From Candidatus Aenigmatarchaeota archaeon (GTDB lineage: Archaea; Aenigmatarchaeota; Aenigmatarchaeia; QMZP01; QMZT01), in contig WVZE01000001.1 of NCBI GenBank assembly GCA_011772645.1, forward strand, positions 17,888 through 81,887: a DNA stretch of 64,000 nt. The letters run 5' to 3'. Positions within the stretch are counted from its first letter, which is position 1. Each line of letters starts with the position of its first letter. A program made the translations under genes and the position numbers. Positions 1 to 64,000 of this stretch are shown piece by piece. The notes under the pieces are model-generated. The model made no database searches and was not told the DNA's origin. It saw only the letters and a list, made by a program, of their open reading frames with translations.

Positions 1-2
1 CG

Positions 3-572
3 ATGCTAGAACTTATGATAAACGCTCTTCGAATGAGGCCTGACAGAATGATAGTGGGGGAGATAAGAAGATCAAAGGAGGCGGAAGTTCTTTTCGAGGC
101 GATAAACACCGGGCATTCAGTGTATTCAACACTCCACGCCAACACATCCGAGGAGACGTTCAAACGTCTCGTGAATCCTCCGATAAACATTCCCGTTTCC
201 TTGCTCACCTCGCTCCAGCTGATAGCTGTGATGCACAGGGACAGGAGGAAAGGGATTCGAAGGCTTCTGGAGGTTACCGAACTCATCCCGAGCGGTGGTC
301 TTGAGGAGATGAAGATCGAGCTGAACACGATATTCAAATGGGTTCCATCGAAGGACCAAGTTATAGAATGGGGGAAGCCGCACAGGCTGCTTAAGGACAT
401 AAAGCTCTACTCCGCGATGAGCGATGACGAGATAAGGGAAAATCTTGAAGGCAAGAAAAAGATACTCCTCTGGCTCGTGAAGAACAAGATCAGGGATATA
501 GACAAGGTCGGGAGGATGATCTCGGATTATTACAAAGACCCTGAAAACGCTTTGAAAATGGTTGAAAAATGA
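3..572 (+). CDS. Type IV pilus/archaellum-type secretion ATPase (FlaI/GspE/VirB11 superfamily), C-terminal part; the 5' end lies outside the window
   Basis: The translation 'RMRPDRMIVGEIRRSKEAEVLFEAINTGHSVYSTLHAN' matches the Asp-box/His-box region of secretion ATPases. It is clearly paralogous to the C-terminus of 24718..26403 ('NPDYVIVGEVRGKEA...ASGHSSIGTIHAG'). The reading frame is open to the window edge. Confidence 0.8.
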   Translation: MLELMINALRMRPDRMIVGEIRRSKEAEVLFEAINTGHSVYSTLHANTSEETFKRLVNPPINIPVSLLTSLQLIAVMHRDRRKGIRRLLEVTELIPSGGLEEMKIELNTIFKWVPSKDQVIEWGKPHRLLKDIKLYSAMSDDEIRENLEGKKKILLWLVKNKIRDIDKVGRMISDYYKDPENALKMVEK

Positions 573-583
573 ACGTTTTGAGT

Positions 584-1153
584 CTATCTCTGGGTTTTCT
601 CGAATCTCGGAACGAATAACCTGTATTTGTCCTTGTCTTCCAGTTCCTCTAGAATTCTCTTTATGATCATCTTCTCCGGGTCGGGAAGCATGGTTACGCG
701 CTTCTTTAGGTCCTCGAAGGATCCGAAGGGCTTCTCCTTTTTGGCAGCTATTATCGCCCACAAATGTTTTTTCCCTATCCCAGGGAGCAGCTCCAGCTGG
801 TGAAGGCGTGTGGTTATCGGACCGGCGTTGTTGAAGAATTCCAGGAATTTCTTTGGTTTTGTTTTTACCAGGTCTTCAACTATGTCCGAGACCTCCTCTT
901 TGGAGGCTCCCGTCAGGTCCTTGAAATCGATCCTTCTCTTTATGAACTTAACCTCATCCCTTTTTCCGTCTCCTATGTAAACGCGCGATCCAACTTTTAA
1001 GTGAATCCCGTCCCTGACTATAACTTCAAGTAAGGAAAAGTATTCCTCTCCCAGAACCTGCGCAACAGGCTGGGAGATTCGCATCCCGTAGTAGCCGTGC
1101 GGAAGATAGTCTAAAACTATCGCCCACTCGTCCTTTTTAAGATCCTTTTGCAT
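584..1153 (-). CDS. DUF655-family nucleic-acid-binding protein (OB-like N-terminus plus helix-hairpin-helix)
   Basis: It has the HhH-like motif 'LELLPGIGKKHLWAIIAAK'. It sits in the conserved archaeal L21e-Rpo4-DUF655 neighbourhood. Confidence 0.7.
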   Translation of the reverse strand: MQKDLKKDEWAIVLDYLPHGYYGMRISQPVAQVLGEEYFSLLEVIVRDGIHLKVGSRVYIGDGKRDEVKFIKRRIDFKDLTGASKEEVSDIVEDLVKTKPKKFLEFFNNAGPITTRLHQLELLPGIGKKHLWAIIAAKKEKPFGSFEDLKKRVTMLPDPEKMIIKRILEELEDKDKYRLFVPRFEKTQR

Positions 1154-1197
1154 GCTACCAGCCTTGATTATAAGATAGAATTCAGCTTTATAAGTTA

Positions 1198-1524
1198 TTA
1201 TCTGTTATCCTTGACTGTCTTCAAAATCTTCTTTTTATCCTCGTCCGTCAAAACCACCCTTTCGTTTGCGAACAGTATTCTCACATCATCCAAATTCTCC
1301 GGTAAGAAGTTCAGTATGTTCACTATGTGTTTATCTTTCAGTTTCTCGATTTTTTTCAGTTCCTCTACGATTTTCTCTGCCTTTGACTCCGGTATTTTGC
1401 AGAATTTTCTGAGGTGTTCTAACGCGTTTTTCTGCTCGTAACCCAGTTCCTTCTCCTTCTCCTTTTTCATGAGTATCTTTTTGACCTCAATCCAGCTTAT
1501 CGCCTTCTCGTCATTCACTTCCAT
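1198..1524 (-). CDS. rpoF: DNA-directed RNA polymerase subunit Rpo4/F
   Basis: 108 aa. 'GYEQKNALEHLRKF...IVNILNFLPENLDDVRILFANE' resembles archaeal Rpo4. It lies between L21e and DUF655, as in many archaea. Confidence 0.75.
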   Translation of the reverse strand: MEVNDEKAISWIEVKKILMKKEKEKELGYEQKNALEHLRKFCKIPESKAEKIVEELKKIEKLKDKHIVNILNFLPENLDDVRILFANERVVLTDEDKKKILKTVKDNR

Positions 1525-1541
1525 GCAACCACCTCGCTAAA

Positions 1542-1832
1542 TTATTTGGATTTGGGGATTAGATGTTCGGGTCTTGCTATTATGTTCTTGGTCTTTTTTC
1601 CGACCTTGAGCTCGACCACGTAAGATCTCCCTCTCCTTTCCTTGATCTTTCCTGTCCTTCCCTCGAATACGGGATCCGGGAATCCTCTCTGGGAGGAAGG
1701 GTTCAGTTTTATTACAACTCTGTCATTGATTTCGAAAGCCTGAAGGTAGGGAGCAACCTTGAATTTATCCTTCCTTCCTCTCTTCATTTTACTTCTCGTT
1801 CCTCTCCTCATTCCCCTGCTCTTCTTGACCAT
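1542..1832 (-). CDS. rpl21e: 50S ribosomal protein L21e
   Basis: 'MVKKSRGMRRGTRSKM...FPDPVFEGRTGKI...YVVELKVG' is a typical eL21 sequence. The track ORF extends 4 codons upstream (to 1844); the start at MVKK is preferred. Confidence 0.9.
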   Translation of the reverse strand: MVKKSRGMRRGTRSKMKRGRKDKFKVAPYLQAFEINDRVVIKLNPSSQRGFPDPVFEGRTGKIKERRGRSYVVELKVGKKTKNIIARPEHLIPKSK

Positions 1833-1836
1833 TTTT

Positions 1837-3030
1837 TCACACAAATATCTTTACGACATCGAACTGTTTTAACTCACCCGGGTTTTCAAGGATCTCCGAG
1901 ATTGATGGTTTCGTCCTTCTCTTGTCACCTGAGACGAGCTCGTTTATGTACAAACCCGATTCGGTTCGAACTTCGAATTCGTAAATTTTTGTATTTATCT
2001 TTTTCCATTTAATACTTTTAACCTTTTTGTGCCTGAGTTTGTCTGGTTTGCTTTTCAAAAGCCTTCTCGGGGTTTTCTGTTTCACAACCCCCACTATTTT
2101 TCCAACCCTTTGGATATCCCTGACCGGGTTTTCGAAATTAACTCTTAACCTGTAGACCTTCTCGACCTTTTTCCTCTTTATTTCAACAATTTCCTTTCTC
2201 GAGGAGTATCTCAAATTCCTGACCTTTACCATCTTTCCCCTGTTTATCTCCCTTTCGATAATTTTCAGATTTATCCTCCTTTTAAGGGGCTGGTTGATTT
2301 CAAGAACGAAGGGCCTCCACGCCAGACATTTAGCCTGCCTGTCCTCCCTCCCGCATGCATGCATTGTGTGGGAGGAGGCTCTCGTGGTTTTCATTAAAGG
2401 TTTTGCTATGATGTCCTCAACGGTTTCATGTCCTTTCATCTTGGTCTGCGGAATGCCCCTCACAAGTTTTCTGTATTCTCCGTAAACGTATACCGGGTTG
2501 ATCAGGGTCTCTATTTGTTTGTTTTGCAGGTCAAGCAAAACTATAATCTCCGGTCTGTTCTCATCAGGGATCTTGCCTGTTTTTTTCTCTACCAGCTTTC
2601 CCAGTTCCCTGTTCAGTTCTGATTTTATGGGTTCGCAGTAAGCGATTCCTGATTTCTCCCAGAGGGATTCCTCTGCCATCGCGAGGGCATCATTCATTTT
2701 CACGCCAACCATGAAACTCTTGGAATCCATTTTTTTCAGTATCTTTGCCGCCTGGTCTGCGAATTTCGGAAGCTCCTCGAAGAGATTCTTACAGACCACG
2801 CAAATTCCGGGCTTCCTTGTTTTCATCTTCCTCCTGAACGTGAAACCGTGGAAATTTGAGGTATCCAGTTTGAAGGGTTTCGCCTCGTACTCCATCGCCA
2901 GTAACCTCCTCACGATCTCCCCCCTCTGATCGTTCGAGTAACCGCTAAGTAATTTTGCGAACTGCCTTCCGAGACAGTGATCGCAAACGAAACCTAAATT
3001 CATAATCTTTATTGCATTTTCCTTAATCAC
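1837..3030 (-). CDS. pus10: tRNA pseudouridine(54/55) synthase Pus10
   Basis: 397 aa. It has the N-terminal zinc motif 'CDHCLGRQF...CVVCKN' followed by a THUMP-like and catalytic domain. It shows archaeal Pus10 synteny with L21e. Confidence 0.8.
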   Translation of the reverse strand: MIKENAIKIMNLGFVCDHCLGRQFAKLLSGYSNDQRGEIVRRLLAMEYEAKPFKLDTSNFHGFTFRRKMKTRKPGICVVCKNLFEELPKFADQAAKILKKMDSKSFMVGVKMNDALAMAEESLWEKSGIAYCEPIKSELNRELGKLVEKKTGKIPDENRPEIIVLLDLQNKQIETLINPVYVYGEYRKLVRGIPQTKMKGHETVEDIIAKPLMKTTRASSHTMHACGREDRQAKCLAWRPFVLEINQPLKRRINLKIIEREINRGKMVKVRNLRYSSRKEIVEIKRKKVEKVYRLRVNFENPVRDIQRVGKIVGVVKQKTPRRLLKSKPDKLRHKKVKSIKWKKINTKIYEFEVRTESGLYINELVSGDKRRTKPSISEILENPGELKQFDVVKIFV

Positions 3031-3051
3031 GTTCTCACGTAGAAATTATGT

Positions 3052-3807
3052 TTACCTTATTTTTAAATCAAAAACCCCGATCGCGTTCCTTTTTGCGGCT
3101 TCAAGAACCTCTTCCTTAGAGATCCTCCGTATCTCCGATATCTTCTCCGCTGCCAATTTTATGTTCCAGGGATAGTTCCTCGGGTCCTTATCCTTGTACG
3201 GGGACAGGAACGGGGAATCGGTTTCGAGGAGGATTTTGTCTAAGGGAACGTCCTTCGCGATCTTGCGGATATTCTTGGAGAAGAGAACCTGGGTCGAAAT
3301 CGAGATGTGGAATTCACGGGAAATTATCTCCTTCGCGAGATCCCTCTTCCCAGAGAAACAGTGAAATACACATTTCGCATTTGAATCCTTTACCATCTCG
3401 TAACATTCGCTCTCAGCGTCCCATGAATGGATCACCAGGGGTTTTGAAAGTTTCTCTGCGAGATCTATAAATTTTGAAAATATCTCCCTTTGTTTTTCGT
3501 GTTTTGCCGGATCCTTCTCCCAGTGGTAGTCCAGTCCCGCTTCCCCAACGCTCACGATCTTCTCCCTGTTCTTCCTTATCAGGTCCATTATCCTTTCCGG
3601 GTCCTTCCCGCCCTCAACAGGGTGGAATCCTATACTCGGAAAAATAAAGCCAGGGTATTTCTCGGCGAGGGAAAGAACCTTCAGTCCCTCGTCATAGCGG
3701 GCAGAACTCGCTATCACTCCTGACAATTCCTGCTTGCATTTTTCTATGATCTGGTCCAGATCCCTTTCATAAGACTTCCAACACATGTGCGCGTGAATAT
3801 CGATCAT
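3052..3807 (-). CDS. tatD: TatD-family metal-dependent hydrolase/DNase
   Basis: 'MIDIHAHM', 'GEAGLDYH', 'VIHSWDA', 'FHCFSG' and 'LLETDSPFL' are the canonical TatD motifs. Confidence 0.9.
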   Translation of the reverse strand: MIDIHAHMCWKSYERDLDQIIEKCKQELSGVIASSARYDEGLKVLSLAEKYPGFIFPSIGFHPVEGGKDPERIMDLIRKNREKIVSVGEAGLDYHWEKDPAKHEKQREIFSKFIDLAEKLSKPLVIHSWDAESECYEMVKDSNAKCVFHCFSGKRDLAKEIISREFHISISTQVLFSKNIRKIAKDVPLDKILLETDSPFLSPYKDKDPRNYPWNIKLAAEKISEIRRISKEEVLEAAKRNAIGVFDLKIR

Positions 3808-3871
3808 AAGTGTTTATAATGGGTTTATTTTATAAAAATTGTTATTTCCAAAGTAAAATTTTCGAGTCTAT

Positions 3872-4231
3872 TTACAACCGTATACCAGTGTATTGGTATA
3901 ACACTGAAGCAGGCTCATCGATGAAATATTTTCTAAAGAAATTGATTTTATCCCCATGTCTGGCACGATATATATGATACAGTTCATGTTTGGCTATTCT
4001 TCTAAAATTTTTGGGATTTTTGAAGCTTACAGGATTAAACTGTACATATAAGCTTCCATCTTCATCATTAACTGCCATTGTAGAATATTCATTGAAGAAA
4101 AGCCACCAGTGCTTTAAACTTTCATAGTATTCGATGGGGGGTGGATTTAAGAATTTGACTTTAATAGGTGGTAATTTCAATCTTTTTCTTTCTTCTTCAA
4201 AAATTTTTCTTAATTCTTTTTTTATAACCAT
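3872..4231 (-). CDS. Hypothetical small protein with an HExxH motif (possible minimal zinc metallopeptidase-like protein)
   Basis: 119 aa, containing 'AKHELYHIYRARHGD' (HExxH). The gene and its flanks are visibly more AT-rich than the neighbouring genes. I recognise no family. Confidence 0.4.
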   Translation of the reverse strand: MVIKKELRKIFEEERKRLKLPPIKVKFLNPPPIEYYESLKHWWLFFNEYSTMAVNDEDGSLYVQFNPVSFKNPKNFRRIAKHELYHIYRARHGDKINFFRKYFIDEPASVLYQYTGIRL

Positions 4232-4261
4232 ATCAATTAAATACTGACTTAATTTTAAAAA

Positions 4262-5092
4262 TCATCCCTCAGCCAAGAAATAATCCATCGCATCCTCTAT
4301 CGTTCTCACCTCGGCCACCTCGATCCCCACTTCCTCTGAGATGCTAACCTCTGTGGGTATATTTTCTGTGGTGCATATCTGGGAGATTCCGATCTGTTCG
4401 CAGTATTTCTTTGTTTTGTACGTAACTTCCTTGGAATGCAGGAGGGGGACAAGTAGGATTTTCGCTCCAGCTTCCTTCGCAGCTTTTGCTTTCGGCAGGA
4501 TCTCGCCCACGGGCCCGATCGTTCCGTCGTGGTTTATCGCGCCCGTTATCATGACTTCGGGATTCAGTTTCTCTTTCTTAAGGGCCGCGATCGTGGCGAT
4601 CGTTAGGGCGGCTCCTGCAGAAGGTCCTTCCACCGCCGTGGCCTCTGTTTCAATGGTGTATATCACGTCGTAATCCGAGAGGTTGATTCCTGTGATGTTC
4701 GAGGCGACCTTTGTGGATGTTCGAATCGAATTTTGCGTGTCCGTCCAGAACAGGAGCCTGTCTATGTTTGCGAGGATTTTACCGGAGCCGGGAACTATCT
4801 GGACGCTTAGAACGGTTGTCAATCCTTCCCCTTCCTCGTCAACAGCGGGAACCACGATCGATGAGGAGGAGGCGTTTTCCGAGATGTATGGAACGTACGT
4901 CACGACGTTCGCGGGCCTTGTCTGGTTGTAATTGATAATAATGACCTCGTTCATTCCCCCTATGTAATATCCCAGAAAGTATGCGATTGCCATTAAAACT
5001 ATGAGGGTTGTTGTTTTGACTCCCCTGTATCTGCGGGATTCCCTGCGCATATTCATATAATTGTTTTTGAACTTATAATTGCTTTGGTTCAA
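4262..5092 (-). CDS. Membrane-anchored S16 (Lon C-terminal proteolytic domain) serine protease
   Basis: It has an N-terminal TM helix ('TTTLIVLMAIAYFLGYYIGG'). The Lon protease domain motifs are 'EGPSAGAALTIATIAAL' (catalytic Ser) and 'ITGAINHDGTIGPVGEILPKAKAAKEAGA' (catalytic Lys). Confidence 0.75.
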   Translation of the reverse strand: MNQSNYKFKNNYMNMRRESRRYRGVKTTTLIVLMAIAYFLGYYIGGMNEVIIINYNQTRPANVVTYVPYISENASSSSIVVPAVDEEGEGLTTVLSVQIVPGSGKILANIDRLLFWTDTQNSIRTSTKVASNITGINLSDYDVIYTIETEATAVEGPSAGAALTIATIAALKKEKLNPEVMITGAINHDGTIGPVGEILPKAKAAKEAGAKILLVPLLHSKEVTYKTKKYCEQIGISQICTTENIPTEVSISEEVGIEVAEVRTIEDAMDYFLAEG

Positions 5093-5109
5093 ACCAACCG
5101 GATTAAAAA

Positions 5110-5392
5110 TAGTGGTAGGAACACGCCATCAGTGGATGCTGATCAACCAGAAGGTTTATCCACAATCCCTCCTCCACTCCGCTACCCTTCAAGCGTTGTT
5201 AATATAACTTAGGGCTGCCACCTTCCGGTTCTGACCCGGTTCATCACATTAAAAACCCTGAAGGACAGAGCTTCTCAGTTGGGAATATGGGCCTTTTGGT
5301 TTCTCAGTATCGCCTTTAGGCTTCGACTCCGTCATGAAGGCGGTTTACGGTTACAGGAGACGCCTGACCTCCCAGTCTAGTCCCTACCATCT
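5110..5392 (-). ncRNA. Signal recognition particle RNA (archaeal 7S/SRP RNA)
   Basis: The minus strand reads 'GGGAGGTCAGGCGTCTCCTGTAACCGTAAACCGCC' (5'/Alu-like domain). It also reads 'GGGTCAGAACCGGAAGGTGGCAGCCCTAAG', the helix-8 region with a GGAA tetraloop (compare 4.5S 'GGTCAGGTCCGGAAGGAAGCAGCC'). The 5' 'GGTAGGGAC' can pair with the 3' 'GTTCCTACC'. A TATA-like 'TTTTAAA' lies about 25 nt upstream (5412..5418) and an oligo-T follows the 3' end. There is no credible ORF in this 360-bp gap. The ends are approximate (+/-10 nt). Confidence 0.85.
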
Positions 5393-5452
5393 TTCTCTTG
5401 TAAATGCGTATTTAAAAGTTTATTTTTATGAAACCGAAACGAATAATTTAAT

Positions 5453-6331
5453 ATGTTATCATTCTACAAGAAACTGGCGCTGACCTTTTTTGGAGGTGTT
5501 GTTGACAGGTATATAGACTCCTTCAGGCCGCTTGAACCGCACATAAAAAATGCAAACATGAAGATTCTGTTGAAAACGTGGGTGTCTCTCATAATCTTCA
5601 CGAGTATCATGCTGTTCCTCATAACGTTCATTTTAACCTATGTCGTTCTCACCTTTTTCATACAGGTTGAGTTCTACATCTACATTTTCACAACAATATT
5701 CCTGCCCGTTTTTGTTGCGTCTGTCGCTTTCATAATTTTCTATCTTTACCCTGTACAGAGAGAAAACTCGAGAAAGAACAGCATAGAGAACAACCTTCCA
5801 TTCGCCACAACCCACATGGCTGCCATCGCCTCTTCAGGCATCCCGACCGAGTTTGTGTTTGAACTGCTGATGGGTTTTAAAGAGTACGGGGAAATAGCAG
5901 AGGAATCGAGACTTATAATGAGGAACATAAAAACTTTTGGAATGAGCAGCGTGGATGCGATAAAGAACGTCGGCGACAGAACACCTTCCCAGGAATTCAG
6001 GGAACTGCTGCTGGGAATCGTCTCGACAATAGAAACCGGGGGGAACCTCATACAATACCTGAGGGAGATGTCCGACAAGGCGTTGTTCGATTACAGGATC
6101 AAGAGGGAAAAGTACCTGAAGACTCTTTCCACTTATGCGGATATCTATACCGCACTTCTTGTCGCAGCTCCCTTGATGATGCTTGCATTGTTGGCAACCA
6201 TGAGCATAATAGGAGGTCAGGTCCTGGGTCTGGGCATACAGGATGTCATGCTGCTCATAACGTGGTTGGTATTGCCAGTACTGAATATCTCTTACCTTGC
6301 TTTCATACACGTAACATATCCGGGGATGTGA
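5453..6331 (+). CDS. Type II secretion system F-domain membrane platform protein, first of two (FlaJ/TadB/EpdJ-like)
   Basis: 292 aa and polytopic. The cytoplasmic region 'NLPFATTHMAAIASSGIP...' followed by C-terminal TM helices is typical of a T2SSF domain. Confidence 0.75.
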   Translation: MLSFYKKLALTFFGGVVDRYIDSFRPLEPHIKNANMKILLKTWVSLIIFTSIMLFLITFILTYVVLTFFIQVEFYIYIFTTIFLPVFVASVAFIIFYLYPVQRENSRKNSIENNLPFATTHMAAIASSGIPTEFVFELLMGFKEYGEIAEESRLIMRNIKTFGMSSVDAIKNVGDRTPSQEFRELLLGIVSTIETGGNLIQYLREMSDKALFDYRIKREKYLKTLSTYADIYTALLVAAPLMMLALLATMSIIGGQVLGLGIQDVMLLITWLVLPVLNISYLAFIHVTYPGM

Positions 6332-6338
6332 TGGGAAT

Positions 6339-7184
6339 ATGAGGGAATATAGAATATTGATATTTGAAGCGATGTTCGTTGCGATAGGAGTTAGTATCCT
6401 TGTCGCGAACTTCATGATAATTTCAGAGCTTTTCCCCTTCATAAGCCCTCTTATCAACATGCTTGGAGCGCTGATAGCGATTATCCCTCCCTTCCTTCTC
6501 TTCTATTCAAGATACAGGATAGGTAAGGAGATAGAGGGGCAGTTCATAATGTTCATCACCGATCTAACGGAGGCCATAGATTCCGGGATGACCCTGCCCA
6601 TCGCCCTGAAACATTCCGCAAAGAGGAGTTACGGTGTGTTGACACCATACGTAAAGGAGATAAACAGCAAGGTCAACTGGGGCGTCCCTTTCGAACAGGC
6701 GCTCTCCATGTTTGCCAAGAAGGTCAAATCCGTTCCCATCAACAGATCGGTAGGAACGATCATCGAAACCTACAAGGTTGGGGGGAAGATTTCGGACACG
6801 TTGAAGGCGATAGGTCAGTCACTCATAGAGATAAACAAGATAAAACAGGAGAGATCCGCCTCCGTACAGTCGCAAATCGTTACCTCCTATCTCATATTCT
6901 TTGTCTTCATATTCATTCTCGTCATATTACAGGCTTTTCTGATACCCGCCCTGGGGTCTGCAACTGCGGCTGGTCTGGATGATGCTCCGGAGGAACTGCC
7001 CGAAGAACTCTATTCCCAGACTTTTGTGAACTTCATAATTGTTCAGGGGTTCTTTGCAGGACTCGCAACGGGTAAGATGGCGGAAGGTTCGCTGGTCGCC
7101 GGGTTCAAGCATTCGCTGGTTCTTGTGGTGATAGGCTATACTATATTCTCCCTCCTTGGACAGTTCCAGATAAGACTATTTTAA
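6339..7184 (+). CDS. Type II secretion system F-domain membrane platform protein, second of two (FlaJ/TadC/EpdK-like)
   Basis: 281 aa. 'QFIMFITDLTEAIDSGMTLPIALKHSA...VNWGVPFEQAL' is a T2SSF-domain signature. It starts 7 nt after the stop of the previous gene. Confidence 0.75.
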   Translation: MREYRILIFEAMFVAIGVSILVANFMIISELFPFISPLINMLGALIAIIPPFLLFYSRYRIGKEIEGQFIMFITDLTEAIDSGMTLPIALKHSAKRSYGVLTPYVKEINSKVNWGVPFEQALSMFAKKVKSVPINRSVGTIIETYKVGGKISDTLKAIGQSLIEINKIKQERSASVQSQIVTSYLIFFVFIFILVILQAFLIPALGSATAAGLDDAPEELPEELYSQTFVNFIIVQGFFAGLATGKMAEGSLVAGFKHSLVLVVIGYTIFSLLGQFQIRLF

Positions 7185-7230
7185 ATAACTGTGTTCAGAA
7201 TAAATGTTATAGATATCTGATGGTGATTGT

Positions 7231-7431
7231 GTGGGTAGGATAAAGACAGCCTCGATAAAGGTTATGGGGAACCAGATAATCAAGGAGCACGGAAAGCTTT
7301 TCACTGATAATTTTGAGAAGAATAAAGAGGTTCTGGATGAAGTAAGGGAGATAAAGTCCAAGAAGATAAAGAACATCTTGGCTGGTTATATAACAAAGGA
7401 AATAAAAAGGATGAAGAAGAGCGGGTTGTGA
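7231..7431 (+). CDS. rps17e: 30S ribosomal protein S17e
   Basis: 'MGRIKTASIKVMGNQIIKEHGKLFTDNFEKNKEVL...ILAGYITKEIK' is a typical eS17 sequence. Confidence 0.9.
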   Translation: MGRIKTASIKVMGNQIIKEHGKLFTDNFEKNKEVLDEVREIKSKKIKNILAGYITKEIKRMKKSGL

Positions 7432-7435
7432 TGCA

Positions 7436-8521
7436 ATGAAACTGGAGGACGTCCTTGAAGATGCGTTTTTTGTGAAGCCGGATGATTCTCTTTCCCACGT
7501 GGTGTCAATGATGGCGAAGGAGAAGAGGTATGAGGCGTTCGTATCCGAAGGGGGTTTCAAAGGAATAATCACACTTGATGACATTATAAAGAGGAGGTTA
7601 ACAAGCCCGCAAAACGTTAAGGTATCGAATTTCATGAAACCGATAAACCCCTTTGAAGTGGACTCTCCTGTTGAGGATGTAATAAACTATATGCTTGTGA
7701 GCGAACATAGGTCGCTTCCGATCAAGAAGGGAGGGAGGATATTCGCGGTCACGAAACCCAAACTTCTGAATTTTATCAAGGACGAAGTTTTTGAGGGAAA
7801 GAAGGCGAAAGATGTGATGCAGTTTCCTTATTCAGCAGACACGAACGACACGCTCTCAACCGTTATTTCCGTAATGAAGGAGACGGGCCTCGACAGGATT
7901 CCGATACTTGACGAGAAAGGGGGGTTTGTTGGTCTGGTGGACAGCGTCAGCCTTGCGAATGTATTAACTGATAAAGGAAGGTCCAAGAGAGGTGAAAGGT
8001 TCGGTGATAAGGAGAGGTTGGAGGAAGTGGGGATAGAAAGATTCTTACGGAAAGAGATATTAAAGGTGAACCCGGAAACCGAGCTCAAGCGAATAGTCAG
8101 GGACATCTCGAAAGAGGGGGTTTGCGCGGTAATCGTGGAGGGAGGCGAGAAATTCCTGGGCATGATCACTGTCAGGGACCTTTTCAAATTGATAGGGAAG
8201 TCCCTGGAGACCGTCTACATAAGGATTAGCGGTCTGGACATGGAGGACGATTTCATAAAATCCAAGATAGATGAGATGGTCGACAACACCATCACCAAAC
8301 TCCTGAAATCCCTTGAGGTGAACTACGTGGCGATACATGTTGAAACGCATAAAAGCGGAGGTAAAAGAAAGAAATACTCTGCTCAGGGGAGGTTCGTTAC
8401 CGATAAGGGGAACTTCCACGCGAGCGATCACGAGTGGGACCCAACGAAAGCGATGAAGCTGTTTCTTTCGAAGATAGAGAGGGAAGTTCACAAAAAGGTG
8501 GAGATGGAGAGGGGATATTAG
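7436..8521 (+). CDS. Four-CBS-domain protein with a C-terminal HPF/RaiA (S30AE)-like domain
   Basis: Four CBS repeats are visible (for example 'GIITLDDIIKR', 'GLVDSVSLANVL', 'GMITVRDLFKLI'). The last ~110 aa, 'VYIRISGLDMEDDFIKSKIDEMV...VNYVAIHVETHKSGGKRKKYSAQGRFVTDKGNFHASDHEWDPTKAMKLFLSKIEREVHKKVE', follow the beta-alpha-beta-beta-beta-alpha pattern of ribosome hibernation factors. It starts 4 nt after the S17e stop. Confidence 0.6.
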   Translation: MKLEDVLEDAFFVKPDDSLSHVVSMMAKEKRYEAFVSEGGFKGIITLDDIIKRRLTSPQNVKVSNFMKPINPFEVDSPVEDVINYMLVSEHRSLPIKKGGRIFAVTKPKLLNFIKDEVFEGKKAKDVMQFPYSADTNDTLSTVISVMKETGLDRIPILDEKGGFVGLVDSVSLANVLTDKGRSKRGERFGDKERLEEVGIERFLRKEILKVNPETELKRIVRDISKEGVCAVIVEGGEKFLGMITVRDLFKLIGKSLETVYIRISGLDMEDDFIKSKIDEMVDNTITKLLKSLEVNYVAIHVETHKSGGKRKKYSAQGRFVTDKGNFHASDHEWDPTKAMKLFLSKIEREVHKKVEMERGY

Positions 8522-9990
8522 AATATCTTCTTCCCCGCGAAGAAATCGTTTATCTTCGAATCCAGGTCCTTTATTTTCACGCGTATCTGTTTCATTGAAT
8601 CGCGGTCGCGGAGGGTTACATCTTTCCTTTTTAACGAGTCGTAATCAACCGTTATCGCAAGAGGAACGCCCAGCTGGTCGTAGATCACGTAGCGCTTCCC
8701 GATCGACTGCTTCTCGTCGTATTTCGTTTCGAATTTAGTTTTGAGAAGGTCGTGTATCTCCCTCGCCTTCTTGCCGATCCCGTCTTTCCGGACGAGCGGG
8801 AGTATCACGATGTCAAGGGGCGTGAGCTCTCTTGGGAACTTTAGGACGGGCTTTCCTTTCCTTTCGGAAAGGGAATTTTCTAGAACCGCGTAAAATATGC
8901 GATCGAGGCCCATGGAAAGCTCGAACACGTGAGGAACGAATTTTTCATCGTCCTCAACTACTGAAAGATCCGCCTTCGAAACCTTCGAATGCGAGGAGAG
9001 GTCGAAATCCGTCCGGTAGTTGCAGGCCACGAGCTCCAGCCAACCAACGCTCGTGTTAACCTCGAAGTCCCATGTTTCTTTCGAATAAAAAGCTTTCGCT
9101 TTATCCTCGAGTTCGCGGAAGCGAATATTTTTAGGATCGAGCCCGGCCTTCTCGAAGAATTCCTGGGTGATCGCCAGATAGTAACCTATGAGTTTTCCTG
9201 AAATTATTTTATTCTTAACCGCTTCGCCCAGGCTGACAGGTTCGATCTTGTCCTTTCCGAGGAGTTTCAGGCGAAGCTTCTTGTTTTTGTACTTTTCGAA
9301 TTCCGGGAAATCGTTGATTTTCTTGGGGTTGAAGAAGACCTCGGTCTCGAACTGGCTGAATTCCCTGGTCCGGACAAGGCCCTGGCGAGGGGAGATTTCA
9401 TTCCTGAAGGCCCTCCCAACCTGCGATATCGCCAGGGGTAGGGAAACCCTGGAAGTCTTATATATCTTCTGGAATGCGGTGAATATGTTCTGGCATGTCT
9501 CCGGCCGAAGGTAGGCGTTGTATTCCTTCGAGAGCGGGCCTATCGAAGTCCCTATCATCATGTTGAATTTTTTCACGTTCGAAAGCCCTCCTTTGCATTC
9601 TGGACAGGTGATCTTGTGTTTCTTTATTAAATCGTTGAATTCCTTTGTATCAAGGGCTTCTGGAATTATTTTTCCTGTTTTCCCTTCTATCAGTTTGTCT
9701 GCACGGAAAATCTTGTGGCATTTCTTGCATTGTACGAGAGGGTCGGCAAAGCTCTTCAGGTGTCCTGAAGCCTCGAAGTTCTTTTTCGGGAGTATCAGGC
9801 AGCCCTCGATTTCGAGAGAATCGGTTTTTCGGACGATCTCCCTCCTCCATAGGTCTATTATCCTCCTTCTCAGTATCGTCCCCAAATGTCCGAAATCCCA
9901 GAATCCCGAGGGAGGGGAATGTATTTCGGCTGAGGGGAAGAAGAGACCTCTCTGATCAGCAAGTTCATGTATTCTCTCGAATTTTCCCAT
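8518..9990 (-). CDS. glyS: Glycine--tRNA ligase (archaeal/eukaryotic-type class II)
   Basis: 490 aa. 'RGLFFPSAEIHSPPSGFWDFGHLGT', 'YLRPETCQ', 'GRAFRNEISPR..L.R.REF' and an anticodon-binding C-terminus identify it. Confidence 0.9.
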   Translation of the reverse strand: MGKFERIHELADQRGLFFPSAEIHSPPSGFWDFGHLGTILRRRIIDLWRREIVRKTDSLEIEGCLILPKKNFEASGHLKSFADPLVQCKKCHKIFRADKLIEGKTGKIIPEALDTKEFNDLIKKHKITCPECKGGLSNVKKFNMMIGTSIGPLSKEYNAYLRPETCQNIFTAFQKIYKTSRVSLPLAISQVGRAFRNEISPRQGLVRTREFSQFETEVFFNPKKINDFPEFEKYKNKKLRLKLLGKDKIEPVSLGEAVKNKIISGKLIGYYLAITQEFFEKAGLDPKNIRFRELEDKAKAFYSKETWDFEVNTSVGWLELVACNYRTDFDLSSHSKVSKADLSVVEDDEKFVPHVFELSMGLDRIFYAVLENSLSERKGKPVLKFPRELTPLDIVILPLVRKDGIGKKAREIHDLLKTKFETKYDEKQSIGKRYVIYDQLGVPLAITVDYDSLKRKDVTLRDRDSMKQIRVKIKDLDSKINDFFAGKKIF

Positions 9991-10042
9991 AAAAACACCC
10001 GGTTATATAAATTTATTAGAGTTTCTTTAATAAGAATAATCT

Positions 10043-10711
10043 ATGTCAAAATCGAAACGTGTTTTGAGGGCGGACTTTCATGTGCACACCTATCACTCTC
10101 TGGACAGCAACCTCACTCCGAAATCCATAATAGATAGGGCAAAGGAGATTGGTTTGGATGTGGTGGGCGTGGTTGACCACGGGAGTGTTGAGGGAGGGAA
10201 GGAGACCGAAACTCTCGCTAGGAAGGTAGCGAAAGACCTGATTGTTTTCGCAGGTGAGGAGATAAGAACAAGTGAGGGGGAGATCATGGCGTTCAACATA
10301 GACAGAACCATCCCCCAGCTAATGGATCTGATCGAGACGTGCGAGATCGTCAAGAAACTCGGAGGGTTCATCGTTCTTCCCCACCCCTTTGACAGGTTAA
10401 GGGGATGTGTGGGTAAATCCGCCCACAAGATAGTCAAATACGTTGACGCCGTAGAGGGGTTTAACGCAAGAAGCGTGCGTAACGGATTCAACAAGAAGGC
10501 CGTGAAGTTTTCGAAGGAGAATGGTTTGCCTCTGGTGGCAGGATCGGACGCTCATTTTTCAGAGGAGATAGGGAAGGGGATTACGCTGATAGATTCCGAA
10601 TGGGGAAAGGAGGGTGTTTTGAAGGCGATAAGGTCAGGGAAGACGGAGATCTCAGGGGAAAAGTCGGGAATCAAACCACATATAAAGACGTTTTTTCAGA
10701 AGTTCAGGTAA
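10043..10711 (+). CDS. PHP-domain metal-dependent phosphoesterase
   Basis: 'ADFHVHTYHSLDS', 'VVDHGS', 'LPHPFD' and 'GSDAHF' are PHP motifs. Confidence 0.8.
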   Translation: MSKSKRVLRADFHVHTYHSLDSNLTPKSIIDRAKEIGLDVVGVVDHGSVEGGKETETLARKVAKDLIVFAGEEIRTSEGEIMAFNIDRTIPQLMDLIETCEIVKKLGGFIVLPHPFDRLRGCVGKSAHKIVKYVDAVEGFNARSVRNGFNKKAVKFSKENGLPLVAGSDAHFSEEIGKGITLIDSEWGKEGVLKAIRSGKTEISGEKSGIKPHIKTFFQKFR

Positions 10712-11705
10712 GCGTTTCGCGTATGGTTGAATTCAGGGTTTTTTCTATGTCTTCGAGGTTTTCGTATTTCTTCAGCTCATTCGAAATATCCTCGATGGAC
10801 TGGATGAGAGGTTCCGGTAACGTGCCGGAAAATTTCCCGGTTTGCAAATCTATTTCATCCGCAATCCTGTCGTTTAACTCCGCAACAACTGGGTTCATCA
10901 GGATCAGGAACGAGAATATGAAAACCGAGAGCAGCAAATACCCAACAAACATCATGTTACCGGTTCTGTACGACACGAACTTGATTCGTTTGAAAAAAAC
11001 GAAAGTGGTAACGGCTATTGTTATCAGAAAAAGCAGGCTTAAAGGGAAGCCGTACAAGAAAATTGAAACCCCATAGGACACGCTGCTCAGTACGCCGAAA
11101 ATCCAGAACAGTATTTTTTTGCTCTTTATCTCCCTTCCCTTGAATTTGAACTTGTAAAGCATGTAACCTGTTGTGTAGATGAGTGAGACGGAAAGCACCA
11201 GCCAGAACGGGAACTGCAAAATGTTCGAGCTCAATGCAAACCACCCCGTGCTGTACTTTAAAAACTCGATGGCTGTCATGTTCACGCTCGTCTTGGCAAC
11301 GCTCCTCTTGAACCGGGTTCTGGGAGAGGTGTGGAGGAAGTTGAGGAACAAGAGGGTCAGCATGATCGATAAAAACCACCTGTTGACAAAGAACGAAAGG
11401 GAAAGTCCCGCCACCATGAAAGTCAGGGCCAGGTATTTTGCCTTTTTGATGCTCAGGTCCCCGCTTGCTATCAGTTTCCATTTGAGTTTCTCCCTGTCTC
11501 TTTTGTCGGTTTTGAAATCCACCACATCGTTGTACATGTACACAGAGGAATACGTGATCACGAAAGCGGCCGCTCCCAAGATCGCGATGGATATTTCGAA
11601 GGTTCCGGTTATCAGCCAGAGCAGCAGAACCCCGAACGTGAACTGTATTACATTCTTGGGAAGACTCGCCATGATTGAGTTGAAAAATATATTTTTCATC
11701 TTCAT
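10704..11705 (-). CDS. UbiA-superfamily prenyltransferase (integral membrane) with a soluble C-terminal tail
   Basis: It is a polytopic membrane protein with the Asp-rich motif 'YMYNDVVDFKTDKRD' (NDxxDxxxD). The substrate cannot be assigned from sequence alone. Confidence 0.65.
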   Translation of the reverse strand: MKMKNIFFNSIMASLPKNVIQFTFGVLLLWLITGTFEISIAILGAAAFVITYSSVYMYNDVVDFKTDKRDREKLKWKLIASGDLSIKKAKYLALTFMVAGLSLSFFVNRWFLSIMLTLLFLNFLHTSPRTRFKRSVAKTSVNMTAIEFLKYSTGWFALSSNILQFPFWLVLSVSLIYTTGYMLYKFKFKGREIKSKKILFWIFGVLSSVSYGVSIFLYGFPLSLLFLITIAVTTFVFFKRIKFVSYRTGNMMFVGYLLLSVFIFSFLILMNPVVAELNDRIADEIDLQTGKFSGTLPEPLIQSIEDISNELKKYENLEDIEKTLNSTIRETLT

Positions 11706-11763
11706 GATACCATCCCTGAAGGGCGTGTTCGTAATTTATATTTGAAGTTAGCTTAATAAATTT

Positions 11764-12366
11764 ATGAGCGGAGACGAACCTGACTGGACAAGGTTCTGGG
11801 AGGGGAAGAGAGCCTTCAGATCTTTCCTGTTTTACAGGATTTATGAGAGGTTCCGGGCGAGAAGTTATTTCAGTTTGCTGAAAAACATGAATCTGAAAGA
11901 CAAACGTATTCTTGAACTAGGCGGAGGCTCCGGTTATATCTGCAAACTCATTTGCGAAAAATTCGATTGCAAAGGGACGGTGGTAGACAACAACGAAAAG
12001 GCGTACGAAATATTCAAAAGGGTGATCGGGAACGAACGGGTGAATTACATTCTGGAGGATATGTTTAAACACGAAAAGAGGGGATACGATCTGGTCTTCT
12101 CTGACGGGCTGATAGAGCATTTCCATTTGGGGAAAAGAGAAGATATAATTTCACTGCACAGGAAGTTCGCCAAGAAAGGGGGATTCGTGATGTTCTTTGT
12201 TCCGAAAAAATCCTGGCTGGTTGAACGCTTCATGTCCATGGAGGAAGGATATGAGGAAAAAATGGATTCGAAGCAGCTGATAGAGGAGACGTCAATACCC
12301 GGTCTGAAACTGGTATCGACCAATAAGGATTTCCATATGATCGGCGTACTCTACAAGGCCGAGTGA
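11764..12366 (+). CDS. Class I SAM-dependent methyltransferase
   Basis: It has motif I 'ILELGGGSGYI' and an acidic residue after beta-2 ('VVDNN'). Confidence 0.7.
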   Translation: MSGDEPDWTRFWEGKRAFRSFLFYRIYERFRARSYFSLLKNMNLKDKRILELGGGSGYICKLICEKFDCKGTVVDNNEKAYEIFKRVIGNERVNYILEDMFKHEKRGYDLVFSDGLIEHFHLGKREDIISLHRKFAKKGGFVMFFVPKKSWLVERFMSMEEGYEEKMDSKQLIEETSIPGLKLVSTNKDFHMIGVLYKAE

Positions 12367-12403
12367 ATCAAATTATAAAAGCAATCATTTCTTATAATAA
12401 CTT

Positions 12404-13927
12404 ATGAAGGTCCAAGAAATTCTCGAGATGCTGCATCCCCTGGAAAGAAGGGTTATTCCCTTTCTTAGGGGCGGCGTTGAACTTAATGACATCGCCGAGA
12501 AATCAGGAATGAAAAAGATCGAGGCGATGAGGGCGCTTCAGTGGCTGGAGAACAAGGATATCCTGAAGATAAAATCCGTTTCAAAGGAGATCATAAGCCT
12601 GGATGAAAACGGCAGGGCATACCTCGATAAAGGTCTGCCTGAAAGGAGGTTTCTGGAACATCTGGATGGTGAGATGTCTCTCACAGAAATAAAGGAGAGG
12701 GCAAAACTTAACGACGATGAGGTTAGGATAGCGTTAGGGGTATTGAAATCAAAATACGCCATATCAATACTCGGTAACCGGGTGGAAGCAACCGGTAAGA
12801 AAAGAGAATTGCTCAAAGATGGCTTCCCGGAGGAAACTTTCCTAAAACGTCTCCCACTCAATGTCTCGGATCTGGACCAAAGGGGCAAAACCGCATACTC
12901 AAAGTTGAGTAAGAGAAAAAGGATCATTAAGAGGGAGGAGGTCAAGCTCAAGTATGTGGATCTGACTAAACTCGGAAAAGAGGTTATCTCTAAATTCAAA
13001 AAGACGAAAATCGGTGATCTGGTGGAAAGGTTGACCCCGAAGATGTTGAAGGATGGAAGCTGGAAAGGGAAGGATTTCAGGAGGTATGATATCAAGATAA
13101 ATGTCCCGAAGATATACGGAGGGAGGAGACATTTTGTAAACCAAGCGGTAGAGTATGCAAGAAGGATTTGGCTTGATCTGGGTTTTAAGGAAATGACAGG
13201 AAATATGTTGCAAACCAGTTTCTGGAACTTCGATGCCTTGTTTCAACCCCAGGATCATCCTGCTCGGGATCTAATGGACACCATGTTCATTAAAAACCCG
13301 AAATACGGGAGACTCCTGAACAAAAAAGTGGTTGAGAGAGTTAAGAAAACGCATGAGAACGGATGGACAACAAGGAGTATTGGATGGAGATATAAATGGG
13401 ATGAAAGGGAAGCCAGAAAAAACTGCATGAGAACGCACACGACAGTCTTATCCGCAAAAACGATAGCCTTGCTGAAGAAATCGGATTTGCCAGCGAAGTT
13501 CTTCTCATTCGGAAAAAACTTCAGAAATGAAACCTTGGATTGGTCACATCTCTTTGAGTTGATCCAGACTGATGGCATCGTTGTGGATCCCGATGCGAAT
13601 TTCAGGCATCTGCTAGGATATTTGAGGGAGTTCTTTAGGAAAATGGGATTTGAAAAGATAAGGTTCAGGCCTGCATATTTCCCTTACACTGAAATGAGCG
13701 TTGAACCTGAAGTTTTTCATCCCGTTCACAAGAAATGGGTTGAACTGGGAGGCTCGGGTATATTCAGGCCAGAGGTTGTGAAACCGTTGCTCGGGGAGGA
13801 TATACCGGTCCTAGCATGGGGTCTAGGATTTGATAGGACAATAATGGACTACTATGGTTTAAACGATATCAGAAAGTTGTATAAAAATGATTTAAAACAG
13901 CTGAGAGAAACAAAAATATGGTTATAA
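12404..13927 (+). CDS. pheS: Phenylalanine--tRNA ligase alpha subunit
   Basis: 507 aa with N-terminal winged-helix repeats. The class II core includes 'FQPQDHPARD', 'RTHTT' and 'FRNE...H..EF.Q.DG', ending 'AWGLGFDR'. Confidence 0.9.
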   Translation: MKVQEILEMLHPLERRVIPFLRGGVELNDIAEKSGMKKIEAMRALQWLENKDILKIKSVSKEIISLDENGRAYLDKGLPERRFLEHLDGEMSLTEIKERAKLNDDEVRIALGVLKSKYAISILGNRVEATGKKRELLKDGFPEETFLKRLPLNVSDLDQRGKTAYSKLSKRKRIIKREEVKLKYVDLTKLGKEVISKFKKTKIGDLVERLTPKMLKDGSWKGKDFRRYDIKINVPKIYGGRRHFVNQAVEYARRIWLDLGFKEMTGNMLQTSFWNFDALFQPQDHPARDLMDTMFIKNPKYGRLLNKKVVERVKKTHENGWTTRSIGWRYKWDEREARKNCMRTHTTVLSAKTIALLKKSDLPAKFFSFGKNFRNETLDWSHLFELIQTDGIVVDPDANFRHLLGYLREFFRKMGFEKIRFRPAYFPYTEMSVEPEVFHPVHKKWVELGGSGIFRPEVVKPLLGEDIPVLAWGLGFDRTIMDYYGLNDIRKLYKNDLKQLRETKIWL

Positions 13928-13936
13928 GGTGAGCGA

Positions 13937-15583
13937 ATGCCGACAGTTACGTTAAACAGAAAGGTTTTCGAAAGATTGGTGGGGAAGAGTTTTCCCATAG
14001 AAAAACTCAAGGATAGGATAAGCTACCTGGGGACAGATCTTGAGAGTGTAGAGAGCGATAAAATCGTGGTTGAAGTTTTTCCCAACAGGCCTGATATGCT
14101 CTCTGAACAGGGATTTGCAAGGGCGTTTTCATCATTCGTTGGCGTAAAAACCGGGTTGAAGAAGTACAATATAAAAAAATCAGGATTCAAGGTTATTGTT
14201 GACAGATCAGTTACCATGCGACCCTATACAGCATGTGCCTTGGTTAAAAATATGAAATTTACTGATGAACGAATCAAGGAAACCATGCAACTCCAAGAAA
14301 AGCTTTCTACCACTCATGGGAGAGCAAGAAGAAAATCAGAATATGGTATCTATCCCAGTGTCAAAATTAAATTCCCGGTAAGATATATAGCAAAGGATCC
14401 CAAGACCGTGACATTTGTTCCTCTCGGTATGAATAAGCCAATCAGAGCGGACAGGGTTGAACAACTTCATCACACAGGAAAGGCATTTAAACACATTACA
14501 GAGGGCTGGAAGAAATATCCCTTTTTCATTGATGCCAGCGGTAAGGTCCTGTCAATGTTGCCGTATACGAATTCCAATGACACAGGCAAAGTGGATGAAA
14601 CCACAAAAGAAATATTCATTGAATGTACTGGAACGAACCTTGAGAATGTGAACACAGCGCTGAATATTTTAGTTACCACATTTGCGGACATGGGTGGAGA
14701 AATATACAGCATAGAGATGGTTTACCCCAACAAAAAAATCACAACACCAAACCTTACTCCAAAGAAGATGAAAATAGATTGTGACTACGTGAACAAGCTG
14801 CTTGACCTGAAACTTTCGAAAAAACAGATCTTCAATCTTTTGAAAATAATGGGCTATGGTGAAGAAAGGGGGAATGTCCTCATCCCAGCCTATAGGGGAG
14901 ATGTAATGCATCAGATGGATTTGGTGGAGGATGTCGCGATAGCATACGGTTATGAAAATTTTGAACCGGAAATCCCTAACATCGCGACAGTAGGCTCTGA
15001 GGATGAGTTTTCTGTCTTTGCCTCGAAGGTAGCGAATATTATGGTGGGCCTAGGGTTCATTGAGACGAGCACATACCATCTTACCAACAAACGGAATCTT
15101 AATGAAAAAATGCTTACAGATATGGACTTTATAGAAATAGATAACAGCAAGAATAGCGAATATAATGTTCTAAGATCATGGATGATCCCCTCATTGATGA
15201 ATGTTCTGGGCAGCAACACAAGGTACGAATATCCGCAGAGACTTTTTGAAATAGGAACTGTTTTCAAGAAAGGGGGGAAGGAAACCGGTGTTCAGGAATT
15301 TTCAAGGTTAGGAGTTGTGATTTGCGATAAGGACATGACGTTTACTGACATGAAACAGGTGATGGATTCGTTTTTTAATTCTCTGAACGTGAAATACGGC
15401 ATAAAAGGAGTAGATCACCCCTCGTTCATATCAGGAAGGGTGGGGAGGGTTTCGGTCAAAGGAAAGAAGATCGCCTACATAGGGGAGATCCACCCTCAGG
15501 TTCTTGAGAATTTCGGGATCGAGCAGCCTGTATGCGCTTTCGAGGTGAACCTGAGCGATATGTTGGAAATTCTGAAAAAATAG
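13937..15583 (+). CDS. pheT: Phenylalanine--tRNA ligase beta subunit
   Basis: 548 aa. 'MPTVTLNRKVFERLVGK...NRPDMLSEQG' (B3/4 domain) is an archaeal PheT pattern. An SD-like 'GGTGA' precedes the start and the gene directly follows pheS. Confidence 0.9.
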   Translation: MPTVTLNRKVFERLVGKSFPIEKLKDRISYLGTDLESVESDKIVVEVFPNRPDMLSEQGFARAFSSFVGVKTGLKKYNIKKSGFKVIVDRSVTMRPYTACALVKNMKFTDERIKETMQLQEKLSTTHGRARRKSEYGIYPSVKIKFPVRYIAKDPKTVTFVPLGMNKPIRADRVEQLHHTGKAFKHITEGWKKYPFFIDASGKVLSMLPYTNSNDTGKVDETTKEIFIECTGTNLENVNTALNILVTTFADMGGEIYSIEMVYPNKKITTPNLTPKKMKIDCDYVNKLLDLKLSKKQIFNLLKIMGYGEERGNVLIPAYRGDVMHQMDLVEDVAIAYGYENFEPEIPNIATVGSEDEFSVFASKVANIMVGLGFIETSTYHLTNKRNLNEKMLTDMDFIEIDNSKNSEYNVLRSWMIPSLMNVLGSNTRYEYPQRLFEIGTVFKKGGKETGVQEFSRLGVVICDKDMTFTDMKQVMDSFFNSLNVKYGIKGVDHPSFISGRVGRVSVKGKKIAYIGEIHPQVLENFGIEQPVCAFEVNLSDMLEILKK

Positions 15584-16345
15584 TTATCTCACCAGCCAGC
15601 CGAATAAACGTAAGCTCATGGGTTTTCTGGGTGCGTATTCCTCTCCGATAAGTGTGGCTGCCACCGATCTCATGTGCTGCGCGGCGAAGGATTTCGGGTT
15701 GTGGTAAACAACTGGCTCTTTCAGGGCGATTGACTTACGGACTTCCCTGTCCTCCGGGATTCTTCCGATGACGGGAACGCCCAGCATCTCCTCTATGTGT
15801 TCTATCGGAACTTCGTGCGACTCCTTCTTTATTCGGTTGACCACCACGCCCAAGTTGTGGGTTTCGAACTTCTCAGCGAGCAGGCCCAGTTTCATCGCGT
15901 CCGTTACGGCCGGGAGTTCTGGGTTGGTTATGGTTATCATTTCATCCGCAGCCTCTATAGAAGCCCTCGCTTCTCTCCCCAGACCCGCGGCCGAATCTAT
16001 CAGGAGAAAATCCGTTCCTTCCATAAGTTTGTAAAAAACATCAACAAAATCATTGGATTTGACATTCCTTATCTTTCTCAGAGATATGTCAGCGGGTATT
16101 ACCCTGAATCCGGTCTTGTGCTGGTAGGTTGCTTCGCGGATCGCTGCCCTTCCCTCCAGAACATCATGCAAGGTTTTCGGATACAGGTGAATTCCTAAAT
16201 GCAGGCCCAGGTTGGAAGTTGTCAGATTTGCGTCAAGAGCGACAACCGATTTCCCGTAAAGGGCGAGCGCTGCCGCAAGGTTCGCGACAAGCGTTGTTTT
16301 TCCAACGCCTCCCTTTCCAGAAGCCACTGTTATTACACGGGTCAT
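15584..16345 (-). CDS. minD: MinD/ParA-family P-loop ATPase (archaeal MinD-like)
   Basis: It carries the deviant Walker A 'SGKGGVGKTT', together with 'DANLTTSNL' and 'LIDSAAG'. Confidence 0.85.
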   Translation of the reverse strand: MTRVITVASGKGGVGKTTLVANLAAALALYGKSVVALDANLTTSNLGLHLGIHLYPKTLHDVLEGRAAIREATYQHKTGFRVIPADISLRKIRNVKSNDFVDVFYKLMEGTDFLLIDSAAGLGREARASIEAADEMITITNPELPAVTDAMKLGLLAEKFETHNLGVVVNRIKKESHEVPIEHIEEMLGVPVIGRIPEDREVRKSIALKEPVVYHNPKSFAAQHMRSVAATLIGEEYAPRKPMSLRLFGWLVR

Positions 16346-16433
16346 GTTTATAATTTATTTTTGAAAAGTTATAAATATATGCTGTTTCGGGAGATGACCT
16401 GGTTTATAAGGCCAAGTCATCTTTTGCCGGGTA

Positions 16434-16605
16434 CGGACCTGGTGGGAATTTCGAAGCCAGCGGTTGCTGGATGGCTGGAAACCAAACTTAGGTGGACGGC
16501 TTAATTCGATATGATCAAGCCGTCATGTGCTCTTTGGTTTCCAGTTTCGAACCCACGACCCCTCGCTTAGGAGGCGAGTGCTCTATCCAACTGAGCTACA
16601 GGTCC
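16434..16605 (-). tRNA. tRNA-Arg (anticodon CCU) interrupted by a 98-nt intron in the T-loop (near position 59/60)
   Basis: Exon 1 (16605..16546) reads GGACCTG TA GCTC AGTTGGATA GAGC A CTCGC CTCCTAA GCGAG GGGTC GTGGG TTCGAA. The intron spans 16545..16448. Exon 2 (16447..16434) reads T CCCAC CAGGTCC G. All four stems are Watson-Crick after intron removal. No CCA is encoded. Confidence 0.85.
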
Positions 16606-16642
16606 ATAGTGAGGTGTGCATCAATTTATCGCTGATTTATAA

Positions 16643-18112
16643 TTATAAATTGAAGAGGTTTTTAAAGAAATTCATCACGTTTTCTATAAATGCAGAAAAC
16701 CAGTTCTCATCTCTCTTTGAGATTATCCTGCCTGTCGTTACCATCCCCGCTGTTTCGTTCTCTGGTTCAGAAACATCAGAGGTTTCGTTCTCCATTGTTT
16801 GATTTTCCGGTTCCAAAGATTCCTTGATGAATATTTCCCTTGTTATATCATGTTTTTTGTTTTCGCACCATATCCTAACCCTCAGCTTGTATTCACCTGG
16901 CTCCGTGTCTTCCGCAATTCTGTTGCTGAGGGTCACGAGGGCGGAGGAATTCCCTGGTATGCTCGCATTTCGCCTGTTTGCATCCCATGTGTTTAACCAC
17001 TCGCTGCCGTCAAATCCGAGGGAGAGTGGTTTTTTCCCTTCGTATATGTAAGAGTAGAGAGTGTAATCTCTCTGGTAATCAAGGATGTTACTCATCCTGA
17101 CGTATATTTCAATTTCCTCGTCCTTGCTGATTTCGTAGGGGAAATAAATTATTTCAAACTCCTCCTCTTCATCTTCAGAGGTGCATTTGGGGCAGGGAGC
17201 GCAGGAACAGGTTGTTTCCCCATTTTCACAGGGAGGGCATTGCTCCGGGTCAGTTTCTCCACCCTTTACAACGATCAGTTTCTCGGCGAGGTCATTCGAA
17301 TGGTCAGAATCGTTGCATGGGAATTCCCTTATCTCAGCCACTATGTAATACGCCTCGGACCCTCCGATTTCTTTGGGCGTCCACTGTCTTGATATGTTTT
17401 TGTTGCAGGTCATGTTCTGGGTTGTGGTGTAGTTTGATCTCACCATTCTTCCGAATAGGTCCTCTATCCAGTATTCTATGCTCACTTCCTTTACTTCCTG
17501 ATCACATTCTCTGTCTTCAACACTTAGATGATAGTTTTGTCTCTCGCCTGAATTGAAAATCAGATCGGACGCTATGGAAAGCGAGAGATCGCAGGTCCCG
17601 TTGGTGACGTTGGTCTGGTTTGTTTCGTTGGTTTCATTCGTGTCTTTCGGGAGACATGTGTTTGGTAGACCTGGAGTTGAAATGTTCTGAAGAATAAAAG
17701 TCGAATTGCATAGTCCGTATGATCTATTAGTTTCAGAAGAGTTGTATACTATTTTTTGTAGGAGCGATGAACCGTTGTAGAGCGAGATGTTATCCCCGCT
17801 GTTTCTGAGGCTCATTCTGTTGTTTTCGAAAACCCTAACTTCTGAATCCCATATCTCTGCAAAAGCACTCGAGTTCTTCGTGATTATAATGAATTCATCC
17901 TTCCCGATAGAACCGTTCAGGGTTATTGGATTTTCACCAGTATCCACCGTTATGTTCTCTAAGGATAAATTAACATAGCTTGTGATCTCGATCCATTCGG
18001 AACAATCCCTGCAATTGTCATCAGGATCAGGCATGAACTCGTTTATCGTGATTGCCTGGACACTGTAAGCCGTCAAGAACAGCGAGATTACGAATACCAA
18101 ATAAACCCTCAT
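16643..18112 (-). CDS. Secreted lamin-tail-domain (LTD) protein, rich in Cys and N-glycosylation sequons
   Basis: It has a signal peptide ('MRVYLVFVISLFLTAYSVQA'). The LTD-like segment is 'ITINEFMPDPD...EWIEI...LRNSGDNISLYN'. It contains many NxS/T sequons ('NETNETNQTNVTNGT'), a Cys cluster 'CPPCENGETTCSCAPCPKC' and an acidic run. Confidence 0.6.
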   Translation of the reverse strand: MRVYLVFVISLFLTAYSVQAITINEFMPDPDDNCRDCSEWIEITSYVNLSLENITVDTGENPITLNGSIGKDEFIIITKNSSAFAEIWDSEVRVFENNRMSLRNSGDNISLYNGSSLLQKIVYNSSETNRSYGLCNSTFILQNISTPGLPNTCLPKDTNETNETNQTNVTNGTCDLSLSIASDLIFNSGERQNYHLSVEDRECDQEVKEVSIEYWIEDLFGRMVRSNYTTTQNMTCNKNISRQWTPKEIGGSEAYYIVAEIREFPCNDSDHSNDLAEKLIVVKGGETDPEQCPPCENGETTCSCAPCPKCTSEDEEEEFEIIYFPYEISKDEEIEIYVRMSNILDYQRDYTLYSYIYEGKKPLSLGFDGSEWLNTWDANRRNASIPGNSSALVTLSNRIAEDTEPGEYKLRVRIWCENKKHDITREIFIKESLEPENQTMENETSDVSEPENETAGMVTTGRIISKRDENWFSAFIENVMNFFKNLFNL

Positions 18113-18144
18113 GAAGAAATCTGGAATTATGTACTAAAATATAT

Positions 18145-18168
18145 ATGTTTAAACATATGTTTAAACAT
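18145..18168. promoter_or_regulatory. Two directly abutting copies of the 12-bp palindrome ATGTTTAAACAT (TATA/BRE-like), 33-56 nt upstream of the LTD gene start
   Basis: The exact sequence 'atgtttaaacatatgtttaaacat' is present. The same GTTTAAAC(AT) core recurs 30-50 nt upstream of other starts (18788..18799, 26431..26440, 46420..46427, 57409..57429). Confidence 0.45.
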
Positions 18169-18193
18169 CAATAGATAAATTTTGGGGTTTCGG

Positions 18194-18748
18194 CTACTCT
18201 TCCGTCATTTCGCTGCACTCGGGGCAGACCCATCTTCCGTCCGTGTTTCTCAGATCGTCTGAATAGGAATCGCAGATTTCGCACAAGCCAGAGATCGTCT
18301 GGTCAGGCCTCGCAACTGCATCCACTTTCGCTTTAAGCTTCTCTGAGAGAACCTCTATGAGTTCAGGAGAAACCAGAAGGATTTCCTTGGTTGAAATTAT
18401 TCCTTTAAGTTTCCCGTCTTTTACGATGGGAAATCTTTTCAGGCCGCTCTTTATCATTTTTTTCGCTACGCCCAGTACGTTTTCATCAGGTGAAACGGTT
18501 ATGAAAGGCCTCTTCCTCTCCTTCCAGAATTTCCCTGCCTTTATCTTCTTGGGGTCCTTGTTGTTTGCGATCAAGGTTACTATATCGTTTGTCGTTACCA
18601 TCCCGATCGGTTTCTCTTTCTCGACTATTACAGCAGAACCTATCCTGTTGTTTGTGAGTATTTTCGCCACTGTTGACATCGTTACGTCCGGATCTATCGT
18701 TACTACGTGCTTCTTCATTATCTCCTTTACCTTTACCATGTCTTTCAC
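18194..18748 (-). CDS. CBS-domain pair protein with a C-terminal zinc ribbon
   Basis: It has two CBS domains ('GMVTTNDIVTLI', 'GIISTKEILLV') and a C-terminal 'CEICDSYS...WVCPECS' (CxxC...CxxC). Confidence 0.75.
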   Translation of the reverse strand: MKDMVKVKEIMKKHVVTIDPDVTMSTVAKILTNNRIGSAVIVEKEKPIGMVTTNDIVTLIANNKDPKKIKAGKFWKERKRPFITVSPDENVLGVAKKMIKSGLKRFPIVKDGKLKGIISTKEILLVSPELIEVLSEKLKAKVDAVARPDQTISGLCEICDSYSDDLRNTDGRWVCPECSEMTEE

Positions 18749-18787
18749 CTAATTTTAAATAAAAATCGAAGTTATTTAAGCGTTTTT

Positions 18788-18799
18788 ATGTTTAAACAT
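18788..18799. promoter_or_regulatory. ATGTTTAAACAT palindrome, putative TATA/BRE of the CBS/zinc-ribbon gene
   Basis: An exact 12-bp palindrome lies 40-51 nt upstream of the start at 18748. Confidence 0.4.
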
Positions 18800-18816
18800 T
18801 TCTATTGAAATCTATA

Positions 18817-21429
18817 TTACCCGTTCTTTATCTTGGCCTGCGCTGCAGCGAGTCTAGCAATCGGGACCCTGAAAGGCGAGCAGGAAACGTAATCAATTCC
18901 CAACTTATGGCAGAACTCGACAGAACTCGGTTCTCCGCCATGTTCACCGCAAATCCCTATTTCTATCTTGGGGTTTGTTTTTTTTCCAAGTTTCACGCAT
19001 GTCTCCATGAGCGATCCCACTCCCTCCCTGTCCAGAACTTGAAACGGGTCTTTCTTCAAAACACCCTTCTCTATGTATTTTGGTATGAATTTGCCGGAAT
19101 CATCCCTTGAAAATCCATAAGTGGTCTGGGTCAGGTCGTTCGTTCCGAACGAGAAGAAATCCAGGACCTTCGCCAGCTCATCCGCCACAACACACGCCCT
19201 CGGGAGTTCAATCATGGTTCCTATCTTGTATTTTACGTTAACCCTTGATTTTCTGATCAGGTCCTTCGCTATCCTTTCTATGACCTCCCTCATGAACTTT
19301 GCTTCTTCAAGACTCCCCAGAACAGGGATCTCTATTTCAGGGAAGGCCCTGCCTCCTGACCTGTTGATCTTGATTGCCGCCTTTATTATTGCCTCAACCT
19401 GCATTTCAGAGATCTCAGGATATACCACCCCCAGCCTGCAGCCTCTGAAACCCAGCATGGGGTTAAACTCGCTCAAGAAGTTTATTTTCTTTTTGAGTTT
19501 TTGATAGCTTACCTTCATCTTCCTTGCAAGTTTTCTTATCTCCTTATCTTCCTTTGGAAGGAATTCGTGAAGCGGCGGGTCAAGCAGACGTATGGTAACG
19601 GGTAAACCGTTCATTTCTTTGAATATCCCCAGGAAATCATTCATCTGCATGGGAAGGAGTTTCTTAAGCGCATTCCTTCTTCCCTTTTCGTCTTCGGCAA
19701 GTATCATCTCCCTGACGGAATCTATACGGCCTCCCTCAAAAAACATGTGCTCCGTTCTCGCCAAGCCGATTCCTTCAGCCCCAAAGTCTTTCGCCCTTTT
19801 CGAATCCTCAGGCGTGTCGGCATTGGTCCTTACTCCCAGTCTTCTGAATTCATCGACCCATTTCATTAACGTTCTGAACTCACCTTTCATTTCAGGATCC
19901 ACAACAGCGATTTTACCCTCAATCACCTCTCCCGTGCCCCCGTCCAGCGTGATCCATTCTCCTTCCCTAATTTTAATTTCCCCTGCCGTCAATGTCTTCT
20001 TCTTCTCATCAATAATGATGTCTTCACAGCCTGCCACACAGCAGATCCCCATTCCACGCGCAACCACAGCGGCGTGTGACGTCATTCCTCCTCTCGCTGT
20101 AAGTATTCCCTTCGAGACGGACATGCCCCCGATGTCTTCAGGGGAAGTCTCTTCCCTTACGAGCACGACATCCTTCCCTTTGGACGCAAGCTCTTCTGCC
20201 CTGTCTGCTGTGAAACACACTATTCCCACCGAGGCCCCAGGCGATGCCGGGAGTCCTTTTGCTATTGCCCTTGCTTTCTCCTTTTCCTTTGGGTCAAGCT
20301 GTTTATGAAGCAAGTGGTCAAGCTGAGCGGGATCTATCCTCATTATAGCCTCTCTTTTGCTTATCATCCTCTCTTTCACAAGATCTACCGCAATTTTCAC
20401 CGCGGCCTGCGCTGTTCTCTTTCCTGCTCTTGTCTGGAGGACGTACAGTTTTCCCTTCTCTATCGTGAATTCCAAATCCTGCATGTCTCTGTAGTGTTTA
20501 TCAAGCAGCTTGTAAACCTTCATTAGCTTCCTGTAAGCTTTCGGAAGGTCTTTTTTTAGGTTAAATATGGGTTTCGGTGTTCTTATTCCCGCAACGACGT
20601 CTTCACCCTGGGCATTAATGAGGTATTCGCCGTAGGGCGTGTTCTCGCCGGTGGAAGGATCTCTTGTGAACCCCACTCCGGTTGCAGAGTCTTTCCCCAG
20701 GTTTCCGAAAACCATTGCCTGAATGTTGACCGCTGTTCCCAGATCTTCTGGTATGTTGTTGAGTTTCCGATAGGTTCTCGCGCGTTTGTTGTCCCAGGAA
20801 CTGAAAACAGCATCTATTGACATCTTCAGTTGTTTCTTGGGGTCTGAAGGAAATTCCTTGCCTGTCTCTCTCCTGACGAGATTTTTGTATTCACTAACGA
20901 TAATTTTAAGTTCCTCGACTTTAAGGTCGGTGTCTTTTCTGCCCCTCTTGCGTTTGTTAAGGATTTTCTCGAACTTTGCATGATCCACCTCAAGAACCAC
21001 GTCACCAAACATCTGTATGAACCTTCTGTAGGAATCCCATGCAAACCTGGGATCTCCGCTTTCCTTTTCTATCCCCTTCACCGTCTTATCGTTTAGGCCG
21101 AGGTTAAGGACGGTGTCCATCATGCCCGGCATGGAGACGGGAGCACCGGATCTCACAGAAATTAACAGCGGTCTTTTTTCGTCCCCAAATTTCCTTTTCA
21201 TTTTTCTTTCCAATTTCTTTAGGTTTGATTCAACCTGTTTCTCAAGATATCTGGGGTATCTTTTGGTTTTTATGAAATCCATGCACACGCGGGTTGATAT
21301 CGTAAAACCGGGAGGTACTGGCAAACCTATCCTGGTCATTTCTCCCAGGTTCGCTCCCTTTCCTCCGAGCAGTTTTCTGCTTTCCTTCCCCCTTTCCCCG
21401 AAGAAGTAAACCATCTTCATGACATTCAC
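18817..21429 (-). CDS. ppdK: Pyruvate, phosphate dikinase
   Basis: 870 aa. 'LLGGKGANLGEM', the phospho-His region 'GGMTSHAAVVARG' and the PEP-utilising C-terminus 'GIGLARTEHMF...FFSFGTNDLTQ' identify it. Confidence 0.95.
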   Translation of the reverse strand: MNVMKMVYFFGERGKESRKLLGGKGANLGEMTRIGLPVPPGFTISTRVCMDFIKTKRYPRYLEKQVESNLKKLERKMKRKFGDEKRPLLISVRSGAPVSMPGMMDTVLNLGLNDKTVKGIEKESGDPRFAWDSYRRFIQMFGDVVLEVDHAKFEKILNKRKRGRKDTDLKVEELKIIVSEYKNLVRRETGKEFPSDPKKQLKMSIDAVFSSWDNKRARTYRKLNNIPEDLGTAVNIQAMVFGNLGKDSATGVGFTRDPSTGENTPYGEYLINAQGEDVVAGIRTPKPIFNLKKDLPKAYRKLMKVYKLLDKHYRDMQDLEFTIEKGKLYVLQTRAGKRTAQAAVKIAVDLVKERMISKREAIMRIDPAQLDHLLHKQLDPKEKEKARAIAKGLPASPGASVGIVCFTADRAEELASKGKDVVLVREETSPEDIGGMSVSKGILTARGGMTSHAAVVARGMGICCVAGCEDIIIDEKKKTLTAGEIKIREGEWITLDGGTGEVIEGKIAVVDPEMKGEFRTLMKWVDEFRRLGVRTNADTPEDSKRAKDFGAEGIGLARTEHMFFEGGRIDSVREMILAEDEKGRRNALKKLLPMQMNDFLGIFKEMNGLPVTIRLLDPPLHEFLPKEDKEIRKLARKMKVSYQKLKKKINFLSEFNPMLGFRGCRLGVVYPEISEMQVEAIIKAAIKINRSGGRAFPEIEIPVLGSLEEAKFMREVIERIAKDLIRKSRVNVKYKIGTMIELPRACVVADELAKVLDFFSFGTNDLTQTTYGFSRDDSGKFIPKYIEKGVLKKDPFQVLDREGVGSLMETCVKLGKKTNPKIEIGICGEHGGEPSSVEFCHKLGIDYVSCSPFRVPIARLAAAQAKIKNG

Positions 21430-21551
21430 ATAAATAGAGATTTTGTTCCATCGTTTATTTATAAGTTTACGTTTTACGTTCGATGGTTGTCTTAAATAAG
21501 CCCAAACCGCTCTTTAAACTTTTATTAATGAGCTAGTTTAAAACTTATATT

Positions 21552-22040
21552 ATGGGCATGAAGGGTATTTCCCCGATAATAGCCGCCGTCGTGCTGATAG
21601 CTATAAGCGTTGCTGTGGGGGTGATGATATCCTCATGGGTCACCCATTGGGTCACGAGACAAACGGGTGTAACAACACAGTGCGTGGCGCTAACGAACTA
21701 CAACATAGAGTCGGCGACATATGACAGCAGCAACAACAATCTCACGATGGTTGTAACAAACCTGGGAACCATAAAGCTTTACGGCTTCAGTGCACAGATA
21801 ATGAATCTGACCAATATAGTTACCTACAACGATACGAGCCCTGATATCAAGGTCACGCCGAATCTGAGCAAGGAATATCCGCTGACCGAACAGAGGTCCG
21901 CGATAATAATAATCAACCTGAACGGGACCCAAGGAAGCTACGGAGAGATCGGGAGGACGGCAGAAGAGATAAAGGTTTTTAACAAGGCATGCCCTGCATT
22001 TTCAGCCAAGATACCTAAAAAGGATATAGTTAAGGAGTGA
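21552..22040 (+). CDS. Archaeal type IV pilin-like protein (class III signal peptide)
   Basis: The N-terminus 'MGMKGISPIIAAVVLIAISVAVGVMI' is an archaeal Pilin_N/DUF1628-type pattern. The remainder is beta-rich with NxS/T sequons. Confidence 0.7.
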   Translation: MGMKGISPIIAAVVLIAISVAVGVMISSWVTHWVTRQTGVTTQCVALTNYNIESATYDSSNNNLTMVVTNLGTIKLYGFSAQIMNLTNIVTYNDTSPDIKVTPNLSKEYPLTEQRSAIIIINLNGTQGSYGEIGRTAEEIKVFNKACPAFSAKIPKKDIVKE

Positions 22041-22044
22041 TAGG

Positions 22045-22485
22045 ATGAGAAAGGGTATATCCCCTCTGATTGCAGTGATAATGTTAATAGCATTTACAAT
22101 GATCGTTGCAGGGATTCTCGCGGGATGGGCAACCACCTTCGTTACCACACAGAGAGAGGAACTTCAGTTTTGCGCGAAGGCTCAGCTGCTCATACAGAAT
22201 GCAAACTATAACGACACGACAAAGAATCTTACCATCGCCTTATTCAACACTGGTGACGTTCCCTTGAGGGGTTTCGTGGCAAGGTTGACCTATGCAAACA
22301 ACACAGTGGCTTCTGAAAGGAGTGGTCTGGAAACTCTTGAGATAGCCTCACAGGATATAAGAACAGTCACCGTATCTGTAGATGACACCTTGGATAAGGT
22401 AGTGATACAATCGTTGCAGTGCAGGGGGGCGCAGGACCTGATAGGCAAGTACGATATAAGGGGACTCGGTTACCCAGCGTTCTAA
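22045..22485 (+). CDS. Archaeal type IV pilin-like protein (class III signal peptide)
   Basis: The N-terminus is 'MRKGISPLIAVIMLIAFTMIVAGILAG'. It starts 4 nt after the previous pilin gene. Confidence 0.7.
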   Translation: MRKGISPLIAVIMLIAFTMIVAGILAGWATTFVTTQREELQFCAKAQLLIQNANYNDTTKNLTIALFNTGDVPLRGFVARLTYANNTVASERSGLETLEIASQDIRTVTVSVDDTLDKVVIQSLQCRGAQDLIGKYDIRGLGYPAF

Positions 22486-22536
22486 GTAAACCCCCTGTTT
22501 TTTATTTAAATAATCGTAAGTCTTTTTAGGATATTT

Positions 22537-22947
22537 ATGAAATATAAATTCATAGACGATCTGACATCGGACGTTCTTTTTGAAGCCTACGGGAAGGATC
22601 TGAAAGATCTGTTTACAAATGCTGCTCTCGCCCTCTTCAGCGTGATATGCCAGATAGGAAAGGTAAAGCCAAGAATTAAGAAGGAGGTTGAGGTTGGAGG
22701 GGAGGACACTAAAGATCTTATGTTTAACTGGCTTCAGGAACTCATAGTTCTTGTTGACACAGAGGAGATGTTCTTTTCAAAATTCGAAGTGAGAGAAATC
22801 GATGAGAGACATCTGAAGGCCAAATGTTATGGCGAAGGGATAACAAAGGGAAAGAGTGGGACTTTGGTGAAGGGCGTGACCTACCATAAGTTCGGGGTAG
22901 AAAAAACGGACAAAGGCTATAAGGTAACGGTCAGTCTGGATATATAG
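22537..22947 (+). CDS. Archease (RtcB activator)
   Basis: 136 aa. 'KFIDDLTSDVLFEAYGKDLKDLFTNAALAL' and the C-terminal 'VKGVTYHKF' are archease-like. It is convergent with rtcB. Confidence 0.8.
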   Translation: MKYKFIDDLTSDVLFEAYGKDLKDLFTNAALALFSVICQIGKVKPRIKKEVEVGGEDTKDLMFNWLQELIVLVDTEEMFFSKFEVREIDERHLKAKCYGEGITKGKSGTLVKGVTYHKFGVEKTDKGYKVTVSLDI

Positions 22948-22954
22948 CCGGAAT

Positions 22955-24388
22955 CTATCCCTTCAGAACTCCTACCGGAACCGTTCGTGCAACCTTCAAA
23001 GAGATTCCCATGCCGTGAACACTCTCTATCACGTCATCCACGTTCTTGTAAGCCCCCGGGGCTTCCTCTGCCAAAACCTTTGGGTGGGTTGACTGTGTGA
23101 CAATTCCTTTATTCGCAAGTTCTTCCTTGACCTTTCCACCCCAAAACTTACGAATGGCAGCGTGTCTCGACATAGCGCGCCCCGCTCCGTGAACCGTTGA
23201 CCCAAACGTTTTCTCCATTGATTTGTCTGTTCCCCTGAGAATATAAGAAGAGGTTCCCATAGTTCCCGCAATAAGGACCGGGTCGTCTGGGAAGGAACGT
23301 GTCGAACCCTTCCTGTGAACGAAAAGCTTTCTCTTTTCCCCTTCCACAACATGATTCTCGAGCTTAACCACGTTGTGGCATAACCCGTATATCGTGTTTA
23401 AATCCATCGATTCCCAGTCCTTTCCGAATATCTTTTTAAAGGTTTCGCGTATCCAGTGTGTCATCACGATTCGGTTTGTGAAGGAATAGTTCACAGCGCA
23501 CACCATTGCTGAAAAATAATCCTTCCCTTCCTGTGATTTCGAAGGGGCGCACGCAAGCTGACGGTCAGGCAGCCAAATGTTGTATTTTTTTACCGCTTGT
23601 TCCTGAATCTTCAGGTAATCGCTCGCTACCTGATGTCCAAGCCCGCGGGAGCCGCAGTGAAGCATGATCAAGATCTGATCGGGATTTTGAATTCCCCATT
23701 TGTTAGCGAATTCCTGGTCATAGATATCGGAAACCCTCTGTATCTCGAGGAAATGGTTTCCTGCTCCAAGGGTTCCCAGCTGTTGCAGACCGCGTTTCTT
23801 GGCGAGATCGGAAACTTTCGAGGAATCCCCTCCTTCCATATGTCCTCTCTCTTCCATGTTTTCCCTGTCCTTCGAAACCCCGTATCCGTTCTCTATGGCC
23901 CAGTCTATTCCTTTTTCGAGGACCTGATCTAACTGATCATTCGTTAGCTTCAATCTCCCTTTCGCTCCCACCCCGCAGGGTATGTTCTTGAACAATGTTG
24001 AAACCAACTCGTTCAATTTCGGTTTAATCTGGTCGTAAGTGAGGTTCGTTCTTATGGAATTCACCCCGCAGTTTATATCGAAACCGCAGAGTCCCGAGGA
24101 TATTATTCCATCTTGGGAATCGAACGCGCTCACAGCCCCCATCGGAAGACCGTATCCCCAGTGCATGTCCGGAAGCCCTATAACCGGCCGGATCACTCCG
24201 GGGAGGCAAGCGACGTTCGTCAGCTGCTGGATAGCGGCATCTTCTATAGCATCGACTACCCTTTTGTTTCCTATGACCTTCGCGTCCACATTCATTCGTT
24301 CCCTAGATCCCTTGGGAAGAAGCCATTCGTATTCGCCCAACTTTTTCAATTTCTCCTTCATCTCAAACCTCCATTTGACCCGCGACAT
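22955..24388 (-). CDS. rtcB: RNA-splicing ligase RtcB
   Basis: 477 aa. 'PDMHWGYGLPMG', 'DINCGV', 'GAGNHFLE', 'HCGSRGLGH' and 'HGAGR' are canonical RtcB motifs. Confidence 0.95.
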   Translation of the reverse strand: MSRVKWRFEMKEKLKKLGEYEWLLPKGSRERMNVDAKVIGNKRVVDAIEDAAIQQLTNVACLPGVIRPVIGLPDMHWGYGLPMGAVSAFDSQDGIISSGLCGFDINCGVNSIRTNLTYDQIKPKLNELVSTLFKNIPCGVGAKGRLKLTNDQLDQVLEKGIDWAIENGYGVSKDRENMEERGHMEGGDSSKVSDLAKKRGLQQLGTLGAGNHFLEIQRVSDIYDQEFANKWGIQNPDQILIMLHCGSRGLGHQVASDYLKIQEQAVKKYNIWLPDRQLACAPSKSQEGKDYFSAMVCAVNYSFTNRIVMTHWIRETFKKIFGKDWESMDLNTIYGLCHNVVKLENHVVEGEKRKLFVHRKGSTRSFPDDPVLIAGTMGTSSYILRGTDKSMEKTFGSTVHGAGRAMSRHAAIRKFWGGKVKEELANKGIVTQSTHPKVLAEEAPGAYKNVDDVIESVHGMGISLKVARTVPVGVLKG

Positions 24389-24451
24389 CCTTATTAATTA
24401 TTTTCTTATATATTCTATCTGTTTAAATATTAAATTAGAGAGGTAGCTTTT

Positions 24452-24712
24452 ATGACCAGAAAAGATTCTTACAAAAGGGGATGGCACCACACAAAAACGA
24501 GAGGTAAGGAGACGATCGTTACGTGTGGTTTCTGCGGTAGGAAAGTTCCAAAGTACAAGACATTCGTTGTGTACAGGGGATTTTCCATATCGGATCCCTC
24601 TCTGAGGAAGGAACTGGGGAGAGGGAGATTTTCACTGTCCTCAACTAAGATTTATGCGTGCCCTGGTTGCGCACGCCACAGAAAAATTGTTAAGAAGACC
24701 AGAAGGAAGTAG
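24452..24712 (+). CDS. rps26e: 30S ribosomal protein S26e
   Basis: 86 aa. 'KRGWHHTKTRGKETIVTCGFCGRKVPKYK...KIYACPGCARHRKIV' fits the eS26 CxxC...CxxC pattern. Confidence 0.7.
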   Translation: MTRKDSYKRGWHHTKTRGKETIVTCGFCGRKVPKYKTFVVYRGFSISDPSLRKELGRGRFSLSSTKIYACPGCARHRKIVKKTRRK

Positions 24713-24717
24713 GTTTA

Positions 24718-26403
24718 ATGAGGCTGAGGGGAGCTCTCAGAGAGAAGATAGACAAACTGAAGGGGAAGGGGAAGGTTAAATACCCTCTTGTTAAGATTAA
24801 GGAGCCAAAACACCTCATAGTTTTCCCTTCAATCAAGAAGATGACAAATGTTGATATAAAATACCCCCTTCTAGAGCCCTTTGTTTACGCAAGAATAAAA
24901 TGGAACCCGGAAAAAAGAGGCCTGGTATACAACATAATAGAACCCATTTTATCGAAAAAGGAGGTAAAAATTCTGGAAACAATAAAAAAGGATTTGCTTG
25001 AAACGATAGATGTCGAACTTTCAGAGGTAAAGGAGAAGGGGAAGACCTTCGAATACATACAGAAAAAGCTGACAAAGATACTGGAGGACGAAAATATTGC
25101 CTTGACCTCCGAAGGCTATGTAAAGATAAGTTATTACATATACCGAAATTTCGTCGGATTCAACGAGATCGAGGGTTTGCTTCATGATCCGTATATAGAG
25201 GATATAGGTTGTCCTGGTCTGGGGATACCGGTTTTCGTTGTTCACAGGAAGTTTGGTTCTACCGAAACCAACATCGTTTACGAAGATAGTGGTTACCTAA
25301 ACAATTTTGTGATAAAGCTGGCGGAAAGGTGTGGTAGATACGTTTCATACGCAAAACCGCTCCTCGATGGTTCACTTCCGGATGGCTCTAGGGTCCAGGC
25401 AACGCTGGCAAAAGACGTGACCACCAAGGGCCCTACATTCTCCATTCGTAAGTTCAGAATAGAGCCGTTCTCGCCCATCGACATAATAAATCTGAACACC
25501 GCATCCTCCGAACTCATGGCATACCTTTGGACTGTTACGGAAGCACGGGCTTCCACTCTGATATGCGGAGGCGTCTCGAGCGGGAAAACAACGTTTTTGA
25601 ATTCAATAAGTATGTTCATCCCTCCTGAGGACAAGATAGTTTCCATAGAAGACACCCGCGAACTAAACCTTCCGCATGAGAACTGGATACCTAGCGTTTC
25701 GAGAATCGGATTTGGTATTCCTGAGGCGTCAGGGAAAAGATATGGAGAGGTAACGCTCTTTGAACTTCTTAAGGAGTCGTTCAGACAGAATCCTGATTAC
25801 GTCATAGTGGGGGAGGTGAGGGGAAAGGAGGCGTACGTGATGTTCCAAGGCATGGCTTCAGGACACTCCTCGATCGGAACAATACACGCGGGTTCTATAG
25901 AGGATGTTATAAAACGTTTGGAAACGCCTCCCATCGAACTGTCTCCCAGTCTGGTGGAAACGCTTGATATCGTAATCGTGATGGTCAATGCAAAGGAGAA
26001 GGGAAAATCAGCAAGAAGGGTTAAAAACATAGTGGAGATAGAATCTGTAGATCCGAAAACGGGGAACCCTCACACCATAAAGACATTCGACTGGATCCCT
26101 TCAACGGATTCTTTCGGATCGAACCTTGAGGAGTCGTATCTTTTGAAGAGGATCGCCTTTGATAAGGGTATGCCTTACGAAAAGATGAAGAACGAGATAA
26201 AGAACCGGGTTAAGATTCTTGAGTGGATGAGGAAGTTCGCCATAACGGATTACAGGGAGGTATGCAAACTGGTCAATCTTTATTACAAAGAGACCTCGAT
26301 CATAATGGAATGGGTAAATCGGAATCTTCCTCCGTACAAGACCAAGGCTAAGGAAGTCAAAAAAATCCTTGAATCGTCCACGGGGCTGGGGATTATCGAG
26401 TGA
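24718..26403 (+). CDS. Type IV pilus/archaellum-type secretion ATPase (FlaI/PilB-like), full length
   Basis: 561 aa. It has Walker A 'GGVSSGKTTFLNS', Walker B/Asp box 'IVSIEDTRELNL', 'NPDYVIVGEVRGKEA' and the His box 'GHSSIGTIHAG'. It starts 5 nt after the S26e stop. Confidence 0.85.
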   Translation: MRLRGALREKIDKLKGKGKVKYPLVKIKEPKHLIVFPSIKKMTNVDIKYPLLEPFVYARIKWNPEKRGLVYNIIEPILSKKEVKILETIKKDLLETIDVELSEVKEKGKTFEYIQKKLTKILEDENIALTSEGYVKISYYIYRNFVGFNEIEGLLHDPYIEDIGCPGLGIPVFVVHRKFGSTETNIVYEDSGYLNNFVIKLAERCGRYVSYAKPLLDGSLPDGSRVQATLAKDVTTKGPTFSIRKFRIEPFSPIDIINLNTASSELMAYLWTVTEARASTLICGGVSSGKTTFLNSISMFIPPEDKIVSIEDTRELNLPHENWIPSVSRIGFGIPEASGKRYGEVTLFELLKESFRQNPDYVIVGEVRGKEAYVMFQGMASGHSSIGTIHAGSIEDVIKRLETPPIELSPSLVETLDIVIVMVNAKEKGKSARRVKNIVEIESVDPKTGNPHTIKTFDWIPSTDSFGSNLEESYLLKRIAFDKGMPYEKMKNEIKNRVKILEWMRKFAITDYREVCKLVNLYYKETSIIMEWVNRNLPPYKTKAKEVKKILESSTGLGIIE

Positions 26404-26430
26404 TTGGAGTTTATTTCTTTGAGGTAGGAG

Positions 26431-26440
26431 GTTTAAACAT
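26431..26440. promoter_or_regulatory. GTTTAAACAT TATA/BRE-like element upstream of the RPA gene
   Basis: It has the same core as the 18145..18168 palindromes and lies about 40-50 nt upstream of the RPA start. Confidence 0.35.
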
Positions 26441-26478
26441 AATCTTTTATAACTAATTTTCAATTCTTTATTATCCTT

Positions 26479-27510
26479 GTGATTGTTATGTATTCTCTGA
26501 AAGAGATCGTGCAAGAGATCGCGAAGGGTTCTGATCTATCCGAAAGCGAGGTCAAGAAGAAGATCGAGGAAAAACAAACCGAACTCTCCGGCCTGGTTTC
26601 CCAGGAAGGGGCCGCCTACATCGTGGGTAAGGAACTCGGTGTGAATCTCTTGAAGGAAACCAAGAGTAAACTTCTTAAGATCAAGAACGTGGTTTCTGGG
26701 ATACGTTCCGTGGACCTCGTTGGGAGGGTAGTGGGTATCTCTGAAAAAAGGGATTTTGAAAAGAATGGGAAGAAAGGGAGCGTTGTGAACGTTGTCTTGG
26801 GGGACGAGACGGGAACGATCCGCCTGTCGCTGTGGGACAGCGAGATAGAAATTCTGAACGAACTGGGAATAAAGGAAAACGATGCGTTGAAAATCACGAA
26901 CGGTTACGTCAAGGAAGACAACAGGGGCAACAACGAGTTGAGGATAGGAAAATTCGGCAAAATTGAAAAAACTGAGGGAAAGGGTATCAATGTTCCGAAG
27001 AGCGAGGATATAGAAAAGGTTTTCGAGAAGGTTAAAGCAAGGGACATCACCGATCTAAGGGAGAACGAATACAGCGAGGTTCGGGCTTCATTTGTTCAGT
27101 TGTTCAGGAGAAATCCTTTTTTTGAGGTTTGCCCGAAGTGCGAAACAAGGGTCGAAAAATCAGGCGATGTCTGGGTTTGCAAGGAGCATGGAAATACCGA
27201 ACCCAAATACCAGTTGGTGATCTCGGGGGTTATAGATGATGGTTCAGGAAACATACGCATTATCCTTTTCAGGGACCTTGCCGAGAAGGTTTTGGATAAG
27301 AAAGCTGAAGATTTGAAGGAGAGGAGTTCAAAAGAGGCCGATCCTCTGTCAATTTACGAAAATATGGATGTGATAGGGAAGGAATTTGTTTTGAGGGGGA
27401 GGGTAAGAAAGAATCAGTTCACGGAGAGGATGGAATTTGTCGTGAATGAAGTCGAACGCATGGATGTTGAAAAGGAAATTAAAAATCTGCTAGAAAGGAT
27501 TAAAGATTAA
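26479..27510 (+). CDS. rpa: Replication protein A-like single-stranded DNA-binding protein (OB folds plus zinc ribbon)
   Basis: The OB-fold segment is 'VDLVGRVVGISEKRDF...GSVVNVVLGDETGTIRLSLWD'. The zinc ribbon is 'CPKCETRVEKSGDVWVCKEHG'. The start may instead be the Met at 26491. Confidence 0.75.
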   Translation: MIVMYSLKEIVQEIAKGSDLSESEVKKKIEEKQTELSGLVSQEGAAYIVGKELGVNLLKETKSKLLKIKNVVSGIRSVDLVGRVVGISEKRDFEKNGKKGSVVNVVLGDETGTIRLSLWDSEIEILNELGIKENDALKITNGYVKEDNRGNNELRIGKFGKIEKTEGKGINVPKSEDIEKVFEKVKARDITDLRENEYSEVRASFVQLFRRNPFFEVCPKCETRVEKSGDVWVCKEHGNTEPKYQLVISGVIDDGSGNIRIILFRDLAEKVLDKKAEDLKERSSKEADPLSIYENMDVIGKEFVLRGRVRKNQFTERMEFVVNEVERMDVEKEIKNLLERIKD

Positions 27511-27519
27511 AATGTTGAA

Positions 27520-28485
27520 ATGAAATATAAAGGGTCGCGAGGTGGTGATATGTCGAAGGACTTGTCTGGTTTGCCTGGGGTTGGAGATAAAACACTGGAA
27601 AAATTGAAAGAATCTGGTTATGATAATATGATGAGTATAGCTGCTGCTTCCGCCGGGGAGCTATCGGCTGCAACAGGACTTGGCACGGAAAGTGCGAACA
27701 AGATTATAGTTGGTGCGAGACAGAAGTTAAAAATGGGTTTTGAGCCTGCAAGCGAGGTTTTAAAAAAGAGGGGACTGGTGGGCAAAATCTCAACTGGTTC
27801 AAAGGCGTTGGATGTCCTACTAGGTGGGGGTATCGAAACGCAAGCGATAACAGAGATGCATGGAGCTTACGGTTCGGGGAAATCCCAACTGGCTCATCAA
27901 CTGGCTGTTAACGTTCAACTCCCGAAAGAGAAAGGTGGTATGGGGGGCAAAGCTATATTCATAGACACGGAACAGACATTCAGGCCTGAAAGAATCCAGC
28001 AAATGGCAGAGTCTCTAGGTCTCGATCCCAAGAAGGCGATGGAAAACATTTTTGTTGCGAGGGCGTACAATTCAGACCATCAGGTTCTCCTTGCAGAGAA
28101 GGCGGAAGATGTCCTCAAGAAAGAAAACGTCAAGCTTTTGATAGTTGATTCTGTAACGTCATCATTCCGTTCAGATTATACGGGAAGGGGAACGCTCGCA
28201 GACCGACAACAAAAATTAAATAGGCATTTACATCGTTTACAGAGACTTGCCGATGTTTACAACGTAGCGATCTACATAACGAATCAGGTTATGTCAAGGC
28301 CTGACGTTCTCTTCGGAGACCCGACCGCCCCGATAGGTGGGCACATACTTGGTCACCAGGCGACTTTCCGCGTGTATCTGAGAAAATCCAAGGGTGACAA
28401 GAGGATTGCTAAACTGATAGACTCCCCAAACATGCCTGAAGGAGAGGCGATCTTCAGGCTGATAACTGAGGGTGTGAGGGACTAA
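27520..28485 (+). CDS. radA: DNA repair and recombination protein RadA
   Basis: It has the HhH N-terminus '[17 protein letters not shown]', Walker A '[10 protein letters not shown]' and Walker B 'LLIVDS'. The likely true start is MSKD at 27550. Confidence 0.95.
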
Positions 28486-28784
28486 AAAGTGAGGGTTCGG
28501 AGTTTCAAGAGTCTCAACACCTGTTCTTTCGTTATATCTGGATTTCTCAGTCTTACGAATTTTATATTCAAACCGACATCCTCGAAGCCATCCGGGATGG
28601 TTATCTCAACGAAACTCTGCATGTGGAGGTCAAGCGTTCGAGAAACAGTCCACTTGTGCAGGCCTGTTAATTTAGATATTTTAGAAACTGTTAGCAATTC
28701 TCCTGTTTTATCGTATTTTTTTAACAGACTTAGTATCTGCATAACGTTTTTTATGGTTTTTCGGTAGTGTCCCTTCTTATCCAT
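28482..28784 (-). CDS. Small winged-helix DNA-binding protein (hypothetical)
   Basis: 100 aa. '[23 protein letters not shown]' looks like an HTH recognition-helix segment. I recognise no family. Confidence 0.45.
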
Positions 28785-28849
28785 AATTACTATATTGACC
28801 GGGTCAAATTTATATCTATCCAGATGGTTAAAGGAAAGGGGACCTAAAA

Positions 28850-29110
28850 TTAGATTATATCCTTTTCTGTAACTATCACGAAATCCCCAACTGACTTCAC
28901 AGCTGAAAATGGGACGAGAACCCTTCCTCTGTCGTCCTCTTGGAGGTTTAATTCACTCGTGTGCTTCGTTGGCTCAACCAAAACAAGGTTTATCAGTTCC
29001 CCTGACTCTATGATGTAGTCAAGATCGCCAACAACGCCAAACTTCTTTCCAGTCTCCTCAGAAACCAATACCTTCCCAACCAATTGTCTGCTTCTCACTC
29101 TTTCCTCCAT
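28850..29110 (-). CDS. PRC-barrel domain protein (CdpB-like small PRC-barrel)
   Basis: 'LVGKVLVSEETGKKFGVVGDLDYIIESGELINLVLV...VLVPFSAVKSVGDFVIV' is a PRC-barrel pattern. The track ORF extends to 29152; the start at MEERV is preferred. Confidence 0.6.
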   Translation of the reverse strand: MEERVRSRQLVGKVLVSEETGKKFGVVGDLDYIIESGELINLVLVEPTKHTSELNLQEDDRGRVLVPFSAVKSVGDFVIVTEKDII

Positions 29111-29164
29111 AATATCCCTCCTATAAACATCATGGTATATATTTAAAAACAAAGTATTTAAAAA

Positions 29165-30238
29165 TTACGCATTAACCATCATAGTTTTTACCTTGTCTGA
29201 AAGTTTGTACTGGAATGTTTTTCCTCTCCTGTTTCTTGAAACCAGACCGTCCTTCAAAAGTCTCTTTAGTATGTTGTTTACTGATCTTATTGCGTTTTCC
29301 TTGTCCTTGTATGAGTCCATTTCAATATTAGAAACCACCTCCGAAGGCGTAAGTTCTTTGTGTTTGTTCAGGAGTTCCAGAACGTGTTTTTGGCGTGAAG
29401 GAAGGTTGTTCACGCTTCCCAGGGAGACCCTTCTGGGCATCTCTGTTTGAATTTCCTCCAGAAAGTTAGGATCTACCGTGGATATGTTCCTTTCGATAGC
29501 TTTTTGAACGAGGTTGTTGCATACCTTTATCACCTCTCTGGGAAATCCTCCTGTCTTCTCGTAAATGACCTGGATGGTCTCAGAGGTGAACGGTTTTATA
29601 TCGTTCCCCCCAACCCACTCTATTCTTTTTTTAACAAGCTCTCTTGTTTCCGATTTTGTGAGGTTGGTTAATTCAATCCTTGTGCTTACCCTCCTTATGA
29701 ATGTTTCGAGATTCTCATTAAGCATCTGATCAAGGACAGGCAAACCCGCAATTACTATGGAAAGGTTGTCTATCTGATCTGTTAAGGTTCTCAGCCACTC
29801 GAGCGTTTCAAGCGTGGCTTCGTGGCCTTCGTCCAGGAGCAAAACGATGTTCCTTTTGTTTATCTTCCTGTTTACCCATTCGCCGAGGTTGTATAAGTTA
29901 AGATTTTTTCTCGAGAAAATTCTGTCTCTTATTCCAAGACCCATGAAGCCCGTGAAGATATTCACCCAGTCCTCAGGGTTTTTTGGTGGTTTTGATATGT
30001 AAAAAATGTTTTTACCGTCAAATCTGTTTGTTACGAATTTCAGAAGCGTTGTTTTACCGGAACCTGTCGGGCCGAGCAGCAGTGAGAATTTGTCCGTGCT
30101 TCTTATGCTGTCCAGTATGGTTTCCATTTCCTTCATGTAGCCGACAAACAAATCGGGGAGTATTTTGAAGCTGAAGGGGTTTTCTCTCCAGCTGAACAAC
30201 TTCACGTATTTTTCATTTAAATTCATATCCAAATTCAT
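29165..30238 (-). CDS. AAA+/P-loop ATPase (ExeA/ORC-like AAA_22 type) with a C-terminal winged helix
   Basis: It has Walker A 'GPTGSGKTTLL' and Walker B 'VLLLDEGHEA'. The C-terminal MarR-like wHTH is 'RQKHVLELLNKHKELTPSEVV...LKDGLVSRNRRGKTFQYKL'. Confidence 0.6.
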   Translation of the reverse strand: MNLDMNLNEKYVKLFSWRENPFSFKILPDLFVGYMKEMETILDSIRSTDKFSLLLGPTGSGKTTLLKFVTNRFDGKNIFYISKPPKNPEDWVNIFTGFMGLGIRDRIFSRKNLNLYNLGEWVNRKINKRNIVLLLDEGHEATLETLEWLRTLTDQIDNLSIVIAGLPVLDQMLNENLETFIRRVSTRIELTNLTKSETRELVKKRIEWVGGNDIKPFTSETIQVIYEKTGGFPREVIKVCNNLVQKAIERNISTVDPNFLEEIQTEMPRRVSLGSVNNLPSRQKHVLELLNKHKELTPSEVVSNIEMDSYKDKENAIRSVNNILKRLLKDGLVSRNRRGKTFQYKLSDKVKTMMVNA

Positions 30239-30321
30239 AATTTCATATATTTAGATGAAATATTTAAATGTTTGGTGAAGTTTGGATGAAGTTTTATATA
30301 TGAGGTTGATAATAATTTGTT

Positions 30322-30867
30322 ATGCGATGTTTTGTTGCTGTTGACCTTGAAAAGGATCTCGTGAAACATATAAAAGAACTCCAGAACGAAATAAGAAATC
30401 TGAACGTAGACGTGAAGTTTGTAGAAACAGAAAATCTTCACTTCACGCTGAAGTTTCTCGGTGAACTTAACGAAAATGAAATTGATGTGATCAAAACTTC
30501 TATCGGGAATGGTTTGAAAGGGGTTGGTGTCTTCAAAATAAGAATGCGGGGTATAGGATATTTTGGAGGTCCAAACCATATAAGAACCTTGTGGGTGGAT
30601 GTGAATGAAGGTAAGGACAAGTTCACGGAACTGGTTAAAAACGTGAATGAATGTTTAAGAATTGGTGAAAAAAACAAAACAGTTCATCTAACAATAGGTA
30701 GGATTAAATCCGGAAAGAACAGGGAATTGCTCTTGAACTTCATGGACAAATCCAAAGACATTAAGATAGGTGAGATGGATGTGAAACACGTGAAGTTAAA
30801 GAGCAGCGTTTTAACCAGGGATGGGCCCGTATATTCTGATTTGGCTATATTCGAATTAAAGGGGTAG
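30322..30867 (+). CDS. thpR: RNA 2',3'-cyclic phosphodiesterase (2H phosphoesterase, ThpR/LigT family)
   Basis: It has two HxT/S motifs, 'LHFTLKFLGE' and 'VHLTIGRIK', in a ~180-aa protein. Confidence 0.8.
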   Translation: MRCFVAVDLEKDLVKHIKELQNEIRNLNVDVKFVETENLHFTLKFLGELNENEIDVIKTSIGNGLKGVGVFKIRMRGIGYFGGPNHIRTLWVDVNEGKDKFTELVKNVNECLRIGEKNKTVHLTIGRIKSGKNRELLLNFMDKSKDIKIGEMDVKHVKLKSSVLTRDGPVYSDLAIFELKG

Positions 30868-30868
30868 C

Positions 30869-31252
30869 ATGAATGAAGTTAAGCTTACCAAAATTTCATT
30901 TTTCGGTGTTGTTATTGGATTGATAGCGATTTATTTCCTGGCAACACAGATACATTCATTTCACGTGAATATAGGTGAAATTGACTCCGGGTACGTGGGC
31001 AGAACCGTGAACATTACAGGTAGGGTGACAGACCTGACAACAAACAAGGGTAACATGTTCTTCGACCTTGAAGACAAAACAGGTAAGATAAAGGTTGTTT
31101 TGTGGAAAGACACGCTTGAATTGCTGGAATTGAGCGGTGTGAACATAAATGAAATAGGGAATGGGGAGGAACTCAACATCGTTGGCAATGTTCAATTGTA
31201 TAAAGGTGAACTTGAAGTAATACCAATACGCGAACACGTGAAGGTTTTATAG
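30869..31252 (+). CDS. Membrane-anchored OB-fold (tRNA_anti-like) nucleic-acid-binding domain protein
   Basis: It has an N-terminal TM helix ('ISFFGVVIGLIAIYFLA'). This is followed by 'GRTVNITGRVTDLTTNKGNMFFDLEDKTGKIKVVLW...LNIVGNVQLYKGELEVI', a typical OB-fold pattern. Confidence 0.55.
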   Translation: MNEVKLTKISFFGVVIGLIAIYFLATQIHSFHVNIGEIDSGYVGRTVNITGRVTDLTTNKGNMFFDLEDKTGKIKVVLWKDTLELLELSGVNINEIGNGEELNIVGNVQLYKGELEVIPIREHVKVL

Positions 31253-32278
31253 GTATTTGTGCGCGCTGTTCACAAGTTCTGTAACGAGTTTCACGGCATT
31301 CTTCACGTCTTTTATGTCTGCAACCTCAACAGGCGTATGCATGTAACGTGAAGGTGTTAGTATCGCTAAAGAGGGTATACCCTCTCTTATGGTTGATACT
31401 ATGGAAGAATCTGTCGCCCCAGCACTCAGAACATCATACTGCAAAGGAATTTTGTTCTTTTTTGCAACATCTTCGACCCATTTCTTTATGTCGTCCTGTA
31501 TAATACTTAATGCGTCCTTTATTAGGAGCACGGGTCCGTTGCCTATTACCGCTATGGCTTCGTGTGGTTTCAGGTAGGGAACGTCTCCGCTAAAGGTGAC
31601 GTCCAGGGATATAACGAGATCGGGATTTACACTGAATGTTGATCCCCTTATCCCAATAAGGCCTATCTCCTCCTTGACCGTTCCCACTGCGTATAGTGTT
31701 CCCTTGAATTTTTTCAGGCTTTTTACAATATCTATTAATTCCAGGCAACCAACTCGATCATCAAAACCGTATCCGGTTACCCTTGAACCGCCAAGACTGT
31801 TGAATTCACCGTGTTGAGTCACGAAGTCGCCGACCTTCACCCCCATTTTTTCAACTTCTTTTTTGTTGTTTGCGCCGATATCTATGAACATGTCCTTTAT
31901 CTTTGTTACCTTTTTCTCCTCTTCTCTTTCCTGAAGGTGTATCGCTTTCGAGCCAACGACCCCTATGATGGGTCCCTTGGAACCATGTATTTTGAATTTT
32001 TGGGCTTGGAGGATTTTGGAATCCCAGCCGCCTATCGGTTCAAATCTTATGAAACCTTTGTCATCTATGTGCTTCACCATCAAACCAATCTCGTCCATGT
32101 GCGCGTTAATCATTATCTTTGGTGAGCCGGATCCCTTCTTGGCAATAAGGTTACCTATTTTATCGATTCTTACATCGTCTACATGGGGTTTTATCTCCTT
32201 CATTATAAGATCCCTGACGTTCCTTTCAGAGCCTGAAACAGAGGGAGATTCAACCAGTTTTTTCAATAAATCTTCCAT
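31247..32278 (-). CDS. M42-family (TET/FrvX-type) aminopeptidase
   Basis: 'LVESPSVSGSE', 'INAHMDEIGLMV', 'GFDDRVGC' and 'EEIGLIG' are M42 metal-ligand motifs. Confidence 0.85.
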   Translation of the reverse strand: MEDLLKKLVESPSVSGSERNVRDLIMKEIKPHVDDVRIDKIGNLIAKKGSGSPKIMINAHMDEIGLMVKHIDDKGFIRFEPIGGWDSKILQAQKFKIHGSKGPIIGVVGSKAIHLQEREEEKKVTKIKDMFIDIGANNKKEVEKMGVKVGDFVTQHGEFNSLGGSRVTGYGFDDRVGCLELIDIVKSLKKFKGTLYAVGTVKEEIGLIGIRGSTFSVNPDLVISLDVTFSGDVPYLKPHEAIAVIGNGPVLLIKDALSIIQDDIKKWVEDVAKKNKIPLQYDVLSAGATDSSIVSTIREGIPSLAILTPSRYMHTPVEVADIKDVKNAVKLVTELVNSAHKYL

Positions 32279-32353
32279 TCTATCACCTGATAAGATAAGG
32301 CAAACGCCTGTATCGATATATAATATTTGTTTATTCCGTTATAAATTTGTGGA

Positions 32354-33538
32354 TCATTTTAGGTCTTCCTTGGACAGTATGCCTATGGAAGACCTTATGT
32401 TTTCCTTTTCCATGCCCACAAGAAACTTTATGTCCTTTCTCTTTGCAATTGATTCCAGTTTGTAATCAACCCTTCCGTCGAATATGACAGCATAGGGGTT
32501 TTCGACCGTTTTTAACGTGTTTATCAGTTCCTTCACAGGAACTTTACCGAGCAGGTTGAAAGTTGAATCAAAAATGCAAGCCGCCCGTGTTCCTATGAGC
32601 TCTTCCAGGGTTTTCTTGAATATCTTTTTCTGATCCTCTGTGATGCTGATCTCCCTTTTCTTGTACTTCTGCTCTATCTTGGGTCTCTCCTTCTTCGCCT
32701 CGTTCATTTTCTCAAGTTTGAACTGGGAAGAAGATATCTTATCCCTCAAACACTTGAAAACCTCTTTTTTCGATAGCTCCTCAACCTCCTTTCCAGGAGG
32801 GGCGACAGCTATGTAATCCAGATCCGTCGTTTCGATCAGACCCTTCAGATTCAGATCTCCTCCCCTGTCTCCGTCCACGAAGGCCGTGGTTATCTTCTCT
32901 TTCGAGAGCTCTGCAATCGTCTGGGGTATCGAGCTCCCCTCTATTGCTATCGCATTCTTTATACCGTATTTTATCAGGTTCACAACATCCGCTCTTCCCT
33001 CAACAATTACTATCTCATCAGAATCCAGCAGGTTCGGTCCGCATGGAAGTCCTTTGTATGCGGTTATCTCGTGTGTTTTTATCTCCTCCTTTATGTCCTC
33101 TGTTATCTTGGATGTGTCCGGTAATCCCTTTTCCAGCAGATCTTTCAAAATGGTCTTTGCCTTGTCAACCACGAACTTCCTCTTCATCTCCCTTGTGTCT
33201 TCCACAGATTTCAGGATTATTTTTGCTGTGCAGGGTCCGACTCTTTCGATGGTTTCGAGAGTGGCTGCTATCAGGGCGGTTTCCGTCGAGTCCAGGGATG
33301 ATGGTATTATGAGTTCACCGTATGAGTTTCCCTTATCCGATCTTATGTTGACCTCTATCCTTCCGATTCTTCCCGTTCTCTGCAGTTCTCTCAAATCAAG
33401 GTCGGGCCCGAGCAAACCTTCGGTCTGCCCAAAAATAGCTCCTATTACATCAGGTTTCTCTATTACTCCTTTTGCGTTTATCTGCGCTTTTATCAGATAC
33501 TTTATCGACGTTGGCGCTAACTTTGACATGAACATCAA
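32354..33538 (-). CDS. dnaG: Archaeal DnaG primase homologue (Toprim domain; exosome-associated)
   Basis: 'KYLIKAQINAKGVIEKPDVIGAIFGQTEGLLG', 'IVEGRADVVNL' and 'VDGDRGGDL' are archaeal DnaG signatures. Confidence 0.9.
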   Translation of the reverse strand: MMFMSKLAPTSIKYLIKAQINAKGVIEKPDVIGAIFGQTEGLLGPDLDLRELQRTGRIGRIEVNIRSDKGNSYGELIIPSSLDSTETALIAATLETIERVGPCTAKIILKSVEDTREMKRKFVVDKAKTILKDLLEKGLPDTSKITEDIKEEIKTHEITAYKGLPCGPNLLDSDEIVIVEGRADVVNLIKYGIKNAIAIEGSSIPQTIAELSKEKITTAFVDGDRGGDLNLKGLIETTDLDYIAVAPPGKEVEELSKKEVFKCLRDKISSSQFKLEKMNEAKKERPKIEQKYKKREISITEDQKKIFKKTLEELIGTRAACIFDSTFNLLGKVPVKELINTLKTVENPYAVIFDGRVDYKLESIAKRKDIKFLVGMEKENIRSSIGILSKEDLK

Positions 33539-33905
33539 CCTCCTTAAAAGCGATTTGGCTATCCAAATTGGCCAAATCCTCTATTTGATTTTTTCCCAGA
33601 GACATTGTCTTGCCTCTCAATCTCGAGTTCGTTCGTTTTTTGTATTTCTGGAGCAGGTATCTCAATCGTTTTTCGATCTCCCTGCCCTTTTTATCGAAAT
33701 CCGTGAGTATTACGATCTCTTTCGTTGTATTTATGTTCTCAACCACTTCGTAAAGTGGTCTGCCATCGATGGCAATAATATTTTTCAGACCAAGGCTTTT
33801 TAAAGCTTTTTTATCGTTCTTTCCCTCAACTATCAAAAGTTTGTCTTTCAGTTCCTTCAAAAGTTCATTGAGTTCCTCGATGGTTATCTTTTTATTCCTT
33901 GTCAT
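33450..33905 (-). CDS. Small Toprim-domain protein (RNase M5/primase-like, COG1658-type)
   Basis: 'LIVEGKNDKKALKSLG' and 'ILTDFDKKGREI' are Toprim E and DxD motifs. Its 3' end overlaps the dnaG 5' end by about 89 nt in another frame. Confidence 0.65.
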   Translation of the reverse strand: MTRNKKITIEELNELLKELKDKLLIVEGKNDKKALKSLGLKNIIAIDGRPLYEVVENINTTKEIVILTDFDKKGREIEKRLRYLLQKYKKRTNSRLRGKTMSLGKNQIEDLANLDSQIAFKEVDVHVKVSANVDKVSDKSADKRKRSNRET

Positions 33906-33949
33906 GAAAACGCATTTTATTTTTAATATCGGTTCATAAATAAATTACT

Positions 33950-35314
33950 ATGGATAACGTTCTTAACAAGGTTTTGAAAAAAATAACACCCAGCAACAGG
34001 GAGAGGGAGGAGCTTTCGGGGGTTCTGAAGAGGTTGGTAGATGCAGCCGAAAGTGTGATAAAACCCATGGGTTTACAAAAAACCATCGCAGGTTCGTTCA
34101 TCCGCGACACCTGGTTAACAGACAAGAAGGAGATAGATCTCTTCATAATGTTCCCTGTTTCTTACCCGAGAGGGGATCTCGAGAAGCTCGGTCTAGAAAC
34201 AGGGAAAAGGATCGTGAAAAAACTTAAGGGTGAATACGAGATAGCATACGCAGAACATCCTTACGTTAGGGGCAAAGTGAGCGGTTTTTCAGTAGACATC
34301 GTCCCCTGTTACAAGGTTAAATCTGCTTCTAAAATAATCTCCGCGGTAGATCGCACGCCGTTTCATAACAGGTATATAGCCGAACATCTGAAGCCTGAAA
34401 TGGCGAAGGAAGTGAGACTCATCAAGCAGTTCTGCAAAGCAATCGATGTCTACGGTTCGGATATACGTACGCTTGGTTTTTCCGGCTACCTATGCGAACT
34501 TCTGATAATAAAACACAGGACCTTCAAAAAACTTGTTCTCTCTGCCAGAAACTGGAAATTCGGGAAATTCATGGATCTGGAAGGTCATTGTTACATAAGA
34601 AAACCAAAGTCCTTTTTCAGAAATCATCCCCTTATTGTTATAGACCCCACGGACCCGAAAAGAAACGTGGCCGCCGCACTCTCGGATGAGAATTTCGTCA
34701 AATTTGTGAAGTCGTGTGAAAATTTCGTGAAAAAACCAAGCGAAAGGTTCTTCAGAAGGGATATGAGAACGATAAAGATCCATGAACTCAGAAGACGCCT
34801 GAAAGCGAGAGGGACGAGGATGTTCGCCATACGTTTCGGGAGACCGAAAGTGGTTGATGATATCCTATGGTCGCAGATGAGAAAAACTTCCTCCAGGCTT
34901 GTTAACCTCCTAAAGGATAACGATTTCGAGATTTTTGATACCTCTGTGTGGAGTGACGAGAAGGATTCGTATCTGCTCTTGGAAATGAAGAGCTGGTTTC
35001 TTCCAAAAATAAGGAGGCTGAGAGGCCCTCCCGTACATTCGAAGAAGCATTCGAAACAGTTCATAGATAAGTATGGGGGGAAGGCTAAGGTTGAAGGCAA
35101 GAACTGGGTGGCCGAAATCGAAAGAAAGTACAGGAAGGTGGAAATCCTTCTGGAAGATTTTCTGAAAAGGAGTGATAAGCTCCTTCGAATGGATGGCGTA
35201 AGATCGCACATAGCAAAGAGTATTGGGAAGGATTTCGAAATTCTGAGTGGAAGGGGTTTCGAGAGGACAATAAAAAACAGGGATCTTGCAATTTTCCTTA
35301 GGAAGTATTTCTAA
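33950..35314 (+). CDS. cca: CCA-adding enzyme (archaeal class I tRNA nucleotidyltransferase)
   Basis: 454 aa. 'GSFIRDTWLTDKKEIDLFIMF', 'HPYV' and 'VDIVPC...DRTPFH' identify it. Confidence 0.9.
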   Translation: MDNVLNKVLKKITPSNREREELSGVLKRLVDAAESVIKPMGLQKTIAGSFIRDTWLTDKKEIDLFIMFPVSYPRGDLEKLGLETGKRIVKKLKGEYEIAYAEHPYVRGKVSGFSVDIVPCYKVKSASKIISAVDRTPFHNRYIAEHLKPEMAKEVRLIKQFCKAIDVYGSDIRTLGFSGYLCELLIIKHRTFKKLVLSARNWKFGKFMDLEGHCYIRKPKSFFRNHPLIVIDPTDPKRNVAAALSDENFVKFVKSCENFVKKPSERFFRRDMRTIKIHELRRRLKARGTRMFAIRFGRPKVVDDILWSQMRKTSSRLVNLLKDNDFEIFDTSVWSDEKDSYLLLEMKSWFLPKIRRLRGPPVHSKKHSKQFIDKYGGKAKVEGKNWVAEIERKYRKVEILLEDFLKRSDKLLRMDGVRSHIAKSIGKDFEILSGRGFERTIKNRDLAIFLRKYF

Positions 35315-35398
35315 GGGAACGCATTCAAAAAGATTTAAATATCTTTTGTCATAAATTAAAGAATCATGCCGTTTACTGCGTAAGCAGGAGGTTGTGAT

Positions 35399-36034
35399 AT
35401 GGCGGAAGAGTTCTTGAAGGAAATAAGGGAAGCCAAGGAAAAGGCAAAAAAAAGAAAGTTTATTCAAACCTGGGATCTGATTATCAGCCTCAAGAACATC
35501 GATCTTAAAAAACCAGAAAACAAGCTGAACCTCGAATTCCCTCTCCCCGAAGGCAGGGGAAAGGAAACGAAAGTGATATTCATTGTTGATTCTCTGCTGG
35601 TTGAGGCAAAGAAAACCAGCGGTTTGATTATAACAAAGGGTGAACTGGAAAAGCTCGGGAAGGACAAGAAGAAACTGAAAAGATACGCCGATGAATATGA
35701 GTGGTGGTTCTGCGAAGCTCCTTTAATGCCTCTGGTGGGTAAAACCTTGGGTTTGGTTTTAGGACCCAGGGGCAAAATGCCAAAACCTGTTCCTCCGAAG
35801 GGGAGTGTTCAGCCCTTTATTGAGATGTCAAAGAAGCTCGTTAGGGTGATGCTCAGGGATTCTCCTGTAATACACGTTCCAGTGGGAAAGGAAAACATGA
35901 AGGAAGAGCAGATTATGAAGAACGTCCTTGCCGTCATGAATTTTGTCAAGGAAAAACTCCCGAAGGGAAAGATGAACATGAAGGGGGCGTGCATAAAGCT
36001 GACCATGGGGCCCCCGGTCAGGCTGAAGGTGTGA
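35399..36034 (+). CDS. rpl1: 50S ribosomal protein L1
   Basis: 211 aa. 'FIQTWDLIISLKNIDLKKPENKL' and 'LGPRGKMPKPVPP' are uL1 motifs. Confidence 0.9.
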   Translation: MAEEFLKEIREAKEKAKKRKFIQTWDLIISLKNIDLKKPENKLNLEFPLPEGRGKETKVIFIVDSLLVEAKKTSGLIITKGELEKLGKDKKKLKRYADEYEWWFCEAPLMPLVGKTLGLVLGPRGKMPKPVPPKGSVQPFIEMSKKLVRVMLRDSPVIHVPVGKENMKEEQIMKNVLAVMNFVKEKLPKGKMNMKGACIKLTMGPPVRLKV

Positions 36035-36036
36035 GT

Positions 36037-36969
36037 ATGGTTTCGGAAAAGAAAATTGAGGACGTGAAGAAGGTTGCAGGGGAATTGAAGAAATATCCGG
36101 TTATTGGCCTGCTTGACATGTTTAAGCTTCCCTCGAAACAGCTCCAGGAGATGAGGGACAAACTCAAGGGTAAAGCGAAAATCAAGATGGTGAGGAAGAG
36201 TATTTTAAAGAGGGCTATGGAGGGCGTTGAGAAGAAGGGCATAAAGGAACTTGAGATGAAAATACAGAATCAGCCCGCCCTTTTATTCAGCGATGCTGAC
36301 CCCTTTGAACTGGCAAGGATAATCGAGTCTTCCAAGTCGTTTGGATCGGCAAAAGAAGGAGACATCGCTCCGAAGGACATAGTGGTAAAGGCCGGTAAAA
36401 CAAACCTCAGGGCAGGACCTGTGATAGGGGAGCTGCAGAGGATTAAGATCCCGGCAGGCGTGGAGGGAGAGAACATAGTTATAAAGGAAGATGCCGTTGT
36501 TGCCAAAGAAGGGGAAATCATAGAGAAGAACGTCGCTGATGTTTTGATGAAACTGGGTGTGGAACCGATTGAAATCTCTCTAAATCTCCTTGCCGTATGG
36601 GATCAGGGTGTTGTTTACCCGAAAGATATTTTGTTCATACCACTGGAAAGATATGAAAACGACATCAGACTCGCATATCAAAACGCCTTCAATCTTTCCA
36701 TTAACATGGGTTTTCTGACAAGGGAAACCTTCCCTTTGTTGCTTTCGAAGGCGTACAGGGAGGCGATGGGTTTGGCAGGCGAAATTGGACTGGTAACCAA
36801 GGAAACGGTTGGCGGACTAATCGCAAAGGCTCATTCGCAGATGCTTGCCCTGAAAGAAAAAACTCCTGAAACCCACGAATTAAGCGAGGGGAAAGAAGCA
36901 GGACCGGAGAAAAAAGTTGAAGAAGAAAAACATGCTGATAAAAAATCAGAAAGTAAAAAGGAGGGATGA
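36037..36969 (+). CDS. rpl10: 50S ribosomal protein P0 (uL10)
   Basis: '[26 protein letters not shown]' is followed by a charged C-terminal tail. The start at MVSEKK is preceded by 'GGTG'. The track ORF start at 35989 overlaps L1 and is rejected. Confidence 0.9.
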
Positions 36970-37274
36970 AGATGGAAATGGTATACGCAGCGTTACTCCT
37001 TCACTCCTTAGGTAAAAAGGTGGACGAAGCTGGAGTTAAAAAGGTCCTTGAGGCCGCAGGAGCGAAAGTTGAAGCCGCCCAGATAAAAGCGTTGGTTTCG
37101 AGCCTCAAGGATGTGAACATAGATGAGGCTATAAAGCAGACGTCTGTTGTTCAAGCAGCTGCTCCGGCTGCGGCAGAGGAGAAGAAGGTGGAGAAAGAGG
37201 AGAAGAAGGAAGAGGAAAAGGCCGAGAAAAAGGCGGAAGAAGCGGCTGCAGGTCTTGGTGCACTTTTCGGATAA
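36966..37274 (+). CDS. rpl12: 50S ribosomal stalk protein P1 (aL12)
   Basis: '[28 protein letters not shown]' and the C-terminal '[10 protein letters not shown]...GLGALFG' are characteristic. Confidence 0.9.
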
Positions 37275-37350
37275 ATTTCTTTGGTTTAAAAGAAGCGCCA
37301 AGATCCCTCTAGTTCTTAAATTTAAGTAATGTGCATGAATATAATAAATT

Positions 37351-40188
37351 ATGAAATCCGATAAAGAGATCAAAAAGGAATTTCTCCCGAAGTTCTGGAA
37401 AAATCCAGATAGATACTATGCAACAGGCGTTTTGAAGGAAGAGGGATTTGTAAGAAAGATCTGCATCATCTGTAAGAAGCCGTTCTGGAACACGAACGCT
37501 GAAAGGAGGGTGTGTGGAGATCCCCTGTGCAGCGGGGAAGGTTTCGGTTTCATAGGCAAAACTCCTGCAAAGAAAGAGATGAGCTACATAGATGTGTGGT
37601 TGAAGTTCGCGAGGATGTTCAGAAAGCTTGGGTATACGCCAATCAAGAGATATCCTGTTGTTGCGAGATGGAACCCAACGATGGAATACACGAACGCCTC
37701 GATCTCTGCCTTCCAACCATACGTGATTTCAGGGGAAGTGGAACCGCCAGCAAACCCTCTCGTTATCCCCCAGTTCTGTCTAAGGTTTAATGATATCGAC
37801 AATGTTGGCGTCACTCAATCGCACAACACGGGCTTCGTGATGATAGGTCAGCATTCGTTCGTCCCTCCTGATAAATGGGACTTGGAGAGGGTTTTCAGTG
37901 ACATACATCTCTGGCTTAGGAAAGGGATTGGTCTGGAAAATTCTGACATAACGTATCACGAAGACGCATGGGCAGGAGGAGGGAATTTCGGGTCGTGCAT
38001 GGAATTCTTTTCAAAAGGCTGCGAACTTGGAAACCAGGTTTACATGCTTTACGAACAAAGACCTTCGGGTATAAAGGAACTGGGAATAAAGGTTCTGGAT
38101 ATGGGCATGGGGCAGGAAAGAAATGCATGGTTCACCCAGGGGTGTGAGACGATATACGATGCGACATTCCCGACTGTAGTCAAAAAACTCCTTTCAAAAA
38201 CGGGTTTGAAAATTGACAGTGACATTATGAGGAGATATATCCCATATGCAGGACTTCTCAATCTTGACGAGACAGAGGACGTCGAAAAATCTTGGAAACT
38301 CGTGGCGAAAAGGGTCGGGATTGATGTCAAGGATTTGAAGGATTTTATGGTTCCGTTATCCGGTATGTATTCCGTCGCGGAGCATGCAAGAAGTCTATTG
38401 GTGGCCCTGGCGGACGGTGGTTTACCTAGCAACGTGGGAGGGGGTTACAACCTGAGAATGCTGTTCAGGAGAGCAAAACTTTTCGTGAACAAACACGACT
38501 GGCCGGTGGATATCCCGGAAGTTTGTGAATGGCATGCACATTACCTGAAACCGATATTCCCAGAGCTCGTGAAAAATCTGGATGGCCTGAGAAACATACT
38601 TGAAGTTGAGGGGAAAAAGTATGAAAACACGAAGAAAAAGTCCGTAAGAATTGTCAAAAAAATATTGAAGGGGGAGGTGAGCGAGAAGGAGCTCTTGAAA
38701 CTTTACGACAGTCACGGAATACCGCCTGAAATAATAAGGGAGGAATTCGAAAGGAGGGGAAAGGGAATAAAAATACCTGATGATTTCTATTCAAGGGTTT
38801 CTGAGCTTCACGAAAAGAAAGAACGGGTAACGGAAACCGAGAAGGTCGAAATCCCATTTTCCGGTATCCCAGAAACAAAAATTTTGTATTACAACAACTA
38901 CAAAACACTCAGTTTCGAAGCGAGAGTTTTGGAGGTATCGGGGAACTTTGTTGTCCTCGATCAGACCGGGTTCTACCCAACCTCTGGCGGTCAGCTGCAT
39001 GATTTAGGAAGTATAAACAGGGAAAGGGTTCTGGATGTTTTTAAGCAGGGGGGGATGATCGTACATAAAATGAAGAAGGGACACGGCATGAAAAGGGGAA
39101 TGAAGGTTAAAGGGGAGATCGATTGGCTGAGAAGATTGAAACTCTCTCAACAGCACACGGCAACACATATAGTAAACGCCGCTGCCAGAAAGGTTTTAGG
39201 GAAACATATAAATCAGGCAGGAGCGAAGAAGACTGAAGAACGTTCTCACCTGGATATAACTCACTATCAACCCGTTAACGTCAGGGAGCTGAAGGAGATA
39301 GAGAACGCGGCGAATAAAATCGTGGGAAGGGGGATAAAGATTGAGAATATGCTGATACCAAGAAACGTCGCCGAGAAGAGGTTCGGAATGAGAATCTATC
39401 AGGGCGGGGCAGTCCCCGGAAGGATGATAAGGGTGGTTAACATTCCTAGAGTGGATGTGGAAGCGTGCGGAGGGACTCACTTGAACAACACGAAAGAGGT
39501 TGGTAAGATAAAGTTAATAAAAACGAGCAAAATTCAGGATGGTGTTGTGAGAATTGAGTTTACAGCGGGGGAGGAGGTGGAAAGAATTTCAGGGGAGGAG
39601 AATGAAATTTTTGAAATTGTCTTAAAGAACCTGAATGAATTGGTGGAACTTGATGGAAAAATTACCGACATCTCCAAACAGCTAAGGGAGTGTTCGGAAT
39701 TCTTCTCTGTCCCCCTTAAACAGATAGGGAAGACTGTTGAAAAGTTCGTGAAAGAAGCATTGGAGGACAGCAAAATTTTGAAGATGAGTCTGGCTAAAAA
39801 GAGGGTGAAAACACTGAAAAAGGCGTGCGAAACCGTTTTTAAAATATGGAAATCCCAGAAAAAGGAACTGGAAAATATGAGGATAAAAAGGGCTGGTTCT
39901 GAAATAAGAAAACTCCTGAATAAAGCGAAAAGGGAAAGGATATTCGAGATCGTGGATATGAGCAGAAAGGAGATGATAAAGACCGCTGATCTGATAGTTT
40001 CATCCCACCCGAAATTAACGGTTATCCTGATCAACAAAAACGGGGATGTTGTGGGGATGAGTAAAACTAAGGACATAACCAAGGAGCTAAGAAAATTCTG
40101 CAGAAAATACGGGGGTTCCGGAGGCGGGAAGGGTTCTCTTGCCCAAGGAAAAATCAACCTCTCAAAATTAAAAAGAGGTAAGAAATAA
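37351..40188 (+). CDS. alaS: Alanine--tRNA ligase
   Basis: 945 aa. The editing-domain motifs 'HTATH' and 'CGGTH' are present, with a DHHA1-like C-terminus ('GGSGGGKGSLAQG'). Confidence 0.95.
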   Translation: MKSDKEIKKEFLPKFWKNPDRYYATGVLKEEGFVRKICIICKKPFWNTNAERRVCGDPLCSGEGFGFIGKTPAKKEMSYIDVWLKFARMFRKLGYTPIKRYPVVARWNPTMEYTNASISAFQPYVISGEVEPPANPLVIPQFCLRFNDIDNVGVTQSHNTGFVMIGQHSFVPPDKWDLERVFSDIHLWLRKGIGLENSDITYHEDAWAGGGNFGSCMEFFSKGCELGNQVYMLYEQRPSGIKELGIKVLDMGMGQERNAWFTQGCETIYDATFPTVVKKLLSKTGLKIDSDIMRRYIPYAGLLNLDETEDVEKSWKLVAKRVGIDVKDLKDFMVPLSGMYSVAEHARSLLVALADGGLPSNVGGGYNLRMLFRRAKLFVNKHDWPVDIPEVCEWHAHYLKPIFPELVKNLDGLRNILEVEGKKYENTKKKSVRIVKKILKGEVSEKELLKLYDSHGIPPEIIREEFERRGKGIKIPDDFYSRVSELHEKKERVTETEKVEIPFSGIPETKILYYNNYKTLSFEARVLEVSGNFVVLDQTGFYPTSGGQLHDLGSINRERVLDVFKQGGMIVHKMKKGHGMKRGMKVKGEIDWLRRLKLSQQHTATHIVNAAARKVLGKHINQAGAKKTEERSHLDITHYQPVNVRELKEIENAANKIVGRGIKIENMLIPRNVAEKRFGMRIYQGGAVPGRMIRVVNIPRVDVEACGGTHLNNTKEVGKIKLIKTSKIQDGVVRIEFTAGEEVERISGEENEIFEIVLKNLNELVELDGKITDISKQLRECSEFFSVPLKQIGKTVEKFVKEALEDSKILKMSLAKKRVKTLKKACETVFKIWKSQKKELENMRIKRAGSEIRKLLNKAKRERIFEIVDMSRKEMIKTADLIVSSHPKLTVILINKNGDVVGMSKTKDITKELRKFCRKYGGSGGGKGSLAQGKINLSKLKRGKK

Positions 40189-40199
40189 GGGTTTAAGAT

Positions 40200-40637
40200 T
40201 TATCCGCAAGGTATTGAAACCACTGTCGCTCCCGTTCCTCCTGTGATGAACCTGTACGTGCACACTGTTGGTCCTGCTGTCGTGCATATATCTCTGAAAG
40301 TCAATGTTGCCTGCGTTCCAAGGTTTCCACTGGAAGGATTTATGCTCGCACCATTGAACGTACCACCATCCGTTCTTGTTATTGTCAGTGCTCCGCACGT
40401 GGCTGATGTACCGCTGAAGGAACATGCAGCAGATCCTAGTGCTATCGATTCCGTTCCCGAGTTTCTGAGTATAACGTTGGATGTGTTGGCACCCGTGCAG
40501 TAGGAGTCAACCAAGGAGATGGATTTGGTGTAGGTGATCAAGAACCCCGAAAGGTATGTCCATGCAGTTGCTGCCAAGCCTATCGTTATCAGCAGTAAGA
40601 TTATTATGGCGATTATTGGGGTTATGCCCTTTCTCAT
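40200..40637 (-). CDS. Archaeal type IV pilin-like protein (class III signal peptide)
   Basis: The N-terminus 'MRKGITPIIAIIILLLITIGLAATAW' is followed by a Ser/Thr/Gly-rich beta region with Cys pairs. Confidence 0.7.
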   Translation of the reverse strand: MRKGITPIIAIIILLLITIGLAATAWTYLSGFLITYTKSISLVDSYCTGANTSNVILRNSGTESIALGSAACSFSGTSATCGALTITRTDGGTFNGASINPSSGNLGTQATLTFRDICTTAGPTVCTYRFITGGTGATVVSIPCG

Positions 40638-40668
40638 TCACTCAACCTCCTTTCATATATTTTTATCA

Positions 40669-41175
40669 TCAATACTCTGTACCCGTCCTTCTTGAGTATC
40701 CCGTGTATCCACTTGATGTGGCTGATCTGGTGGGTGTGGCCTGTGTGTAAAGTCTCTTGAGCCTCTTTTCGATTATGCCTAACGTGGTGAGAGCAGCCTG
40801 ATTGGTTTCAAAATTCTTCTTGTTCTGCTCTATCAGTTCTGTCATCTTGTCCACCAGAGGAGCCATAACCTCTTTCGAGACAGCCGTTACCTCTTCTTCC
40901 TCAGCAGATGTTTTCAGCAGTTTCATGAACTCCCTCATCTCGATTATCAGATCTTCCACCTTCTTCGGAACCTTTGAGATTTCTCCTATTAGGTCTGTAT
41001 TCGCCTTTATGCTGTCGTCTATTATTCTCTGGTTCGATTTGATGAGTTCTATAACCTGCTCTATGAGTTTTCGGATTTGAGAAGAGTAGCTTCCTGATTC
41101 AACTTGTTCAATTCTTTTTTCCAATCTTCGGATGGGTGATGTTGGTATTACCTCGTATTCGTCTTCCGGGCTCAT
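40669..41175 (-). CDS. Hypothetical coiled-coil protein
   Basis: 168 aa with heptad-like charged repeats ('RRLEKRIEQVE', 'KLIEQVIELIKSNQRIID') and a Ser/Thr/Tyr/Gly-rich tail. I recognise no family. It lies immediately upstream of the pilin gene on the same strand. Confidence 0.4.
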   Translation of the reverse strand: MSPEDEYEVIPTSPIRRLEKRIEQVESGSYSSQIRKLIEQVIELIKSNQRIIDDSIKANTDLIGEISKVPKKVEDLIIEMREFMKLLKTSAEEEEVTAVSKEVMAPLVDKMTELIEQNKKNFETNQAALTTLGIIEKRLKRLYTQATPTRSATSSGYTGYSRRTGTEY

Positions 41176-41223
41176 AATAATTATTTGTTCGTTACCTAAT
41201 ATAAATATTTGATACCCTAGAAT

Positions 41224-42861
41224 TCAGTATTCGGGCATTCCGCCCATGCCTCCGGGTGGCATCGGAGGTTGTTTCTCTCCGGCCCCTGCCGAGATCATGT
41301 CGTCTATCCTGAGTATCATTTCAGCGACCTCGCTCGCGCTCTTCAACGCCTGGAGTTTTATTTTCAGAGGTTCTATCACACCAAGATTCATCATGCTGTG
41401 CACGTTTCCCGTGAACACGTCCAGGCCCGTTGCTGTCCTTTTCTTGTCGTGTTCTGATCTGAGCTGAGCCAGCTTGTCTATGGGATCGAGACCTGCGTTT
41501 TCGGCCAGGCTCTTCGGGACGATCTCCATCGCCTCTGCGAATGCATTGACAGCGAGCTGTTCCCTTCCTTTGAACGATTCCGCGTATTTCCTCAGCTGTT
41601 TCGCCACTTGAATCTCGACTGCTCCACCGCCCGGAACTATCTTTCCGAGTTCCAAAGCAGCGGCAACTCCTTTGATCGCGTCTTCCATCGCTCTCTCCAC
41701 CTCATCAACCACGTGCTCGCTTCCCCCGCGGATGAGGATCGTCACAGCTTTCGGATCTTTACACCTCTCAACGAATATCATCTCGTCTCCGGAGATTTTC
41801 TTTTCCTGCACGACCCCGGCGTATCCCAGGTCGTTCCTTGAAAGTTCCTTCACGCTCGTGACTATCTTTGCTCCGGTTGCCCTTGTGAGCTTTTCCATAT
41901 CGGATTTTTTCACCCTCCTCGCTGCAAGTATGTTCGCCTTGGCCAGGTAATGCTGAGCGACATCATCTATCCCCTTCTGGCAGAAGACAACGCCCGCCCC
42001 TGACTTTATAACCTTATTGACCATGTCCTTGAGGCTCTTTTCCTCCTCGTTGAGGAAGGCCTGGAGTTTTTCAGGGGAATCTATGCTTATCTTGGCATCT
42101 CCCTCCAGTTCCTTGACCTCCAGAGCGGAATCAAGCAGAGCGACCTTAACCTTCTCGAGTTTCTTCGGCATCCCGGAATGAACAACTTCCTTGTCAAGAA
42201 CTATTCCTTCAATGAGTTCTGTATCGCTCATGGATCCCCCCTGTTTCTTTTCGATCTTTATGTTTTCCGTGTCCATCTCGTTCGTTTTCCTGTCGGCTAT
42301 CCTCGTGACCGCTCTGACGGCAAGGTCTGTCAGCTTTTCCGAGGCACGTTCGGCCGACTTGCCTGTCATCGCTGTATTGGCGATTCTTTTCAGACTTTTC
42401 TCATCCTTTATCGCAACTTCATACGAAAGCTTTTCAAGTATCTCCAGCGCCCTGAGCTTCGCGAGCCTGAAACCCTTTGTTATAACGGTGGGGTGGATCT
42501 GTTTTTCCAGCAGCTTTTCTGCCTCCTTAAGAAGTTCTCCTGCTATTATGACTGCCGTTGTTGTCCCATCACCAACGGCTTCATCCTGTGTTTTAGCGAC
42601 TTCTGCCATCATTTTTGCCGCGGGGTGTTCTATCTGCATCTCGTTTAAAATGGTCGCTCCGTCGTTCGTTATCGTCACGTCTCCCAAAGAGTCCACCAAC
42701 ATCTTGTCCATTCCCTTGGGACCCAACGTTGTTCGGACAGCGTCAGCCACGAGTTTAGCAGCTGCTATGTTGTTCTTCTGCGCTTCCTTTCCCTTTGTTC
42801 TAAGGGTTCCTTCCGGGAGTATAAATACGGGCTGAACCTGTTGACCGCCCATTCCATTCAT
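41224..42861 (-). CDS. ths: Thermosome subunit (group II chaperonin)
   Basis: '[12 protein letters not shown]', 'ITNDGATIL', 'VGDGTTTAV' and the C-terminal 'GGMGGMP' tail identify it. Confidence 0.95.
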
Positions 42862-43005
42862 AACATCACCTCTCTACCTATCGATTCAATGATAAGGATA
42901 GAATTATATATATGGAAAGGTTATTTAAATGTTTCCCCAGGCAATTAATTTAAAACAGAGCAAAATAACATGTAACGACTCGAATTTGCATTCCGAGTCT
43001 TCCAT

Positions 43006-43172
43006 GGGCTCGTAGCTCAGCCTGGTTAGAGCGTCGGTCTTATATGTCCGACAGGCGTGATGTCTGTTAAGCTTTGGCCAAGAGAGCCGGAGGTCTGGGG
43101 TTCGAATCTGGAAACCACCAGCGGGTTTCCAGCCATCCTGCCACCAATGTTTCGGAAATCCCCACGAGCCCA
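43006..43172 (+). tRNA. tRNA-Ile (anticodon UAU) with two introns: 40 nt in the anticodon loop (37/38) and 52 nt in the T-loop (near 59/60)
   Basis: The exons read GGGCTCG TA GCTC AGCCTGGTTA GAGC G TCGGT CTTATA [43045..43084] A GCCGG AGGTC TGGGG TTCGAAT [43108..43159] CCCCA CGAGCCC A. The acceptor, D and T stems are perfect. The anticodon stem has two terminal G-U pairs. The body closely resembles archaeal tRNA-Ile. The exact splice junctions are ambiguous by 1 nt. Confidence 0.75.
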
Positions 43173-43206
43173 CTCATTTTAAAAACAAAGATCAAAATAA
43201 ACTCTT

Positions 43207-44457
43207 ATGAAGATATTCTCTGACCTTCACATCCACTCAAGGTTCTCCAGAGCGACCAGTAAGGAACTGAACATAGAAAATCTCGTGAAATACGCAAAAA
43301 TGAAAGGTTTGAATCTTCTTGGTACGGGAGATTTCACGCATTCTCTCTGGCTGAAAGAGTTAAAGGAGGATCTCAGGGAAGACGGTTCCGGGATTCTTAA
43401 AAGCAAGGGGGGTTTTAGCTTCCTGCTCTCGGCAGAGGTTTCAAACATCTATACCCAGGACAACAGGCAAAGGAGAATCCACAACGTAATTCTCGCCAAG
43501 GATTTCGAAACGGTTGAGCAGATAAATGATTGGTTATCCAAGAAGGGGAGGCTTGATTACGACGGCAGGCCTATATTCGGTTTCACATGCACAGAACTCG
43601 TAGAGAACATCGTGGGTATATCAAAGGATTGTATGATAATACCAGCCCATATCTGGACACCCTGGTTTTCGCTGTTCGGTTCGAAATCCGGATTTGATCG
43701 CATTGAGGAGTGTTTTCAGGATCAAACCAAAAACATATTCGCCCTGGAAACCGGGCTGTCCTCTGACCCTGAGATGAACTGGAGGCTGTCCTCCCTGGAC
43801 AGGTATGCTCTGGTTTCATTTTCCGATCTTCATTCGTTCTGGCCATGGAGAATCGGAAGGGAAGCCACGGTTTTTGAGATGAAGGAACTGACATATGATA
43901 ATTTGGTAAAAAGCATAAGGACGAAAGAGGGTTTGGTGGAGACAATCGAAGTCGATCCTTCCTACGGTAAATATCATCACGACGGACACAGAGGTTGTGG
44001 GGTTTCGCTGAGTCCTGAAGAGGCAAGGAATTCGAATAACCTCTGCCCGGTTTGTAAACGCCCGCTGACGATCGGGGTTTTACACAGGGTTGAGGAACTC
44101 GCCGACAGGGATAAAGGATTCGTTCCGAAGGATTCAAAACCCTTCCGTTCGCTGATCCCGCTGTCCGAGATCATATCGATCGTCCTTGGCTCACCGGTAA
44201 ATTCGCGGAGGGTGTGGGAGGAATACAACAAGCTTGTAAACGCCTTTGGATCCGAGTTCAACGTCCTGATGGAGGCGGGCAGAGAGCAGTTGATTAACAT
44301 CTCGAATGAAAGAATGGTTGATCTGATCTTGAATGCAAGATCCAGGAACATAAGAATAAATGCGGGTTACGATGGGGTTTACGGAGAACTCGTCATGAAG
44401 GAAGACGAAACCGAGGGGTTGGAAAAACCCCAGAAAACCCTGAAAGACTTCAGTTAG
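43207..44457 (+). CDS. endoQ: Endonuclease Q (PHP-like N-terminal domain plus zinc finger; cleaves 5' of deaminated bases)
   Basis: 'DLHIHSRFSRATSK...GLNLLGTGDFTH', 'IPAHIWTPW', 'GLSSDPEM', 'SFSDLHS', 'GKYHHDGHRGC' and 'CPVCKRPLTIGVLHRVEELAD' are collinear with Pyrococcus EndoQ, as I recall that sequence. Confidence 0.75.
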   Translation: MKIFSDLHIHSRFSRATSKELNIENLVKYAKMKGLNLLGTGDFTHSLWLKELKEDLREDGSGILKSKGGFSFLLSAEVSNIYTQDNRQRRIHNVILAKDFETVEQINDWLSKKGRLDYDGRPIFGFTCTELVENIVGISKDCMIIPAHIWTPWFSLFGSKSGFDRIEECFQDQTKNIFALETGLSSDPEMNWRLSSLDRYALVSFSDLHSFWPWRIGREATVFEMKELTYDNLVKSIRTKEGLVETIEVDPSYGKYHHDGHRGCGVSLSPEEARNSNNLCPVCKRPLTIGVLHRVEELADRDKGFVPKDSKPFRSLIPLSEIISIVLGSPVNSRRVWEEYNKLVNAFGSEFNVLMEAGREQLINISNERMVDLILNARSRNIRINAGYDGVYGELVMKEDETEGLEKPQKTLKDFS

Positions 44458-45392
44458 AACCCTGTCACCGTCAGGGAGGTCGCCGCATCTGTAAAGTATT
44501 CGTATGTCGCCCTTATCTTTAAGGTTTTTTTCAGTATGTTGATTCCTGTCCATTTATCGCCTTCGGAAAACAGTGAAATCTCCCCGTCGCAAACCACAGT
44601 TCTCGACCGGCCTTCCCATAAATCAACTTCGTCGTACATCCCCACTTCGCAGTCCTTCAGGTTCATTCCGGATTCTGGGTCTGTCTCCAGAAAGACCTTG
44701 TTCCAGTTTACCGAATCATCACAGGTTGGATAGCAGGCAACTCCTCCCCCGGCGTTTTCGATGGATATGGATATCGGAAACTCTACTTTGTTTGTGTCTT
44801 CGATGTATCTGACAGGGCTCCTCATCTGTATGCTGAGTTTGACCGGCCCTGCCGTGAGGCTGGTGGTTTCACTCGGAAGCGATCTCCCCTGCGCCTGTAT
44901 CGATCTCAATTCGCTCTCTGATATTATCGTAACGGATTTTACTATGTTGCTCTCGTAATCATAATACACCCTCAGGCTGGGGTTGAACGTTATTTTCGAG
45001 TTTCTCGGTATATCCTCGGGTGCGGAACATTTCCATATGCAGGTCTTTGATTCCCCTGTTGTTCCCGCCCGGGGGTCAGGAGCGAGAAACCTTTCTATCA
45101 CTTCCGAGCATTCTGTTTTGCAGGAGATTTCAAGTCCTCTGTTTTCATAGGTGGCTCCTATGTTGGAAAGCTCGAACCTAACATTCCCTGCATCAACAGA
45201 GCCGGTGTTTCTTATCATCAGCTGAAGGTTAAAGGGCTCCCCGGAATACATTTCAGAGGGATTCGATACAAAGCTCTCTATAACTATCCCGTTTCCGGAA
45301 GTTGTTTGCTGTCCCACACAGCCTGATAACAAAACTAAACAAAAAACGAGCAAAGTTAACTGGGCCGGTTTCGTCATAATTTTATATTGCAT
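44454..45392 (-). CDS. Secreted lipobox-type surface protein, paralogue 1 of 4 (two beta-sandwich-like halves)
   Basis: The signal and lipobox are 'LLVFCLVLLSGC'. It shares family motifs with the next three genes: 'GIVIESF', 'IRNTGSVDA', 'LAPDP', 'RVYYDYES', 'ENAGGG' and the C-terminal 'ATYEYFTDAATSLTV'. Confidence 0.6.
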   Translation of the reverse strand: MQYKIMTKPAQLTLLVFCLVLLSGCVGQQTTSGNGIVIESFVSNPSEMYSGEPFNLQLMIRNTGSVDAGNVRFELSNIGATYENRGLEISCKTECSEVIERFLAPDPRAGTTGESKTCIWKCSAPEDIPRNSKITFNPSLRVYYDYESNIVKSVTIISESELRSIQAQGRSLPSETTSLTAGPVKLSIQMRSPVRYIEDTNKVEFPISISIENAGGGVACYPTCDDSVNWNKVFLETDPESGMNLKDCEVGMYDEVDLWEGRSRTVVCDGEISLFSEGDKWTGINILKKTLKIRATYEYFTDAATSLTVTGF

Positions 45393-45407
45393 ACGAGGCT
45401 TTTATCC

Positions 45408-46385
45408 TTATCCGCTCGGCAGAACCCTTATCTGAATGGTTTTATCTATGAAGTAACCATATTCCGCTGTCAGCCTTATGTTCTTCTGGGTCAGCCTTTC
45501 AGGAATCTCGTGGACCTGAATCTTGCAGGAGATAGTCTGGGACTTGCCCATTATCAGCAAGATCTCTTCCGTTTCTTCGCAGCTGCCCTCCTCGAAGTTC
45601 ATTCCTTCGGGCAACTCTATGTATAATCTGAACTGGTTCCACATGGATCCACCTTCTGTGTATTTCCTGCAGCTGTCACTGTTCTCGCAGACCGTTCCCC
45701 CTCCGATGTTATCTATCTTTATGACCATCGGGAACGTCAGGGTTTGTCCGTAGGTTCTTATCGGACTCCTGGTCTCTATGTCCAAGGATACGGGAGAGTC
45801 TGATTCGCTCGTTGTTTCCACGGGCAGGCTTTTGCCCTGGTTCTGGATCACCCTCAGCTCGTCCTTGGGAACGATCGTGACCGTTTTTATGAGGAATGAT
45901 TTGTAATCATAGAAAACGCGAGCCCGCGGTCTGTAATCGGCGTAAAGGCCGGGCGGAACATCGGGGGCGACATACCCCCACGTACATATTTTATCGCTGC
46001 CCTCTATTCCTGCGGACGGGTCCGGAGGCAGCAACACGATACCTCTCTGATCGTATTGGCATTCCCTTTCGTAGGGGAAAACCTCCTGGTTTCTGGGGTT
46101 CTTCCTTGCATCGTCCCTTCCTTTCCACAGCTGATCAAGGCCAAGGAGCTCTGCATAACCGTTCTCCGCTTTCACGCTACCCGTGTTTCTGAATTTAAGA
46201 ACGAAGGTTACCTCCTCATTCGAATACACCTCGCTTAATTCGGGGTCTGTCCTGAAGCTCTCTATAACTATTCCCGATCCGACCGGCGTCTGAGAATCGA
46301 ACGGCACGCCAGGCATCACGCACCCCGAAGCTAGGATTAAAGAAAAGACCATAAAGCCCGAGCAGATAATTTTTTGGCTACTCAT
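45408..46385 (-). CDS. Secreted lipobox-type surface protein, paralogue 2 of 4
   Basis: The signal and lipobox are 'FSLILASGCVMPG'. Family motifs are 'GIVIESF', 'FRNTGSVKA', 'LPPDP', 'RVFYDYKS', 'DNIGGG' and 'AEYGYFIDKTIQIRV'. Confidence 0.6.
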   Translation of the reverse strand: MSSQKIICSGFMVFSLILASGCVMPGVPFDSQTPVGSGIVIESFRTDPELSEVYSNEEVTFVLKFRNTGSVKAENGYAELLGLDQLWKGRDDARKNPRNQEVFPYERECQYDQRGIVLLPPDPSAGIEGSDKICTWGYVAPDVPPGLYADYRPRARVFYDYKSFLIKTVTIVPKDELRVIQNQGKSLPVETTSESDSPVSLDIETRSPIRTYGQTLTFPMVIKIDNIGGGTVCENSDSCRKYTEGGSMWNQFRLYIELPEGMNFEEGSCEETEEILLIMGKSQTISCKIQVHEIPERLTQKNIRLTAEYGYFIDKTIQIRVLPSG

Positions 46386-46419
46386 AATTATATAATTGTC
46401 GAAAAATAAATAAAAAGAG

Positions 46420-46427
46420 GTTTAAAC
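46420..46427. promoter_or_regulatory. GTTTAAAC TATA/BRE-like element upstream of paralogue 2
   Basis: It lies 35-42 nt upstream of the start at 46385 and overlaps the stop codon of paralogue 3. Confidence 0.3.
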
Positions 46428-47402
46428 GAACTCCTCGAATCCTTTGACTGTTATCTGAGTTGCTGCATCCACGTAGTATATGTAACCCAGCTTTATCTCG
46501 AAGTTTTTCTTGACCTTGTTCGTGGGTGGCTGCGTCACTTGGAATTCGCATGTTACGTCCGTGTACTTTCCGTTCCAAACCCTAACGTATCTTCCGAATG
46601 CCGGAGTTGACAGGAATGGCGGCAGGTTTTCATAGATGCCTGTCCCGAATTGGATCTGTCTTGGACAGTCACCGACCGGTATAACACCATCAGGCCATAC
46701 AACCTCGATAGCGACCGGGTAATCCCTTCCGAATATCTGTCCTCCTCCCGTGTTGTCTATCCTTATCTGGAGCTGGAATTTGGATTCCCTCCATTCCCTT
46801 GCCTTCACGAACTGTCCTGTATCAACCGTAACACTCAGCGGGCCGGATGTTAGTACGGTGGCTTCTGTGTCCAGGGTTCCTCCTCCCTGTACCACTCTTC
46901 TGAGTTCCTCGGCCGTCACAAACCACACTGGTTTGGTCGCTCGCGTCTCATAGTAATAGTAAATCCTTGCAATTGGTTCGTATGTCATTCTCTGGTTTCT
47001 GGAAAGTGTTGGTGTTATCACGTCCCAGTCTGCCCTTCCCCTTCCGCCTTCTGTCTGCATTTCCGGATCAGGAGCAAGCAGCAAACCAAGGTCCCTGTAA
47101 ACATCTCCGTACAAATTCCATTCGGTCGTGTCTATTCCTGTAAGCTCCGCGACTGTCGGAGCGTTGTTGTAGTCTCCCCTGTTGACAACTTCCAGATGGA
47201 GACTTACTGGTTCGTCCGATTCGATGGGCGTTGTCTGGCCTAATGTTGGTTGGAAGATTTCAACAAAAATTCCTTGTCCTCCTCCTGTTGCTGGTCCAAC
47301 ACCAGGCATGGTACAACCAGAGGTTACGGTAACTGCAGCAATGAATAACAGCAAAAAGAACTTCACGTTCCTTCCGAATGCTGTTCCCATCATCTTTATC
47401 AT
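46422..47402 (-). CDS. Secreted lipobox-type surface protein, paralogue 3 of 4
   Basis: The signal and lipobox are 'IAAVTVTSGCTMPG'. Family motifs are 'GIFVEIF', 'VVNRGD', 'LAPDP', 'RIYYYYET', 'DNTGGG' and 'LGYIYYVDAATQITV'. Confidence 0.6.
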   Translation of the reverse strand: MIKMMGTAFGRNVKFFLLLFIAAVTVTSGCTMPGVGPATGGGQGIFVEIFQPTLGQTTPIESDEPVSLHLEVVNRGDYNNAPTVAELTGIDTTEWNLYGDVYRDLGLLLAPDPEMQTEGGRGRADWDVITPTLSRNQRMTYEPIARIYYYYETRATKPVWFVTAEELRRVVQGGGTLDTEATVLTSGPLSVTVDTGQFVKAREWRESKFQLQIRIDNTGGGQIFGRDYPVAIEVVWPDGVIPVGDCPRQIQFGTGIYENLPPFLSTPAFGRYVRVWNGKYTDVTCEFQVTQPPTNKVKKNFEIKLGYIYYVDAATQITVKGFEEFV

Positions 47403-47450
47403 TTTAATATTTAACCTGTTACGCTTATAAATTTAATTTGTGTTCAGAAA

Positions 47451-48434
47451 TCAATCCAGCTCGATCTCCGGCTCTATCGTTAATCTGATCTTCTTGGTGA
47501 ATTTGTAGGAATACTTGATTTTCGAGGTGAGCTGGTAGGTTTTCTCCTGGGTTATCCACCCAGGATTTCTTGGTTCTATTTCGCACGAGAATTTCGGCGA
47601 GGTTTTTCCGATAAGTTTCAGTCCTTCTTCATCTATTTTTTCCTTGCATTTTTCACATCCTGTTACCTCCTCTTCGCCTGTTGCCTCACTTTTGGCACAA
47701 CCTATTTCTATATCGTCCTTCACTATCGTATTTCCTTCAAGTTCTCCTCTTCCCCTGTTCTCGACCCAGAAGGTCATCATGCCCTTCCCAGTTGATTTTA
47801 CATCCGCATCCGGTCTTATGTCCACCATTATCGGCTGGTCAGGAGCCTCTATGTACGATTTTACAGGACCTTCGCCCACGACTATGGTTCCCTTCTCGCT
47901 GAACGTCTTGCCCTGGGAAATCAGGTTCTCGAGCTCCTGCTGGTTCACGAAACTCACGGAAGATGTGGTGTGTGTTGTGTATGTATAACTAACAAGAACC
48001 CCGACATCGCAGGGTGTTTTTATCCTCATTGAGTTCGCCTTCATCTTCCAGTCGACTATAGCGGTCGATTGCGGATACATCTTATCGATCGTGCATTTTT
48101 TGTCCTGGAAGCTCCCCCCGGTGCATATGCTTCCCGTTGTTTCGAATATCCCGCAGTCGTCATACAGCTCTATCTCCACGGTTTCCTGTGGGTCGCTCTC
48201 GGGCTTCTGGAGGTTCTGGACGTACGCGCGAAGCGTTAGGGTCTGCCCGGACCTTATCGTGTGGGACGGGATGGCCTGCAGACTCTGTATGAAAACAACG
48301 TCGTGTCTGAACTCCTCCACGTTTGGTCCGAAGAGGTCGGAAATTATTGGTATCCTGAAATCCGTTCCGGGTATTACGCATCCAGAAATCATCAGCAGTG
48401 GTACCAGGAGGGTTATCAGCAAAGGTTTCCTCAT
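47451..48434 (-). CDS. Secreted lipobox-type surface protein, paralogue 4 of 4 (most divergent)
   Basis: The signal and lipobox are 'LVPLLMISGCVIPG'. It has the same length and two-half layout, with 'VSYTYTT', 'QQELENLISQGKTF' and 'VENRGRG'. It is Cys-rich. Confidence 0.55.
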   Translation of the reverse strand: MRKPLLITLLVPLLMISGCVIPGTDFRIPIISDLFGPNVEEFRHDVVFIQSLQAIPSHTIRSGQTLTLRAYVQNLQKPESDPQETVEIELYDDCGIFETTGSICTGGSFQDKKCTIDKMYPQSTAIVDWKMKANSMRIKTPCDVGVLVSYTYTTHTTSSVSFVNQQELENLISQGKTFSEKGTIVVGEGPVKSYIEAPDQPIMVDIRPDADVKSTGKGMMTFWVENRGRGELEGNTIVKDDIEIGCAKSEATGEEEVTGCEKCKEKIDEEGLKLIGKTSPKFSCEIEPRNPGWITQEKTYQLTSKIKYSYKFTKKIRLTIEPEIELD

Positions 48435-48507
48435 AATAATATTTTGGCAGTTTCAAATAAAAAGGTATAAAAGGTAACTATTTTATTGTTCAAAAGAAAA
48501 ACTTATT

Positions 48508-48987
48508 ATGAAGGGCCAGTTTGTTTTTGAGTTTCTTATAGCAGGGGTGATATTTTTCGCGATAGTTCTTTACGCGATGAACTATTTGAACGTGAATGTC
48601 TCTGATTTTAAGGGGAGGTTTTACGTGGATAAGCTGCAGAGCAAAGCGCTGCAGATATCGGAGATACTCGGGAATGAAAAGTCGTCTGTCGGCCTTGTTG
48701 AGGGTCCTTATCTGTTCAACGCCAGTAAAATAGCGGACTTCAACACAACATATTGCATAGACCGGGCGGGGTATATGAAAATGAGGGAGGATTTCGAGCT
48801 CACAGAAAAAACAGAATATGGTGAGAGGATGCATAACGCGAACATAACCCTGGTCACGGAATCCGGAATTCCTATCTTACAGTGTGGCTACACCATCCCC
48901 ATGTGGACAGAGAAAGCGGAGATAGAAAGGTTTGGTATCTTGAACGAAAACAACGAGCTGGTAACCCTGAGGGTAATTGTCTGGTAA
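48508..48987 (+). CDS. Pilin-like protein with a class III signal peptide (G|QFVFE, Glu at +5)
   Basis: The N-terminus is 'MKGQFVFEFLIAGVIFFAIVLYAM'. It is transcribed divergently from the four-paralogue cluster across a 73-bp spacer. Confidence 0.55.
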   Translation: MKGQFVFEFLIAGVIFFAIVLYAMNYLNVNVSDFKGRFYVDKLQSKALQISEILGNEKSSVGLVEGPYLFNASKIADFNTTYCIDRAGYMKMREDFELTEKTEYGERMHNANITLVTESGIPILQCGYTIPMWTEKAEIERFGILNENNELVTLRVIVW

Positions 48988-49025
48988 AGGTTATTAACTA
49001 CGTTCTCCATATATTAAGTGATAAA

Positions 49026-49667
49026 ATGAAGATAATAATCGTCGGTGGTGGATCAATCGGCGAGGCCCTGGCCGGGCTGCTGATAAAGGAAAAGCACGAT
49101 GTCGTCGTTATAGAGAAGGACGAAAAGCTCGCCGAACAGCTTGCCGAGAAACTAGATGCGCTCGTTCTGCATGGCGATGGGACGGACAAGAACATACTGA
49201 AGGACGCAAACATAAACAATGTTGATGCCGTCGTGAGCATCACGGACGATGACAAAACGAATCTTATGGTCTGCGAGGTAGCCAAGGGTGTCAACGTTCC
49301 CAACATAATAGCGAGGATAAACCAATCGGACAACGAAGGAATATTCACAAAGATAGGAATCACGAATCTTATCAACACGACAAACACAGCGATCCTCGCC
49401 TTCAAAAAGGCGCTGGAAAAACCGGGTAAACAGCTGATAAATCTAATAGCAGGGGGGAAAGGCGAAGTCTTCGAGGTGAGCGTGGGGAAGGATTCGAAAT
49501 TCGCAAACAAGACACTTGCGAATATCGCGAAAGGCTTCACCATCGCTTTTATTTACAGGAGTGATAAGCTCCTGCTCCCGAAACCGGAAACAAAGATCAA
49601 GGAGGGAGACATACTAACGATCTGTTCTCCTCTCGAAGAGGTTAAAAAGATAGAGAAAATGATTTAG
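49026..49667 (+). CDS. trkA: TrkA-type K+ transport NAD-binding protein (TrkA-N plus TrkA-C)
   Basis: 'MKIIIVGGGSIGEALAGLL...DVVVIEKD' is a Rossmann fold and the TrkA-C segment is 'EGDILTICSP'. The track ORF start at 48882 is rejected because it overlaps the upstream gene. Confidence 0.8.
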   Translation: MKIIIVGGGSIGEALAGLLIKEKHDVVVIEKDEKLAEQLAEKLDALVLHGDGTDKNILKDANINNVDAVVSITDDDKTNLMVCEVAKGVNVPNIIARINQSDNEGIFTKIGITNLINTTNTAILAFKKALEKPGKQLINLIAGGKGEVFEVSVGKDSKFANKTLANIAKGFTIAFIYRSDKLLLPKPETKIKEGDILTICSPLEEVKKIEKMI

Positions 49668-50998
49668 ACCTTCCTGGTTCCTTTTTTCTTAAAGAATTCC
49701 TTCAGAATTTCCCTAAGATCTGGTCTACCCTTCTCCTTCAGGTGATAGGTTATGTAAACAGAGGGCTTGTTTATCCTGATCAGCTCGGCGAGGTCCATGG
49801 GCGTTGCGATTATCACGAGATCGCAGGGGGTTCTGTTTATCGTTCTTTCTAGCTCTTTGATCTGCGTCTTTCCGTAACCCAGAGCGGGCAAAACCTCCTT
49901 GATCTGGGCGTATTTTTCGTACGCTCTCTTTATCGAACCTACTGCGTGTTCCTTTGGTCTAACGATGCGCTTCGCATGGAATTTTTTGGCGGCAACCCAG
50001 CCCGCCCCGTAGGACATCTCTCCGTGTGTCAGGGTGGGACCGTCCTCAACTATCAGAACCTTTCTGTTCCTTATCTTCTCCGGCTCGTCCGTTGTAACCT
50101 CTGAATTCGCGTGTATGATTTTTGCGGACGGGTTGGTTTTTCTGATAACTTTCCATACCCTTCTGATGTCCTCATTTTTTGCGGTGTTCTCCTTGTTTAT
50201 CACGACAACATCCGCCATCCGGAGGTTCGTTTCGCCAGGATAATATCTTATCCCGTGCCCCGGCCTGTGTGGGTCAGCGACTACTATGTGTAAATATGGT
50301 TTGAAGAAAGGGAAATCGTTGTTCCCTCCATCCCATAAGATTATGTCCGCTTCCTTTTCCGCCTCTTTCAGAATTTCCCCATAATCCACACCCGCATAAA
50401 CAACAAACCCGTTCTTGATGTGCTGTTCGTATTCTTCTCGTTCCTCGATCGTGCATTCGTGCCTGTATAAATCCCCGTAGTCAGCAAAACGCTGAGCGAT
50501 TTGCTTTCGCAAATCCCCGTAGGGCATTGGGTGACGGATCACGACGACTTTATAGCCCATTTCCTTTAGGATGAGGGAGATCCTTCGGGAGGTCTGTGAT
50601 TTGCCGCATCCTGTCCGGACAGCACAGACAGAAACGACCGGTTTTCTGGATTTGATCATTGTCGTTTCGCTGCCCATCAGGACAAAATCCGCTCCGTTCG
50701 CGTTCACAAGGCTTGCCTTATGCATAACGTTTTCGTATGATAAATCCGAATAGGCAAGAACAACCATATCTGCTTTATGTTTTTTTATAATTACAGGCAG
50801 ATCCTTTTCTTCATATATTGGTACGCCCTTGGGGTAGAGTTTCCCGGAGAGTTCTTTAGGATAGCATCTTCCGGAAATGTTCGGGATCTGCTCTGCCGTG
50901 AAGCAAACCACCTCATAATTTTTGTTGTTTCGAAAAAACACGTTGAAATTATGGAAATCCCTTCCGGCAGCTCCCATTATTATGACCTTTCGTTTCAT
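49664..50998 (-). CDS. COG2403-type P-loop protein (predicted GTPase / cyclic 2,3-diphosphoglycerate synthetase-like family)
   Basis: 'IIMGAAGRDFHNFN' and 'VCAVRTGCGKSQTS' (P-loop) are present in a 444-aa protein. The family assignment is from memory of the motif pattern and the function is uncertain. Confidence 0.5.
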   Translation of the reverse strand: MKRKVIIMGAAGRDFHNFNVFFRNNKNYEVVCFTAEQIPNISGRCYPKELSGKLYPKGVPIYEEKDLPVIIKKHKADMVVLAYSDLSYENVMHKASLVNANGADFVLMGSETTMIKSRKPVVSVCAVRTGCGKSQTSRRISLILKEMGYKVVVIRHPMPYGDLRKQIAQRFADYGDLYRHECTIEEREEYEQHIKNGFVVYAGVDYGEILKEAEKEADIILWDGGNNDFPFFKPYLHIVVADPHRPGHGIRYYPGETNLRMADVVVINKENTAKNEDIRRVWKVIRKTNPSAKIIHANSEVTTDEPEKIRNRKVLIVEDGPTLTHGEMSYGAGWVAAKKFHAKRIVRPKEHAVGSIKRAYEKYAQIKEVLPALGYGKTQIKELERTINRTPCDLVIIATPMDLAELIRINKPSVYITYHLKEKGRPDLREILKEFFKKKGTRKV

Positions 50999-52386
50999 CT
51001 CCTTTTCCTCTTCTCGTATTCCTCCGCCTCTTCGCTGAATTCGTATAAGACACGCATGGCCTTCGCTGCGTTCTGAGTGTAAGAGAACGTTGGGATCCCG
51101 AAATCTTCAAGGGATTTTTTCAGAACCTCTGTGTACTCCCCGCCCGCGGAAATCACGAAAATTGGCTTTTCGCTCGATTTGAAGGCGTTGGTTATGGTTT
51201 GGACGATGTCCCCTCCCAGCCTCGGGACCTGGAGCAGAACGATCAGACCTATCATGTCAACATTGGGATCCGCCAGGGCGGCGTCCAGTGCTTCCCTGTA
51301 TCTCTCAACATCCGCATCCCCCGTAAGATCAATCGGGTTTTTTAGAACAACGTAAGAGGGCATTTTCTTTCGAAGTCTCTCCGTGGTTTCTTTCTTCATC
51401 TTTGCGAGTGTTAGCCCGTTCTCCACGATGTTGTCGGAGAGGAGAACCCCGAACCCGCCTCCGTCTGTTATTATCTGAACCCTGTTGCCCTTTGGTCTGG
51501 AAAGCGTAGACAGCGTTCTTGCAAACCCGAAAAGCTCTTCCATGTCGTCCGCCTGTAAAACACCCGCCTGCTTGAAGGCGGCGGTGTACACCTCGAAAGA
51601 GCCTGCGAGCGAGCCTGTGTGAGAAGAGATCGCCTTATTTCCTGCCTCTGTCGTTCCGCCCTTCAGTATTATTATTGGTTTCACGCCCGATATCTTCTTA
51701 GTGACGTTCAGGAACTTTCTCCCTTCCCTCACCCCCTCGAAATAAGCGCAAATGACCTTTGTCTTTTTGTCCTCTGCCAGGTGTTCCATCAGGTCTGCCT
51801 CGTCGACGTCGACTGCGTTTCCGTAAGAGACGAATTTTGAAATTTTATATCCCTTTCTTGCCATCCAGTCAAGAACCACGGAGCCAACGGCTCCTGACTG
51901 TGTGATAAAGGATATGCCCCCCTCCTTTGGCCTCTCAAGCTTGTATCTCGGAAGGAAAATCATGTCAACCCCCGTGGACGGGTCAAAAATTCCGAGGCAG
52001 TTCGGTCCGATTATGCGTATCCCGTATCTCTTGGCGATTTTTTTCAGTCTGTCTTCCAGCTCGTCTTCCCCAACCTCCTTGAACCCGCCGCTCACGATCA
52101 CCACTGCGGGGATTCGTTTCTTCCCGCACTCCTCCAGGGCCTTCGGAGCGAATTCCGCAGGTATGGATATCACTGCAAGATCGATCTTCTCCTTTATCTG
52201 GGTTACGTTTGTGTAGCATTTTCTTCCGAGAAGTTTTTTTGTCTTGGGGTTGACAGGAAAAACCTTTCCCTTAAACCTCCCTTCAACAAAGTTCCTGAAA
52301 ACTATGTGCCCTATCTTTTTCTGGTCTCTGGAAGCTCCTATAACAGCGACGGACTTCGGGTTGAAAAAGCAGTTAATTTTATTCAT
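50995..52386 (-). CDS. acdA: ADP-forming acetyl-CoA synthetase alpha-type subunit (CoA-binding plus succinyl-CoA-ligase-like domains)
   Basis: 'PKSVAVIGASRDQKKIGH', 'VVIVSGGF' and 'GPNCLGI' are present, with a phospho-His-loop-like 'SHTGSLAG'. Confidence 0.75.
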   Translation of the reverse strand: MNKINCFFNPKSVAVIGASRDQKKIGHIVFRNFVEGRFKGKVFPVNPKTKKLLGRKCYTNVTQIKEKIDLAVISIPAEFAPKALEECGKKRIPAVVIVSGGFKEVGEDELEDRLKKIAKRYGIRIIGPNCLGIFDPSTGVDMIFLPRYKLERPKEGGISFITQSGAVGSVVLDWMARKGYKISKFVSYGNAVDVDEADLMEHLAEDKKTKVICAYFEGVREGRKFLNVTKKISGVKPIIILKGGTTEAGNKAISSHTGSLAGSFEVYTAAFKQAGVLQADDMEELFGFARTLSTLSRPKGNRVQIITDGGGFGVLLSDNIVENGLTLAKMKKETTERLRKKMPSYVVLKNPIDLTGDADVERYREALDAALADPNVDMIGLIVLLQVPRLGGDIVQTITNAFKSSEKPIFVISAGGEYTEVLKKSLEDFGIPTFSYTQNAAKAMRVLYEFSEEAEEYEKRKRR

Positions 52387-52441
52387 AAGAATATTATCTA
52401 GTCTTGATTATTAATTTTTATTTCCGAGGTAAATAATAATT

Positions 52442-53620
52442 ATGGCTGATGTTGAGATTTCTGAGAGGGAGGAACAGCTCCCTGTGTCGACAATCGGGGA
52501 ACTCATTAAGATCGCGGAGGAGAAGGAGGGGATTGTCTCTCTGGGTCCCGGAGAACCCGATTTTGGTTCGCCCAAGAACATAATAGATTTTGCCTGCAGG
52601 AAACTGAAAGAGGGGTTTACACACTACTCCCCCCCGGGCGGGAGGAGTGAACTGAAGGAAGCGGTTGCAAAAAAACTAAGGAGGGACAACAAGATACGCG
52701 TCTCCCCTGATCAGGTTATCATCACGTGCGGTTCAACAGAGGCGATTCTTTTGAACCTGATATGCACGATCGATCCAGGAGAGGGTGTTCTCATCCCTGA
52801 TCCTGGTTTTCTCGCTTACAAGCCTGCTGTCGAGATCTTGAACGGCATGCCTCTCTGCATTCCACACCAAGAAAAGGACGGGTTTCAGTTTAAAATCGAG
52901 GAAGCGGAAAGTGCTATAGTCCCGGAAAAAACAAAGGTTATGATAATAAACACCCCATCAAATCCTACCGGGGTTGTGTTTAAAAAGAAAACGCTGGAGG
53001 AAATCGCAGATTTCGCTTGCGAATATGACCTGTGTGTGATATCTGATGAAGCATATGAGAAACTGATTTATGATGGAGAAAAACACGTTTCGATAGGATC
53101 GTTAAATGGGATGGAAGAGAGGGTTTTAACTCTGCAGTCCTTTTCAAAAACGTATGCCATGCCTGGGTTCCGTGTAGGCTATGCTGCCGGCCCGGAAGAG
53201 GCGATAAACGCCATGAAAAAGGTTCACATTTATTCATCCATCTGTGCTCCGACGGTTTCGCAGCTTGCCGCGCTGGAGGCGCTGGGGGGATCGCAGGCGT
53301 GTGTGAAGAAGATGGTCAAGGAATATGACCGAAGGAGGAAACTGATAATAAAACGGCTGAATGAGATCCCTGGTTTTTCCTGCGTAAAACCTAAAGGGGC
53401 CTTCTACGCGTTTCCCAATATAGAAAGGTTTGGAATGAAATCACTGAAATTTTCCAGGTGGTTGATTGAAAAGGCCGGTGTCGCGACTGTCCCAGGAACA
53501 GAGTTTGGAAGGCGCGGAGAAGGGCATATCAGGTGTTCCTATGCAACGTCTTATGAGAAGATTGGAATTGCGTTGGATAGGATTGAAAAAACAACCAAAA
53601 AACTGAAGTTGGGTAGATAA
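52442..53620 (+). CDS. Class I/II pyridoxal-phosphate-dependent aminotransferase (aspartate aminotransferase-like)
   Basis: 'NTPSNPTG' and 'SFSKTYAMPGFRVGY' (PLP lysine) are present, together with 'R.SYA'. Confidence 0.85.
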   Translation: MADVEISEREEQLPVSTIGELIKIAEEKEGIVSLGPGEPDFGSPKNIIDFACRKLKEGFTHYSPPGGRSELKEAVAKKLRRDNKIRVSPDQVIITCGSTEAILLNLICTIDPGEGVLIPDPGFLAYKPAVEILNGMPLCIPHQEKDGFQFKIEEAESAIVPEKTKVMIINTPSNPTGVVFKKKTLEEIADFACEYDLCVISDEAYEKLIYDGEKHVSIGSLNGMEERVLTLQSFSKTYAMPGFRVGYAAGPEEAINAMKKVHIYSSICAPTVSQLAALEALGGSQACVKKMVKEYDRRRKLIIKRLNEIPGFSCVKPKGAFYAFPNIERFGMKSLKFSRWLIEKAGVATVPGTEFGRRGEGHIRCSYATSYEKIGIALDRIEKTTKKLKLGR

Positions 53621-53628
53621 CGCCCTGG

Positions 53629-53732
53629 TTTCTTATGGAAGTGTTTTTTTGTGGGGGTTGTGTTTAACACCCATAATATAACAGTGTAATACAATTTCCA
53701 GTGGAAGCTTTTAAAACTGTTTCCATAAGAAA
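53629..53732. other. Candidate replication origin (ORB-like elements) upstream of cdc6
   Basis: A perfect 12-bp inverted repeat, 'tttcttatggaa' (53629..53640) and 'ttccataagaaa' (53721..53732), brackets the palindromic ORB-like 'TTTCCAGTGGAAG' (53695..53707). The position directly upstream of orc1/cdc6 matches the classical archaeal oriC arrangement. Confidence 0.5.
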
Positions 53733-53784
53733 TCATAGGGTTGTGGAGAAAAGAATTTAAACCCCTATTTCATATGGAGATATT

Positions 53785-54981
53785 ATGGCTCAAATTTCTC
53801 TCAACGAGATATTTCAGGGTTATGTTGGAAGGAGAGGCGTGTTCAAAAACAAAGAAACACTATCAATAGCATTCACACCGGACAACATACCACACAGGGA
53901 GGAACAGATAAAACAGTTGGGTATGATCTTGGCTCCGGTGTTGAGAAAGGAGAAACCATCGAACGTTTTTATTTATGGGAAAACAGGGACAGGGAAATCG
54001 TTGTGCGCGAGCCACACAATAAAAAAACTCAGCGACCAAACCAACGGGAAACTGAAAACCATATACATAAACTGTAAGATGAGAAGGGTTTCGGATACAG
54101 AGTATCGCCTGCTCTCACAACTGATATCCTTTTTTGGCGTTGAGGTTCCCTATACCGGCCTCCCCACGGACAGCCTTTATAAAAAGTTCTTTAATCTCTT
54201 GGACCAAGGAGAGGGGAACACCCTCCTGGTTTTGGATGAAATAGACGCCCTGGTCAAGAAGGTTGGTGACGGTATACTTTACAACCTAACGAGAATTAAC
54301 CAAGAACTCAAAAAAACCAAGTTAACGATAGTGGGAATATCAAACAACATATCCTTCATCAACGACATGGACCCGAGGGTTAGATCTTCCCTTTCAGAGG
54401 AAGAGGCCGTCTTCCCGCCCTACAACGCCTCCGAACTGAGAGACATACTCACCGAGAGATCACAGCTTGCGTTCAACCCGGGCACGGTCTCCTCGGGAGT
54501 GATAGAAAAATGTTCTGCCCTTGCCGCGCAGGAACACGGAGACGCAAGGAAAGCGCTTGACCTCTTAAGGGTTGCCGGGGAGGTCGCGGAAAGGATGGGG
54601 AACGAGAAGGTTTTGAAGGAACACGTGGATCTTGCGGAAAAGAAACTGGACACGGACAAGACGCTGGAAATAACCAAAACTCAGCCAAGGCAGTCTCAGT
54701 GCGTTCTCCTTTCCATACTCGAGCTCTTCCGCAAGGGAACGAAGAACACACAGACAGGCGACATCTACGATGTTTATATCCAGATATGCAGAAGGAACAA
54801 TTTGAAGGTTCTAACGCAGAGAAGGGTTTCGGATCTAATTTCCGAACTGGATATGTTCGGGATCGTAAATTCAAAGGTCATCTCCAAGGGAAGGTACGGA
54901 AGAACAAGGGAGATAAAGCTGAATCTTTCGGGTGAGATGATAACAAGGATTGAAAACTTTTTGAAGGAAGAGTTTATTTAA
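53785..54981 (+). CDS. cdc6: Orc1/Cdc6 replication initiator
   Basis: 'PHREEQIKQL', Walker A 'GKTGTGKS' and Walker B 'LVLDEID' are present, with sensor motifs and a C-terminal winged helix. A TATA-like 'ATTTAAAC' lies 23-30 nt upstream, suggesting a near-leaderless transcript. Confidence 0.9.
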   Translation: MAQISLNEIFQGYVGRRGVFKNKETLSIAFTPDNIPHREEQIKQLGMILAPVLRKEKPSNVFIYGKTGTGKSLCASHTIKKLSDQTNGKLKTIYINCKMRRVSDTEYRLLSQLISFFGVEVPYTGLPTDSLYKKFFNLLDQGEGNTLLVLDEIDALVKKVGDGILYNLTRINQELKKTKLTIVGISNNISFINDMDPRVRSSLSEEEAVFPPYNASELRDILTERSQLAFNPGTVSSGVIEKCSALAAQEHGDARKALDLLRVAGEVAERMGNEKVLKEHVDLAEKKLDTDKTLEITKTQPRQSQCVLLSILELFRKGTKNTQTGDIYDVYIQICRRNNLKVLTQRRVSDLISELDMFGIVNSKVISKGRYGRTREIKLNLSGEMITRIENFLKEEFI

Positions 54982-55003
54982 ATCTAAATCCCAAGAATGA
55001 AAA

Positions 55004-55900
55004 ATGAACAAAAAAGACATGGTGTCCGTTTTCTTGAAGGAAGGCGTGCTCGTCACACCGGATCTGCTGGAAAGGATCAACGAGGAAAACTACGAAGAAA
55101 TTTTGATGTCGCTCAAAGAAAAGAAGAAGCCAAAGGAAGAAAACAAACCCAAAAAAACCGCGGAAAGAAAGAAAGAGGCCGGCGTGAAAGATTTTTTAGA
55201 TTACTACAGCAGGAAATACGAGTTTCTCAAAGGGATCTTGTTGAAGAAAATGAATGCGGTCTCCATAAACAAGGGGAAGAAAATATTCTCCAAAACCTCG
55301 ATAATAGGGAGGGTGAAGGAAAAAACCTCAAGGGGATTTGTGATAGAGGATGTTACGGGCGAAGTGGAGGCCGTGACAGAGGGAAAGGGAACGGTGGAGG
55401 GGGACGTGATTGGCCTGAAAGGGTGGTTCAAGGAAGGCGGCTTCTTACCAGAAGAATTTGTTTGGCCGGACATTCCGCTGGCGAACAGGGGAGAACCCCC
55501 GAACTTTCTGTTAACCAGGAAGTTAACCGAAAAAATCAAGGAAAGAAGCGGAAAAGATGTTGTCATCAGTCTGGATTCTGAAGAAATAAAAACTCCAGAT
55601 CCACGCTGGATCGATGTTTCGCACGGAGAGAGAAAAGTCTCTGCCCTTATCCTTAGACCGGAAAACCCCATTGGAGAGGAGGGTTTTATGAATTTTCTGA
55701 AGAGGAGGGAACTTCCGCACGAAAGAAAAGCAGGCATATATACACCCTATCTTATAGAGAAAATACCAAACATAGTCTGGCTTATTGAGAACAAGGGAAA
55801 CTGGACCAAGAATTACAGGGGAGTAATCGTGGTATCAACAGACCATGAGAGTTTTTTCCAATATAAGGAGAACGAAGGGGGTAAATTTGAGAAAATATAA
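55004..55900 (+). CDS. DNA polymerase D small subunit (DP1)-like protein with a truncated, motif-less phosphodiesterase domain
   Basis: The N-terminus 'FLKEGVLVTPDLL' and the OB fold 'SIIGRVKEKTSRGFVIEDVTGEVEAV...GDVIGLKG...WPDIPL' look like DP1. The C-terminus 'FLKRRELPHE...YRGVIVVS' parallels the DP1 'L..RHLAP...YRGV' region. The protein is only 298 aa, and the DxH, GDxxDG, GNHD and GHxH metal motifs are absent. Confidence 0.6.
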   Translation: MNKKDMVSVFLKEGVLVTPDLLERINEENYEEILMSLKEKKKPKEENKPKKTAERKKEAGVKDFLDYYSRKYEFLKGILLKKMNAVSINKGKKIFSKTSIIGRVKEKTSRGFVIEDVTGEVEAVTEGKGTVEGDVIGLKGWFKEGGFLPEEFVWPDIPLANRGEPPNFLLTRKLTEKIKERSGKDVVISLDSEEIKTPDPRWIDVSHGERKVSALILRPENPIGEEGFMNFLKRRELPHERKAGIYTPYLIEKIPNIVWLIENKGNWTKNYRGVIVVSTDHESFFQYKENEGGKFEKI

Positions 55901-55945
55901 CAGTGTAATATCAACACTTTTTAATCGATCCCACATAAGATTAAT

Positions 55946-56620
55946 ATGCTTAAAATACTCCTCATCGCGGACGTTCACGGAGAAATAGAGAAACTCTCCA
56001 GATTTATCAAATCCTTCAGGGAAAGAGATTTCGATCTGGTTTTGTGCCCTGGAGACTTCACGGACATGTTCAACATCCCGGAAGGGTATACGCAGACGGA
56101 CGTTGCGGAAATTGTTCTGCAGAAACTTATTTCATTAGGTAAGCCCGTTTTTTGCATACCGGGCAATCACGAACCCTATGAAATTTTGGAGCTATTTAAT
56201 GAATACGGCGTGAACCTTCACGCGAAATCCAGAAAGTTCAGGGAATTCGAATTCATCGGTTTTGGCGGGGCCACCACCCCCTTCAACACAAAATTCGAAC
56301 CGACAGAGGATGAAATAAGGGAGAGCCTTTGGAGGCTGAAACCACGCTCTAACGGGAGGACTATCCTTGTGACGCACTGCCCTCCGTACGGAACAGTGGT
56401 GGATAAAACAGAAACAGGAGAACACGTCGGCTCGAAGACCATACGGGATTTCATAGAAAAGGAAAAACCAATTTTAGCATTTTCTGCTCACATACACGAG
56501 GCAGGAGGCGTTGATAAAATAGGAAGAACAGTGATATTCTATCCTGGAGCGATATTCAATAACTCGTACGGTTTGGTGACTATAGACAAAGAAGTAAAAT
56601 GCGAAACGAAAAAATTCTAA
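55946..56620 (+). CDS. Calcineurin-like metallophosphoesterase (stand-alone, ~225 aa)
   Basis: All motifs are present: 'IADVHG', 'PGDFTD', 'PGNHE', 'THCPPYG' and 'SAHIHE'. Confidence 0.8.
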   Translation: MLKILLIADVHGEIEKLSRFIKSFRERDFDLVLCPGDFTDMFNIPEGYTQTDVAEIVLQKLISLGKPVFCIPGNHEPYEILELFNEYGVNLHAKSRKFREFEFIGFGGATTPFNTKFEPTEDEIRESLWRLKPRSNGRTILVTHCPPYGTVVDKTETGEHVGSKTIRDFIEKEKPILAFSAHIHEAGGVDKIGRTVIFYPGAIFNNSYGLVTIDKEVKCETKKF

Positions 56621-57342
56621 CCAAGACCTTTCAGCATCGAGACAACATCCTCGACCCCTTCAAGCCTGCAGAGGGCGAGGGGGATGTTCTCCGCTTCTGC
56701 TATGTTCTTTGCAACATCATCAACCTTTTCTATACCATGCAGGACAACAAGACCGGGCTGGAGATTCGTTAGCTTTATCGCAACCATGGGCGTTCTTCCG
56801 GTGGTCACTCCTGTGAACACGAGCGCTCTCTGTGTTGTCGTCCCGTAGAGACCGATAAGCTGATTAAAGGAAAGTTCGGATATTGCTTTAACAGAATCTA
56901 TCACCGTATAACCATATATTTCCCTTTCAACTTTGCCCGCCTTTTTCGTCAGGATGTTTGCATTGATCTTTCTGCAGAAACTGTTGATCTCAACCCCGGA
57001 GGAAAATTCCCTTATGTCTATGACAGCTTTCGATATTTCCGGGCTCTGAAGAAAGGACTGGGCGAAACTCTTGATCACCTTCCCTCCTCTCCTTGAGTCA
57101 AGTTCCAGAAGCGCGTTCACATACTTCTTTATGACATTTATCCCAGGGGACTTCCTCCTCCCGGATTCATAATCGGATATGACAGAAGAAGTTATGCCCA
57201 GATAACCAGCGAGCTTTTTCTGGGAAAAATTGAATATGTTCCTCCACTTCTTGAGGACCCTCTCGGGATTTTCAGAGAGCACGATCTCTCCCACAATATC
57301 CTTCGCAAGCTTCTCCTTTGCGAGACCGGTTTCGTCAACCAT
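56617..57342 (-). CDS. XRE-family helix-turn-helix transcriptional regulator with a C-terminal uncharacterised domain
   Basis: 'FSQKKLAGYLGITSSVISDYESGRRK' is a cro/C1-type HTH. Confidence 0.65.
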   Translation of the reverse strand: MVDETGLAKEKLAKDIVGEIVLSENPERVLKKWRNIFNFSQKKLAGYLGITSSVISDYESGRRKSPGINVIKKYVNALLELDSRRGGKVIKSFAQSFLQSPEISKAVIDIREFSSGVEINSFCRKINANILTKKAGKVEREIYGYTVIDSVKAISELSFNQLIGLYGTTTQRALVFTGVTTGRTPMVAIKLTNLQPGLVVLHGIEKVDDVAKNIAEAENIPLALCRLEGVEDVVSMLKGLG

Positions 57343-57408
57343 AGAATTAATATACGTTAATTATTTAAATACTTATTTACTCTCTCGAACCCAAACAAAA
57401 CCGCTATG

Positions 57409-57429
57409 CGTTTAAACATTTGTTTAAAC
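57409..57429. promoter_or_regulatory. Two GTTTAAAC elements in the divergent promoter region between the XRE regulator and the TctA-like gene
   Basis: The sequence is 'gtttaaacatttgtttaaac'. It lies 35-55 nt upstream of the + strand start (57464) and 67-87 nt from the - strand start (57342). Confidence 0.4.
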
Positions 57430-57463
57430 TCAACTTCTTAAATCCCCTGAAAACAATTTATTA

Positions 57464-58687
57464 ATGTTCCTTGAGATCTTGCTCTTCCTCTTTCTCGGCA
57501 TAGCATTCGGGATGATTACCGGCCTGATCCCTGGCCTGCATCCGAACACGATCTTCATACTTGTGTTGTCGCTTGCCTTTGTTTTTACCTCCTTCCCTGT
57601 TCACTGCATGCTCGCCTTCATAATCTCCCTCGCCGTCTCCAACACGTTTTTCGATTTCATCCCAAGCATACTGTTCGGAGCGCCCGAGGAAGATTCCGTC
57701 CTCTCTGTCCTCCCGGGGCACAGAATGCTCCTGAAGGGAAGGGGTTACGAGGCTCTGTTCCTGACAGTGATGGGAGGTTTGGGAGTGATGTTATTAACCA
57801 TATCGAGCCTCCCCGCGCTCTTCTACTTTCTTCCCCTGCTCTACAACACGATAAAACCTGTCATGCACATCCTTCTATCGCTGGTCGTTCTCTGGATGAT
57901 CTTCACAGAGAAAGGGAAGAGAAGATTATACGCCCCTCCCCTCTTCCTCTTCGCTGGCATCCTCGGGTTTCTGACCCTGAACTCTCTCCCCTCTGAGCAG
58001 GTCCTCTTCCCTGCGTTGACGGGCCTCTTCGCCTTGAGCACGCTGGTAACGAGCATAATAACAAAGATCAAGCTCCCGCCCCAAAAGAAGACCTTTGAGA
58101 TAAAGGAGAGATGGTTGAAGGGGAGCGTTACAGGATGGCTCGCCGGCATGCTTGCAGGTTTGCTCCCTGGCATAGGCTCTTCACAGGCAGGCATAATTGC
58201 CGCCCAGGTTCTCAGGGCGAAACTGAAGGATTTCCTGGTCGCGCTTGGAGGAATAAACACCTCGAACATATTTTTCACCTTCATTGTTTTCTATGCAATC
58301 GGAAAAACAAGATCAGGAGCAGTCTGGGCGCTCTCCCAGATAATAGATACCATATCAATCTTTGATATCGCTCTCGTGTTTGCTGTTGGTTTCGTGGCTT
58401 GCATGATATCAGGGATACTGACAATAAAAACCGGCGGCCTCATCATCGAACGAATTAAAAACATAAATTACACAAGGATGATGCTTTTCACGCTGTCCAT
58501 GCTGTTGTTTTTGGTCTTCGCATTTACAGGGATCCCCGGTCTCATAATTTCATTAACAGGGATGTCCATCGGGTTGCTAGCGATTTCCCTTGGCATCAAG
58601 AGAACCCACCTGATGGGGTTCCTCCTGATACCGACAATCATTTACTTTTCAGGTTTGAACCCGTTTTTCTTGAACATGCTACTTTAG
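57464..58687 (+). CDS. Polytopic membrane protein, TctA/DUF112-like (COG1784-type)
   Basis: 407 aa and highly hydrophobic. 'GMITGLIPGLHPN' and 'LAGLLPGIGSSQAG' are repeated TctA-like motifs. Confidence 0.5.
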   Translation: MFLEILLFLFLGIAFGMITGLIPGLHPNTIFILVLSLAFVFTSFPVHCMLAFIISLAVSNTFFDFIPSILFGAPEEDSVLSVLPGHRMLLKGRGYEALFLTVMGGLGVMLLTISSLPALFYFLPLLYNTIKPVMHILLSLVVLWMIFTEKGKRRLYAPPLFLFAGILGFLTLNSLPSEQVLFPALTGLFALSTLVTSIITKIKLPPQKKTFEIKERWLKGSVTGWLAGMLAGLLPGIGSSQAGIIAAQVLRAKLKDFLVALGGINTSNIFFTFIVFYAIGKTRSGAVWALSQIIDTISIFDIALVFAVGFVACMISGILTIKTGGLIIERIKNINYTRMMLFTLSMLLFLVFAFTGIPGLIISLTGMSIGLLAISLGIKRTHLMGFLLIPTIIYFSGLNPFFLNMLL

Positions 58688-58903
58688 GGAACAGCCTGAA
58701 ATTTCACATGGAATTCACATGAAACACACGAAACCGTTATGCAGCTTACCATATCGGAAATTTCCACAGGAAATGAAGGTGTCCCCCCATTCACATAAAC
58801 TTTCGGAATATTAGATGAAGTTCTTATGTTCAAACTTCACGAGACTTTCGAAATAAAATGAACCAAAATGCTTCACAGTGAAGTTCAAAAACTTCATCGC
58901 TGG

Positions 58904-61540
58904 TTAATAAATCACACGCCTCGCAGGTCCTTGGGGGGAGTTGAACAGAAGCGTCCCCCCGCACTCACAAACCCCCCTGAGCGGCGGAAAATCATAGGTT
59001 TTATAACACTTCTCGCACACGAAACCCTCCATGTACTTGTAATAAACCTCTTTTGCTGCTTTGGCCTTTGAATTATTTGCAAACGCTGTGAACAGGCTGA
59101 CCTGCTTCCCCTTACCAAGCAACTCTGTCTTGGAAATGCCGAGTGCGATGAAAATCCTTTCCAGCGGTGGAAGAAGCTGGTTCTCTATGTAATACCTTGA
59201 ATCTATCGGAAGTTTTTTCTCTATAACGTAGAGAGGGTCTTCCGCTCTCTTGGAAAGAAGTTCTGCCCCCTTAACTATGACGTAACCTATCCTGTCCCCG
59301 ACGCCCGGGCACTCAGCAGGCGAGCGCTTCTTTATCTTCTTGACAAGTTCTGCATGTGGCTGAATCCCCGCATAACCTTCCGCCCTTTTTGTCATGGTCT
59401 TGGTTACTACAAGTTTCTGTATTGGAATCTTTCCCTCAATCATGCTGTCAGCAACGCCCTTAAAGTAATGAACAGCCTCTTTGATGTCGTTCTTCTTCAA
59501 GATTATTTCCAGAACCTTTTCGATGGTTTCCGACGTTAAATCACACCAGTCCCTTCTTACGGTCTCTATACCCTTTGTTTCCATCGTTTCTCTCCAGCCA
59601 TCCTCATCGGATTCAAAAGACCAGGCAGCATACCTCTTCTTTGTGAGCGGAAGGAATCTCTTGAAGGTCTTTTCAAACTCAAGCTCCATAACACCCTTCA
59701 GAACAGAGGTAACCCTTTTTGCTACTTCCTCTCCCGCCTTCTTTATTTCCTCGAGATTCTCGAAAGGAACTTTAACCATAACAGAATCCGTATCCCCGTA
59801 TATAACCTTGTAACCAAAGTCCTTCTCGATAAAGTCCTTTGTTTTCTTGATGGTTTCCCTGCCAAATGCTGTTATGGAATTCGCGATCTCCATTGAGTAT
59901 ACCTTCGCTCTAGGATATCCGAAATGCCCGTAGAATGCATTGGACATGATCTTCAGAGCTAATTCCTCCGCCGCGAGTTCCCTTATCTTACCGGAATCAG
60001 ACTCCTTCTTCATCTTTCCCTTCACCTTCTGCCTCTCCTCCATCAACCTCTCCAGTATCTTTGGTATTATGCCTTTTCGGATGTTTTCCGGGACAAACTT
60101 CGCCCCTGATGGAGAGGTCACGGGTTTCTCCACCCCGTCCTTCATGATCAGTGTCGTCGGACAGATGTTGAACGTCCTTATCAGGGAGGGATACATTGCC
60201 TTGAAGTCAAGGACAATCACTGATGAATGCAAACCCTTCTCCGGTTCCAGGACATACCCCCCTTTCAGTTCAGCCCTTCTCATTTTCTCTCTTTTGGAGA
60301 CCTCGCTACCATCCGGTTTGCAGGGAAGGACAAAATCCTCTTTGTTAAATTCCCTCAGTATCAGATTTTCTATCCTTGTAGTTTCTCCGGAATCCAGTAT
60401 GTCCTGAAGGAGCGTGCCGGAAATCTTTGCTAGAGCCACGTATTTATCCAGAAGGTTCAAATTCAAAACCAGCTTCATCGCCAGCTCCGAGTCTTTCTTT
60501 GAATATCTTATCAGCGACCTGAACTTCTCCTGGCTGCCCTTCCAGAACTTTTCTATCTGCGATTTTTTAACATCCTCCTTTCCCTCCCCCAACAGCTCGT
60601 TCGATACGGTATTCAAATCGTAACGTTTCATGGAGAAATCCCTCTTTATCATTTCGAAAGAATCAACCATCACTCTTCCGGCTATGTTTATTTTAAACCT
60701 GCTCATTATCTGATTCTTAGTTACGTGTTTCTTGCATCTTCCAAACATCGGAGATATGTTATTCTGCCTCATCCTCTCGAGTATGTACGGCATGTCAAAA
60801 TTATTGATGTTGAATCCCGTTATGACGTCAGGATCGTAATCCATTATGATGTTAATCAGTTCCTCTAACATTTCCTTCTCCCCCTCAAAGGGTTTTACAC
60901 CCCTGTCAGATCTTGTACTCAAAACGATCGATCTTTCCCCTTTATGTGGTTCGCTGAAAACAGCAGAGATCATTATTATGGGATCATCCCTGGAATCAGG
61001 CATTTCCCCCTCCTTTAGAGAGACGCATTCGATGTCAAGGCAGAGGAATCTCAGGGGAACCATCCCGTCCTTCCCAATCTTTTTGAAATTTTTAATGGGA
61101 ATTTTCCTCTGCGCGCTTACCGTGTTTGTCGTCACGCCTCCCGAACCATCAACCTCGATCCAGCCCATGCCCGCTAGGTCGAAATCGGCCATGAACCGGT
61201 ATTTGAACGGGATGTCCGCCTCAAAAACCTCAAAACCCCTTGACCTTAACTTGTCCCTGATTTCAGGGGTCTTTGCCGGATTCCTGAGAGTTATCCTGTG
61301 GAGGTCGATCGTTTGTTTTTGGTAACCAATCGGAAGAAACCTCTTAACCTTTTCCACTCTTATCACATTGCCTTCGCCTTTTACAGCCTCTTCGAGCTTC
61401 TCCCCCCTTGCATAGAAATATGGCAGGTAATCCTCGTAAAAACCGCAGACAGTCTCTCCATCCTCTGTCTTGCCGAATATCCTTATTATTGGCTTTTCAT
61501 CAACCATGGTATAGTCCACGTCGAGGATCTGAAAAAGCAT
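58904..61540 (-). CDS. polB: Family B DNA polymerase (PolB) with an extra C-terminal Cys4 zinc-ribbon tail
   Basis: Exo motifs ('CLDIE', 'GFNINNFDMPY') and Pol motifs ('DFKAMYPS', 'KIMSNAFYG', 'YGDTDS') are present. After the usual C-terminus ('YYIENQLLPPLERI...QVSLFTAF') there are about 58 more residues containing 'CEKCYKTYDFPPLRGVCECGG'. Confidence 0.95.
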   Translation of the reverse strand: MLFQILDVDYTMVDEKPIIRIFGKTEDGETVCGFYEDYLPYFYARGEKLEEAVKGEGNVIRVEKVKRFLPIGYQKQTIDLHRITLRNPAKTPEIRDKLRSRGFEVFEADIPFKYRFMADFDLAGMGWIEVDGSGGVTTNTVSAQRKIPIKNFKKIGKDGMVPLRFLCLDIECVSLKEGEMPDSRDDPIIMISAVFSEPHKGERSIVLSTRSDRGVKPFEGEKEMLEELINIIMDYDPDVITGFNINNFDMPYILERMRQNNISPMFGRCKKHVTKNQIMSRFKINIAGRVMVDSFEMIKRDFSMKRYDLNTVSNELLGEGKEDVKKSQIEKFWKGSQEKFRSLIRYSKKDSELAMKLVLNLNLLDKYVALAKISGTLLQDILDSGETTRIENLILREFNKEDFVLPCKPDGSEVSKREKMRRAELKGGYVLEPEKGLHSSVIVLDFKAMYPSLIRTFNICPTTLIMKDGVEKPVTSPSGAKFVPENIRKGIIPKILERLMEERQKVKGKMKKESDSGKIRELAAEELALKIMSNAFYGHFGYPRAKVYSMEIANSITAFGRETIKKTKDFIEKDFGYKVIYGDTDSVMVKVPFENLEEIKKAGEEVAKRVTSVLKGVMELEFEKTFKRFLPLTKKRYAAWSFESDEDGWRETMETKGIETVRRDWCDLTSETIEKVLEIILKKNDIKEAVHYFKGVADSMIEGKIPIQKLVVTKTMTKRAEGYAGIQPHAELVKKIKKRSPAECPGVGDRIGYVIVKGAELLSKRAEDPLYVIEKKLPIDSRYYIENQLLPPLERIFIALGISKTELLGKGKQVSLFTAFANNSKAKAAKEVYYKYMEGFVCEKCYKTYDFPPLRGVCECGGTLLFNSPQGPARRVIY

Positions 61541-61644
61541 ATAGAAAGTTTGAACCCAAACAATAAAACCATTTCGTTATCCAAACGTATAGGTTGAAAA
61601 ACAAGGGAAGCAAATGATATTTAAATCACGTTCCCAATATCTTA

Positions 61645-61977
61645 TTGATCTTTATGAAAATCAACCCGAAACAGCTGGAACGCGCCATGAAACAGATGGG
61701 CATGCAGATGGCACACATAGACGCGGAAGAAGTCGTGATCAAAACCCCGGACAAAGAAATCGTTATTTCCAACCCCGAGGTTTCGAAAATAAACGTGATG
61801 GGACAGGAAACGTTTCAGATAACAGGCGAGGTCTCGGAGAGATCGAGAGAGGGAGTCAGCGAAGAGGACGTGGAGATGGTCGCGGAACAGGCAGGTGTTT
61901 CCCCAGAAGAGGCGAAGGCCATGCTGGAAAAAACAAAAGACATTGCTGAGGCAATAGTCAAACTGAAGAAAGAATAG
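61645..61977 (+). CDS. nac: Nascent polypeptide-associated complex protein (NAC plus UBA domains)
   Basis: 'NPKQLERAMKQMGM' and 'EVVIKTPDKEIVISNPEVSKINVMGQETFQITGE' are present, with a UBA-like 'VAEQAGVSPEEAKAMLEKT'. Confidence 0.85.
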   Translation: MIFMKINPKQLERAMKQMGMQMAHIDAEEVVIKTPDKEIVISNPEVSKINVMGQETFQITGEVSERSREGVSEEDVEMVAEQAGVSPEEAKAMLEKTKDIAEAIVKLKKE

Positions 61978-62040
61978 TTCTGATTGTTTCTCGATTAAAA
62001 CAATTTAAATAAGGTTTCCAATATTATTACAAGGTGAAAG

Positions 62041-62643
62041 ATGATGAAATATATCTATAAAGCGATAGATTTCTTGAAAGCACCTGAAAAGAGCTTTAAT
62101 TCGGTAAAGGGGGAAAAACTTGGGGAGGCATTCAAATTCATGCTAGTGGTAGCGATAGTTTTTGCAGTGCTCAACGGAATAGTTGCAGGATTGATGGCGA
62201 GTTTCTTTCCAATGGGACTCGGCATGATGGGAGGAGCTACGCTTCTGCCGGTGATGATTGTAGGATCCATAGTGGGCGGCTACATAGGACTCATAATATT
62301 CCTAACAATATGGGGACTCTGGCTTCACCTATGGGCTTACATCTTCGGAGCAAGAAAAGGCCTGGAGCAGACATTGAAAACAGTCTACTACGGATTTTCG
62401 CCGCACTATCTGCTCGGCTGGATACCAGTAGTGTCAATATTAATTACACTGTGGTCTTTGGTCCTTCAGGGAATGGGAATCAAGAACTTGCACGGAATAA
62501 CAGGAGGGAGAGCAGCTTTGGCTCTGATAGTCGCAATACTGATACCACTTATAATAGGGGTTGCGCTGTTCCTTACGTTCCTTGCGGCAATATTTGCTGG
62601 TGCGGGATTTGGTGACCTCGGTCTAGGAAATTATATGTTCTAA
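62041..62643 (+). CDS. Yip1-domain-like integral membrane protein
   Basis: 200 aa with a short cytoplasmic N-terminus followed by five TM helices. The pattern is compatible with the YIP1/DUF1282 family. This is a weak assignment. Confidence 0.4.
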   Translation: MMKYIYKAIDFLKAPEKSFNSVKGEKLGEAFKFMLVVAIVFAVLNGIVAGLMASFFPMGLGMMGGATLLPVMIVGSIVGGYIGLIIFLTIWGLWLHLWAYIFGARKGLEQTLKTVYYGFSPHYLLGWIPVVSILITLWSLVLQGMGIKNLHGITGGRAALALIVAILIPLIIGVALFLTFLAAIFAGAGFGDLGLGNYMF

Positions 62644-62657
62644 AAACCCCCTTTAAT

Positions 62658-63266
62658 TTATTTAGAAATTTCCAGCTTTCTCTTTATCATTTTGTATCTC
62701 AGCAAATCCTCCCTGGCGAGTTCCTCGAGCCTAAGCTCGATCCACTTTTTCTCGCTTCTGAATTCGGGCAGCACGTAGTTCTCCAGGGAGTTCACAACCT
62801 TTCTCGTTTCCTTGATTTCCTTGGAAAGAACCTGGATCGAATTCTCTATTCCACCCACCTTAAGAACAGCTTCTAGGATCTCTTCAAACCTGAGCTTTGT
62901 TTTGTCGAACTTGACAGGAATGTTAAGTATCTGGAACCCCTTTTTTGATCTTTCCCAGAGAAACTCCGGCAAACCTATGCCCATAACCTTTCTTTCCCCT
63001 GTTTTCAGAGAACCTTCCGGGACAGAGAAGGCATCGCTCTTGACAGAAACAGTTCCAATTAACGATTCCAGAATTACGAGTTCCCTGAAAACCTTCATCA
63101 AGGCATCCTCCACGTATTTTCTCCTTTCCCCTCTTTCCTTGACGTACTCAAAGAACAAAACGACCAGGGATTCTATCTTGTCTTGGAGTATCTCCTTACC
63201 CCTTTCCGCTATGTTTATCTCTTCCTTCAGCCTCAGCAGACCCGTCCTGTTCGGATTCTCCCTCAT
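62658..63266 (-). CDS. atpD: A/V-type ATP synthase subunit D
   Basis: 'NRTGLLRLKEEINIAERGKEILQDK' and the coiled-coil C-terminus are characteristic. The start at MRENP is preferred because the track ORF start at 63320 overlaps the upstream small gene. Confidence 0.85.
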   Translation of the reverse strand: MRENPNRTGLLRLKEEINIAERGKEILQDKIESLVVLFFEYVKERGERRKYVEDALMKVFRELVILESLIGTVSVKSDAFSVPEGSLKTGERKVMGIGLPEFLWERSKKGFQILNIPVKFDKTKLRFEEILEAVLKVGGIENSIQVLSKEIKETRKVVNSLENYVLPEFRSEKKWIELRLEELAREDLLRYKMIKRKLEISK

Positions 63267-63271
63267 GAAAA

Positions 63272-63523
63272 TCAATGCTCGTTCATGGCCATATATGATA
63301 TTGTAGCGACACCCACCCATATCGGAGCCAACACGGGCAAAATAACGTTTATCGATATGCCAAAATAATAAAGCATGTAACCTACCGCCAGGGCAACGAT
63401 CGTTGATATAAAGAAGGCCAAAAATACCCTTTTTGCCTTGGATTTAACCTTCAAATGCGGCGGTTTCCCGTGTGGCTTTGGGTGTGCGTGTGGTGGCGGA
63501 TGTGGTGGTTTCGGACCCGGCAT
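63272..63523 (-). CDS. Small membrane protein with a His/Pro/Lys-rich N-terminus, embedded between atpB and atpD
   Basis: 83 aa. 'MPGPKPPHPPPHAHPKPHGKPPHLK' is followed by two predicted TM helices. Its ATG lies 1 nt after the atpB stop, and its stop lies 5 nt before the preferred atpD start. Confidence 0.55.
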   Translation of the reverse strand: MPGPKPPHPPPHAHPKPHGKPPHLKVKSKAKRVFLAFFISTIVALAVGYMLYYFGISINVILPVLAPIWVGVATISYMAMNEH

Positions 63524-63524
63524 A

Positions 63525-64000
63525 TCATTCCCCCCTCATATACCTCTTCATCAAATCCTTTTCGATCCTCTTCAATCTCTCCTCGGGTATTATCGAGAGC
63601 AGCTCCCACGCTTTTTCCAGGGATTGCTTTATTCCTCTCCTCTCATTCTCGTCCTGGTTTATGAATTCCCTTTCAAATCTGTTTGCCCATTCCAGGTATC
63701 TCTTGTCCGTTTCCGTCAAACCTTCCTCCCCTATTATCGAGATCAGCGCTCTCAATTTCTCAACCTCTGCCAGATTCGCATAACACTGGTTTGACATGGA
63801 CTTGTGATCATCCCTTGTTAAACCCCTTCCGACCCCCTTTGACATCAGTCTCGAAAGTGAGGAGAGCAGATCAACGGGAGGATACACGCCCTTCCTGAAC
63901 AAATCCCTGGACAACAGGACCTGTCCTTCTGTTATGTATCCCGTCAGGTCCGGAATGGGATGCGTGATGTCATCCTCGGGCATGGTTAAAACAGGAACCA
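63525..64000 (-). CDS. atpB: A/V-type ATP synthase subunit B, C-terminal part; the 5' end lies outside the window
   Basis: '(VPVLT)MPEDDITHPIPDLTGYITEGQVLLSRDL...YPPVDLLSSLSRLM' is present and the frame stays open to the window edge. Confidence 0.9.
   Translation of the reverse strand, partial: VPVLTMPEDDITHPIPDLTGYITEGQVLLSRDLFRKGVYPPVDLLSSLSRLMSKGVGRGLTRDDHKSMSNQCYANLAEVEKLRALISIIGEEGLTETDKRYLEWANRFEREFINQDENERRGIKQSLEKAWELLSIIPEERLKRIEKDLMKRYMRGE

Follow-up and report, generated by a model that had tools for sequence, protein, structure and literature searches.

The window, the whole 64,000-nt stretch of DNA analysed here, comes from a Candidatus Aenigmatarchaeota archaeon (contig WVZE01000001.1). 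It contains a short gene for ribosomal protein eS17 (rps17e) that is followed, on the same strand and after only 4 nt, by a 361-codon gene, hereafter hibA. The features of the locus are as follows.

5453..7184, directly 5' of rps17e: two tandem genes of T2SSF-domain proteins (292 and 281 aa; TadC/FlaJ-like membrane proteins)
7180..7187, + strand: TTTAAATA, TATA-box-like candidate promoter, about 47 nt before the rps17e start
7222..7227, + strand: GGTGAT, putative Shine–Dalgarno-like element, 3 nt before the rps17e GTG
7231..7431, + strand: rps17e, coding for the 66-aa ribosomal protein eS17; starts with GTG and stops with TGA (7429–7431)
7386..7393, + strand: TTATATAA, TATA-like, inside rps17e, 43–50 nt before the hibA ATG
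7432..7435, + strand: 4-nt spacer 'tgca' from the rps17e stop to the hibA ATG
7436..8521, + strand: hibA/AHA homologue (361 aa), TAG stop at 8519–8521
7436..8197, + strand: N-terminal CBS tetrad, aa 1–254 (Pfam CBS, AlphaFold2 model, Foldseek)
7967..8032, + strand: long CBS3 loop TDKGRSKRGERFGDKERLEEVG, aa 178–199 (alignments to P. abyssi HibA)
8198..8518, + strand: HPF/RaiA-like domain, aa 255–361 (models, Foldseek and sub-threshold HMM matches)
8518..9990, − strand: convergent class II aminoacyl-tRNA synthetase gene, GlyRS-like (tRNA-synt_2b and HGTP_anticodon)

The identity of rps17e is given by NCBIfam NF002242 (74.2 bits, passing the cut-off of 72) and Pfam PF00833 (E 2e-14). The ORF coordinates bear out the first-pass annotation in placing the start of the 361-aa gene 4 nt past the S17e stop; the interval 7231–8521 given there covers both genes and is too wide as the extent of the 361-aa ORF alone. 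At its 3' end, the hibA TAG shares 2 nt with the TAA (8518–8520, minus strand) of the GlyRS-like gene. This overlap of convergent stop codons makes hibA the final gene of its transcription unit and leaves no room for an intergenic terminator, so that the two transcripts have to overlap at their 3' ends.

The N-terminal part of the protein is predicted to be a complete CBS tetrad. The AlphaFold2 model of the whole protein (17 homologues, mean pLDDT 83) contains four CBS units, whose ends fall near residues 52, 113, 178 and 250, and the Pfam CBS profile matches with E 7e-26, three stretches exceeding the threshold; the four repeats noted at first reading are thus all present in the model. Only the CBS3 loop (pLDDT below 50 over aa 180–193) and the inter-domain linker are disordered in it. 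In a Foldseek search, the full-length model retrieves the tetrads of SriA/SriD, AMPK-gamma, MJ1225 and Dri with E 1e-13 to 1e-16, and its matches to stand-alone tetrads include 9znf_4 (E 9e-17) and 9e6q_3 (E 7e-13). No HibA chain is found among these full-length matches, the library ending on 8 April 2026, before release of the HibA entries (the HibA paper is dated 27 April 2026).

Since the CBS tetrads dominated the full-length search, residues 255–361 were modelled separately (pLDDT 81). The domain consists of E260–265, H272–290, E295–305, E313–322, E325–333 and H336–359 in the AlphaFold2 model, and its last helix, of 24 residues, is elongated as reported for AHA. The top 38 PDB matches of this model all belong to HPF/RaiA/YfiA/pY or their mycobacterial relatives, the best being 5mmj_y (E 9e-7), 6eri_BV (TM 0.77) and E. 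coli HPF/YfiA (TM 0.66–0.68), and other folds enter the list only from E 0.036 downward. The structure comparison therefore agrees with the proposal that the C-terminal segment (about residues 250–361, 8183..8518) has an HPF/RaiA fold. The HPF profile check suggested along with it also speaks for the proposal, at scores short of significance by the curated thresholds: Pfam PF02482 (21.4 bits; cut-off 23.7) and TIGR00741 (20.7 bits; cut-off 40.9; E 4.5e-4) both align to aa 262–354 over nearly their full length, and both stay under their curated cut-offs. A profile of the C-terminal domain alone, searched against PDB sequences, retrieved HibA only (E 0.004) and no bacterial HPF; its hhalign alignment to an approximate E. 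coli HPF sequence is in register but weak (E 0.02, probability 2%) and carries no weight here. On the two sub-threshold scores we rejected a canonical bacterial-type HPF as the identity of this domain, which is nevertheless homologous.

Across all PDB chains, the best sequence match of the 361-aa protein is 9sr9_H (E 9.7e-24, well outside chance; query aa 4–359 against chain residues 7–376). Madru et al. (Nat Commun 2026, PMC13324472) list 9SR9 under data availability as 'HibA-ATP' of Pyrococcus abyssi. BLASTP against full-length P. abyssi HibA gives 25% identity (E 2e-24). HibA (Madru et al.) and AHA (Souza et al., EMBO J 2026, PMC13728122) are one family, reported in about half of archaeal genomes after surveys of thousands in each paper (PMC13324472, PMC13728122). 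By architecture, full-length homology, modelled fold and loop motif, the 361-aa ORF is a member of this HibA/AHA family. The CBS-containing archaeal hibernation factors mentioned in the first-pass annotation do exist and have this same architecture (PMC13324472, PMC13728122), and the protein is an ordinary member of an already published family. A second PDB chain of this architecture, 9l96_a, is matched with E 8e-9 in an alignment that takes in the C-terminal domain, and appears to be another solved HibA/AHA-type factor; it is a 406-aa 'CBS domain-containing protein' chain present in four PDB entries (also 9l98, 9l9c and 9l9v), and our literature search found no paper for 9L96 or the entries of that set.

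The fusion of CBS and HPF domains is kept in related genomes, as homologue searches reveal. Close homologues, each of them about 361 aa long, all belong to Candidatus Aenigmatarchaeota MAGs, and a phylum-level search gave a match at E ≤ 1e-8 in 233 of 371 genomes. The window's own assembly (775 kb, 47 contigs, 78% complete) holds a single gene of this kind, and neither another S30AE domain nor another CBS tetrad was found in it, which is consistent with the reported mutual exclusion of HibA and stand-alone CBS modules. RelA_SpoT, the alarmone synthetase, has no copy in this assembly either, at its 78% completeness.

Our comparison with P. abyssi HibA (PAB0961; TK1186 and T. barophilus TERMP_00697; PDB 9SR9–9SRF, 9T7H) shows an end-to-end alignment, in which the CBS3 loop TDKGRSKRGERFGDKERLEEVG is placed on the P. 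abyssi 'PTC loop' (residues 190–207). The GExxG(D/E)K core of this loop (GExxGEK in the window's protein and in P. abyssi) is common to both and conserved throughout the window's order. In both proteins, too, the CBS4 nucleotide motif is present and the C-terminal domain is basic; in the 361-aa protein the computed pI is 8.8 for this domain compared with 6.8 for the CBS module. The differences lie in length (361 versus 392 aa, 31 fewer), in the low identity of only 25%, in the absence of about 16 C-terminal tail residues and in a shorter linker and helix 1. By comparison, AHA (HVO_2384) is by its published description built in the same way, from an AMPK-gamma-like CBS tetrad and an HPF domain whose terminal helix is elongated. 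Bacterial HPF/RaiA proteins (YfiA, pY) share the fold of the C-terminal domain (TM 0.65–0.77), whereas the window's domain has longer helices, is fused to a CBS tetrad and lacks the dimerisation domain of long HPF. The tetrads of SriA–D (Methanosarcina acetivorans) and Dri (Pyrobaculum) are structurally similar to that of the window's protein, but Sri has no HPF domain and Dri has two tetrads and no HPF domain; a CBS-only Sri/Dri identity was rejected for the 361-aa protein, which has the HPF domain and one tetrad only.

The motif G-h-h-T-x-[KR]-D is the canonical ribose/phosphate motif of CBS domains. In CBS4 it is kept (aa 242–248, GMITVRD) in the window, its order, the sister orders and P. 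abyssi, and this conservation makes adenine nucleotide binding at CBS4 likely. The ribose-binding Asp of CBS3, by comparison, is present in P. abyssi HibA and the sister orders and missing from the window's order (GLVDSVS versus GLVTLHD), in which the CBS1 motif is canonical instead. In AHA of Haloferax volcanii, two bound AMP molecules lie between CBS3 and CBS4 (PMC13728122); with CBS4 and CBS1 canonical here and the CBS3 Asp missing, the nucleotide stoichiometry of the window's protein may differ from that of HibA.

The adjacency to rps17e is a property of the window's order. All 30 loci obtained from 41 relatives have rps17e immediately upstream of hibA on the same strand, and 19 of 20 further loci from the order are linked as well; over the full-length loci of the order, the linkage is present in 49 of 55 and tight in 46. 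Most loci of the window's family have a gap of 4 nt, and across the order it mostly falls between about −4 (an ATGA-type overlap) and +16 nt. There are six exceptions, one of them due to contig ends, and the remaining unlinked HibA copies have long branches in the protein tree of HibA (1.2–1.9 substitutions per site). The gene pair is not found in the sister orders, with none of 20 loci linked, nor in P. abyssi, whose hibA has no rps17e within 3 kb and is preceded by a NikR-like gene and the aIF2-beta gene. Conservation of the S17e linkage in related genomes, raised in the first-pass annotation, thus holds across the window's order and stops short of its sister orders and P. abyssi. Beyond the Aenigmatarchaeota this statement covers P. 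abyssi alone, as a search of genome contigs with the family alignment gave 13 loci, all from Aenigmatarchaeota, its pattern being too specific for other phyla.

The sister-order proteins group together in the HibA tree (SH-aLRT 93), on which the linkage state changes five times, compared with a mean of 23.4 changes when the linked label is shuffled. This pattern in the protein tree is consistent with a single origin of the linkage at the base of the order and few losses thereafter. The unlinked copies L050, L052 and L053 (genus g7), L054 and L077 have 25–30% identity to the window's protein and come from the same family or order. In family f3 (L026, 2686..3225 on the + strand; L027 and L028), a 179-aa opposite-strand ORF with a hydrophobic N-terminus separates rps17e from hibA by 660–760 nt, so that any coupling of the two genes is broken there.

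In the sister orders (L081–L100), the gene just upstream of hibA is usually endA, encoding the tRNA-splicing endonuclease (PF01974 and PF02778), and most families in the window's order have the arrangement endA–rps17e–hibA (L020, L022, L024–L026, L045–L049, L063–L069, L071, L075, L076, L078 and L079). An endA–hibA pair seems to be the older state, with rps17e inserted into it. The window's family has the two T2SSF (TadC-like) genes upstream of rps17e instead of endA, an arrangement kept family-wide. In addition, stand-alone HPF genes of 121–132 aa without a CBS module follow rps17e directly in all five loci of genus g15 (L045–L049, family f6), whose five genomes have only this version, while other genera of the same family (L064 and L067) carry the full-length gene in that slot. 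Retention of the rps17e-adjacent slot by the stand-alone gene in all five indicates that the CBS module was lost in place. Derivation of archaeal stand-alone HPF genes from HibA is a published inference (PMC13324472).

The signals around the two genes were compared among relatives. The candidate promoter TTTAAATA shares nucleotides with the stop codon of the T2SSF gene upstream, and about 17 of 19 loci in the window's family have TTTTAAATA at the same distance; GGTGA or AGGTG is found 4–8 nt ahead of the rps17e start in most relatives. By contrast, the relatives compared have no conserved Shine–Dalgarno motif or comparable start signal ahead of hibA, and a promoter cannot fit into the 4-nt spacer. 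With a conserved TATA element and Shine–Dalgarno-like motif before rps17e and none before hibA, the pair is most likely expressed from one bicistronic mRNA. Termination–reinitiation is established in archaeal operons, and the spacing suggests that translation of hibA is coupled to that of rps17e: the ribosomes that translate hibA would be those that have just finished rps17e. Expression of an S17e–HibA fusion by frameshift or read-through was rejected, as the gap modulo 3 varies among relatives. Coupling of this kind would tie synthesis of the factor to that of ribosomal proteins and place its control after translation. The ribosome contacts listed for HibA do not include eS17 (PMC13324472, PMC13728122), so those contacts offer no structural rationale for the linkage.

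Published work provides a picture of how such a protein may act. HibA's C-terminal domain occupies the 30S subunit's mRNA/tRNA channel, and its CBS module has three alternative placements on the 50S subunit; in one of these, loop 190–207 enters the peptidyl-transferase centre (PMC13324472). Binding of the 70S ribosome across both subunits and preservation of ribosomes in stationary phase are described for P. abyssi, T. barophilus and Hfx. volcanii (PMC13324472, PMC13728122). By homology with the P. abyssi and Hfx. volcanii complexes, the CBS tetrad of the window's protein would dock on the 50S subunit, its C-terminal domain would take the same 30S site as bacterial HPF, and the long CBS3 loop may reach the peptidyl-transferase centre, the empty 70S ribosome being clamped in an inactive, protected state. 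The energy-sensing ribosome silencing put forward in the first-pass annotation goes beyond what the published work on HibA shows: that protein prefers AMP over ATP, and its ribosome binding in vitro is unchanged by either nucleotide (PMC13324472). Architecture, homology, fold and gene-order conservation were computed here; ribosome and nucleotide binding by this protein, as well as co-transcription and coupling of its gene, we infer. Taken together, it is highly probable that the ORF encodes a HibA orthologue acting as a 70S-clamping hibernation factor, and a bicistronic rps17e–hibA unit with termination–reinitiation is the most likely mode of its expression.

Three other explanations were weighed against this one. 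The public annotations 'CBS domain-containing protein' and 'predicted transcriptional regulator', together with the HPF scores under curated cut-offs, would suit a generic CBS regulator of the HhpR, Sri or IMPDH-related type whose HPF likeness arose by chance or convergence. This is extremely improbable and is refuted computationally by the alignment to 9sr9_H, which covers the protein from end to end, C-terminal domain included, and by the C-terminal Foldseek search, whose top 38 matches are all HPF-family structures; moreover, the two HPF HMMs, independent of each other, align in register to one and the same region, and the domain occurs alone after rps17e in a sister family. A more serious alternative, which we consider unlikely yet far from negligible, is that the two genes are merely adjacent in a compact genome, hibA being transcribed from its own promoter inside rps17e and translated independently, with no functional coupling. 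The TATA-like TTATATAA lies 43–50 nt before the hibA ATG and could be an internal hibA promoter in this genome, DPANN genomes are tightly packed, with the downstream gene here even overlapping the hibA stop, and one family keeps hibA despite the opposite-strand gene that splits the pair. However, the site reads TACATAAC (TAC ATA AC) in most relatives, and for want of such conservation TTATATAA is probably a by-product of the Tyr-Ile codons of this genome. The pairing also outlasts divergence of HibA to about 30% identity within the order, with gaps kept mostly between −4 and +16 nt, stand-alone HPF derivatives hold the same position after rps17e, and the copies found away from rps17e are long branches.

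The remaining alternative accepts the protein as a HibA member and assigns it a main role other than stress hibernation, as a constitutive ribosome-associated regulator or chaperone, or as a moonlighting partner in replication or recombination. Its place behind a ribosomal-protein gene, with no conserved start signals of its own, implies growth-phase expression; P. abyssi HibA is about as abundant as ribosomal proteins, and AMP or ATP had no clear effect on its binding to ribosomes (PMC13324472). In addition, pull-downs with Pab0961/TK1186 suggest replication or recombination partners. Nevertheless, deletions of hibA and AHA are reported to affect stationary-phase survival, 70S pools and regrowth (PMC13324472, PMC13728122), the sites occluded by HibA/AHA are incompatible with translation, and a hibernation role is itself compatible with constitutive synthesis, which makes this alternative improbable.

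Neither the HibA nor the AHA paper mentions S17e, operons or synteny (PMC13324472, PMC13728122), and full-text searching of the literature for S17e combined with CBS domains in archaea returned no paper. Three features seen in the order appear to be undescribed, if modest, additions to the family: the probable rps17e–hibA operon, the loss of the CBS module in place and the setting next to endA. The change from endA–hibA to endA–rps17e–hibA would be a shared derived character of the window's order, and the stand-alone HPF genes after rps17e lend syntenic support to the published origin of such genes by loss of the CBS module. A wider scenario, which we advance tentatively and hold to be possible rather than probable, is that hibA became a fixed, translationally coupled cistron of rps17e after the insertion into endA–hibA, so that the factor is made stoichiometrically with ribosomes during growth and switched solely post-translationally, for example when AMP or ATP acts on its CBS module or when mRNA and tRNA compete with it, the same slot in one family later losing the CBS module in situ and keeping a bare HPF. 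An order-wide wiring of a hibernation-factor gene to a ribosomal-protein gene argues for constitutive, ribosome-proportional synthesis with post-translational control, and thereby bears on the role of nucleotide binding by the CBS module. If true, this would amount to a 'pre-loaded' hibernation strategy, one that suits host-dependent cells with an intermittent energy supply.

Follow-up and report, generated by a model that had tools for sequence, protein, structure and literature searches.

The minus strand of a 64,000-nucleotide stretch of archaeal DNA (the whole of which is referred to here as 'the window') carries, between positions 16434 and 16605, all of the elements of a tRNA-Arg(CCU) gene, the T-loop of which is interrupted by 98 additional nucleotides. 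The locus therefore raises the question of whether those nucleotides represent an intron that is removed from an otherwise functional tRNA, or instead an insertion that has converted the gene into a pseudogene. The analyses described below indicate that the locus very probably encodes a functional tRNA-Arg(CCU) of an uncultured Candidatus Aenigmarchaeota archaeon that harbors one protein-spliced intron at the non-canonical position 59/60, the splicing of which would presumably involve cleavage of the precursor by an EndA splicing endonuclease of broad specificity.

The gene, which spans 172 nt (16434..16605, minus strand) including the intron and does not encode CCA, was delineated from its sequence and by ARAGORN after splicing in silico. 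Read along the minus strand from 16605 to 16434, it consists of GGACCTG...GTGGGTTCGAA, followed by 98 nt and then by TCCCACCAGGTCCG. Exon 1 (16546..16605; in full, from 16605, GGACCTGTAGCTCAGTTGGATAGAGCACTCGCCTCCTAAGCGAGGGGTCGTGGGTTCGAA) is identified both by ARAGORN and by an Rfam tRNA match of 33.4 bits over 16548-16605, and corresponds to tRNA positions 1-59; it contributes the 5' strand of the acceptor stem, the D arm, the anticodon arm with its CCT anticodon (16571-16569), the variable loop, the 5' strand of the T stem, and T-loop residues U54 to A59. Exon 2 (16434..16447), which lies directly after the intron (16448..16545), supplies U60, the 3' strand of the T stem (CCCAC, 16446-16442), the 3' strand of the acceptor stem (CAGGTCC) and the discriminator G. 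When nucleotides 16545..16448 are deleted, ARAGORN reports a 74-nt tRNA-Arg(cct) in which the four arms are perfectly paired, the T-loop is 7 nt in length (TTCGAAT), and the predicted exon junction reads ...GGGUUCGAA|UCCCAC...; the exons are without any defect. The ARAGORN call and the perfect pairing of the arms after deletion thus bear out the original prediction of a tRNA-Arg(CCU) interrupted by a 98-nt T-loop intron with boundaries at 16448..16545. The identical sequence is present in two assemblies, GCA_012975005.1 (contig JABAOC010004231.1) and GCA_012974965.1.

A sequence that was read as a putative archaeal TATA box of the tRNA gene (TTATAAAT; 16635..16642, minus strand) precedes the tRNA 5' end by approximately 33 nt, and an CTATAAATA motif occupies the equivalent place in orthologous loci, after the stop codon of the upstream gene. 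Downstream, a 10-bp hairpin that had been noted past the 3' end of the gene (16393..16421, minus strand) is present in the 3' trailer with a folding energy of -13.0 kcal/mol, and its position is conserved in the aligned trailers of orthologous loci. The overlapping open reading frames that had been dismissed as spurious (plus strand, 16199-16504 and 16527-16802) exist in a purely mechanical sense, and public gene calls treat the same region as an intergenic interval.

The precursor is predicted to fold into a highly stable structure (-76.6 kcal/mol, z = -7.2), with 0 of 200 shuffled sequences being as stable, and the intron alone displays the same behavior (-41.6 kcal/mol, z = -7.5). In the minimum free energy (MFE) fold, the acceptor, D and anticodon arms, as well as the T stem (GUGGG/CCCAC), form as they do in the mature tRNA. 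The T-loop residues U54-A59 comprise a UUCGAA palindrome, an identical copy of which is located at the 3' end of the intron; the two copies (16551-16546 and 16455-16450) pair with one another, and the 3' strand of the T stem is followed first by a 3-nt bulge (A-U|U60) and then by the resulting UUCGAA/UUCGAA helix. The central 4-bp splicing helix contained in it, here termed H, is formed by U54, U55, C56 and G57 (16548..16551) paired with 16453-16450, both in the MFE fold and in the consensus fold. The 3' splicing element (16447..16455, minus strand), which is likewise recovered in the MFE fold and in the RNAalifold consensus, is composed of UU (16455-16454), CGAA (16453-16450, within H) and the bulge A-U|U60 (16449-16447), with the 3' splice site lying inside the bulge, between 16448 and 16447. 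The earlier suggestion that the 3'-terminal TTCGAA copy builds the splicing helix is accordingly well founded, since it pairs with the T-loop in the MFE fold and the core of the helix reappears in a consensus of three lineages.

The remainder of the intron is occupied by two arms. The first of these, P1 (16475..16544, minus strand), contains a 12-bp helix (16544-16533 / 16486-16475; CTGGAAACCAAA/TTTGGTTTCCAG) and an internal loop, and is extended by a nested hairpin, P1a (16524-16495, minus strand; GACGGCTT../..AAGCCGTC), which corresponds to an AUGAC...GUC module. The second, P2 (16457..16470, minus strand; CCAGC AACC GCUGG), is a hairpin within a conserved motif, AUCC(A/U)GCAACC. Together with the TTCGAA pairing, these are the helices that had been proposed from the letters of the sequence, and all of them occur in the MFE fold.

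A bulge-helix-bulge (BHB) arrangement at both junctions, which had also been envisaged, is realized on one side and not on the other: the 3' junction is a proper 3-nt bulge, containing the 3' splice site and positioned between h' (the T stem) and the 4-bp helix H, but the 5' junction resides within a three-way junction. The 5' splice site (A58 A59 | A, 16547-16545, minus strand) directly follows the 5' strand of H. When the 4-bp ruler is applied starting at the 3' bulge, the 5' cut falls after A59 and exactly a 7-nt T-loop results, which assigns the intron to position 59/60, in agreement both with the position given in the original prediction and with the occurrence of homologous introns at this position in two further lineages. 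A58 and A59 form pairs with two U's in the MFE fold; opening these residues together with the first base of the intron costs only 2.3 kcal/mol, after which the AAA trinucleotide becomes part of a three-way junction that also includes P1 and P2. A strict hBHBh' motif was considered for the 5' site and rejected: the spacing is right, but UUCG plus CUG(G) has no contiguous partner strand and no h helix is formed. Since no h helix can be drawn, the structure is assigned to the relaxed HBh' or bulge-helix-loop (BHL) class of Marck and Grosjean (outlined in PMC4090602 and PMC5829648) rather than to the strict bulge-helix-bulge class. An EndA of strict specificity would not be expected to cut such a precursor, because its 5' site is devoid of the canonical 3-nt bulge and A58 and A59 are paired; the dependence of relaxed HBh'/BHL motifs on broad-specificity EndAs is well established (PMC5829648, PMC3239211).

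The size and composition of the intron also bear upon the notion that it might splice itself, as a member of group I or group II, or that the locus might hold just half of a tRNA whose gene is split or permuted. Bacterial tRNA genes are known to harbor introns of group I, a class that is also represented in archaea (PMC6125680); however, a length of 98 nt is far too short for a group I or group II core, which is expected to occupy at least approximately 200 nt, and a search of 16350-16700 at E <= 10 returned no Rfam intron family, yielding only the tRNA and three chance-level matches. The tRNA halves, moreover, lie in collinear order on a single contiguous stretch of one strand. Both of these possibilities are effectively refuted.

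If the established archaeal pathway is taken as the basis for a mechanism, the protein-dependent splicing of this precursor would begin with the T stem and the acceptor, D and anticodon arms adopting the shape that they have in the mature tRNA. Within the T-loop, the palindrome U54-U55-C56-G57(-A58-A59) would then pair with the UUCGAA copy at the intron's 3' terminus, leaving the 3-nt bulge A-U|U60 beside the T stem and producing the T-arm counterpart of the 37/38 layout. EndA would be expected to cut within the A-U|U60 bulge (at U|U60) and also after A59 (at A59|A), which lies 4 bp and 2 nt away on the opposite strand, in the three-way junction, and its cleavage would leave 2',3'-cyclic phosphate and 5'-OH ends. 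RtcB, acting with archease, would ligate the exons, and the intron would probably be circularised; RNase P and RNase Z would trim the ends of the tRNA, and a CCA-adding enzyme, which is needed because the tRNA gene does not encode CCA, would finish its 3' end.

Genes for the ligation and CCA addition steps are encoded in the window itself. The tRNA-splicing ligase RtcB (22955..24388, minus strand; PF01139, 518 bits, E = 3e-155) is adjoined, in divergent orientation, by its cofactor archease (22537..22947, plus strand; PF01951, 130.9 bits), and the CCA-adding enzyme is found at 33950..35314 on the plus strand (PF09249, PF21133, PF01909). The window also encodes a LigT-like phosphoesterase and Pus10. 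Pfam and NCBIfam scans of approximately 60 open reading frames identified no PF01974-type EndA protein in the window, and tblastn and phmmer searches of the window with the M. jannaschii EndA sequence (checked and found identical to PDB 1A79) gave no match; EndA is presumably encoded elsewhere in the genome. Several DPANN lineages possess alpha4 EndAs with an L3 loop, which have been linked to more extensive disruption of tRNA genes (Kaneta et al., PMC5829648); Aenigmarchaeota are not specifically discussed in that study, and the DPANN L3-loop EndA pattern fits the present case.

The assignment of the host to the DPANN archaea is based upon an archaeal SRP RNA within the window (5115-5387, 153.8 bits), upon the homologues of a neighboring protein, and upon matches to the tRNA exons. 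For that protein, a 489-aa lamin-tail-domain (LTD) protein encoded upstream of the tRNA gene, one identical copy was found along with dozens of homologues, every one of them from Candidatus Aenigmarchaeota/Aenigmatarchaeota, and a scan of GTDB species-representative genomes with the exons produced matches that are mostly from Aenigmatarchaeota or from other archaeal metagenome-assembled genomes (two of the ten being bacterial). Across 22 genes of the window, AGG is the commonest arginine codon, accounting for 243 of 488 such codons; AGG may also be read by another tRNA, for example a tRNA-Arg(UCU), encoded in a different part of the genome.

In many Aenigmarchaeota the tRNA-Arg(CCU) gene is located at a syntenic position, between the LTD gene and a gene encoding a MinD/ParA-like ATPase. 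Introns at the identical 59/60 site were found in two further lineages, L006/L018 (91 nt) and L045 (64 nt), each of which additionally carries a D-loop intron, and the LTD proteins of which are 42% and 40% identical, respectively, to that of the window. The distribution of the 59/60 intron is patchy, with closer relatives having no T-loop intron. The gene of L034 (LTD identity 68%) contains no introns at all; L036/L037 (64%) and L042 (57%) have D-loop and anticodon-stem introns; L038 (61%) has an anticodon-stem intron and a 12-nt intron at 37/38; and L039/L040 (58%), L043 (56%), L044 (42%) and L046 (46%) have a D-loop intron only. A D-loop intron alone is also found in L004 and L012, and L003, L005, L007, L008 and L009 have no introns. 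When spliced in silico, all ten of the genes treated in this manner across the orthologous loci (representing 9-10 orthologues) were reported by ARAGORN as tRNA-Arg(cct). The T-loop intron is thus dispensable, being missing from closer relatives, and a single orthologous tRNA gene in the Aenigmarchaeota may be intron-less or may carry introns in the D-loop, in the anticodon stem, at 37/38 or at 59/60. Such turnover predicts the presence of a splicing endonuclease of broad specificity in the lineage.

An RNAalifold analysis of the T arms of the three lineages with 59/60 introns returned a consensus consisting of the T stem, the 3-nt 3' bulge and helix H, in which the exon pair 50:64 changes from U-A to A-U and the fourth pair of H from G-C to G-U. 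Pairs within P1 and P2 were tabulated by hand, since differences in intron length led MAFFT and RNAalifold to misalign these arms and to recover the core alone. That tabulation revealed compensatory changes across lineages in P1 (pair 1, C-G to G-C; pair 3, G-C to C-G) and changes that maintain pairing in P2 (A-U to U-A and G-C to G-U); the argument from covariation extends over three lineages only. The motif AUCC(A/U)GCAACC is matched in L001 (the window's own contig), L006, L018 and L045.

Searches were also extended to metagenomic and viral sequences. A metagenome scan with the pattern GGGTTCGAA-N68-98-TTCGAAATTCCC produced 21 matches, among which the same intron was found in L018 only (equivalent to L006); L020/L024 proved to be a different and odd tRNA-Ser locus and were set aside, and the remaining matches corresponded to tandem tRNAs or to chance. 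The pattern was too strict, as it missed the L045 type (UUGAAAA). Scanning of viral contigs for the conserved intron motif yielded 31 matches, none of which had a T-loop upstream, and these were consequently attributed to chance.

The comparison of orthologous loci permits the pseudogene explanation to be evaluated. According to that explanation, the T-loop of a tRNA-Arg(CCU) gene was hit by a hairpin-rich insert, either MITE-like in nature or produced by local duplication of the T-loop, and the resulting transcript is not spliced. The insert does carry 12-bp terminal inverted repeats (in the form of P1), TTCGAA(A) occurs as a direct repeat at both of its ends, the 5' junction has no canonical bulge, the closest relatives have no insert at the T-loop, and searches of the window revealed no EndA. 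However, if TTCGAA(A) is treated as a target-site duplication, its removal restores a 9-nt T-loop rather than a tRNA, whereas the BHB ruler restores a perfect 7-nt loop from flawless exons. The site and architecture of the insert are furthermore kept, with compensatory changes, in lineages that are approximately 40% identical in the neighboring protein, and, apart from the intron's own two arms, the P1 sequence CTGGAAACCAAA is not repeated anywhere in the 64-kb window. The gene reads the commonest arginine codon, and it is a tRNA-Arg(CCU) at a syntenic position that is filled by that gene in all relatives. Inactivation by a MITE-like insertion is, on this evidence, unlikely.

The reading of the locus as a functional tRNA with a spliced intron can be extended by supposing that the excised, and probably circular, 98-nt RNA, with its P1 and P2 arms and AUCC(A/U)GCAACC motif, has a function of its own, or that the AUGAC...GUC module is a mobile or processing element. 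Under such a scheme, for which the probability appears to be low, the T-loop intron may represent an RNA of the Aenigmarchaeota that is of ancient origin and conserved structure (persisting, for example, as a stable circular RNA after excision), and the module nested in P1 may both seed and enlarge introns and flanking sequences at the locus. The architecture, along with an 11-nt single-stranded motif, is conserved over three deep lineages, and copies of the hairpin module are seen in leaders and trailers as well as in D-loop and T-loop introns, with those in the D-loop intron of L045 and in the leader of L038 being identical at 21 of 22 positions. In addition, P1 of L045 ends in a simple 7-nt loop without a nested hairpin, so that the 98-nt intron of the window looks like an L045-like 64-nt core to which the module has been added by insertion in the P1 loop. 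The evidence is nevertheless thin, with only three copies of the intron found. No Rfam family matches the intron; a scan of the 64-kb window for AUGAC-type hairpins found just the two at the tRNA locus; many relatives do well without the intron; and its conservation could reflect splicing constraints combined with slow divergence. If such a scheme were true, the module would represent a concrete handle on the gain of archaeal tRNA introns.

A more specific role, that of a box C/D guide RNA, was also considered. A box C/D sRNA is known to reside in the intron of euryarchaeal tRNA-Trp, with a C box of the form RUGAUGA and a D box of the form CUGA. The present intron is without C/D boxes: it contains no CUGA, only the sequence AUGACGG resembles a C box, and no Rfam snoRNA or sRNA family is matched. 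A guide RNA of that type was excluded, owing to the missing D box.

For the preferred reading, that of a functional tRNA gene carrying a spliced T-loop intron, the main practical importance lies in genome annotation. ARAGORN reports no tRNAs in the 64-kb window, with or without its option for anticodon-loop introns, and likewise none in the isolated precursor. The Rfam tRNA model matches the 5' part of the gene only, skipping the T arm; the same model assigns 71.5 bits to the intron-less gene of L034, and gives no detection of the genes of L006 and L045, in which T-loop and D-loop introns are combined. The original prediction that standard tRNA finders would miss this gene therefore holds for ARAGORN, from which it is hidden, and for the Rfam tRNA model, by which it is half-seen, but may not extend to tRNAscan-SE 2.0, which searches for such introns by default. 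In the archaeal mode of that program the non-canonical intron search is a default step, and its intron models were trained on Crenarchaeota/Euryarchaeota and on Thaumarchaeota (PMC8450103). To the extent that intron-bearing tRNA genes escape the finders that are used, genomes of this group will be scored as being without a tRNA for their commonest arginine codon, and claims regarding the completeness or 'reduced genomes' of DPANN archaea can be biased.

Position 59/60 is already listed among the non-canonical intron positions of archaeal tRNAs (PMC4090602), and the feature is for that reason less unusual than was first implied. BHB introns at this position have been described in Crenarchaeota, and especially in Thermoproteales (Marck & Grosjean 2003; Sugahara et al. 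2008; listed in PMC4090602). The intron of the window resembles its crenarchaeal counterparts in its point of insertion, in the use of the T stem as flanking helix, in the pairing of the T-loop with the 3' end of the intron, and in its HBh' form. It differs from them in its host, which belongs to the DPANN archaea (Aenigmarchaeota) rather than to the TACK group, and in its large size, with a length of 98 nt, a three-way junction and a nested hairpin. Most non-canonical archaeal tRNA introns are roughly 12-40 nt in length.

A further likeness to the Thermoproteales concerns intron dynamics, in that orthologous genes vary in the number and position of their introns, several of which may be present in one gene. 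In that order multiple introns are known to be gained and turned over rapidly (PMC4033280), and the turnover observed at the present locus resembles it, but within a DPANN phylum.

The arrangement also has much in common with the canonical hBHBh' motif at 37/38. In both, a 5-bp stem precedes a loop of which the first four bases enter helix H, the next two bases together with the first base of the intron form the 5' site, and the last base is the third residue of the 3' bulge. EndA and RtcB/archease are expected to act in both cases. Unlike that motif, the present structure is built upon the T arm rather than the anticodon arm, a multi-branch junction replaces the 5' bulge, and there is no h helix.

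In this relaxation of the motif, and in the corresponding need for a broadened endonuclease, the closest parallels are the HBh' intron of Methanopyrus kandleri pre-tRNA-Glu(UUC) and the disrupted tRNAs of DPANN archaea, including ARMAN-2 and Nanoarchaeum (PMC5829648, PMC3239211). The M. kandleri intron interrupts the D-loop rather than the T-loop.

A search of the available literature found no paper on tRNA introns of Aenigmarchaeota. What is new here, and well supported, is the occurrence of a T-loop intron in a DPANN phylum, both 59/60 introns and intron-rich DPANN tRNAs having been described previously. The features that distinguish the intron of the window are its length, the three-way junction at its 5' site, and the turnover of introns at a single orthologous locus, and the known working of such introns is left unchanged by it.

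Comparison of the orthologous tRNA-Arg(CCU) loci of other Aenigmarchaeota (L004, L006, L012 and L036-L046) demonstrated that one and the same gene is, depending on the lineage, either devoid of introns or interrupted at varied positions, and that all of its spliced forms correspond to tRNA-Arg(cct). The intervening sequences, of which a single gene harbors at most two, comprise D-loop introns of 18-45 nt, anticodon-stem introns of 17-18 nt, a 12-nt intron at position 37/38, and introns of 64-98 nt at position 59/60. Many of the D-loop introns begin with a T-loop-like sequence, AGUUUCGAAU.

A recurrent hairpin module that can be written as (U)AUGAC-stem-loop-stem-GUC, often with NNN-CGAAA after it, is found in and around the tRNA-Arg(CCU) gene. 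The window carries one copy in the trailer 3' of the tRNA (16393-16421, minus strand) and a second (16495-16524, minus strand) nested within P1, the 12-bp arm of the T-loop intron; a scan of the 64-kb window returned no copy besides these two, and a comparison with Rfam matched the module to no family. Among the orthologous loci, the module is present in every 3' trailer, in some of the 5' leaders (L038, L040, L043 and L044), and as the core of the D-loop introns of L036, L040, L043, L045 and L046. The D-loop-intron copy of L045 is identical at 21 of 22 positions to the leader copy of L038, and at 24 of 27 to that of L040.

On the side of the locus occupied by the MinD/ParA-like ATPase gene, a strongly conserved motif, TTTATAACTTTTC, lies approximately 20-25 nt 5' of that gene's ATG in all orthologous loci (motif region 16350-16392 of the window, minus strand), and probably serves as the TATA box for a MinD/ParA-like mRNA with a short leader or none.

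Several additional genes associated with RNA are encoded in the window. The tRNA-splicing ligase RtcB (minus strand) and its cofactor archease (plus strand) are divergent neighbors at 22537-24388, some 6 kb away from the interrupted tRNA gene; also present are Pus10 (1837-3030), a LigT-like 2',3'-phosphoesterase (30322-30867), a CCA-adding enzyme (33950-35314), and a full-length archaeal SRP RNA (5115-5387, minus strand; 153.8 bits). Four tandem ORFs of 312-327 aa (44454-48434, minus strand), which display lipoprotein-signal-like N-termini (…SGC…), had no match in a Pfam search; three of them, which share 25-36% identity, are clear paralogues, and the remaining one shows a weak relationship to them. 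The pyruvate phosphate dikinase of the window (870 aa; 18817-21429, minus strand) is intein-free; its orthologues in L036, L037 and L042, encoded upstream of a CBS-domain gene, display intein/LAGLIDADG matches, and measure 1283 aa in the full-length calls of L036 and L042, the L037 call being cut to 849 aa.

An unusual arrangement was observed at a tRNA-Ser(GCU) locus on a metagenome contig (L020, about 9430-9790; L024 is identical), where, about 60 nt after the complete tRNA, its T-arm and acceptor 3' half occur once more and terminate in CCA. This duplicate is split at position 59/60 by a 77-nt insert with two hairpins and a TTCGAA/TTCGAA helix like that of the tRNA-Arg(CCU) T-loop intron. 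The interrupted copy could represent a duplicated att site or an alternative 3' end, or else a further T-loop intron.

Follow-up and report, generated by a model that had tools for sequence, protein, structure and literature searches.

The DNA analysed here (the window) is a 64-kb stretch with 45% G+C that comes from a contig of a metagenome-scale assembly and carries, among other genes, an archaeal SRP RNA. On its forward strand, positions 43006-43172 hold a tRNA-Ile gene with the anticodon UAU that is interrupted twice, once at the canonical position 37/38 of the anticodon loop and once at the non-canonical position 59/60 of the T loop. When segments 43006-43044, 43085-43106, and 43159-43172 are joined, the resulting 75-nt sequence folds into a perfect cloverleaf that ARAGORN calls as tRNA-Ile(tat); if only the T-loop segment is excised, ARAGORN reports tRNA-Ile(tat) together with a 40-nt anticodon-loop intron. 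The spliced 75-mer possesses the 7-bp acceptor, 4-bp D, 5-bp anticodon, and 5-bp T stems, a 7-nt anticodon loop with U33, a T loop of the GTTCRAAT type, and the discriminator A; CCA is not encoded. The parts of the gene are as follows.

43006..43044, plus strand: exon 1, tRNA positions 1-37, placed by the ARAGORN cloverleaf after splicing; acceptor 5′ strand, D arm, anticodon stem 5′ strand, and loop nucleotides C32 U33 U34 A35 U36 A37
43041-43043, plus strand: anticodon TAT
43045..43084, plus strand: intron 1, 40 nt, canonical position 37/38, hBHBh′ motif with one mismatch
43085..43106, plus strand: exon 2, tRNA positions 38-59, placed by ARAGORN and orthologue comparison; A38, anticodon stem 3′ strand, variable loop, T stem 5′ strand, and T-loop nucleotides UUCGAA
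43107..43158, plus strand: intron 2, 52 nt, non-canonical position 59/60 in the T loop, relaxed hBH motif
43159..43172, plus strand: exon 3, tRNA positions 60-73, placed by ARAGORN; U60, T stem 3′ strand, acceptor 3′ strand, and discriminator A

A sequence-only reading of the locus had proposed a tRNA-Ile with two introns, a UAU anticodon, and discriminator A, and these proposals are borne out: splicing is required before the cloverleaf and the Ile(tat) call emerge, the spliced model ends in A, TAT lies at 43041-43043, and intronless homologues read CTTATAA at the anticodon. Judged from its sequence, the locus is very probably a functional two-intron tRNA-Ile(UAU) gene.

The same reading held that the gene would escape standard scans and that the open reading frame annotated across it is spurious; both statements stand. 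ARAGORN finds no tRNA at all in the unspliced window, and the Rfam tRNA model scores 43006-43110 at 18.3 bits, below its threshold of 29, in an alignment that places a 41-nt insert directly after ...CUUAUA. The ARAGORN intron search of the whole window returned nothing at its default setting and 117 obviously spurious calls at an 80% threshold, which were discarded. Splicing at every possible junction pair followed by ARAGORN was uninformative, because with perfect acceptor, D, and T arms the program accepts almost any anticodon arm, and this approach was replaced by a test of stem, loop, and BHB geometry. In that geometry, a central helix of 4 bp is followed on each strand by a 3-nt bulge, which is cut after its second base; for introns at 37/38 the first two anticodon bases lie within the 4-bp helix (PMC4090602).

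Application of this test to the 17 single excisions that restore a 5-bp anticodon stem and a 7-nt loop left one, 43044/43085, that combines an outer helix (h) of 5 bp, a central helix (H) with three of four pairs, and an inner helix (h′) of 3 bp, which agrees with the intron 1 coordinates (43045..43084) given in the earlier reading. The central helix consists of C32-G, U33-A, U34-A, and an A35·C mismatch, and the bulges, of 3 nt each, are UA/U and AG/A (slashes mark the predicted cuts); intron 1 thereby conforms to the strict hBHBh′ motif, slightly relaxed through A35·C. A perfect CUUA/UAAG central helix is found under the same rule in the closest relative (L129) and in nine other archaeal loci. 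Intron 1 includes a C box-like GTG ATG... segment; its 40 nt are, however, too few to make up a C/D sRNA, and no Rfam family matches either intron.

The junctions of intron 2 are ambiguous over a direct repeat, AAUC, which allows five registers that all yield one product. Only the 59/60 register among the five displays an outer helix of 5 bp (the T stem), a 3-nt bulge (AA/U), and a central helix with all four pairs (UUCG/CGGA), and since no other register has a bulge-helix motif, intron 2 is assigned to 43107-43158. The earlier proposal of a 52-nt T-loop intron is thus retained, with its coordinates (43108..43159) moved by one position and the mature product unchanged. Intron 2 lacks a contiguous inner helix (h′ = 0) and accordingly has the relaxed hBH (BHL) rather than the strict BHB form. 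Among the sites compared, 37/38 and 59/60 alone show BHB or hBH geometry. The intron also contains a hairpin of 9 bp, CUGGAAACC/GGUUUCCAG.

The central helices are preserved across the 22 intron-bearing archaeal genes compared. In 11/11 resolved two-intron tRNA-Ile(UAU) genes, T-loop position 57 forms a pair (G-C, G·U, or A-U) with its partner in the intron, and the intron ends follow the host T loop: a paralogous intron in a tRNA with the T loop UUCAAA ends in UUUGAAAG, complete paralogous introns in tRNAs with UUCGAA have ends of the UUCGAAA type, and the Ile copy in the window has UUCGGAAA. This covariation between T loop and intron end supports the predicted 59/60 helix.

The gene lies beside a thermosome gene (41224-42861, minus strand) that is also present on JABAOC010004231.1 (GCA_012975005.1) and whose best relatives are 73-92% identical and, where named, labelled Aenigmarchaeota. 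Over 99% of its length the thermosome matches a "Candidatus Aenigmarchaeota archaeon" protein at 100% identity, which makes the host of the window a DPANN archaeon. The gene order is conserved as PHP/MJ0043_C gene, gap containing the tRNA, thermosome, two small ORFs, and AlaRS, and in six distinct syntenic relatives (L129, L130, L123, L126, L074, and L043) with thermosomes 80-92% identical, the gap holds the same tRNA in 6/6; L074 and L043 were drawn from the genome scan described below, and for them the same neighborhood is supported by downstream sequence. The spliced tRNAs of the six are 98.7, 98.7, 98.7, 97.3, 96.0, and 89.3% identical to that of the window, and intron 1, in the same order of relatives, is 75, 65, 85, 70, 44, and 43% identical; intron 2 is ~50% identical to the sequences in these relatives, i.e., effectively unalignable. 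At least 37 of the 39 nucleotides of exon 1 are the same in the syntenic orthologues; between exon 2 and its counterparts in L129, L130, L123, and L126 the only difference, where there is one, is G versus A at position 43, where U27·G43 replaces U27-A43; and exon 3 is the same in the five closest syntenic orthologues, with L043 differing in the T arm. Orthologue exons 89-99% identical, set against introns that have diverged, place the gene beyond chance.

Homologues with fewer or no interruptions corroborate the exon model. The T arm is uninterrupted in L043 and in L097, a tRNA-Ile(UAU) gene on an Aenigmarchaeota contig of 1.1 Mb, which shows independently that 43085-43106 and 43159-43172 belong together. 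Intronless genes of Micrarchaeota, which are called directly by ARAGORN as tRNA-Ile(tat) and are 85-88% identical to the spliced product, read ...CTTATAAGCC... contiguously. RNAalifold folds 25 distinct spliced sequences into a single cloverleaf in which 12/21 pairs show compensatory double changes, a result that is fully independent for the 10 intronless genes only, since the intron-bearing genes in the set were extracted with stem pairing required. A ranking of the spliced tRNA against ARAGORN-called tRNAs was considered as a test of Ile identity and says little, the loci having been chosen by a UAU pattern.

Other readings of the locus can be weighed against these data. The ORF at 42925-43173 on the minus strand could in principle encode an 82-aa protein, with the tRNA-like fold incidental; the frame exists, and in L123 a gene caller annotated a 113-aa ORF across the orthologous tRNA. 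A Pfam search with the 82-aa product gave no match, however, and the frame runs antisense through introns that are unconserved in close relatives, whereas the tRNA exons are conserved; the absence of a Pfam match together with the overlap with non-conserved introns marks the ORF as spurious, and the chance that the region codes for this protein is negligible. It is scarcely more credible that a different exon model applies and that the anticodon is not UAU. Two of the excisions produce other anticodon loops with 4/4 central pairs, namely 43041/43082 (loop CTTGAGA, anticodon UGA) and 43039/43080 (loop CAAGAGA, without U33), but neither has an outer or an inner helix (h = 0, h′ = 0); the other non-UAU models have at most 3/4 pairs in the central helix, and 6/10 lack U33. 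The sequence-only reading had named a better exon model with another anticodon as one finding that would overturn it, and the 17 excisions contain none with a splicing motif. CTTATAA is moreover contiguous in intronless homologues, and CTTATA/.../A, broken by the intron, is kept in all orthologues.

Greater, though still small, weight attaches to the idea that the gene is a decaying pseudogene whose imperfect motifs no longer allow the precursor to be processed. The A35·C mismatch in the central helix of intron 1 and the second hairpin of intron 2, which is degenerate relative to the paralogous copies, speak in its favor. On the other side, the exons retain their 89-99% identity to orthologues with all four stems still paired, central helices with 3/4 pairs occur in orthologues and in other DPANN genes as well, and a custom tRNA scan of the window revealed no other decoder of AUA. 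Decay is therefore highly unlikely, and a functional gene remains the preferred reading; splicing could nonetheless be less efficient, and the closest relative, L129, lacks the A35·C mismatch.

The gene belongs to a class that has been described in a few lineages. In a survey of 167 archaeal genomes, tRNA-Ile(UAU) was present in two, Korarchaeum (with one intron) and Nanoarchaeum (PMC6000648), and the archaea without tiaS are those that have tDNA-Ile(TAT) (PMC3575796). ARMAN-2, -4, and -5 also have tRNA-Ile(UAU), with a 37/38 intron in ARMAN-2, and ARMAN lack both TiaS and tRNA-Ile(CAU) (PMC3239211). The endonuclease of ARMAN-2 cleaves in vitro both the 37/38 intron of pre-tRNA-Ile(UAU) and a 59/60 hBH intron of tRNA-Cys (PMC3239211), and 59/60 is among the known non-canonical intron sites (PMC4090602). 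A genome scan with the pattern CGTAGCTCAG N5-8 AGAGC N6 CTTATA, which also matches bacterial tRNA-Ile(UAU), returned at least 120 loci, including tRNA-Ile(UAU) in at least 46 archaeal species representatives, mostly DPANN. Among the archaeal species listed, most bear the labels Woese-, Pace-, Micr-, Iain-, Aenigm-, Nano-, or Nanohal-archaeota, and the remainder are unclassified archaea or labelled Methanosarcinales or Methanobacteriota; of the 42 archaeal genes resolved among them, 10 are intronless, 21 are interrupted at 37/38 only, and 11 carry a T-loop intron as well as one at 37/38. The view that genomically encoded tRNA-Ile(UAU) is known from very few archaea, expressed in the sequence-only reading, is outdated in light of the published ARMAN genes (PMC3239211) and the 46 or more species in the scan. 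The two-intron layout is common in DPANN, and no published description of it was found; a literature search on TiaS or agmatidine with DPANN lineage names returned nothing relevant, and a 2026 preprint on Nanobdellota does not discuss tRNA-Ile(UAU).

Among the characterized genes, the pre-tRNA-Ile(UAU) of ARMAN-2 (Micrarchaeum) resembles that of the window in its DPANN host, its encoded UAU, and its BHB intron at 37/38; it has a single intron of 25 nt with a strict hBHBh′ motif (Fujishima et al., 2011, PMC3239211), whereas the window gene has a second intron at 59/60, a mismatch in the 37/38 motif, and a host in the phylum Aenigmarchaeota. The genes of Korarchaeum cryptofilum and Nanoarchaeum equitans likewise encode a tRNA-Ile with a TAT anticodon, with one intron in Korarchaeum, but they are not described as having a T-loop intron (PMC6000648; PMC3575796). 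The nearest counterpart of intron 2 is the 59/60 intron of ARMAN-2 tRNA-Cys(GCA), which likewise has the T stem, a 3-nt bulge, and a 4-bp helix but lacks an inner helix (PMC3239211); the two differ in the host tRNA, in length (52 versus 13 nt), and in the 9-bp hairpin of intron 2. Canonical and non-canonical introns are combined in one gene in the multi-intron tRNA-Pro(UGG) of Pyrobaculum islandicum (PMC4090602), as they are here.

A second tRNA gene hidden in the window relates intron 2 to a wider family of introns.

16434..16605, minus strand: tRNA-Arg(CCU), with a 98-nt intron (16448-16545) at position 59/60

The Rfam tRNA model scores this gene at 33.4 bits with the T arm "missing", and ARAGORN yields a cloverleaf once it is spliced. 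Its intron is a paralogue of intron 2, with which it has in common CTGGAAACC...GGTTTCCAGCCATCCnGCnACC...TCGrAAAT; in both the Arg and the Ile introns, hairpin arms CTGGAAACC/GGTTTCCAG are followed by CCATCCnGCnACC and then by a 3′ end complementary to the T loop, the hairpin loop of the Arg copy being longer by ~45 bases. Further members came to light when metagenomes were scanned for the intron motif. The 59/60 intron of a Leu-like class II tRNA (L133/L135) is 100% identical to the first 40 nt of intron 2, and over 40 nt the one in a tRNA-Gly(UCC), which lies on a different contig of the same assembly (L139), is 97.5% identical; L137 has a second Leu-like copy that carries the family intron at 59/60 in addition to D-loop and anticodon-loop introns, and a Trp-like tRNA (L132) carries a clear paralogue of intron 2 at 59/60. 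The closest relatives of the window, L129 and L130, have an unrelated sequence at 59/60 of their tRNA-Ile. A second family is evident in L126, the tRNA-Ile T-loop intron of which recurs in the tRNA-Gly(GCC) of L133 (93% over 46 nt). L136 has a further copy of the element that is not part of a tRNA but lies at the 3′ end of a zinc-ribbon ORF.

Near-identical introns in different tRNAs, together with an unrelated intron in the closest relatives, suggest recent movement or conversion of introns. Similarity of introns across isoacceptors, by which transposed or paralogous tRNA introns are recognized, is found for intron 2, and on balance this intron probably belongs to a recently mobile family of 59/60 introns that has been moving or converting between tRNA genes in Aenigmarchaeota, as judged by sequence comparison. 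Near-identical introns across isoacceptor tRNA genes are known from Thermoproteales (2010 work, summarized in PMC4090602); the present case differs in its DPANN lineage, in the position of the copies in tRNA genes, which is 59/60 throughout, and in the unrelated intron of the closest relatives. No report of such intron sharing in DPANN was found in the literature, and the mechanism by which BHB introns spread has been described as unknown (PMC4090602).

Signals that may direct expression of tRNA-Ile(UAU) flank the gene on both sides.

42943..42954, plus strand: AT-rich box AATTAATTTAAA, ~52-63 nt upstream of the tRNA
42977..42999, plus strand: hairpin GACTCG...CGAGTC in the presumed 5′ leader
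43177..43180, plus strand: TTTT run, 4 nt past the discriminator

A motif of the form (A/T)AT(T/A)AATTTAA occurs at a similar upstream distance in 7/7 syntenic loci, in surroundings that diverge, and the AATTAATTTAAA box is probably the archaeal TATA/BRE promoter of the gene. The leader hairpin has a predicted energy of -8.0 kcal/mol versus a mean of -3.6 for shuffled sequences (RNAfold); hairpins of other sequence occupy the same place in L123, L126, and L043, and none is present in L129, L130, or L074. The TTTT run is a probable archaeal transcription stop, and T runs are found downstream of the gene in orthologues too.

In archaea, AUA is usually decoded by a tRNA-Ile2(CAU) that carries the TiaS-dependent agmatidine modification. 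The demand for AUA decoding in the window is high: in its 62 ORFs AUA accounts for 869 of 1617 Ile codons (54%), against 285 AUU and 463 AUC, and with 44 occurrences per 1000 codons it is the most used Ile codon. Part of the machinery that a disrupted tRNA gene would call upon is encoded nearby.

1840-3030, minus strand: Pus10
22958..24388, minus strand: RtcB tRNA-splicing ligase (Pfam PF01139, E=3e-155), 19 kb from tRNA-Ile(UAU)
33950..35311, plus strand: CCA-adding enzyme (Pfam PF01909, PF09249, and PF21133 on L001 17548-18912, mapped to the window)

Since the gene does not encode CCA, the tRNA depends on a CCA-adding enzyme. No splicing endonuclease gene was identified in the 64-kb window; endonucleases of the L3-loop alpha4 type found in DPANN have been linked to lineages with many disrupted tRNAs (PMC5829648).

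From these elements a path to the mature tRNA can be proposed. The AT-rich box would serve as the gene's own promoter, giving a transcript with a short leader, and the ends of the precursor would be trimmed by RNase P and 3′ processing. The archaeal splicing endonuclease, presumably of the broad-specificity type, would cut at both 3-nt bulges of the 37/38 motif and also at the 59/60 hBH motif, in which CGGA, located toward the 3′ end of intron 2, is predicted to pair with UUCG of the T loop. RtcB would then join the three exons, the CCA-adding enzyme would finish the 3′ end, and IleRS would charge the product; the mature 75-nt tRNA is expected to read AUA, with U34 probably modified such that misreading of AUG is limited.

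Whether this tRNA stands in for the agmatidine system was considered from precedent and from the content of the window. Pfam analysis detected no TiaS domains in 19 of the 62 window ORFs, the candidates scanned, which included every ORF of 390-510 aa that lacked a precomputed Pfam identification, and the custom tRNA scan of the window found no further tRNA and no tRNA-Ile2(CAU). Based on these results and on the precedent of Nanoarchaeum, Korarchaeum, and ARMAN, it is reasonably likely that tRNA-Ile(UAU) replaces TiaS and tRNA-Ile2(CAU) in this organism. The gene could instead be real but redundant, an extra AUA decoder in a genome that also has TiaS and tRNA-Ile2(CAU), and the scope of the TiaS scan, 19 of 62 ORFs, leaves room for this. 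Such redundancy is at odds with the published archaea without TiaS, which are exactly those with tDNA-Ile(TAT) (PMC3575796, PMC3239211), with the retention of tRNA-Ile(UAU) with near-identical exons in 6/6 syntenic relatives, and with the dominance of AUA among Ile codons; we consider it unlikely, and replacement of the agmatidine system is the reading we favor.

The gene extends to Aenigmarchaeota a known pattern in which tRNA genes are disrupted and a UAU anticodon substitutes for the agmatidine system, and it leaves the overall picture of archaeal AUA decoding unchanged; the intron family and the lesson for annotation matter more than the UAU anticodon itself. ARAGORN missed two tRNA genes in a single 64-kb window, and Rfam placed tRNA-Ile(UAU) below threshold and aligned tRNA-Arg(CCU) without its T arm, which indicates that "missing tRNAs" reported from MAGs of DPANN archaea are partly artefacts of intron-blind tools, as was already suspected (PMC5829648). 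The near-identical 59/60 introns swapped between close relatives offer recent events in which the spread of endonuclease-type introns can be studied. If the family is indeed mobile, the lineage would provide a living system in which to work out how BHB introns transpose, and intron mobility may coincide there with the wholesale replacement of TiaS by a U34 tRNA in organisms for which AUA is the main Ile codon.

Near-identical introns at position 59/60, a non-canonical insertion site in the T loop, are found across tRNA genes in related populations: those for tRNA-Ile, tRNA-Arg and tRNA-Gly(UCC), and those for Leu-like and Trp-like tRNAs. Members of this family share the layout CTGGAAACC-loop-GGTTTCCAG-CCATCCnGCnACC, followed by a second hairpin with covariation and by an end complementary to the T loop, and are located as follows:

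43107-43158: window, in tRNA-Ile(UAU)
16448-16545: window, in tRNA-Arg(CCU)
~8882-9021, minus strand: L139, another contig, in tRNA-Gly(UCC)
from ~2126: L133, another contig
L135, another contig
from ~7123: L137 (JABAOF010005275.1)
from ~2407: L132, another contig

Because these near-identical copies occupy different tRNAs, and because in the closest relatives the 59/60 site of tRNA-Ile is occupied by an intron unrelated to these, the sequences suggest that introns have moved, or been converted, between tRNA genes.

The tRNA-Arg(CCU) gene of the window (16434-16605, minus strand) carries a 98-nt intron of this family. In unspliced form it is not called by ARAGORN, and the Rfam match treats it as a tRNA that lacks the T arm; removal of the intron yields a perfect cloverleaf. 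A second, distinct intron family is shared between the T loop of the tRNA-Ile(UAU) orthologue L126 and a tRNA-Gly(GCC) gene (L133, 735-918), with 93% identity over 46 nt (L133, 845-890); this tRNA-Gly(GCC) has a further intron within the anticodon stem, at about position 29/30. A copy of the intron-like element of the first family (GAAACCTCCAGCGGGTTTCCAGCCATCC), partly duplicated, also lies outside any tRNA (L136, ~1827-1870, minus strand). It is placed at the 3′ end of an ORF for a zinc-ribbon membrane protein, and this ORF is overlapped by a ferredoxin-like ORF on the other strand.

The presumed 5′ leader of tRNA-Ile(UAU) contains a hairpin (42977-42999). Stronger hairpins of different sequence occupy the equivalent position in three of the six orthologues, and none is present there in the other three. 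The window is also rich in genes for translation and tRNA maturation, and it encodes ribosomal proteins L1/L10/P1. Its features include:

1840-3030: Pus10
5115-5387, minus strand: archaeal SRP RNA
8521-9990: class II aaRS with HGTP anticodon domain
12404-13924: PheRS core
22958-24388: RtcB
33950-35311: CCA-adding enzyme
37351-40188: AlaRS
44457-48434, all minus strand: four tandem ORFs (312-327 aa each)
53785-54978: Orc1/Cdc6

The four tandem ORFs have no Pfam match and are diverged paralogues of one another (23-36% identity; BLASTP E 1e-56 to 1e-4).

MAGs labelled "uncultured Methanosarcinales archaeon" (L031, L044, L046) and "Methanobacteriota archaeon" (L033) also carry tRNA-Ile(UAU) genes that resemble those of DPANN and contain one or two introns; either these MAGs are mislabelled or contaminated, or the UAU solution reaches beyond DPANN. 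Other interrupted genes include a class II (Leu-like) tRNA with apparently three introns, in the D, anticodon and T loops (L137, ~6950-7181), and a tRNA-Thr(CGU) whose T loop is split by an intron (L139, 9801-9911). In this lineage, interruption of tRNA genes appears to be the norm.

Follow-up and report, generated by a model that had tools for sequence, protein, structure and literature searches.

It is an unsolved question by what route protein-spliced tRNA introns arrive at new positions and in new genes. The transposed tRNA introns of Thermoproteales were reportedly described by Fujishima et al. in 2010 (Mol Biol Evol 27:2233). In Thermoproteales, similar introns occur in non-cognate tRNAs, which has been read as transposition by an unknown mechanism (PMC4090602, PMC4033280); the precedent invoked in an earlier note on the DNA analysed here is thus a real one, according to these two reviews. 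The relevant parts of the Thermoproteales literature (PMC4090602, PMC4033280, PMC4390854) describe very similar introns in tRNAs of different isoacceptors, of the BHB type and at noncanonical positions, read as late gains by copying between genes. The rRNA genes of Thermoproteales also carry BHB introns (PMC4496867). Within DPANN, the pre-tRNA-Cys of ARMAN-2 (Candidatus Micrarchaeum, with an epsilon2 EndA) has an intron at position 59/60 with a relaxed hBH motif, which is cut in vitro by its EndA (PMC3239211).

Here, we analysed two tRNA introns in a 64-kb stretch of DNA from an uncultured member of Aenigmarchaeota (the whole stretch is called the window below); its proteins bear the name Candidatus Aenigmarchaeota at NCBI. 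The results support the view that tRNA intron transposition, a known phenomenon, is also seen in Aenigmarchaeota, a phylum outside Thermoproteales, and add a second, unrelated lineage (DPANN, whereas Thermoproteales are TACK) with Thermoproteales-like intron behaviour. The introns resemble those of Thermoproteales in all the respects listed above, but all the family members found here share one position, 59/60 (a criterion of our own, unstated in the Thermoproteales reviews), the gain is backed by syntenic empty sites, and replacement and decay are seen at one orthologous site. A possible likeness to the Thermoproteales rRNA introns (PMC4496867) is confined to a 23S insertion in the JZ-3 MAG and does not extend to the window. 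ARMAN-2 shares with the window the 59/60 position, a well-formed 3′ bulge with a loose 5′ site, and a tRNA-Ile(UAU) with an anticodon-loop intron, whereas its tRNA-Cys intron is 13 nt long and lacks internal hairpins, and no sequence family shared among T-loop introns is described in that study (PMC3239211). The locus also adds a clean comparison of filled and empty sites at tRNA-Arg(CCU), and a simple rule, that an intron carrying the complement of the near-universal T loop would make any T loop it enters spliceable.

Two tRNA genes interrupted in the T loop

The genes and introns concerned are as follows.

43006-43172, plus strand: tRNA-Ile(UAU) gene, exons 43006-43044, 43085-43106, and 43159-43172
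43045-43084, plus strand: anticodon-loop intron of tRNA-Ile, 40 nt (intron call by ARAGORN, coordinates by blastn)
43107-43158, plus strand: T-loop intron of tRNA-Ile, 52 nt, position 59/60, subfamily beta (covariance model R1)
16434-16605, minus strand: tRNA-Arg(CCU) gene, exons 16605-16546 and 16447-16434
16448-16545, minus strand: T-loop intron of tRNA-Arg, 98 nt, position 59/60, subfamily alpha (covariance model R1)
22955-24388, minus strand: RtcB (Pfam PF01139, E 3e-155), acting in trans
22537-22947, plus strand: archease, the RtcB cofactor (Pfam PF01951, E 5e-38), acting in trans

ARAGORN called no tRNA in the raw window, and Rfam recovered only the 5′ part of the Arg gene (16548-16605). 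When the T-loop inserts were removed in silico, ARAGORN returned perfect cloverleafs for tRNA-Ile (anticodon TAT) and tRNA-Arg(CCT), in agreement with the earlier description of T-loop introns of 52 and 98 nt at the same position; the predicted spliced T-arm junction in both genes has GGTTCGAA joined directly to TCCC. Because the standard finders detected neither of the two genes, Aenigmarchaeota MAGs will appear short of tRNA genes if T-loop introns are left out of the models. Neither a scan for GGTTCRAA nor R1, Rfam, or an intron-permitting ARAGORN run revealed further intron copies or tRNA genes in the 64 kb. The tRNA-Ile(UAU) gene has syntenic orthologues on seven related contigs, flanked by thermosome and EndoQ genes, and the syntenic orthologues of tRNA-Arg(CCU) are flanked by the genes of an LTD protein and MinD. 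The Arg intron, including its insertion, recurs in an independent assembly (JABAOF010107054.1, locus L085), and the Ile locus is also present in a Logan contig.

The 40-nt intron in the anticodon loop of tRNA-Ile, whose position is read as 37/38, lies outside the shared intron family. It is orthologous in the relatives but evolving fast, and as a repeated module it had no relatives in the loci compared.

RtcB, archease, the CCA-adding enzyme, Pus10, and LigT/ThpR are indeed encoded in the window (Pfam), as had been noticed, but they are ordinary archaeal housekeeping proteins and provide no evidence for intron spread. RtcB is presumed to be the ligase that would join the exons at these introns, with archease as its cofactor.

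Intron anatomy and the predicted splicing motif

The junction of each intron is ambiguous by one T, since T flanks both intron ends; the bounds first given for the Ile intron, 43108-43159, are therefore equally valid and differ by a shift of one T. We chose the 59/60 junction on the basis of the bulge geometry, which places the introns at 43107-43158 and 16545-16448. Their internal elements are listed below.

43108-43132, plus strand: hairpin of the Ile intron, arms CTGGAAACC and GGTTTCCAG, 7-nt loop (inverted repeat of 9 nt, 100% complementary)
43133-43138, plus strand: CCATCC block, 3′ of the hairpin
43153-43156, plus strand: CGGA, intron strand of the 4-bp central helix H in Ile (folds, covariation)
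16475-16544, minus strand: conserved hairpin of the Arg intron, extended to 12 bp, arms 16533-16544 and 16475-16486
16457-16470, minus strand: second small hairpin of the Arg intron, CCAGC-AACC-GCTGG (folds; typical of subfamily alpha)
16450-16453, minus strand: CGAA, intron strand of helix H in Arg (folds, covariation)

The sequence blocks quoted in the earlier note all lie where it had placed them. The window contains just two copies of GGTTTCCAGCCATCC, one at 43124-43138 (plus strand) and one at 16469-16483 (minus strand), and CTGGAAACC is found at 43108-43116 (plus strand) and 16536-16544 (minus strand); the gapped pattern CTGGAAACC...GGTTTCCAGCC had two matches in the window, compared with 0 expected from shuffles. 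The T-loop sequence TTCGAA is a palindrome, and the terminal TTCG(G)AAAT, being complementary to it, makes up the central helix of the predicted motif. In the Arg intron, the loop of the conserved hairpin is 52 nt long (16484-16535), versus 7 nt in the other copies, and holds an inner hairpin of 11 bp (arms 16495-16505 and 16514-16524). The insertion of about 46 nt with an extra hairpin that had been proposed for this copy is thus real; it measures about 45 nt and lies inside the extended stem, and its sequence had no relative in any locus compared. In the second small hairpin, an A:U pair becomes U:A or U:G in other copies.

In minimum-free-energy predictions, all seven copies folded into a T stem (5 bp), a helix between T loop and intron, a 3-nt 3′ bulge, and the hairpin. 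T-loop positions 54-57 pair with nucleotides at the end of the intron (CGAA, CGGA, or TGAA), and the resulting helix stacks on the T stem; the 3-nt bulge (I-2, I-1, T60), between exon helix h and the 4-bp H, holds the predicted 3′ splice site. In the Ile copy, CGGA pairs with T54-G57 (43101-43104) and is followed by the bulge A,A/T60 (43157-43159; the slash marks the splice site), and in the Arg copy CGAA pairs with T54-G57 (16551-16548) and is followed by A,T/T60 (16449-16447). The predicted 5′ splice site follows A59 and falls between the central helix and the 9-bp hairpin that starts 1 nt into the intron (immediately 3′ of the splice site, as candidate helix h′, in Ile). Covariation agreed with this fold: 98% of cells pair, compared with 16-59% in slid controls, and helix H is paired throughout (100% of cells), G57:C becoming A57:U both in L065 and in L078, the orthologous locus of CP070809.1. 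The hairpin of the Ile intron shows two compensatory base-pair changes in the latter.

The 5′ side of the motif is looser. A58, A59, and I1 are a candidate 5′ bulge, directly followed by the conserved hairpin as a candidate h′, and the strand returning from the hairpin has about 20 extra nt, giving a three-way junction. A58 and A59 may also pair with the intron, the helix then being 5-6 bp long in the minimum-energy fold; holding the helix to the strict 4 bp, with both A58 and A59 left open, cost 1.4-2.3 kcal/mol in five copies and 0.9 in L065, and under this constraint the Ile copy of the window (ddG 1.0) took an unrelated fold that lacked both the T stem and helix H. In these models, the motif is therefore best described as a relaxed hBH rather than a strict hBHBh′. 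A broad-specificity EndA would cut both splice sites, and RtcB with archease would join the exons; no EndA domain was found by Pfam in the window ORFs scanned or in the relatives' loci examined. The EndA types distinguished include alpha4 with the L3 loop, alpha-beta, and epsilon2 (PMC5829648).

Homology and distribution of the intron family

Global alignment of the Ile and Arg introns scored 41.4, against 15.4 ± 4.0 (maximum 30.4) for 2000 dinucleotide shuffles (z = 6.4; 0/2000 as high), and local alignment scored 16, against 6.4 ± 1.1 (maximum 13). The alignment check that had been named beforehand thus found the shared similarity to be significant. The core of hairpin plus CCATCC (24 nt) is identical in both introns, and their tails are similar too. 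The three shared blocks first recognised are genuine, but the similarity spans the whole intron and is not limited to the blocks. Covariance model R1 was trained on five copies from other genomes and on no window sequence, the Arg copy having been left out because a MAFFT alignment that included it misplaced the insertion. The model matched the Arg intron with 77.1 bits (E 1e-20, over 16442-16556) and the Ile intron with 74.8 bits (E 6e-20, over 43096-43164); the rest of the 64-kb window gave no match. Shuffle statistics and the independent model therefore agree with the earlier claim that the two introns are homologous. Rfam 15, with its group I and II introns and C/D box sRNAs, had no match to either intron at E ≤ 1. 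We put at roughly 0.8 the probability that both inserts are protein-spliced archaeal introns of the BHB kind at 59/60, belonging to one family across many Aenigmarchaeota-type tRNA genes.

A pattern search of other genomes found further copies in other tRNA genes. Among Aenigmarchaeota-type MAGs and metagenome contigs, no fewer than seven different tRNA genes have a member of the family at position 59/60: Ile-UAU, Arg-CCU, and Trp-CCA as called by ARAGORN, and Leu-UAA, Leu-CAA, probably Ser-CGA, and probably Gly-UCC as read by eye. Exact core matches occur at L019, L029, L042, L049/L055, L061, and L065, and among the matches listed the archaeal ones lie only in the T loops of tRNA genes; tetranucleotide frequency did not discriminate whether L019, L061, and L065 belong to the window genome. 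The JZ-3 MAG alone has at least 13 core matches in 11 T-loop introns on nine loci. The eight class-A copies and the JZ-3 hairpin-module copies in tRNAs are without exception in introns at 59/60, and splicing in silico gave an ARAGORN cloverleaf in 3/6 of the other distinct class-A copies and in 10/10 of the JZ-3 genes. Because the search pattern required the hairpin and CCAT, the invariance of these elements among the eight pattern-found copies (both window introns included) is by construction; the last two C of CCATCC, which were free in the pattern, are kept in 8/8 of these copies and in the JZ-3 MAG, and the counterpart of the block in the CP070809.1 orthologue is CCTTCC. Pattern matches outside archaea (Bordetella and others) were rejected as unrelated palindromes that match both strands, and viral contigs had no match to the family.

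The copies form two subfamilies, alpha and beta, and the window has one of each. In columns not fixed by the search pattern, the Ile and Arg introns have 15/23 in common, whereas 22/24 are common to the Arg intron and a tRNA-Leu intron from elsewhere, and 26/30 to the Ile intron and another. The Ile and Arg introns are thus not mutual closest relatives, and they represent an older family with two subfamilies rather than a recent Ile-to-Arg or Arg-to-Ile copy. As a separate observation, the near-identical tRNA-Leu intron (22/24) comes from the same environment and is a candidate donor type.

Age, origin, and spread of the introns

Syntenic tRNA-Arg(CCU) genes with an intact TTCGAAT loop, that is, an empty site, are present in four relatives (L080, L081, L082, L083), and removal of the Arg intron at 59/60 gives exactly the loop of the orthologue, with no repeat left. 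Filled and empty sites occur in the same samples, the intron in one population and the intact T loop in a related one. Because four orthologous genes have the empty site, the Arg intron would have been gained recently; the comparison supports a lineage-specific gain, probably after the split from the closest sampled relatives, by parsimony from identity ranks. On sequence evidence, the Ile intron is older than the Arg gain, as it is common to the distant relative CP070809.1, where compensatory changes are seen in the hairpin and also in the helix between T loop and intron. In other relatives, the intron at the orthologous Ile site has been replaced or has shrunk; all the orthologous tRNA-Ile(UAU) genes examined carry a T-loop intron of some kind, in some cases an unrelated sequence that fills the same site and takes the same geometry when folded. 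With at least seven tRNA genes occupied and empty sites at Arg, the earlier argument for duplication or transposition over independent origin is upheld.

The window Arg T stem, GTGGG/CCCAC, is that of the tRNA-Leu with the closest intron, and the four orthologues have GGGGG or CGGGG. We nevertheless discarded the idea that intron and T arm had been transferred together as an interpretation of this match, which is uninformative because about 10/74 exon positions differ between the Arg gene and its closest orthologue (our own count), so that one compensated pair is expected anyway.

Two readings would deny a shared, functional family. Likeness by chance or convergence might arise since T-loop pairing and a hairpin are required of any 59/60 intron; the need to pair with the palindromic loop does dictate the terminal TTCG(G)AA, and unrelated 59/60 introns (L075, L086, and the Thr gene of L065) likewise end in TGAA. 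This pairing constraint is, however, limited to the last ~6 nt, and the unrelated introns have the same fold geometry without any internal sequence likeness to the family. Because unrelated sequences at the orthologous Ile site fold alike, the likeness does not come from constraint alone, and neither the identical 24-nt core with its similar tail, unmatched in the shuffles, nor the E values of about 1e-20 from a model built on other genomes fit convergence, which we regard as refuted by the sequence comparisons and as having next to no probability. That either locus, or both, is a degenerating pseudogene with an insert that is never removed would fit with the failure of standard tRNA finders at both genes, but it is highly improbable: the exons give perfect cloverleafs, each gene occupies the conserved syntenic position where the relatives have the only tRNA-Ile(UAU) or tRNA-Arg(CCU) gene seen in them, compensatory changes have kept the splice-site helix and hairpin over a long divergence, and no orthologous tRNA-Ile(UAU) gene examined is without a T-loop intron.

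As to how a shared family of presumably spliced introns could spread, we favour copying at the DNA level between tRNA genes via the near-universal T-arm sequence (GGTTCGAAT-CC). The intron would carry its own T-loop-complementary tail into the new gene, so that a spliceable motif would be rebuilt in any T loop. A MITE-like DNA transposon entering at TTCGAA, with the terminal TTCGAAAT as the duplicated target, is suggested by TTCGAA on both sides of the insert in most copies, and the JZ-3 module of hairpin plus CCATCC, inverted relative to the tRNA and tandemly duplicated, also points to DNA-level events. In L065 and L078, however, whose T loop reads TTCAAA, the intron ends in TTTGAA or TTTGGAA, a reverse complement and not a direct repeat, which indicates selection for pairing rather than duplication. 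Furthermore, excision leaves the exact loop of the orthologue without a residual repeat, no archaeal copy among the matches listed lies outside T loops, viral contigs lack matches, and terminal inverted repeats are absent, the hairpin being internal; we therefore consider such a transposon very unlikely. The same complementarity of loop and intron end in L065 and L078 refutes target-site duplication as well as an origin by restriction and ligation at TTCGAA. Spread at the RNA level, in which an excised intron would be reverse-inserted into a T loop via its tail, reverse transcribed, and recombined, would account for the intron segment complementary to the near-universal T loop, for the confinement of copies to T loops among the matches listed, and for the precision of insertion. 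It is nonetheless unlikely, since no reverse transcriptase was found by Pfam and in gene lists in the window or the relatives' loci examined, the inverted JZ-3 module cannot come from reverse splicing, and neither EndA nor RtcB is known to act in reverse.

A more far-reaching proposal, which we consider doubtful, is that the T-loop introns of Aenigmarchaeota are assemblies of small mobile hairpin modules that would move as DNA, in either orientation, between the introns of stable RNAs, both rRNA and tRNA, with the CUGGAAACC/GGUUUCCAG+CCAUCC hairpin as the recognition element of a mobilising activity. If true, this would amount to a mobile element of a new type, surviving only where host splicing removes it. 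Different introns within one MAG have modules in common, and what the intron contains is replaced rapidly at the orthologous site in tRNA-Ile. In the JZ-3 MAG, the hairpin module occurs inverted and in tandem 65-nt duplications, and hairpin modules of T-loop introns are also found in an insertion of ~160-200 nt in the 5′ part of the 23S rRNA; D-loop introns are present in this MAG as well. The nested 45-nt insertion in the Arg intron of the window likewise bears on this modular reading.

The two window introns and their family

In the raw window, neither tRNA gene was called by ARAGORN, with or without anticodon introns allowed, and the Rfam match was limited to the 5′ two-thirds of tRNA-Arg. 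After in-silico removal of both inserts, ARAGORN called perfect cloverleafs for tRNA-Ile(TAT) and tRNA-Arg(CCT), with both inserts positioned between T-loop nucleotides 59 and 60. This bears out the earlier note, which had placed the introns at the same T-loop position; because there is a T at each flank of the insert, its coordinates, which lie one base further on, are no less valid.

tRNA genes and introns of the window
43006–43172, + strand: tRNA-Ile(UAU), cloverleaf after intron removal
43045–43084, + strand: separate anticodon-loop intron of tRNA-Ile, 40 nt (ARAGORN on the spliced sequence)
43107–43158, + strand: T-loop intron of tRNA-Ile, 52 nt, at 59/60
16605–16434, − strand: tRNA-Arg(CCU), cloverleaf after intron removal
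16545–16448, − strand: T-loop intron of tRNA-Arg, 98 nt, at 59/60

The anticodon UAU in tRNA-Ile is unusual in archaea, in which AUA is mostly read by a modified CAU. A tRNA-Ile(UAU) is also present in ARMAN-2 (PMC3239211). No further tRNA gene was found in the 64 kb with R1 (the covariance model described below), Rfam, ARAGORN, or a T-loop motif scan, so both tRNA genes found in the window (2/2) carry such a T-loop intron. The window also contains an archaeal SRP RNA (5115–5387, − strand; Rfam RF01857, 153.8 bits).

The global alignment of the Ile and Arg introns scored 41.4, compared with 15.4 ± 4.0 (maximum, 30.4) for 2000 dinucleotide shuffles, and their best local block scored 16 (shuffles, 6.4 ± 1.1). 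The three sequence blocks reported previously were exact in both introns in pattern searches of the window, and the alignment showed that the likeness extends beyond them. Both introns consist of one nucleotide, a hairpin (CTGGAAACC-loop-GGTTTCCAG), CCATCC, a further short stretch, which reads CCAGCAACCGCTGG in the Arg intron and CCTGCCACCAATG in the Ile intron, and a 3′ end of (C/T)TT, CG(A/G)A, and two bulge nucleotides. The hairpin loop is 7 nt in the Ile intron, and 52 nt occupy the equivalent place in the Arg intron, lengthening the stem to 12 bp and forming an inner 11-bp hairpin. The inner hairpin of the insertion that had been described as the main difference is therefore real, but the resemblance around it is broader than was stated.

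Other genomes were searched as the earlier note had suggested, in two pattern scans (185,579 species-representative genomes and JGI metagenomes) with CTGGAAACC-gap-GGTTTCCAGCCAT. Each scan returned at least 36 stretches, and all counts from the scans refer to the matches listed. The pattern demanded both the hairpin and CCAT, so their invariance among the matches arises by construction. In both scans, all archaeal matches among those listed lay within tRNA T loops; the non-archaeal matches were rejected as family members because they were unrelated palindromes, and the viral contigs searched contained no match. The window corresponds to contig JABAOC010004231.1 of a metagenome assembly, and NCBI lists its proteins under Candidatus Aenigmarchaeota archaeon. 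This contig was missing from the metagenome matches listed, which did include sister contigs from its assembly. At least six further distinct copies had the architecture of the window pair (class A).

Class-A copies outside the window
L019 (= L061): uncultured archaeon MAG, JABAOF metagenome; tRNA-Leu(UAA), by eye
L029: Aenigmatarchaeota MAG RS_17_31; probably tRNA-Ser(CGA), by eye (ARAGORN instead called Gly(tcc) and placed an unusual intron in it)
L042: estuary sediment; tRNA-Trp(CCA), ARAGORN
L049 (= L055): JGI metagenome; tRNA-Leu(CAA), by eye
L065: the window's own metagenome assembly; probably tRNA-Gly(UCC), by eye (ARAGORN instead called Arg(tcg))
L078: CP070809.1, 846-kb contig; tRNA-Ile(UAU), via synteny

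R1, built from five of these copies (L019, L029, L042, L049, and L065), matched both window introns over their full length, with scores of 77.1 and 74.8 bits (E ~1e−20), and matched nothing else in the whole window. Together with the significant shuffle statistics, this upholds the proposed homology and confirms the earlier observation; the interpretation, an intron family spreading between tRNA genes, is supported by the copies in the T loops of several different tRNAs.

When the comparison was restricted to the 31 columns outside the search pattern, the two window introns were identical in only 15/23 free columns. Subfamily alpha, with the tail CCAGCAACCGCTGG, groups the Arg intron with L019 (22/24 free columns shared with it) and L042 (21/24); subfamily beta, with the tail CCTGC[C/A]ACC, groups the Ile intron with L049 (26/30) and L029 (25/30). 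The window therefore holds one alpha and one beta intron, and neither is a recent duplicate of the other.

Orthologous tRNA-Arg and tRNA-Ile loci

The tRNA-Arg(CCU) gene separates the gene of a MinD-like ATPase from that of an LTD protein specific to the lineage, and four relatives share this gene order (percentages give the identity of their LTD protein to that of the window: JABAOF010001663.1, 68%; ERZ23498683, 64%; JABAOF010002730.1, 58%; CP070809.1, 42%). In all four, the T loop is uninterrupted (GGGGG or CGGGG, TTCGAAT, CCCCC or CCCCG), and cutting the window intron out at 59/60 yields exactly this empty T loop. The intron-bearing allele also occurs in L085, an independent assembly from a sister sample that also holds an empty-site relative. 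At the level of sequence comparison, we regard this as direct evidence that the tRNA-Arg T-loop intron was gained precisely and within this lineage.

A D-loop intron of ~40 nt, AG(C)TTTCGAA..., is present in the tRNA-Arg(CCU) orthologues of two of these four relatives, L081 (7546–7677) and L083 (~7570–7690), and missing from the window and L080; this distribution among orthologues suggests that intron gain and loss also occur at other positions of this gene. The neighboring gene of the window (16643–18112, − strand) encodes 489 aa with a weak lamin-tail-domain match alone, and is considered lineage-specific because its named homologues are all from Aenigmarchaeota. L081 also encodes a pyruvate phosphate dikinase of 1283 aa (1427–5278) with faint intein/LAGLIDADG Pfam matches; the window enzyme (18817–21429) has 870 aa and lacks such matches.

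The tRNA-Ile(UAU) gene is flanked by a thermosome gene and an EndoQ-family gene, an arrangement kept in seven related contigs, all of which (7/7) carry a T-loop intron of some kind.

T-loop introns at the tRNA-Ile(UAU) locus, with EndoQ identity
CP070809.1 (L078): 71%; beta intron as in the window (R1, 57.5 bits)
JABAOF010001663.1 (L075; 9660–10000): 81%; unrelated intron, ACAC...GTGAAWT type
Logan contigs (L086/L087; L086 376–700): 81%; unrelated intron, ACAC...GTGAAWT type
ERZ27248349 (L076/L077; L076 9727–10000): 76%; 13-nt mini-intron
RS_17_31 (L088; 317–700): 73%; 62-nt composite intron

The L078 hairpin has two compensatory pair changes (CTGGAAACC/GGTTTCCAG to GTTGAAACC/GGTTTCAAC), and its T loop TTCAAA lies opposite the intron end TTTGGAA. 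By comparison of the orthologues, the tRNA-Ile site has an old beta intron that is kept under structural selection and that other branches have replaced or reduced, which indicates rapid turnover of intron content. In RS_17_31, the tRNA-Ile T-loop intron (L088 609, + strand) has a 24-nt module, GGAAAACCAGCAGCT[A/T]ACGCCTGC, in common with a distinct intron in a second tRNA gene (L029 ~2332, − strand). Four successive paralogous-looking ORFs of 312–327 aa without a Pfam match (window 44454–48434, − strand) keep their arrangement in L075 and L076.

The behavior of the window introns matches the "intron transposition" reported for Thermoproteales, as the earlier note had remarked, and the introns themselves match those with a relaxed motif that ARMAN-2 has at 59/60. 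They differ in that the host is an Aenigmarchaeota archaeon, every member identified occupies a single position, and there are empty-site evidence and visible turnover at one orthologous site. No account of this intron family, or of T-loop introns spreading in Aenigmarchaeota, came up in a non-exhaustive literature search. The window introns will not surprise specialists, yet they offer a clean natural case for studying intron gain.

Predicted fold, probable splicing, and proposed route of spread

Minimum-energy folds of the T arm plus intron shared four elements in all class-A copies (7/7): a 5-bp T stem; a central helix (H) between T-loop nucleotides 54–57, or up to 59, and the last intron nucleotides; a 3-nt bulge at the 3′ splice site, made up of two intron nucleotides and T60; and the conserved hairpin, set off from the 5′ splice site by one nucleotide. 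When A58, A59, and the first intron nucleotide were held open, the cost was 1.4–2.3 kcal/mol for five copies and 0.9 kcal/mol for L065, and the architecture was kept, with helix H a strict 4 bp. Under the same constraint (ddG 1.0), the window Ile copy folded into an unrelated structure that lacked both the T stem and helix H. In the five-sequence alignment, the predicted helices pair in 98% of cells (slid-partner controls, 16–59%), with compensatory changes in the T stem, second hairpin, and central helix (G57:C to A57:U in L065). According to these models, the class-A introns form a relaxed bulge-helix-bulge motif of the hBH type. The minimum-energy fold of the unrelated L075 intron has this end geometry as well. 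L065 also contains, by eye, a tRNA-Thr(CGU) (9801–9920, + strand) with an unrelated 39-nt intron at 59/60, whose 3′ end TGAA is complementary to its own T loop TTCA and which reaches this geometry in a constrained fold 2.0 kcal/mol over its minimum.

The 13-nt hBH-type 59/60 intron of ARMAN-2 pre-tRNA-Cys is cut in vitro by ARMAN-2 EndA (PMC3239211), and broad-specificity EndA variants are reported from DPANN (PMC5829648). EndA would likewise cut class-A introns, and RtcB and archease, both encoded in the window, would join the exons; no EndA gene was found in the window or among the other loci examined. RtcB, archease, the CCA enzyme, Pus10, and LigT/ThpR, to which the earlier note had drawn attention, are all present, but all are housekeeping genes.

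The palindrome TTCGAA is seen on both sides of the insert, as a target-site duplication would leave it; this explanation was rejected because the TTCAAA loops of L065 and L078 face intron ends that are their complement (TTTGAA or TTTGGAA), not a repeat. The shared tail is thus kept for pairing. No family copy was seen outside T loops among the matches listed or in viral contigs, and a generic transposon is unlikely. Because the T-loop sequence to which the intron is complementary is nearly universal, the intron rebuilds a spliceable motif in any T loop that it enters, which would explain one position (59/60) in many tRNAs. We favor copying at the DNA level between tRNA genes, which may proceed via the conserved T-arm flanks. 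The identical T stem of the window Arg copy and L019, considered as a sign of T-arm co-transfer, was uninformative given the overall exon divergence. For Thermoproteales too, the mechanism of intron spread is described as unknown in PMC4090602.

Hairpin modules in a hot-spring MAG

The hot-spring Aenigmatarchaeota MAG JZ-3_201901_bins_3 (JAVZYR01), whose conserved proteins are ~35–60% identical to those of the window (tblastx segments), has at least 11 tRNA genes with 117–306-nt introns at 59/60, in which a small set of hairpin modules recurs, at nine loci (L007, L008, L020, L021, L024, L030, L031, L033, and L038; examples, L024 189–378, L024 850–972, and L021 4110–4414). After in-silico splicing, ARAGORN called 10/10 of these tRNAs. 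The CTGGAAACC/GGTTTCCAG plus CCATCC module abuts the 3′ splice site, sometimes as tandem duplicates with a 65-nt period. It is probably, though not certainly, inverted relative to the tRNA, judging from the 6-nt CCATCC flank, 4 nt of which the pattern required. The 12-mer TTTCAAGAAGAA of the L086 intron was otherwise found solely in the JZ-3 module. JZ-3 modules also occur in the 5′ part of the 23S rRNA (L038 368–527, within an LSU rRNA match at 1–714), as an insertion of ~160–200 nt, given that the 714 nt match model positions 1–505 only, and two tRNA genes have them as part of a D-loop intron (L024 688–728; L033 7290–7345).
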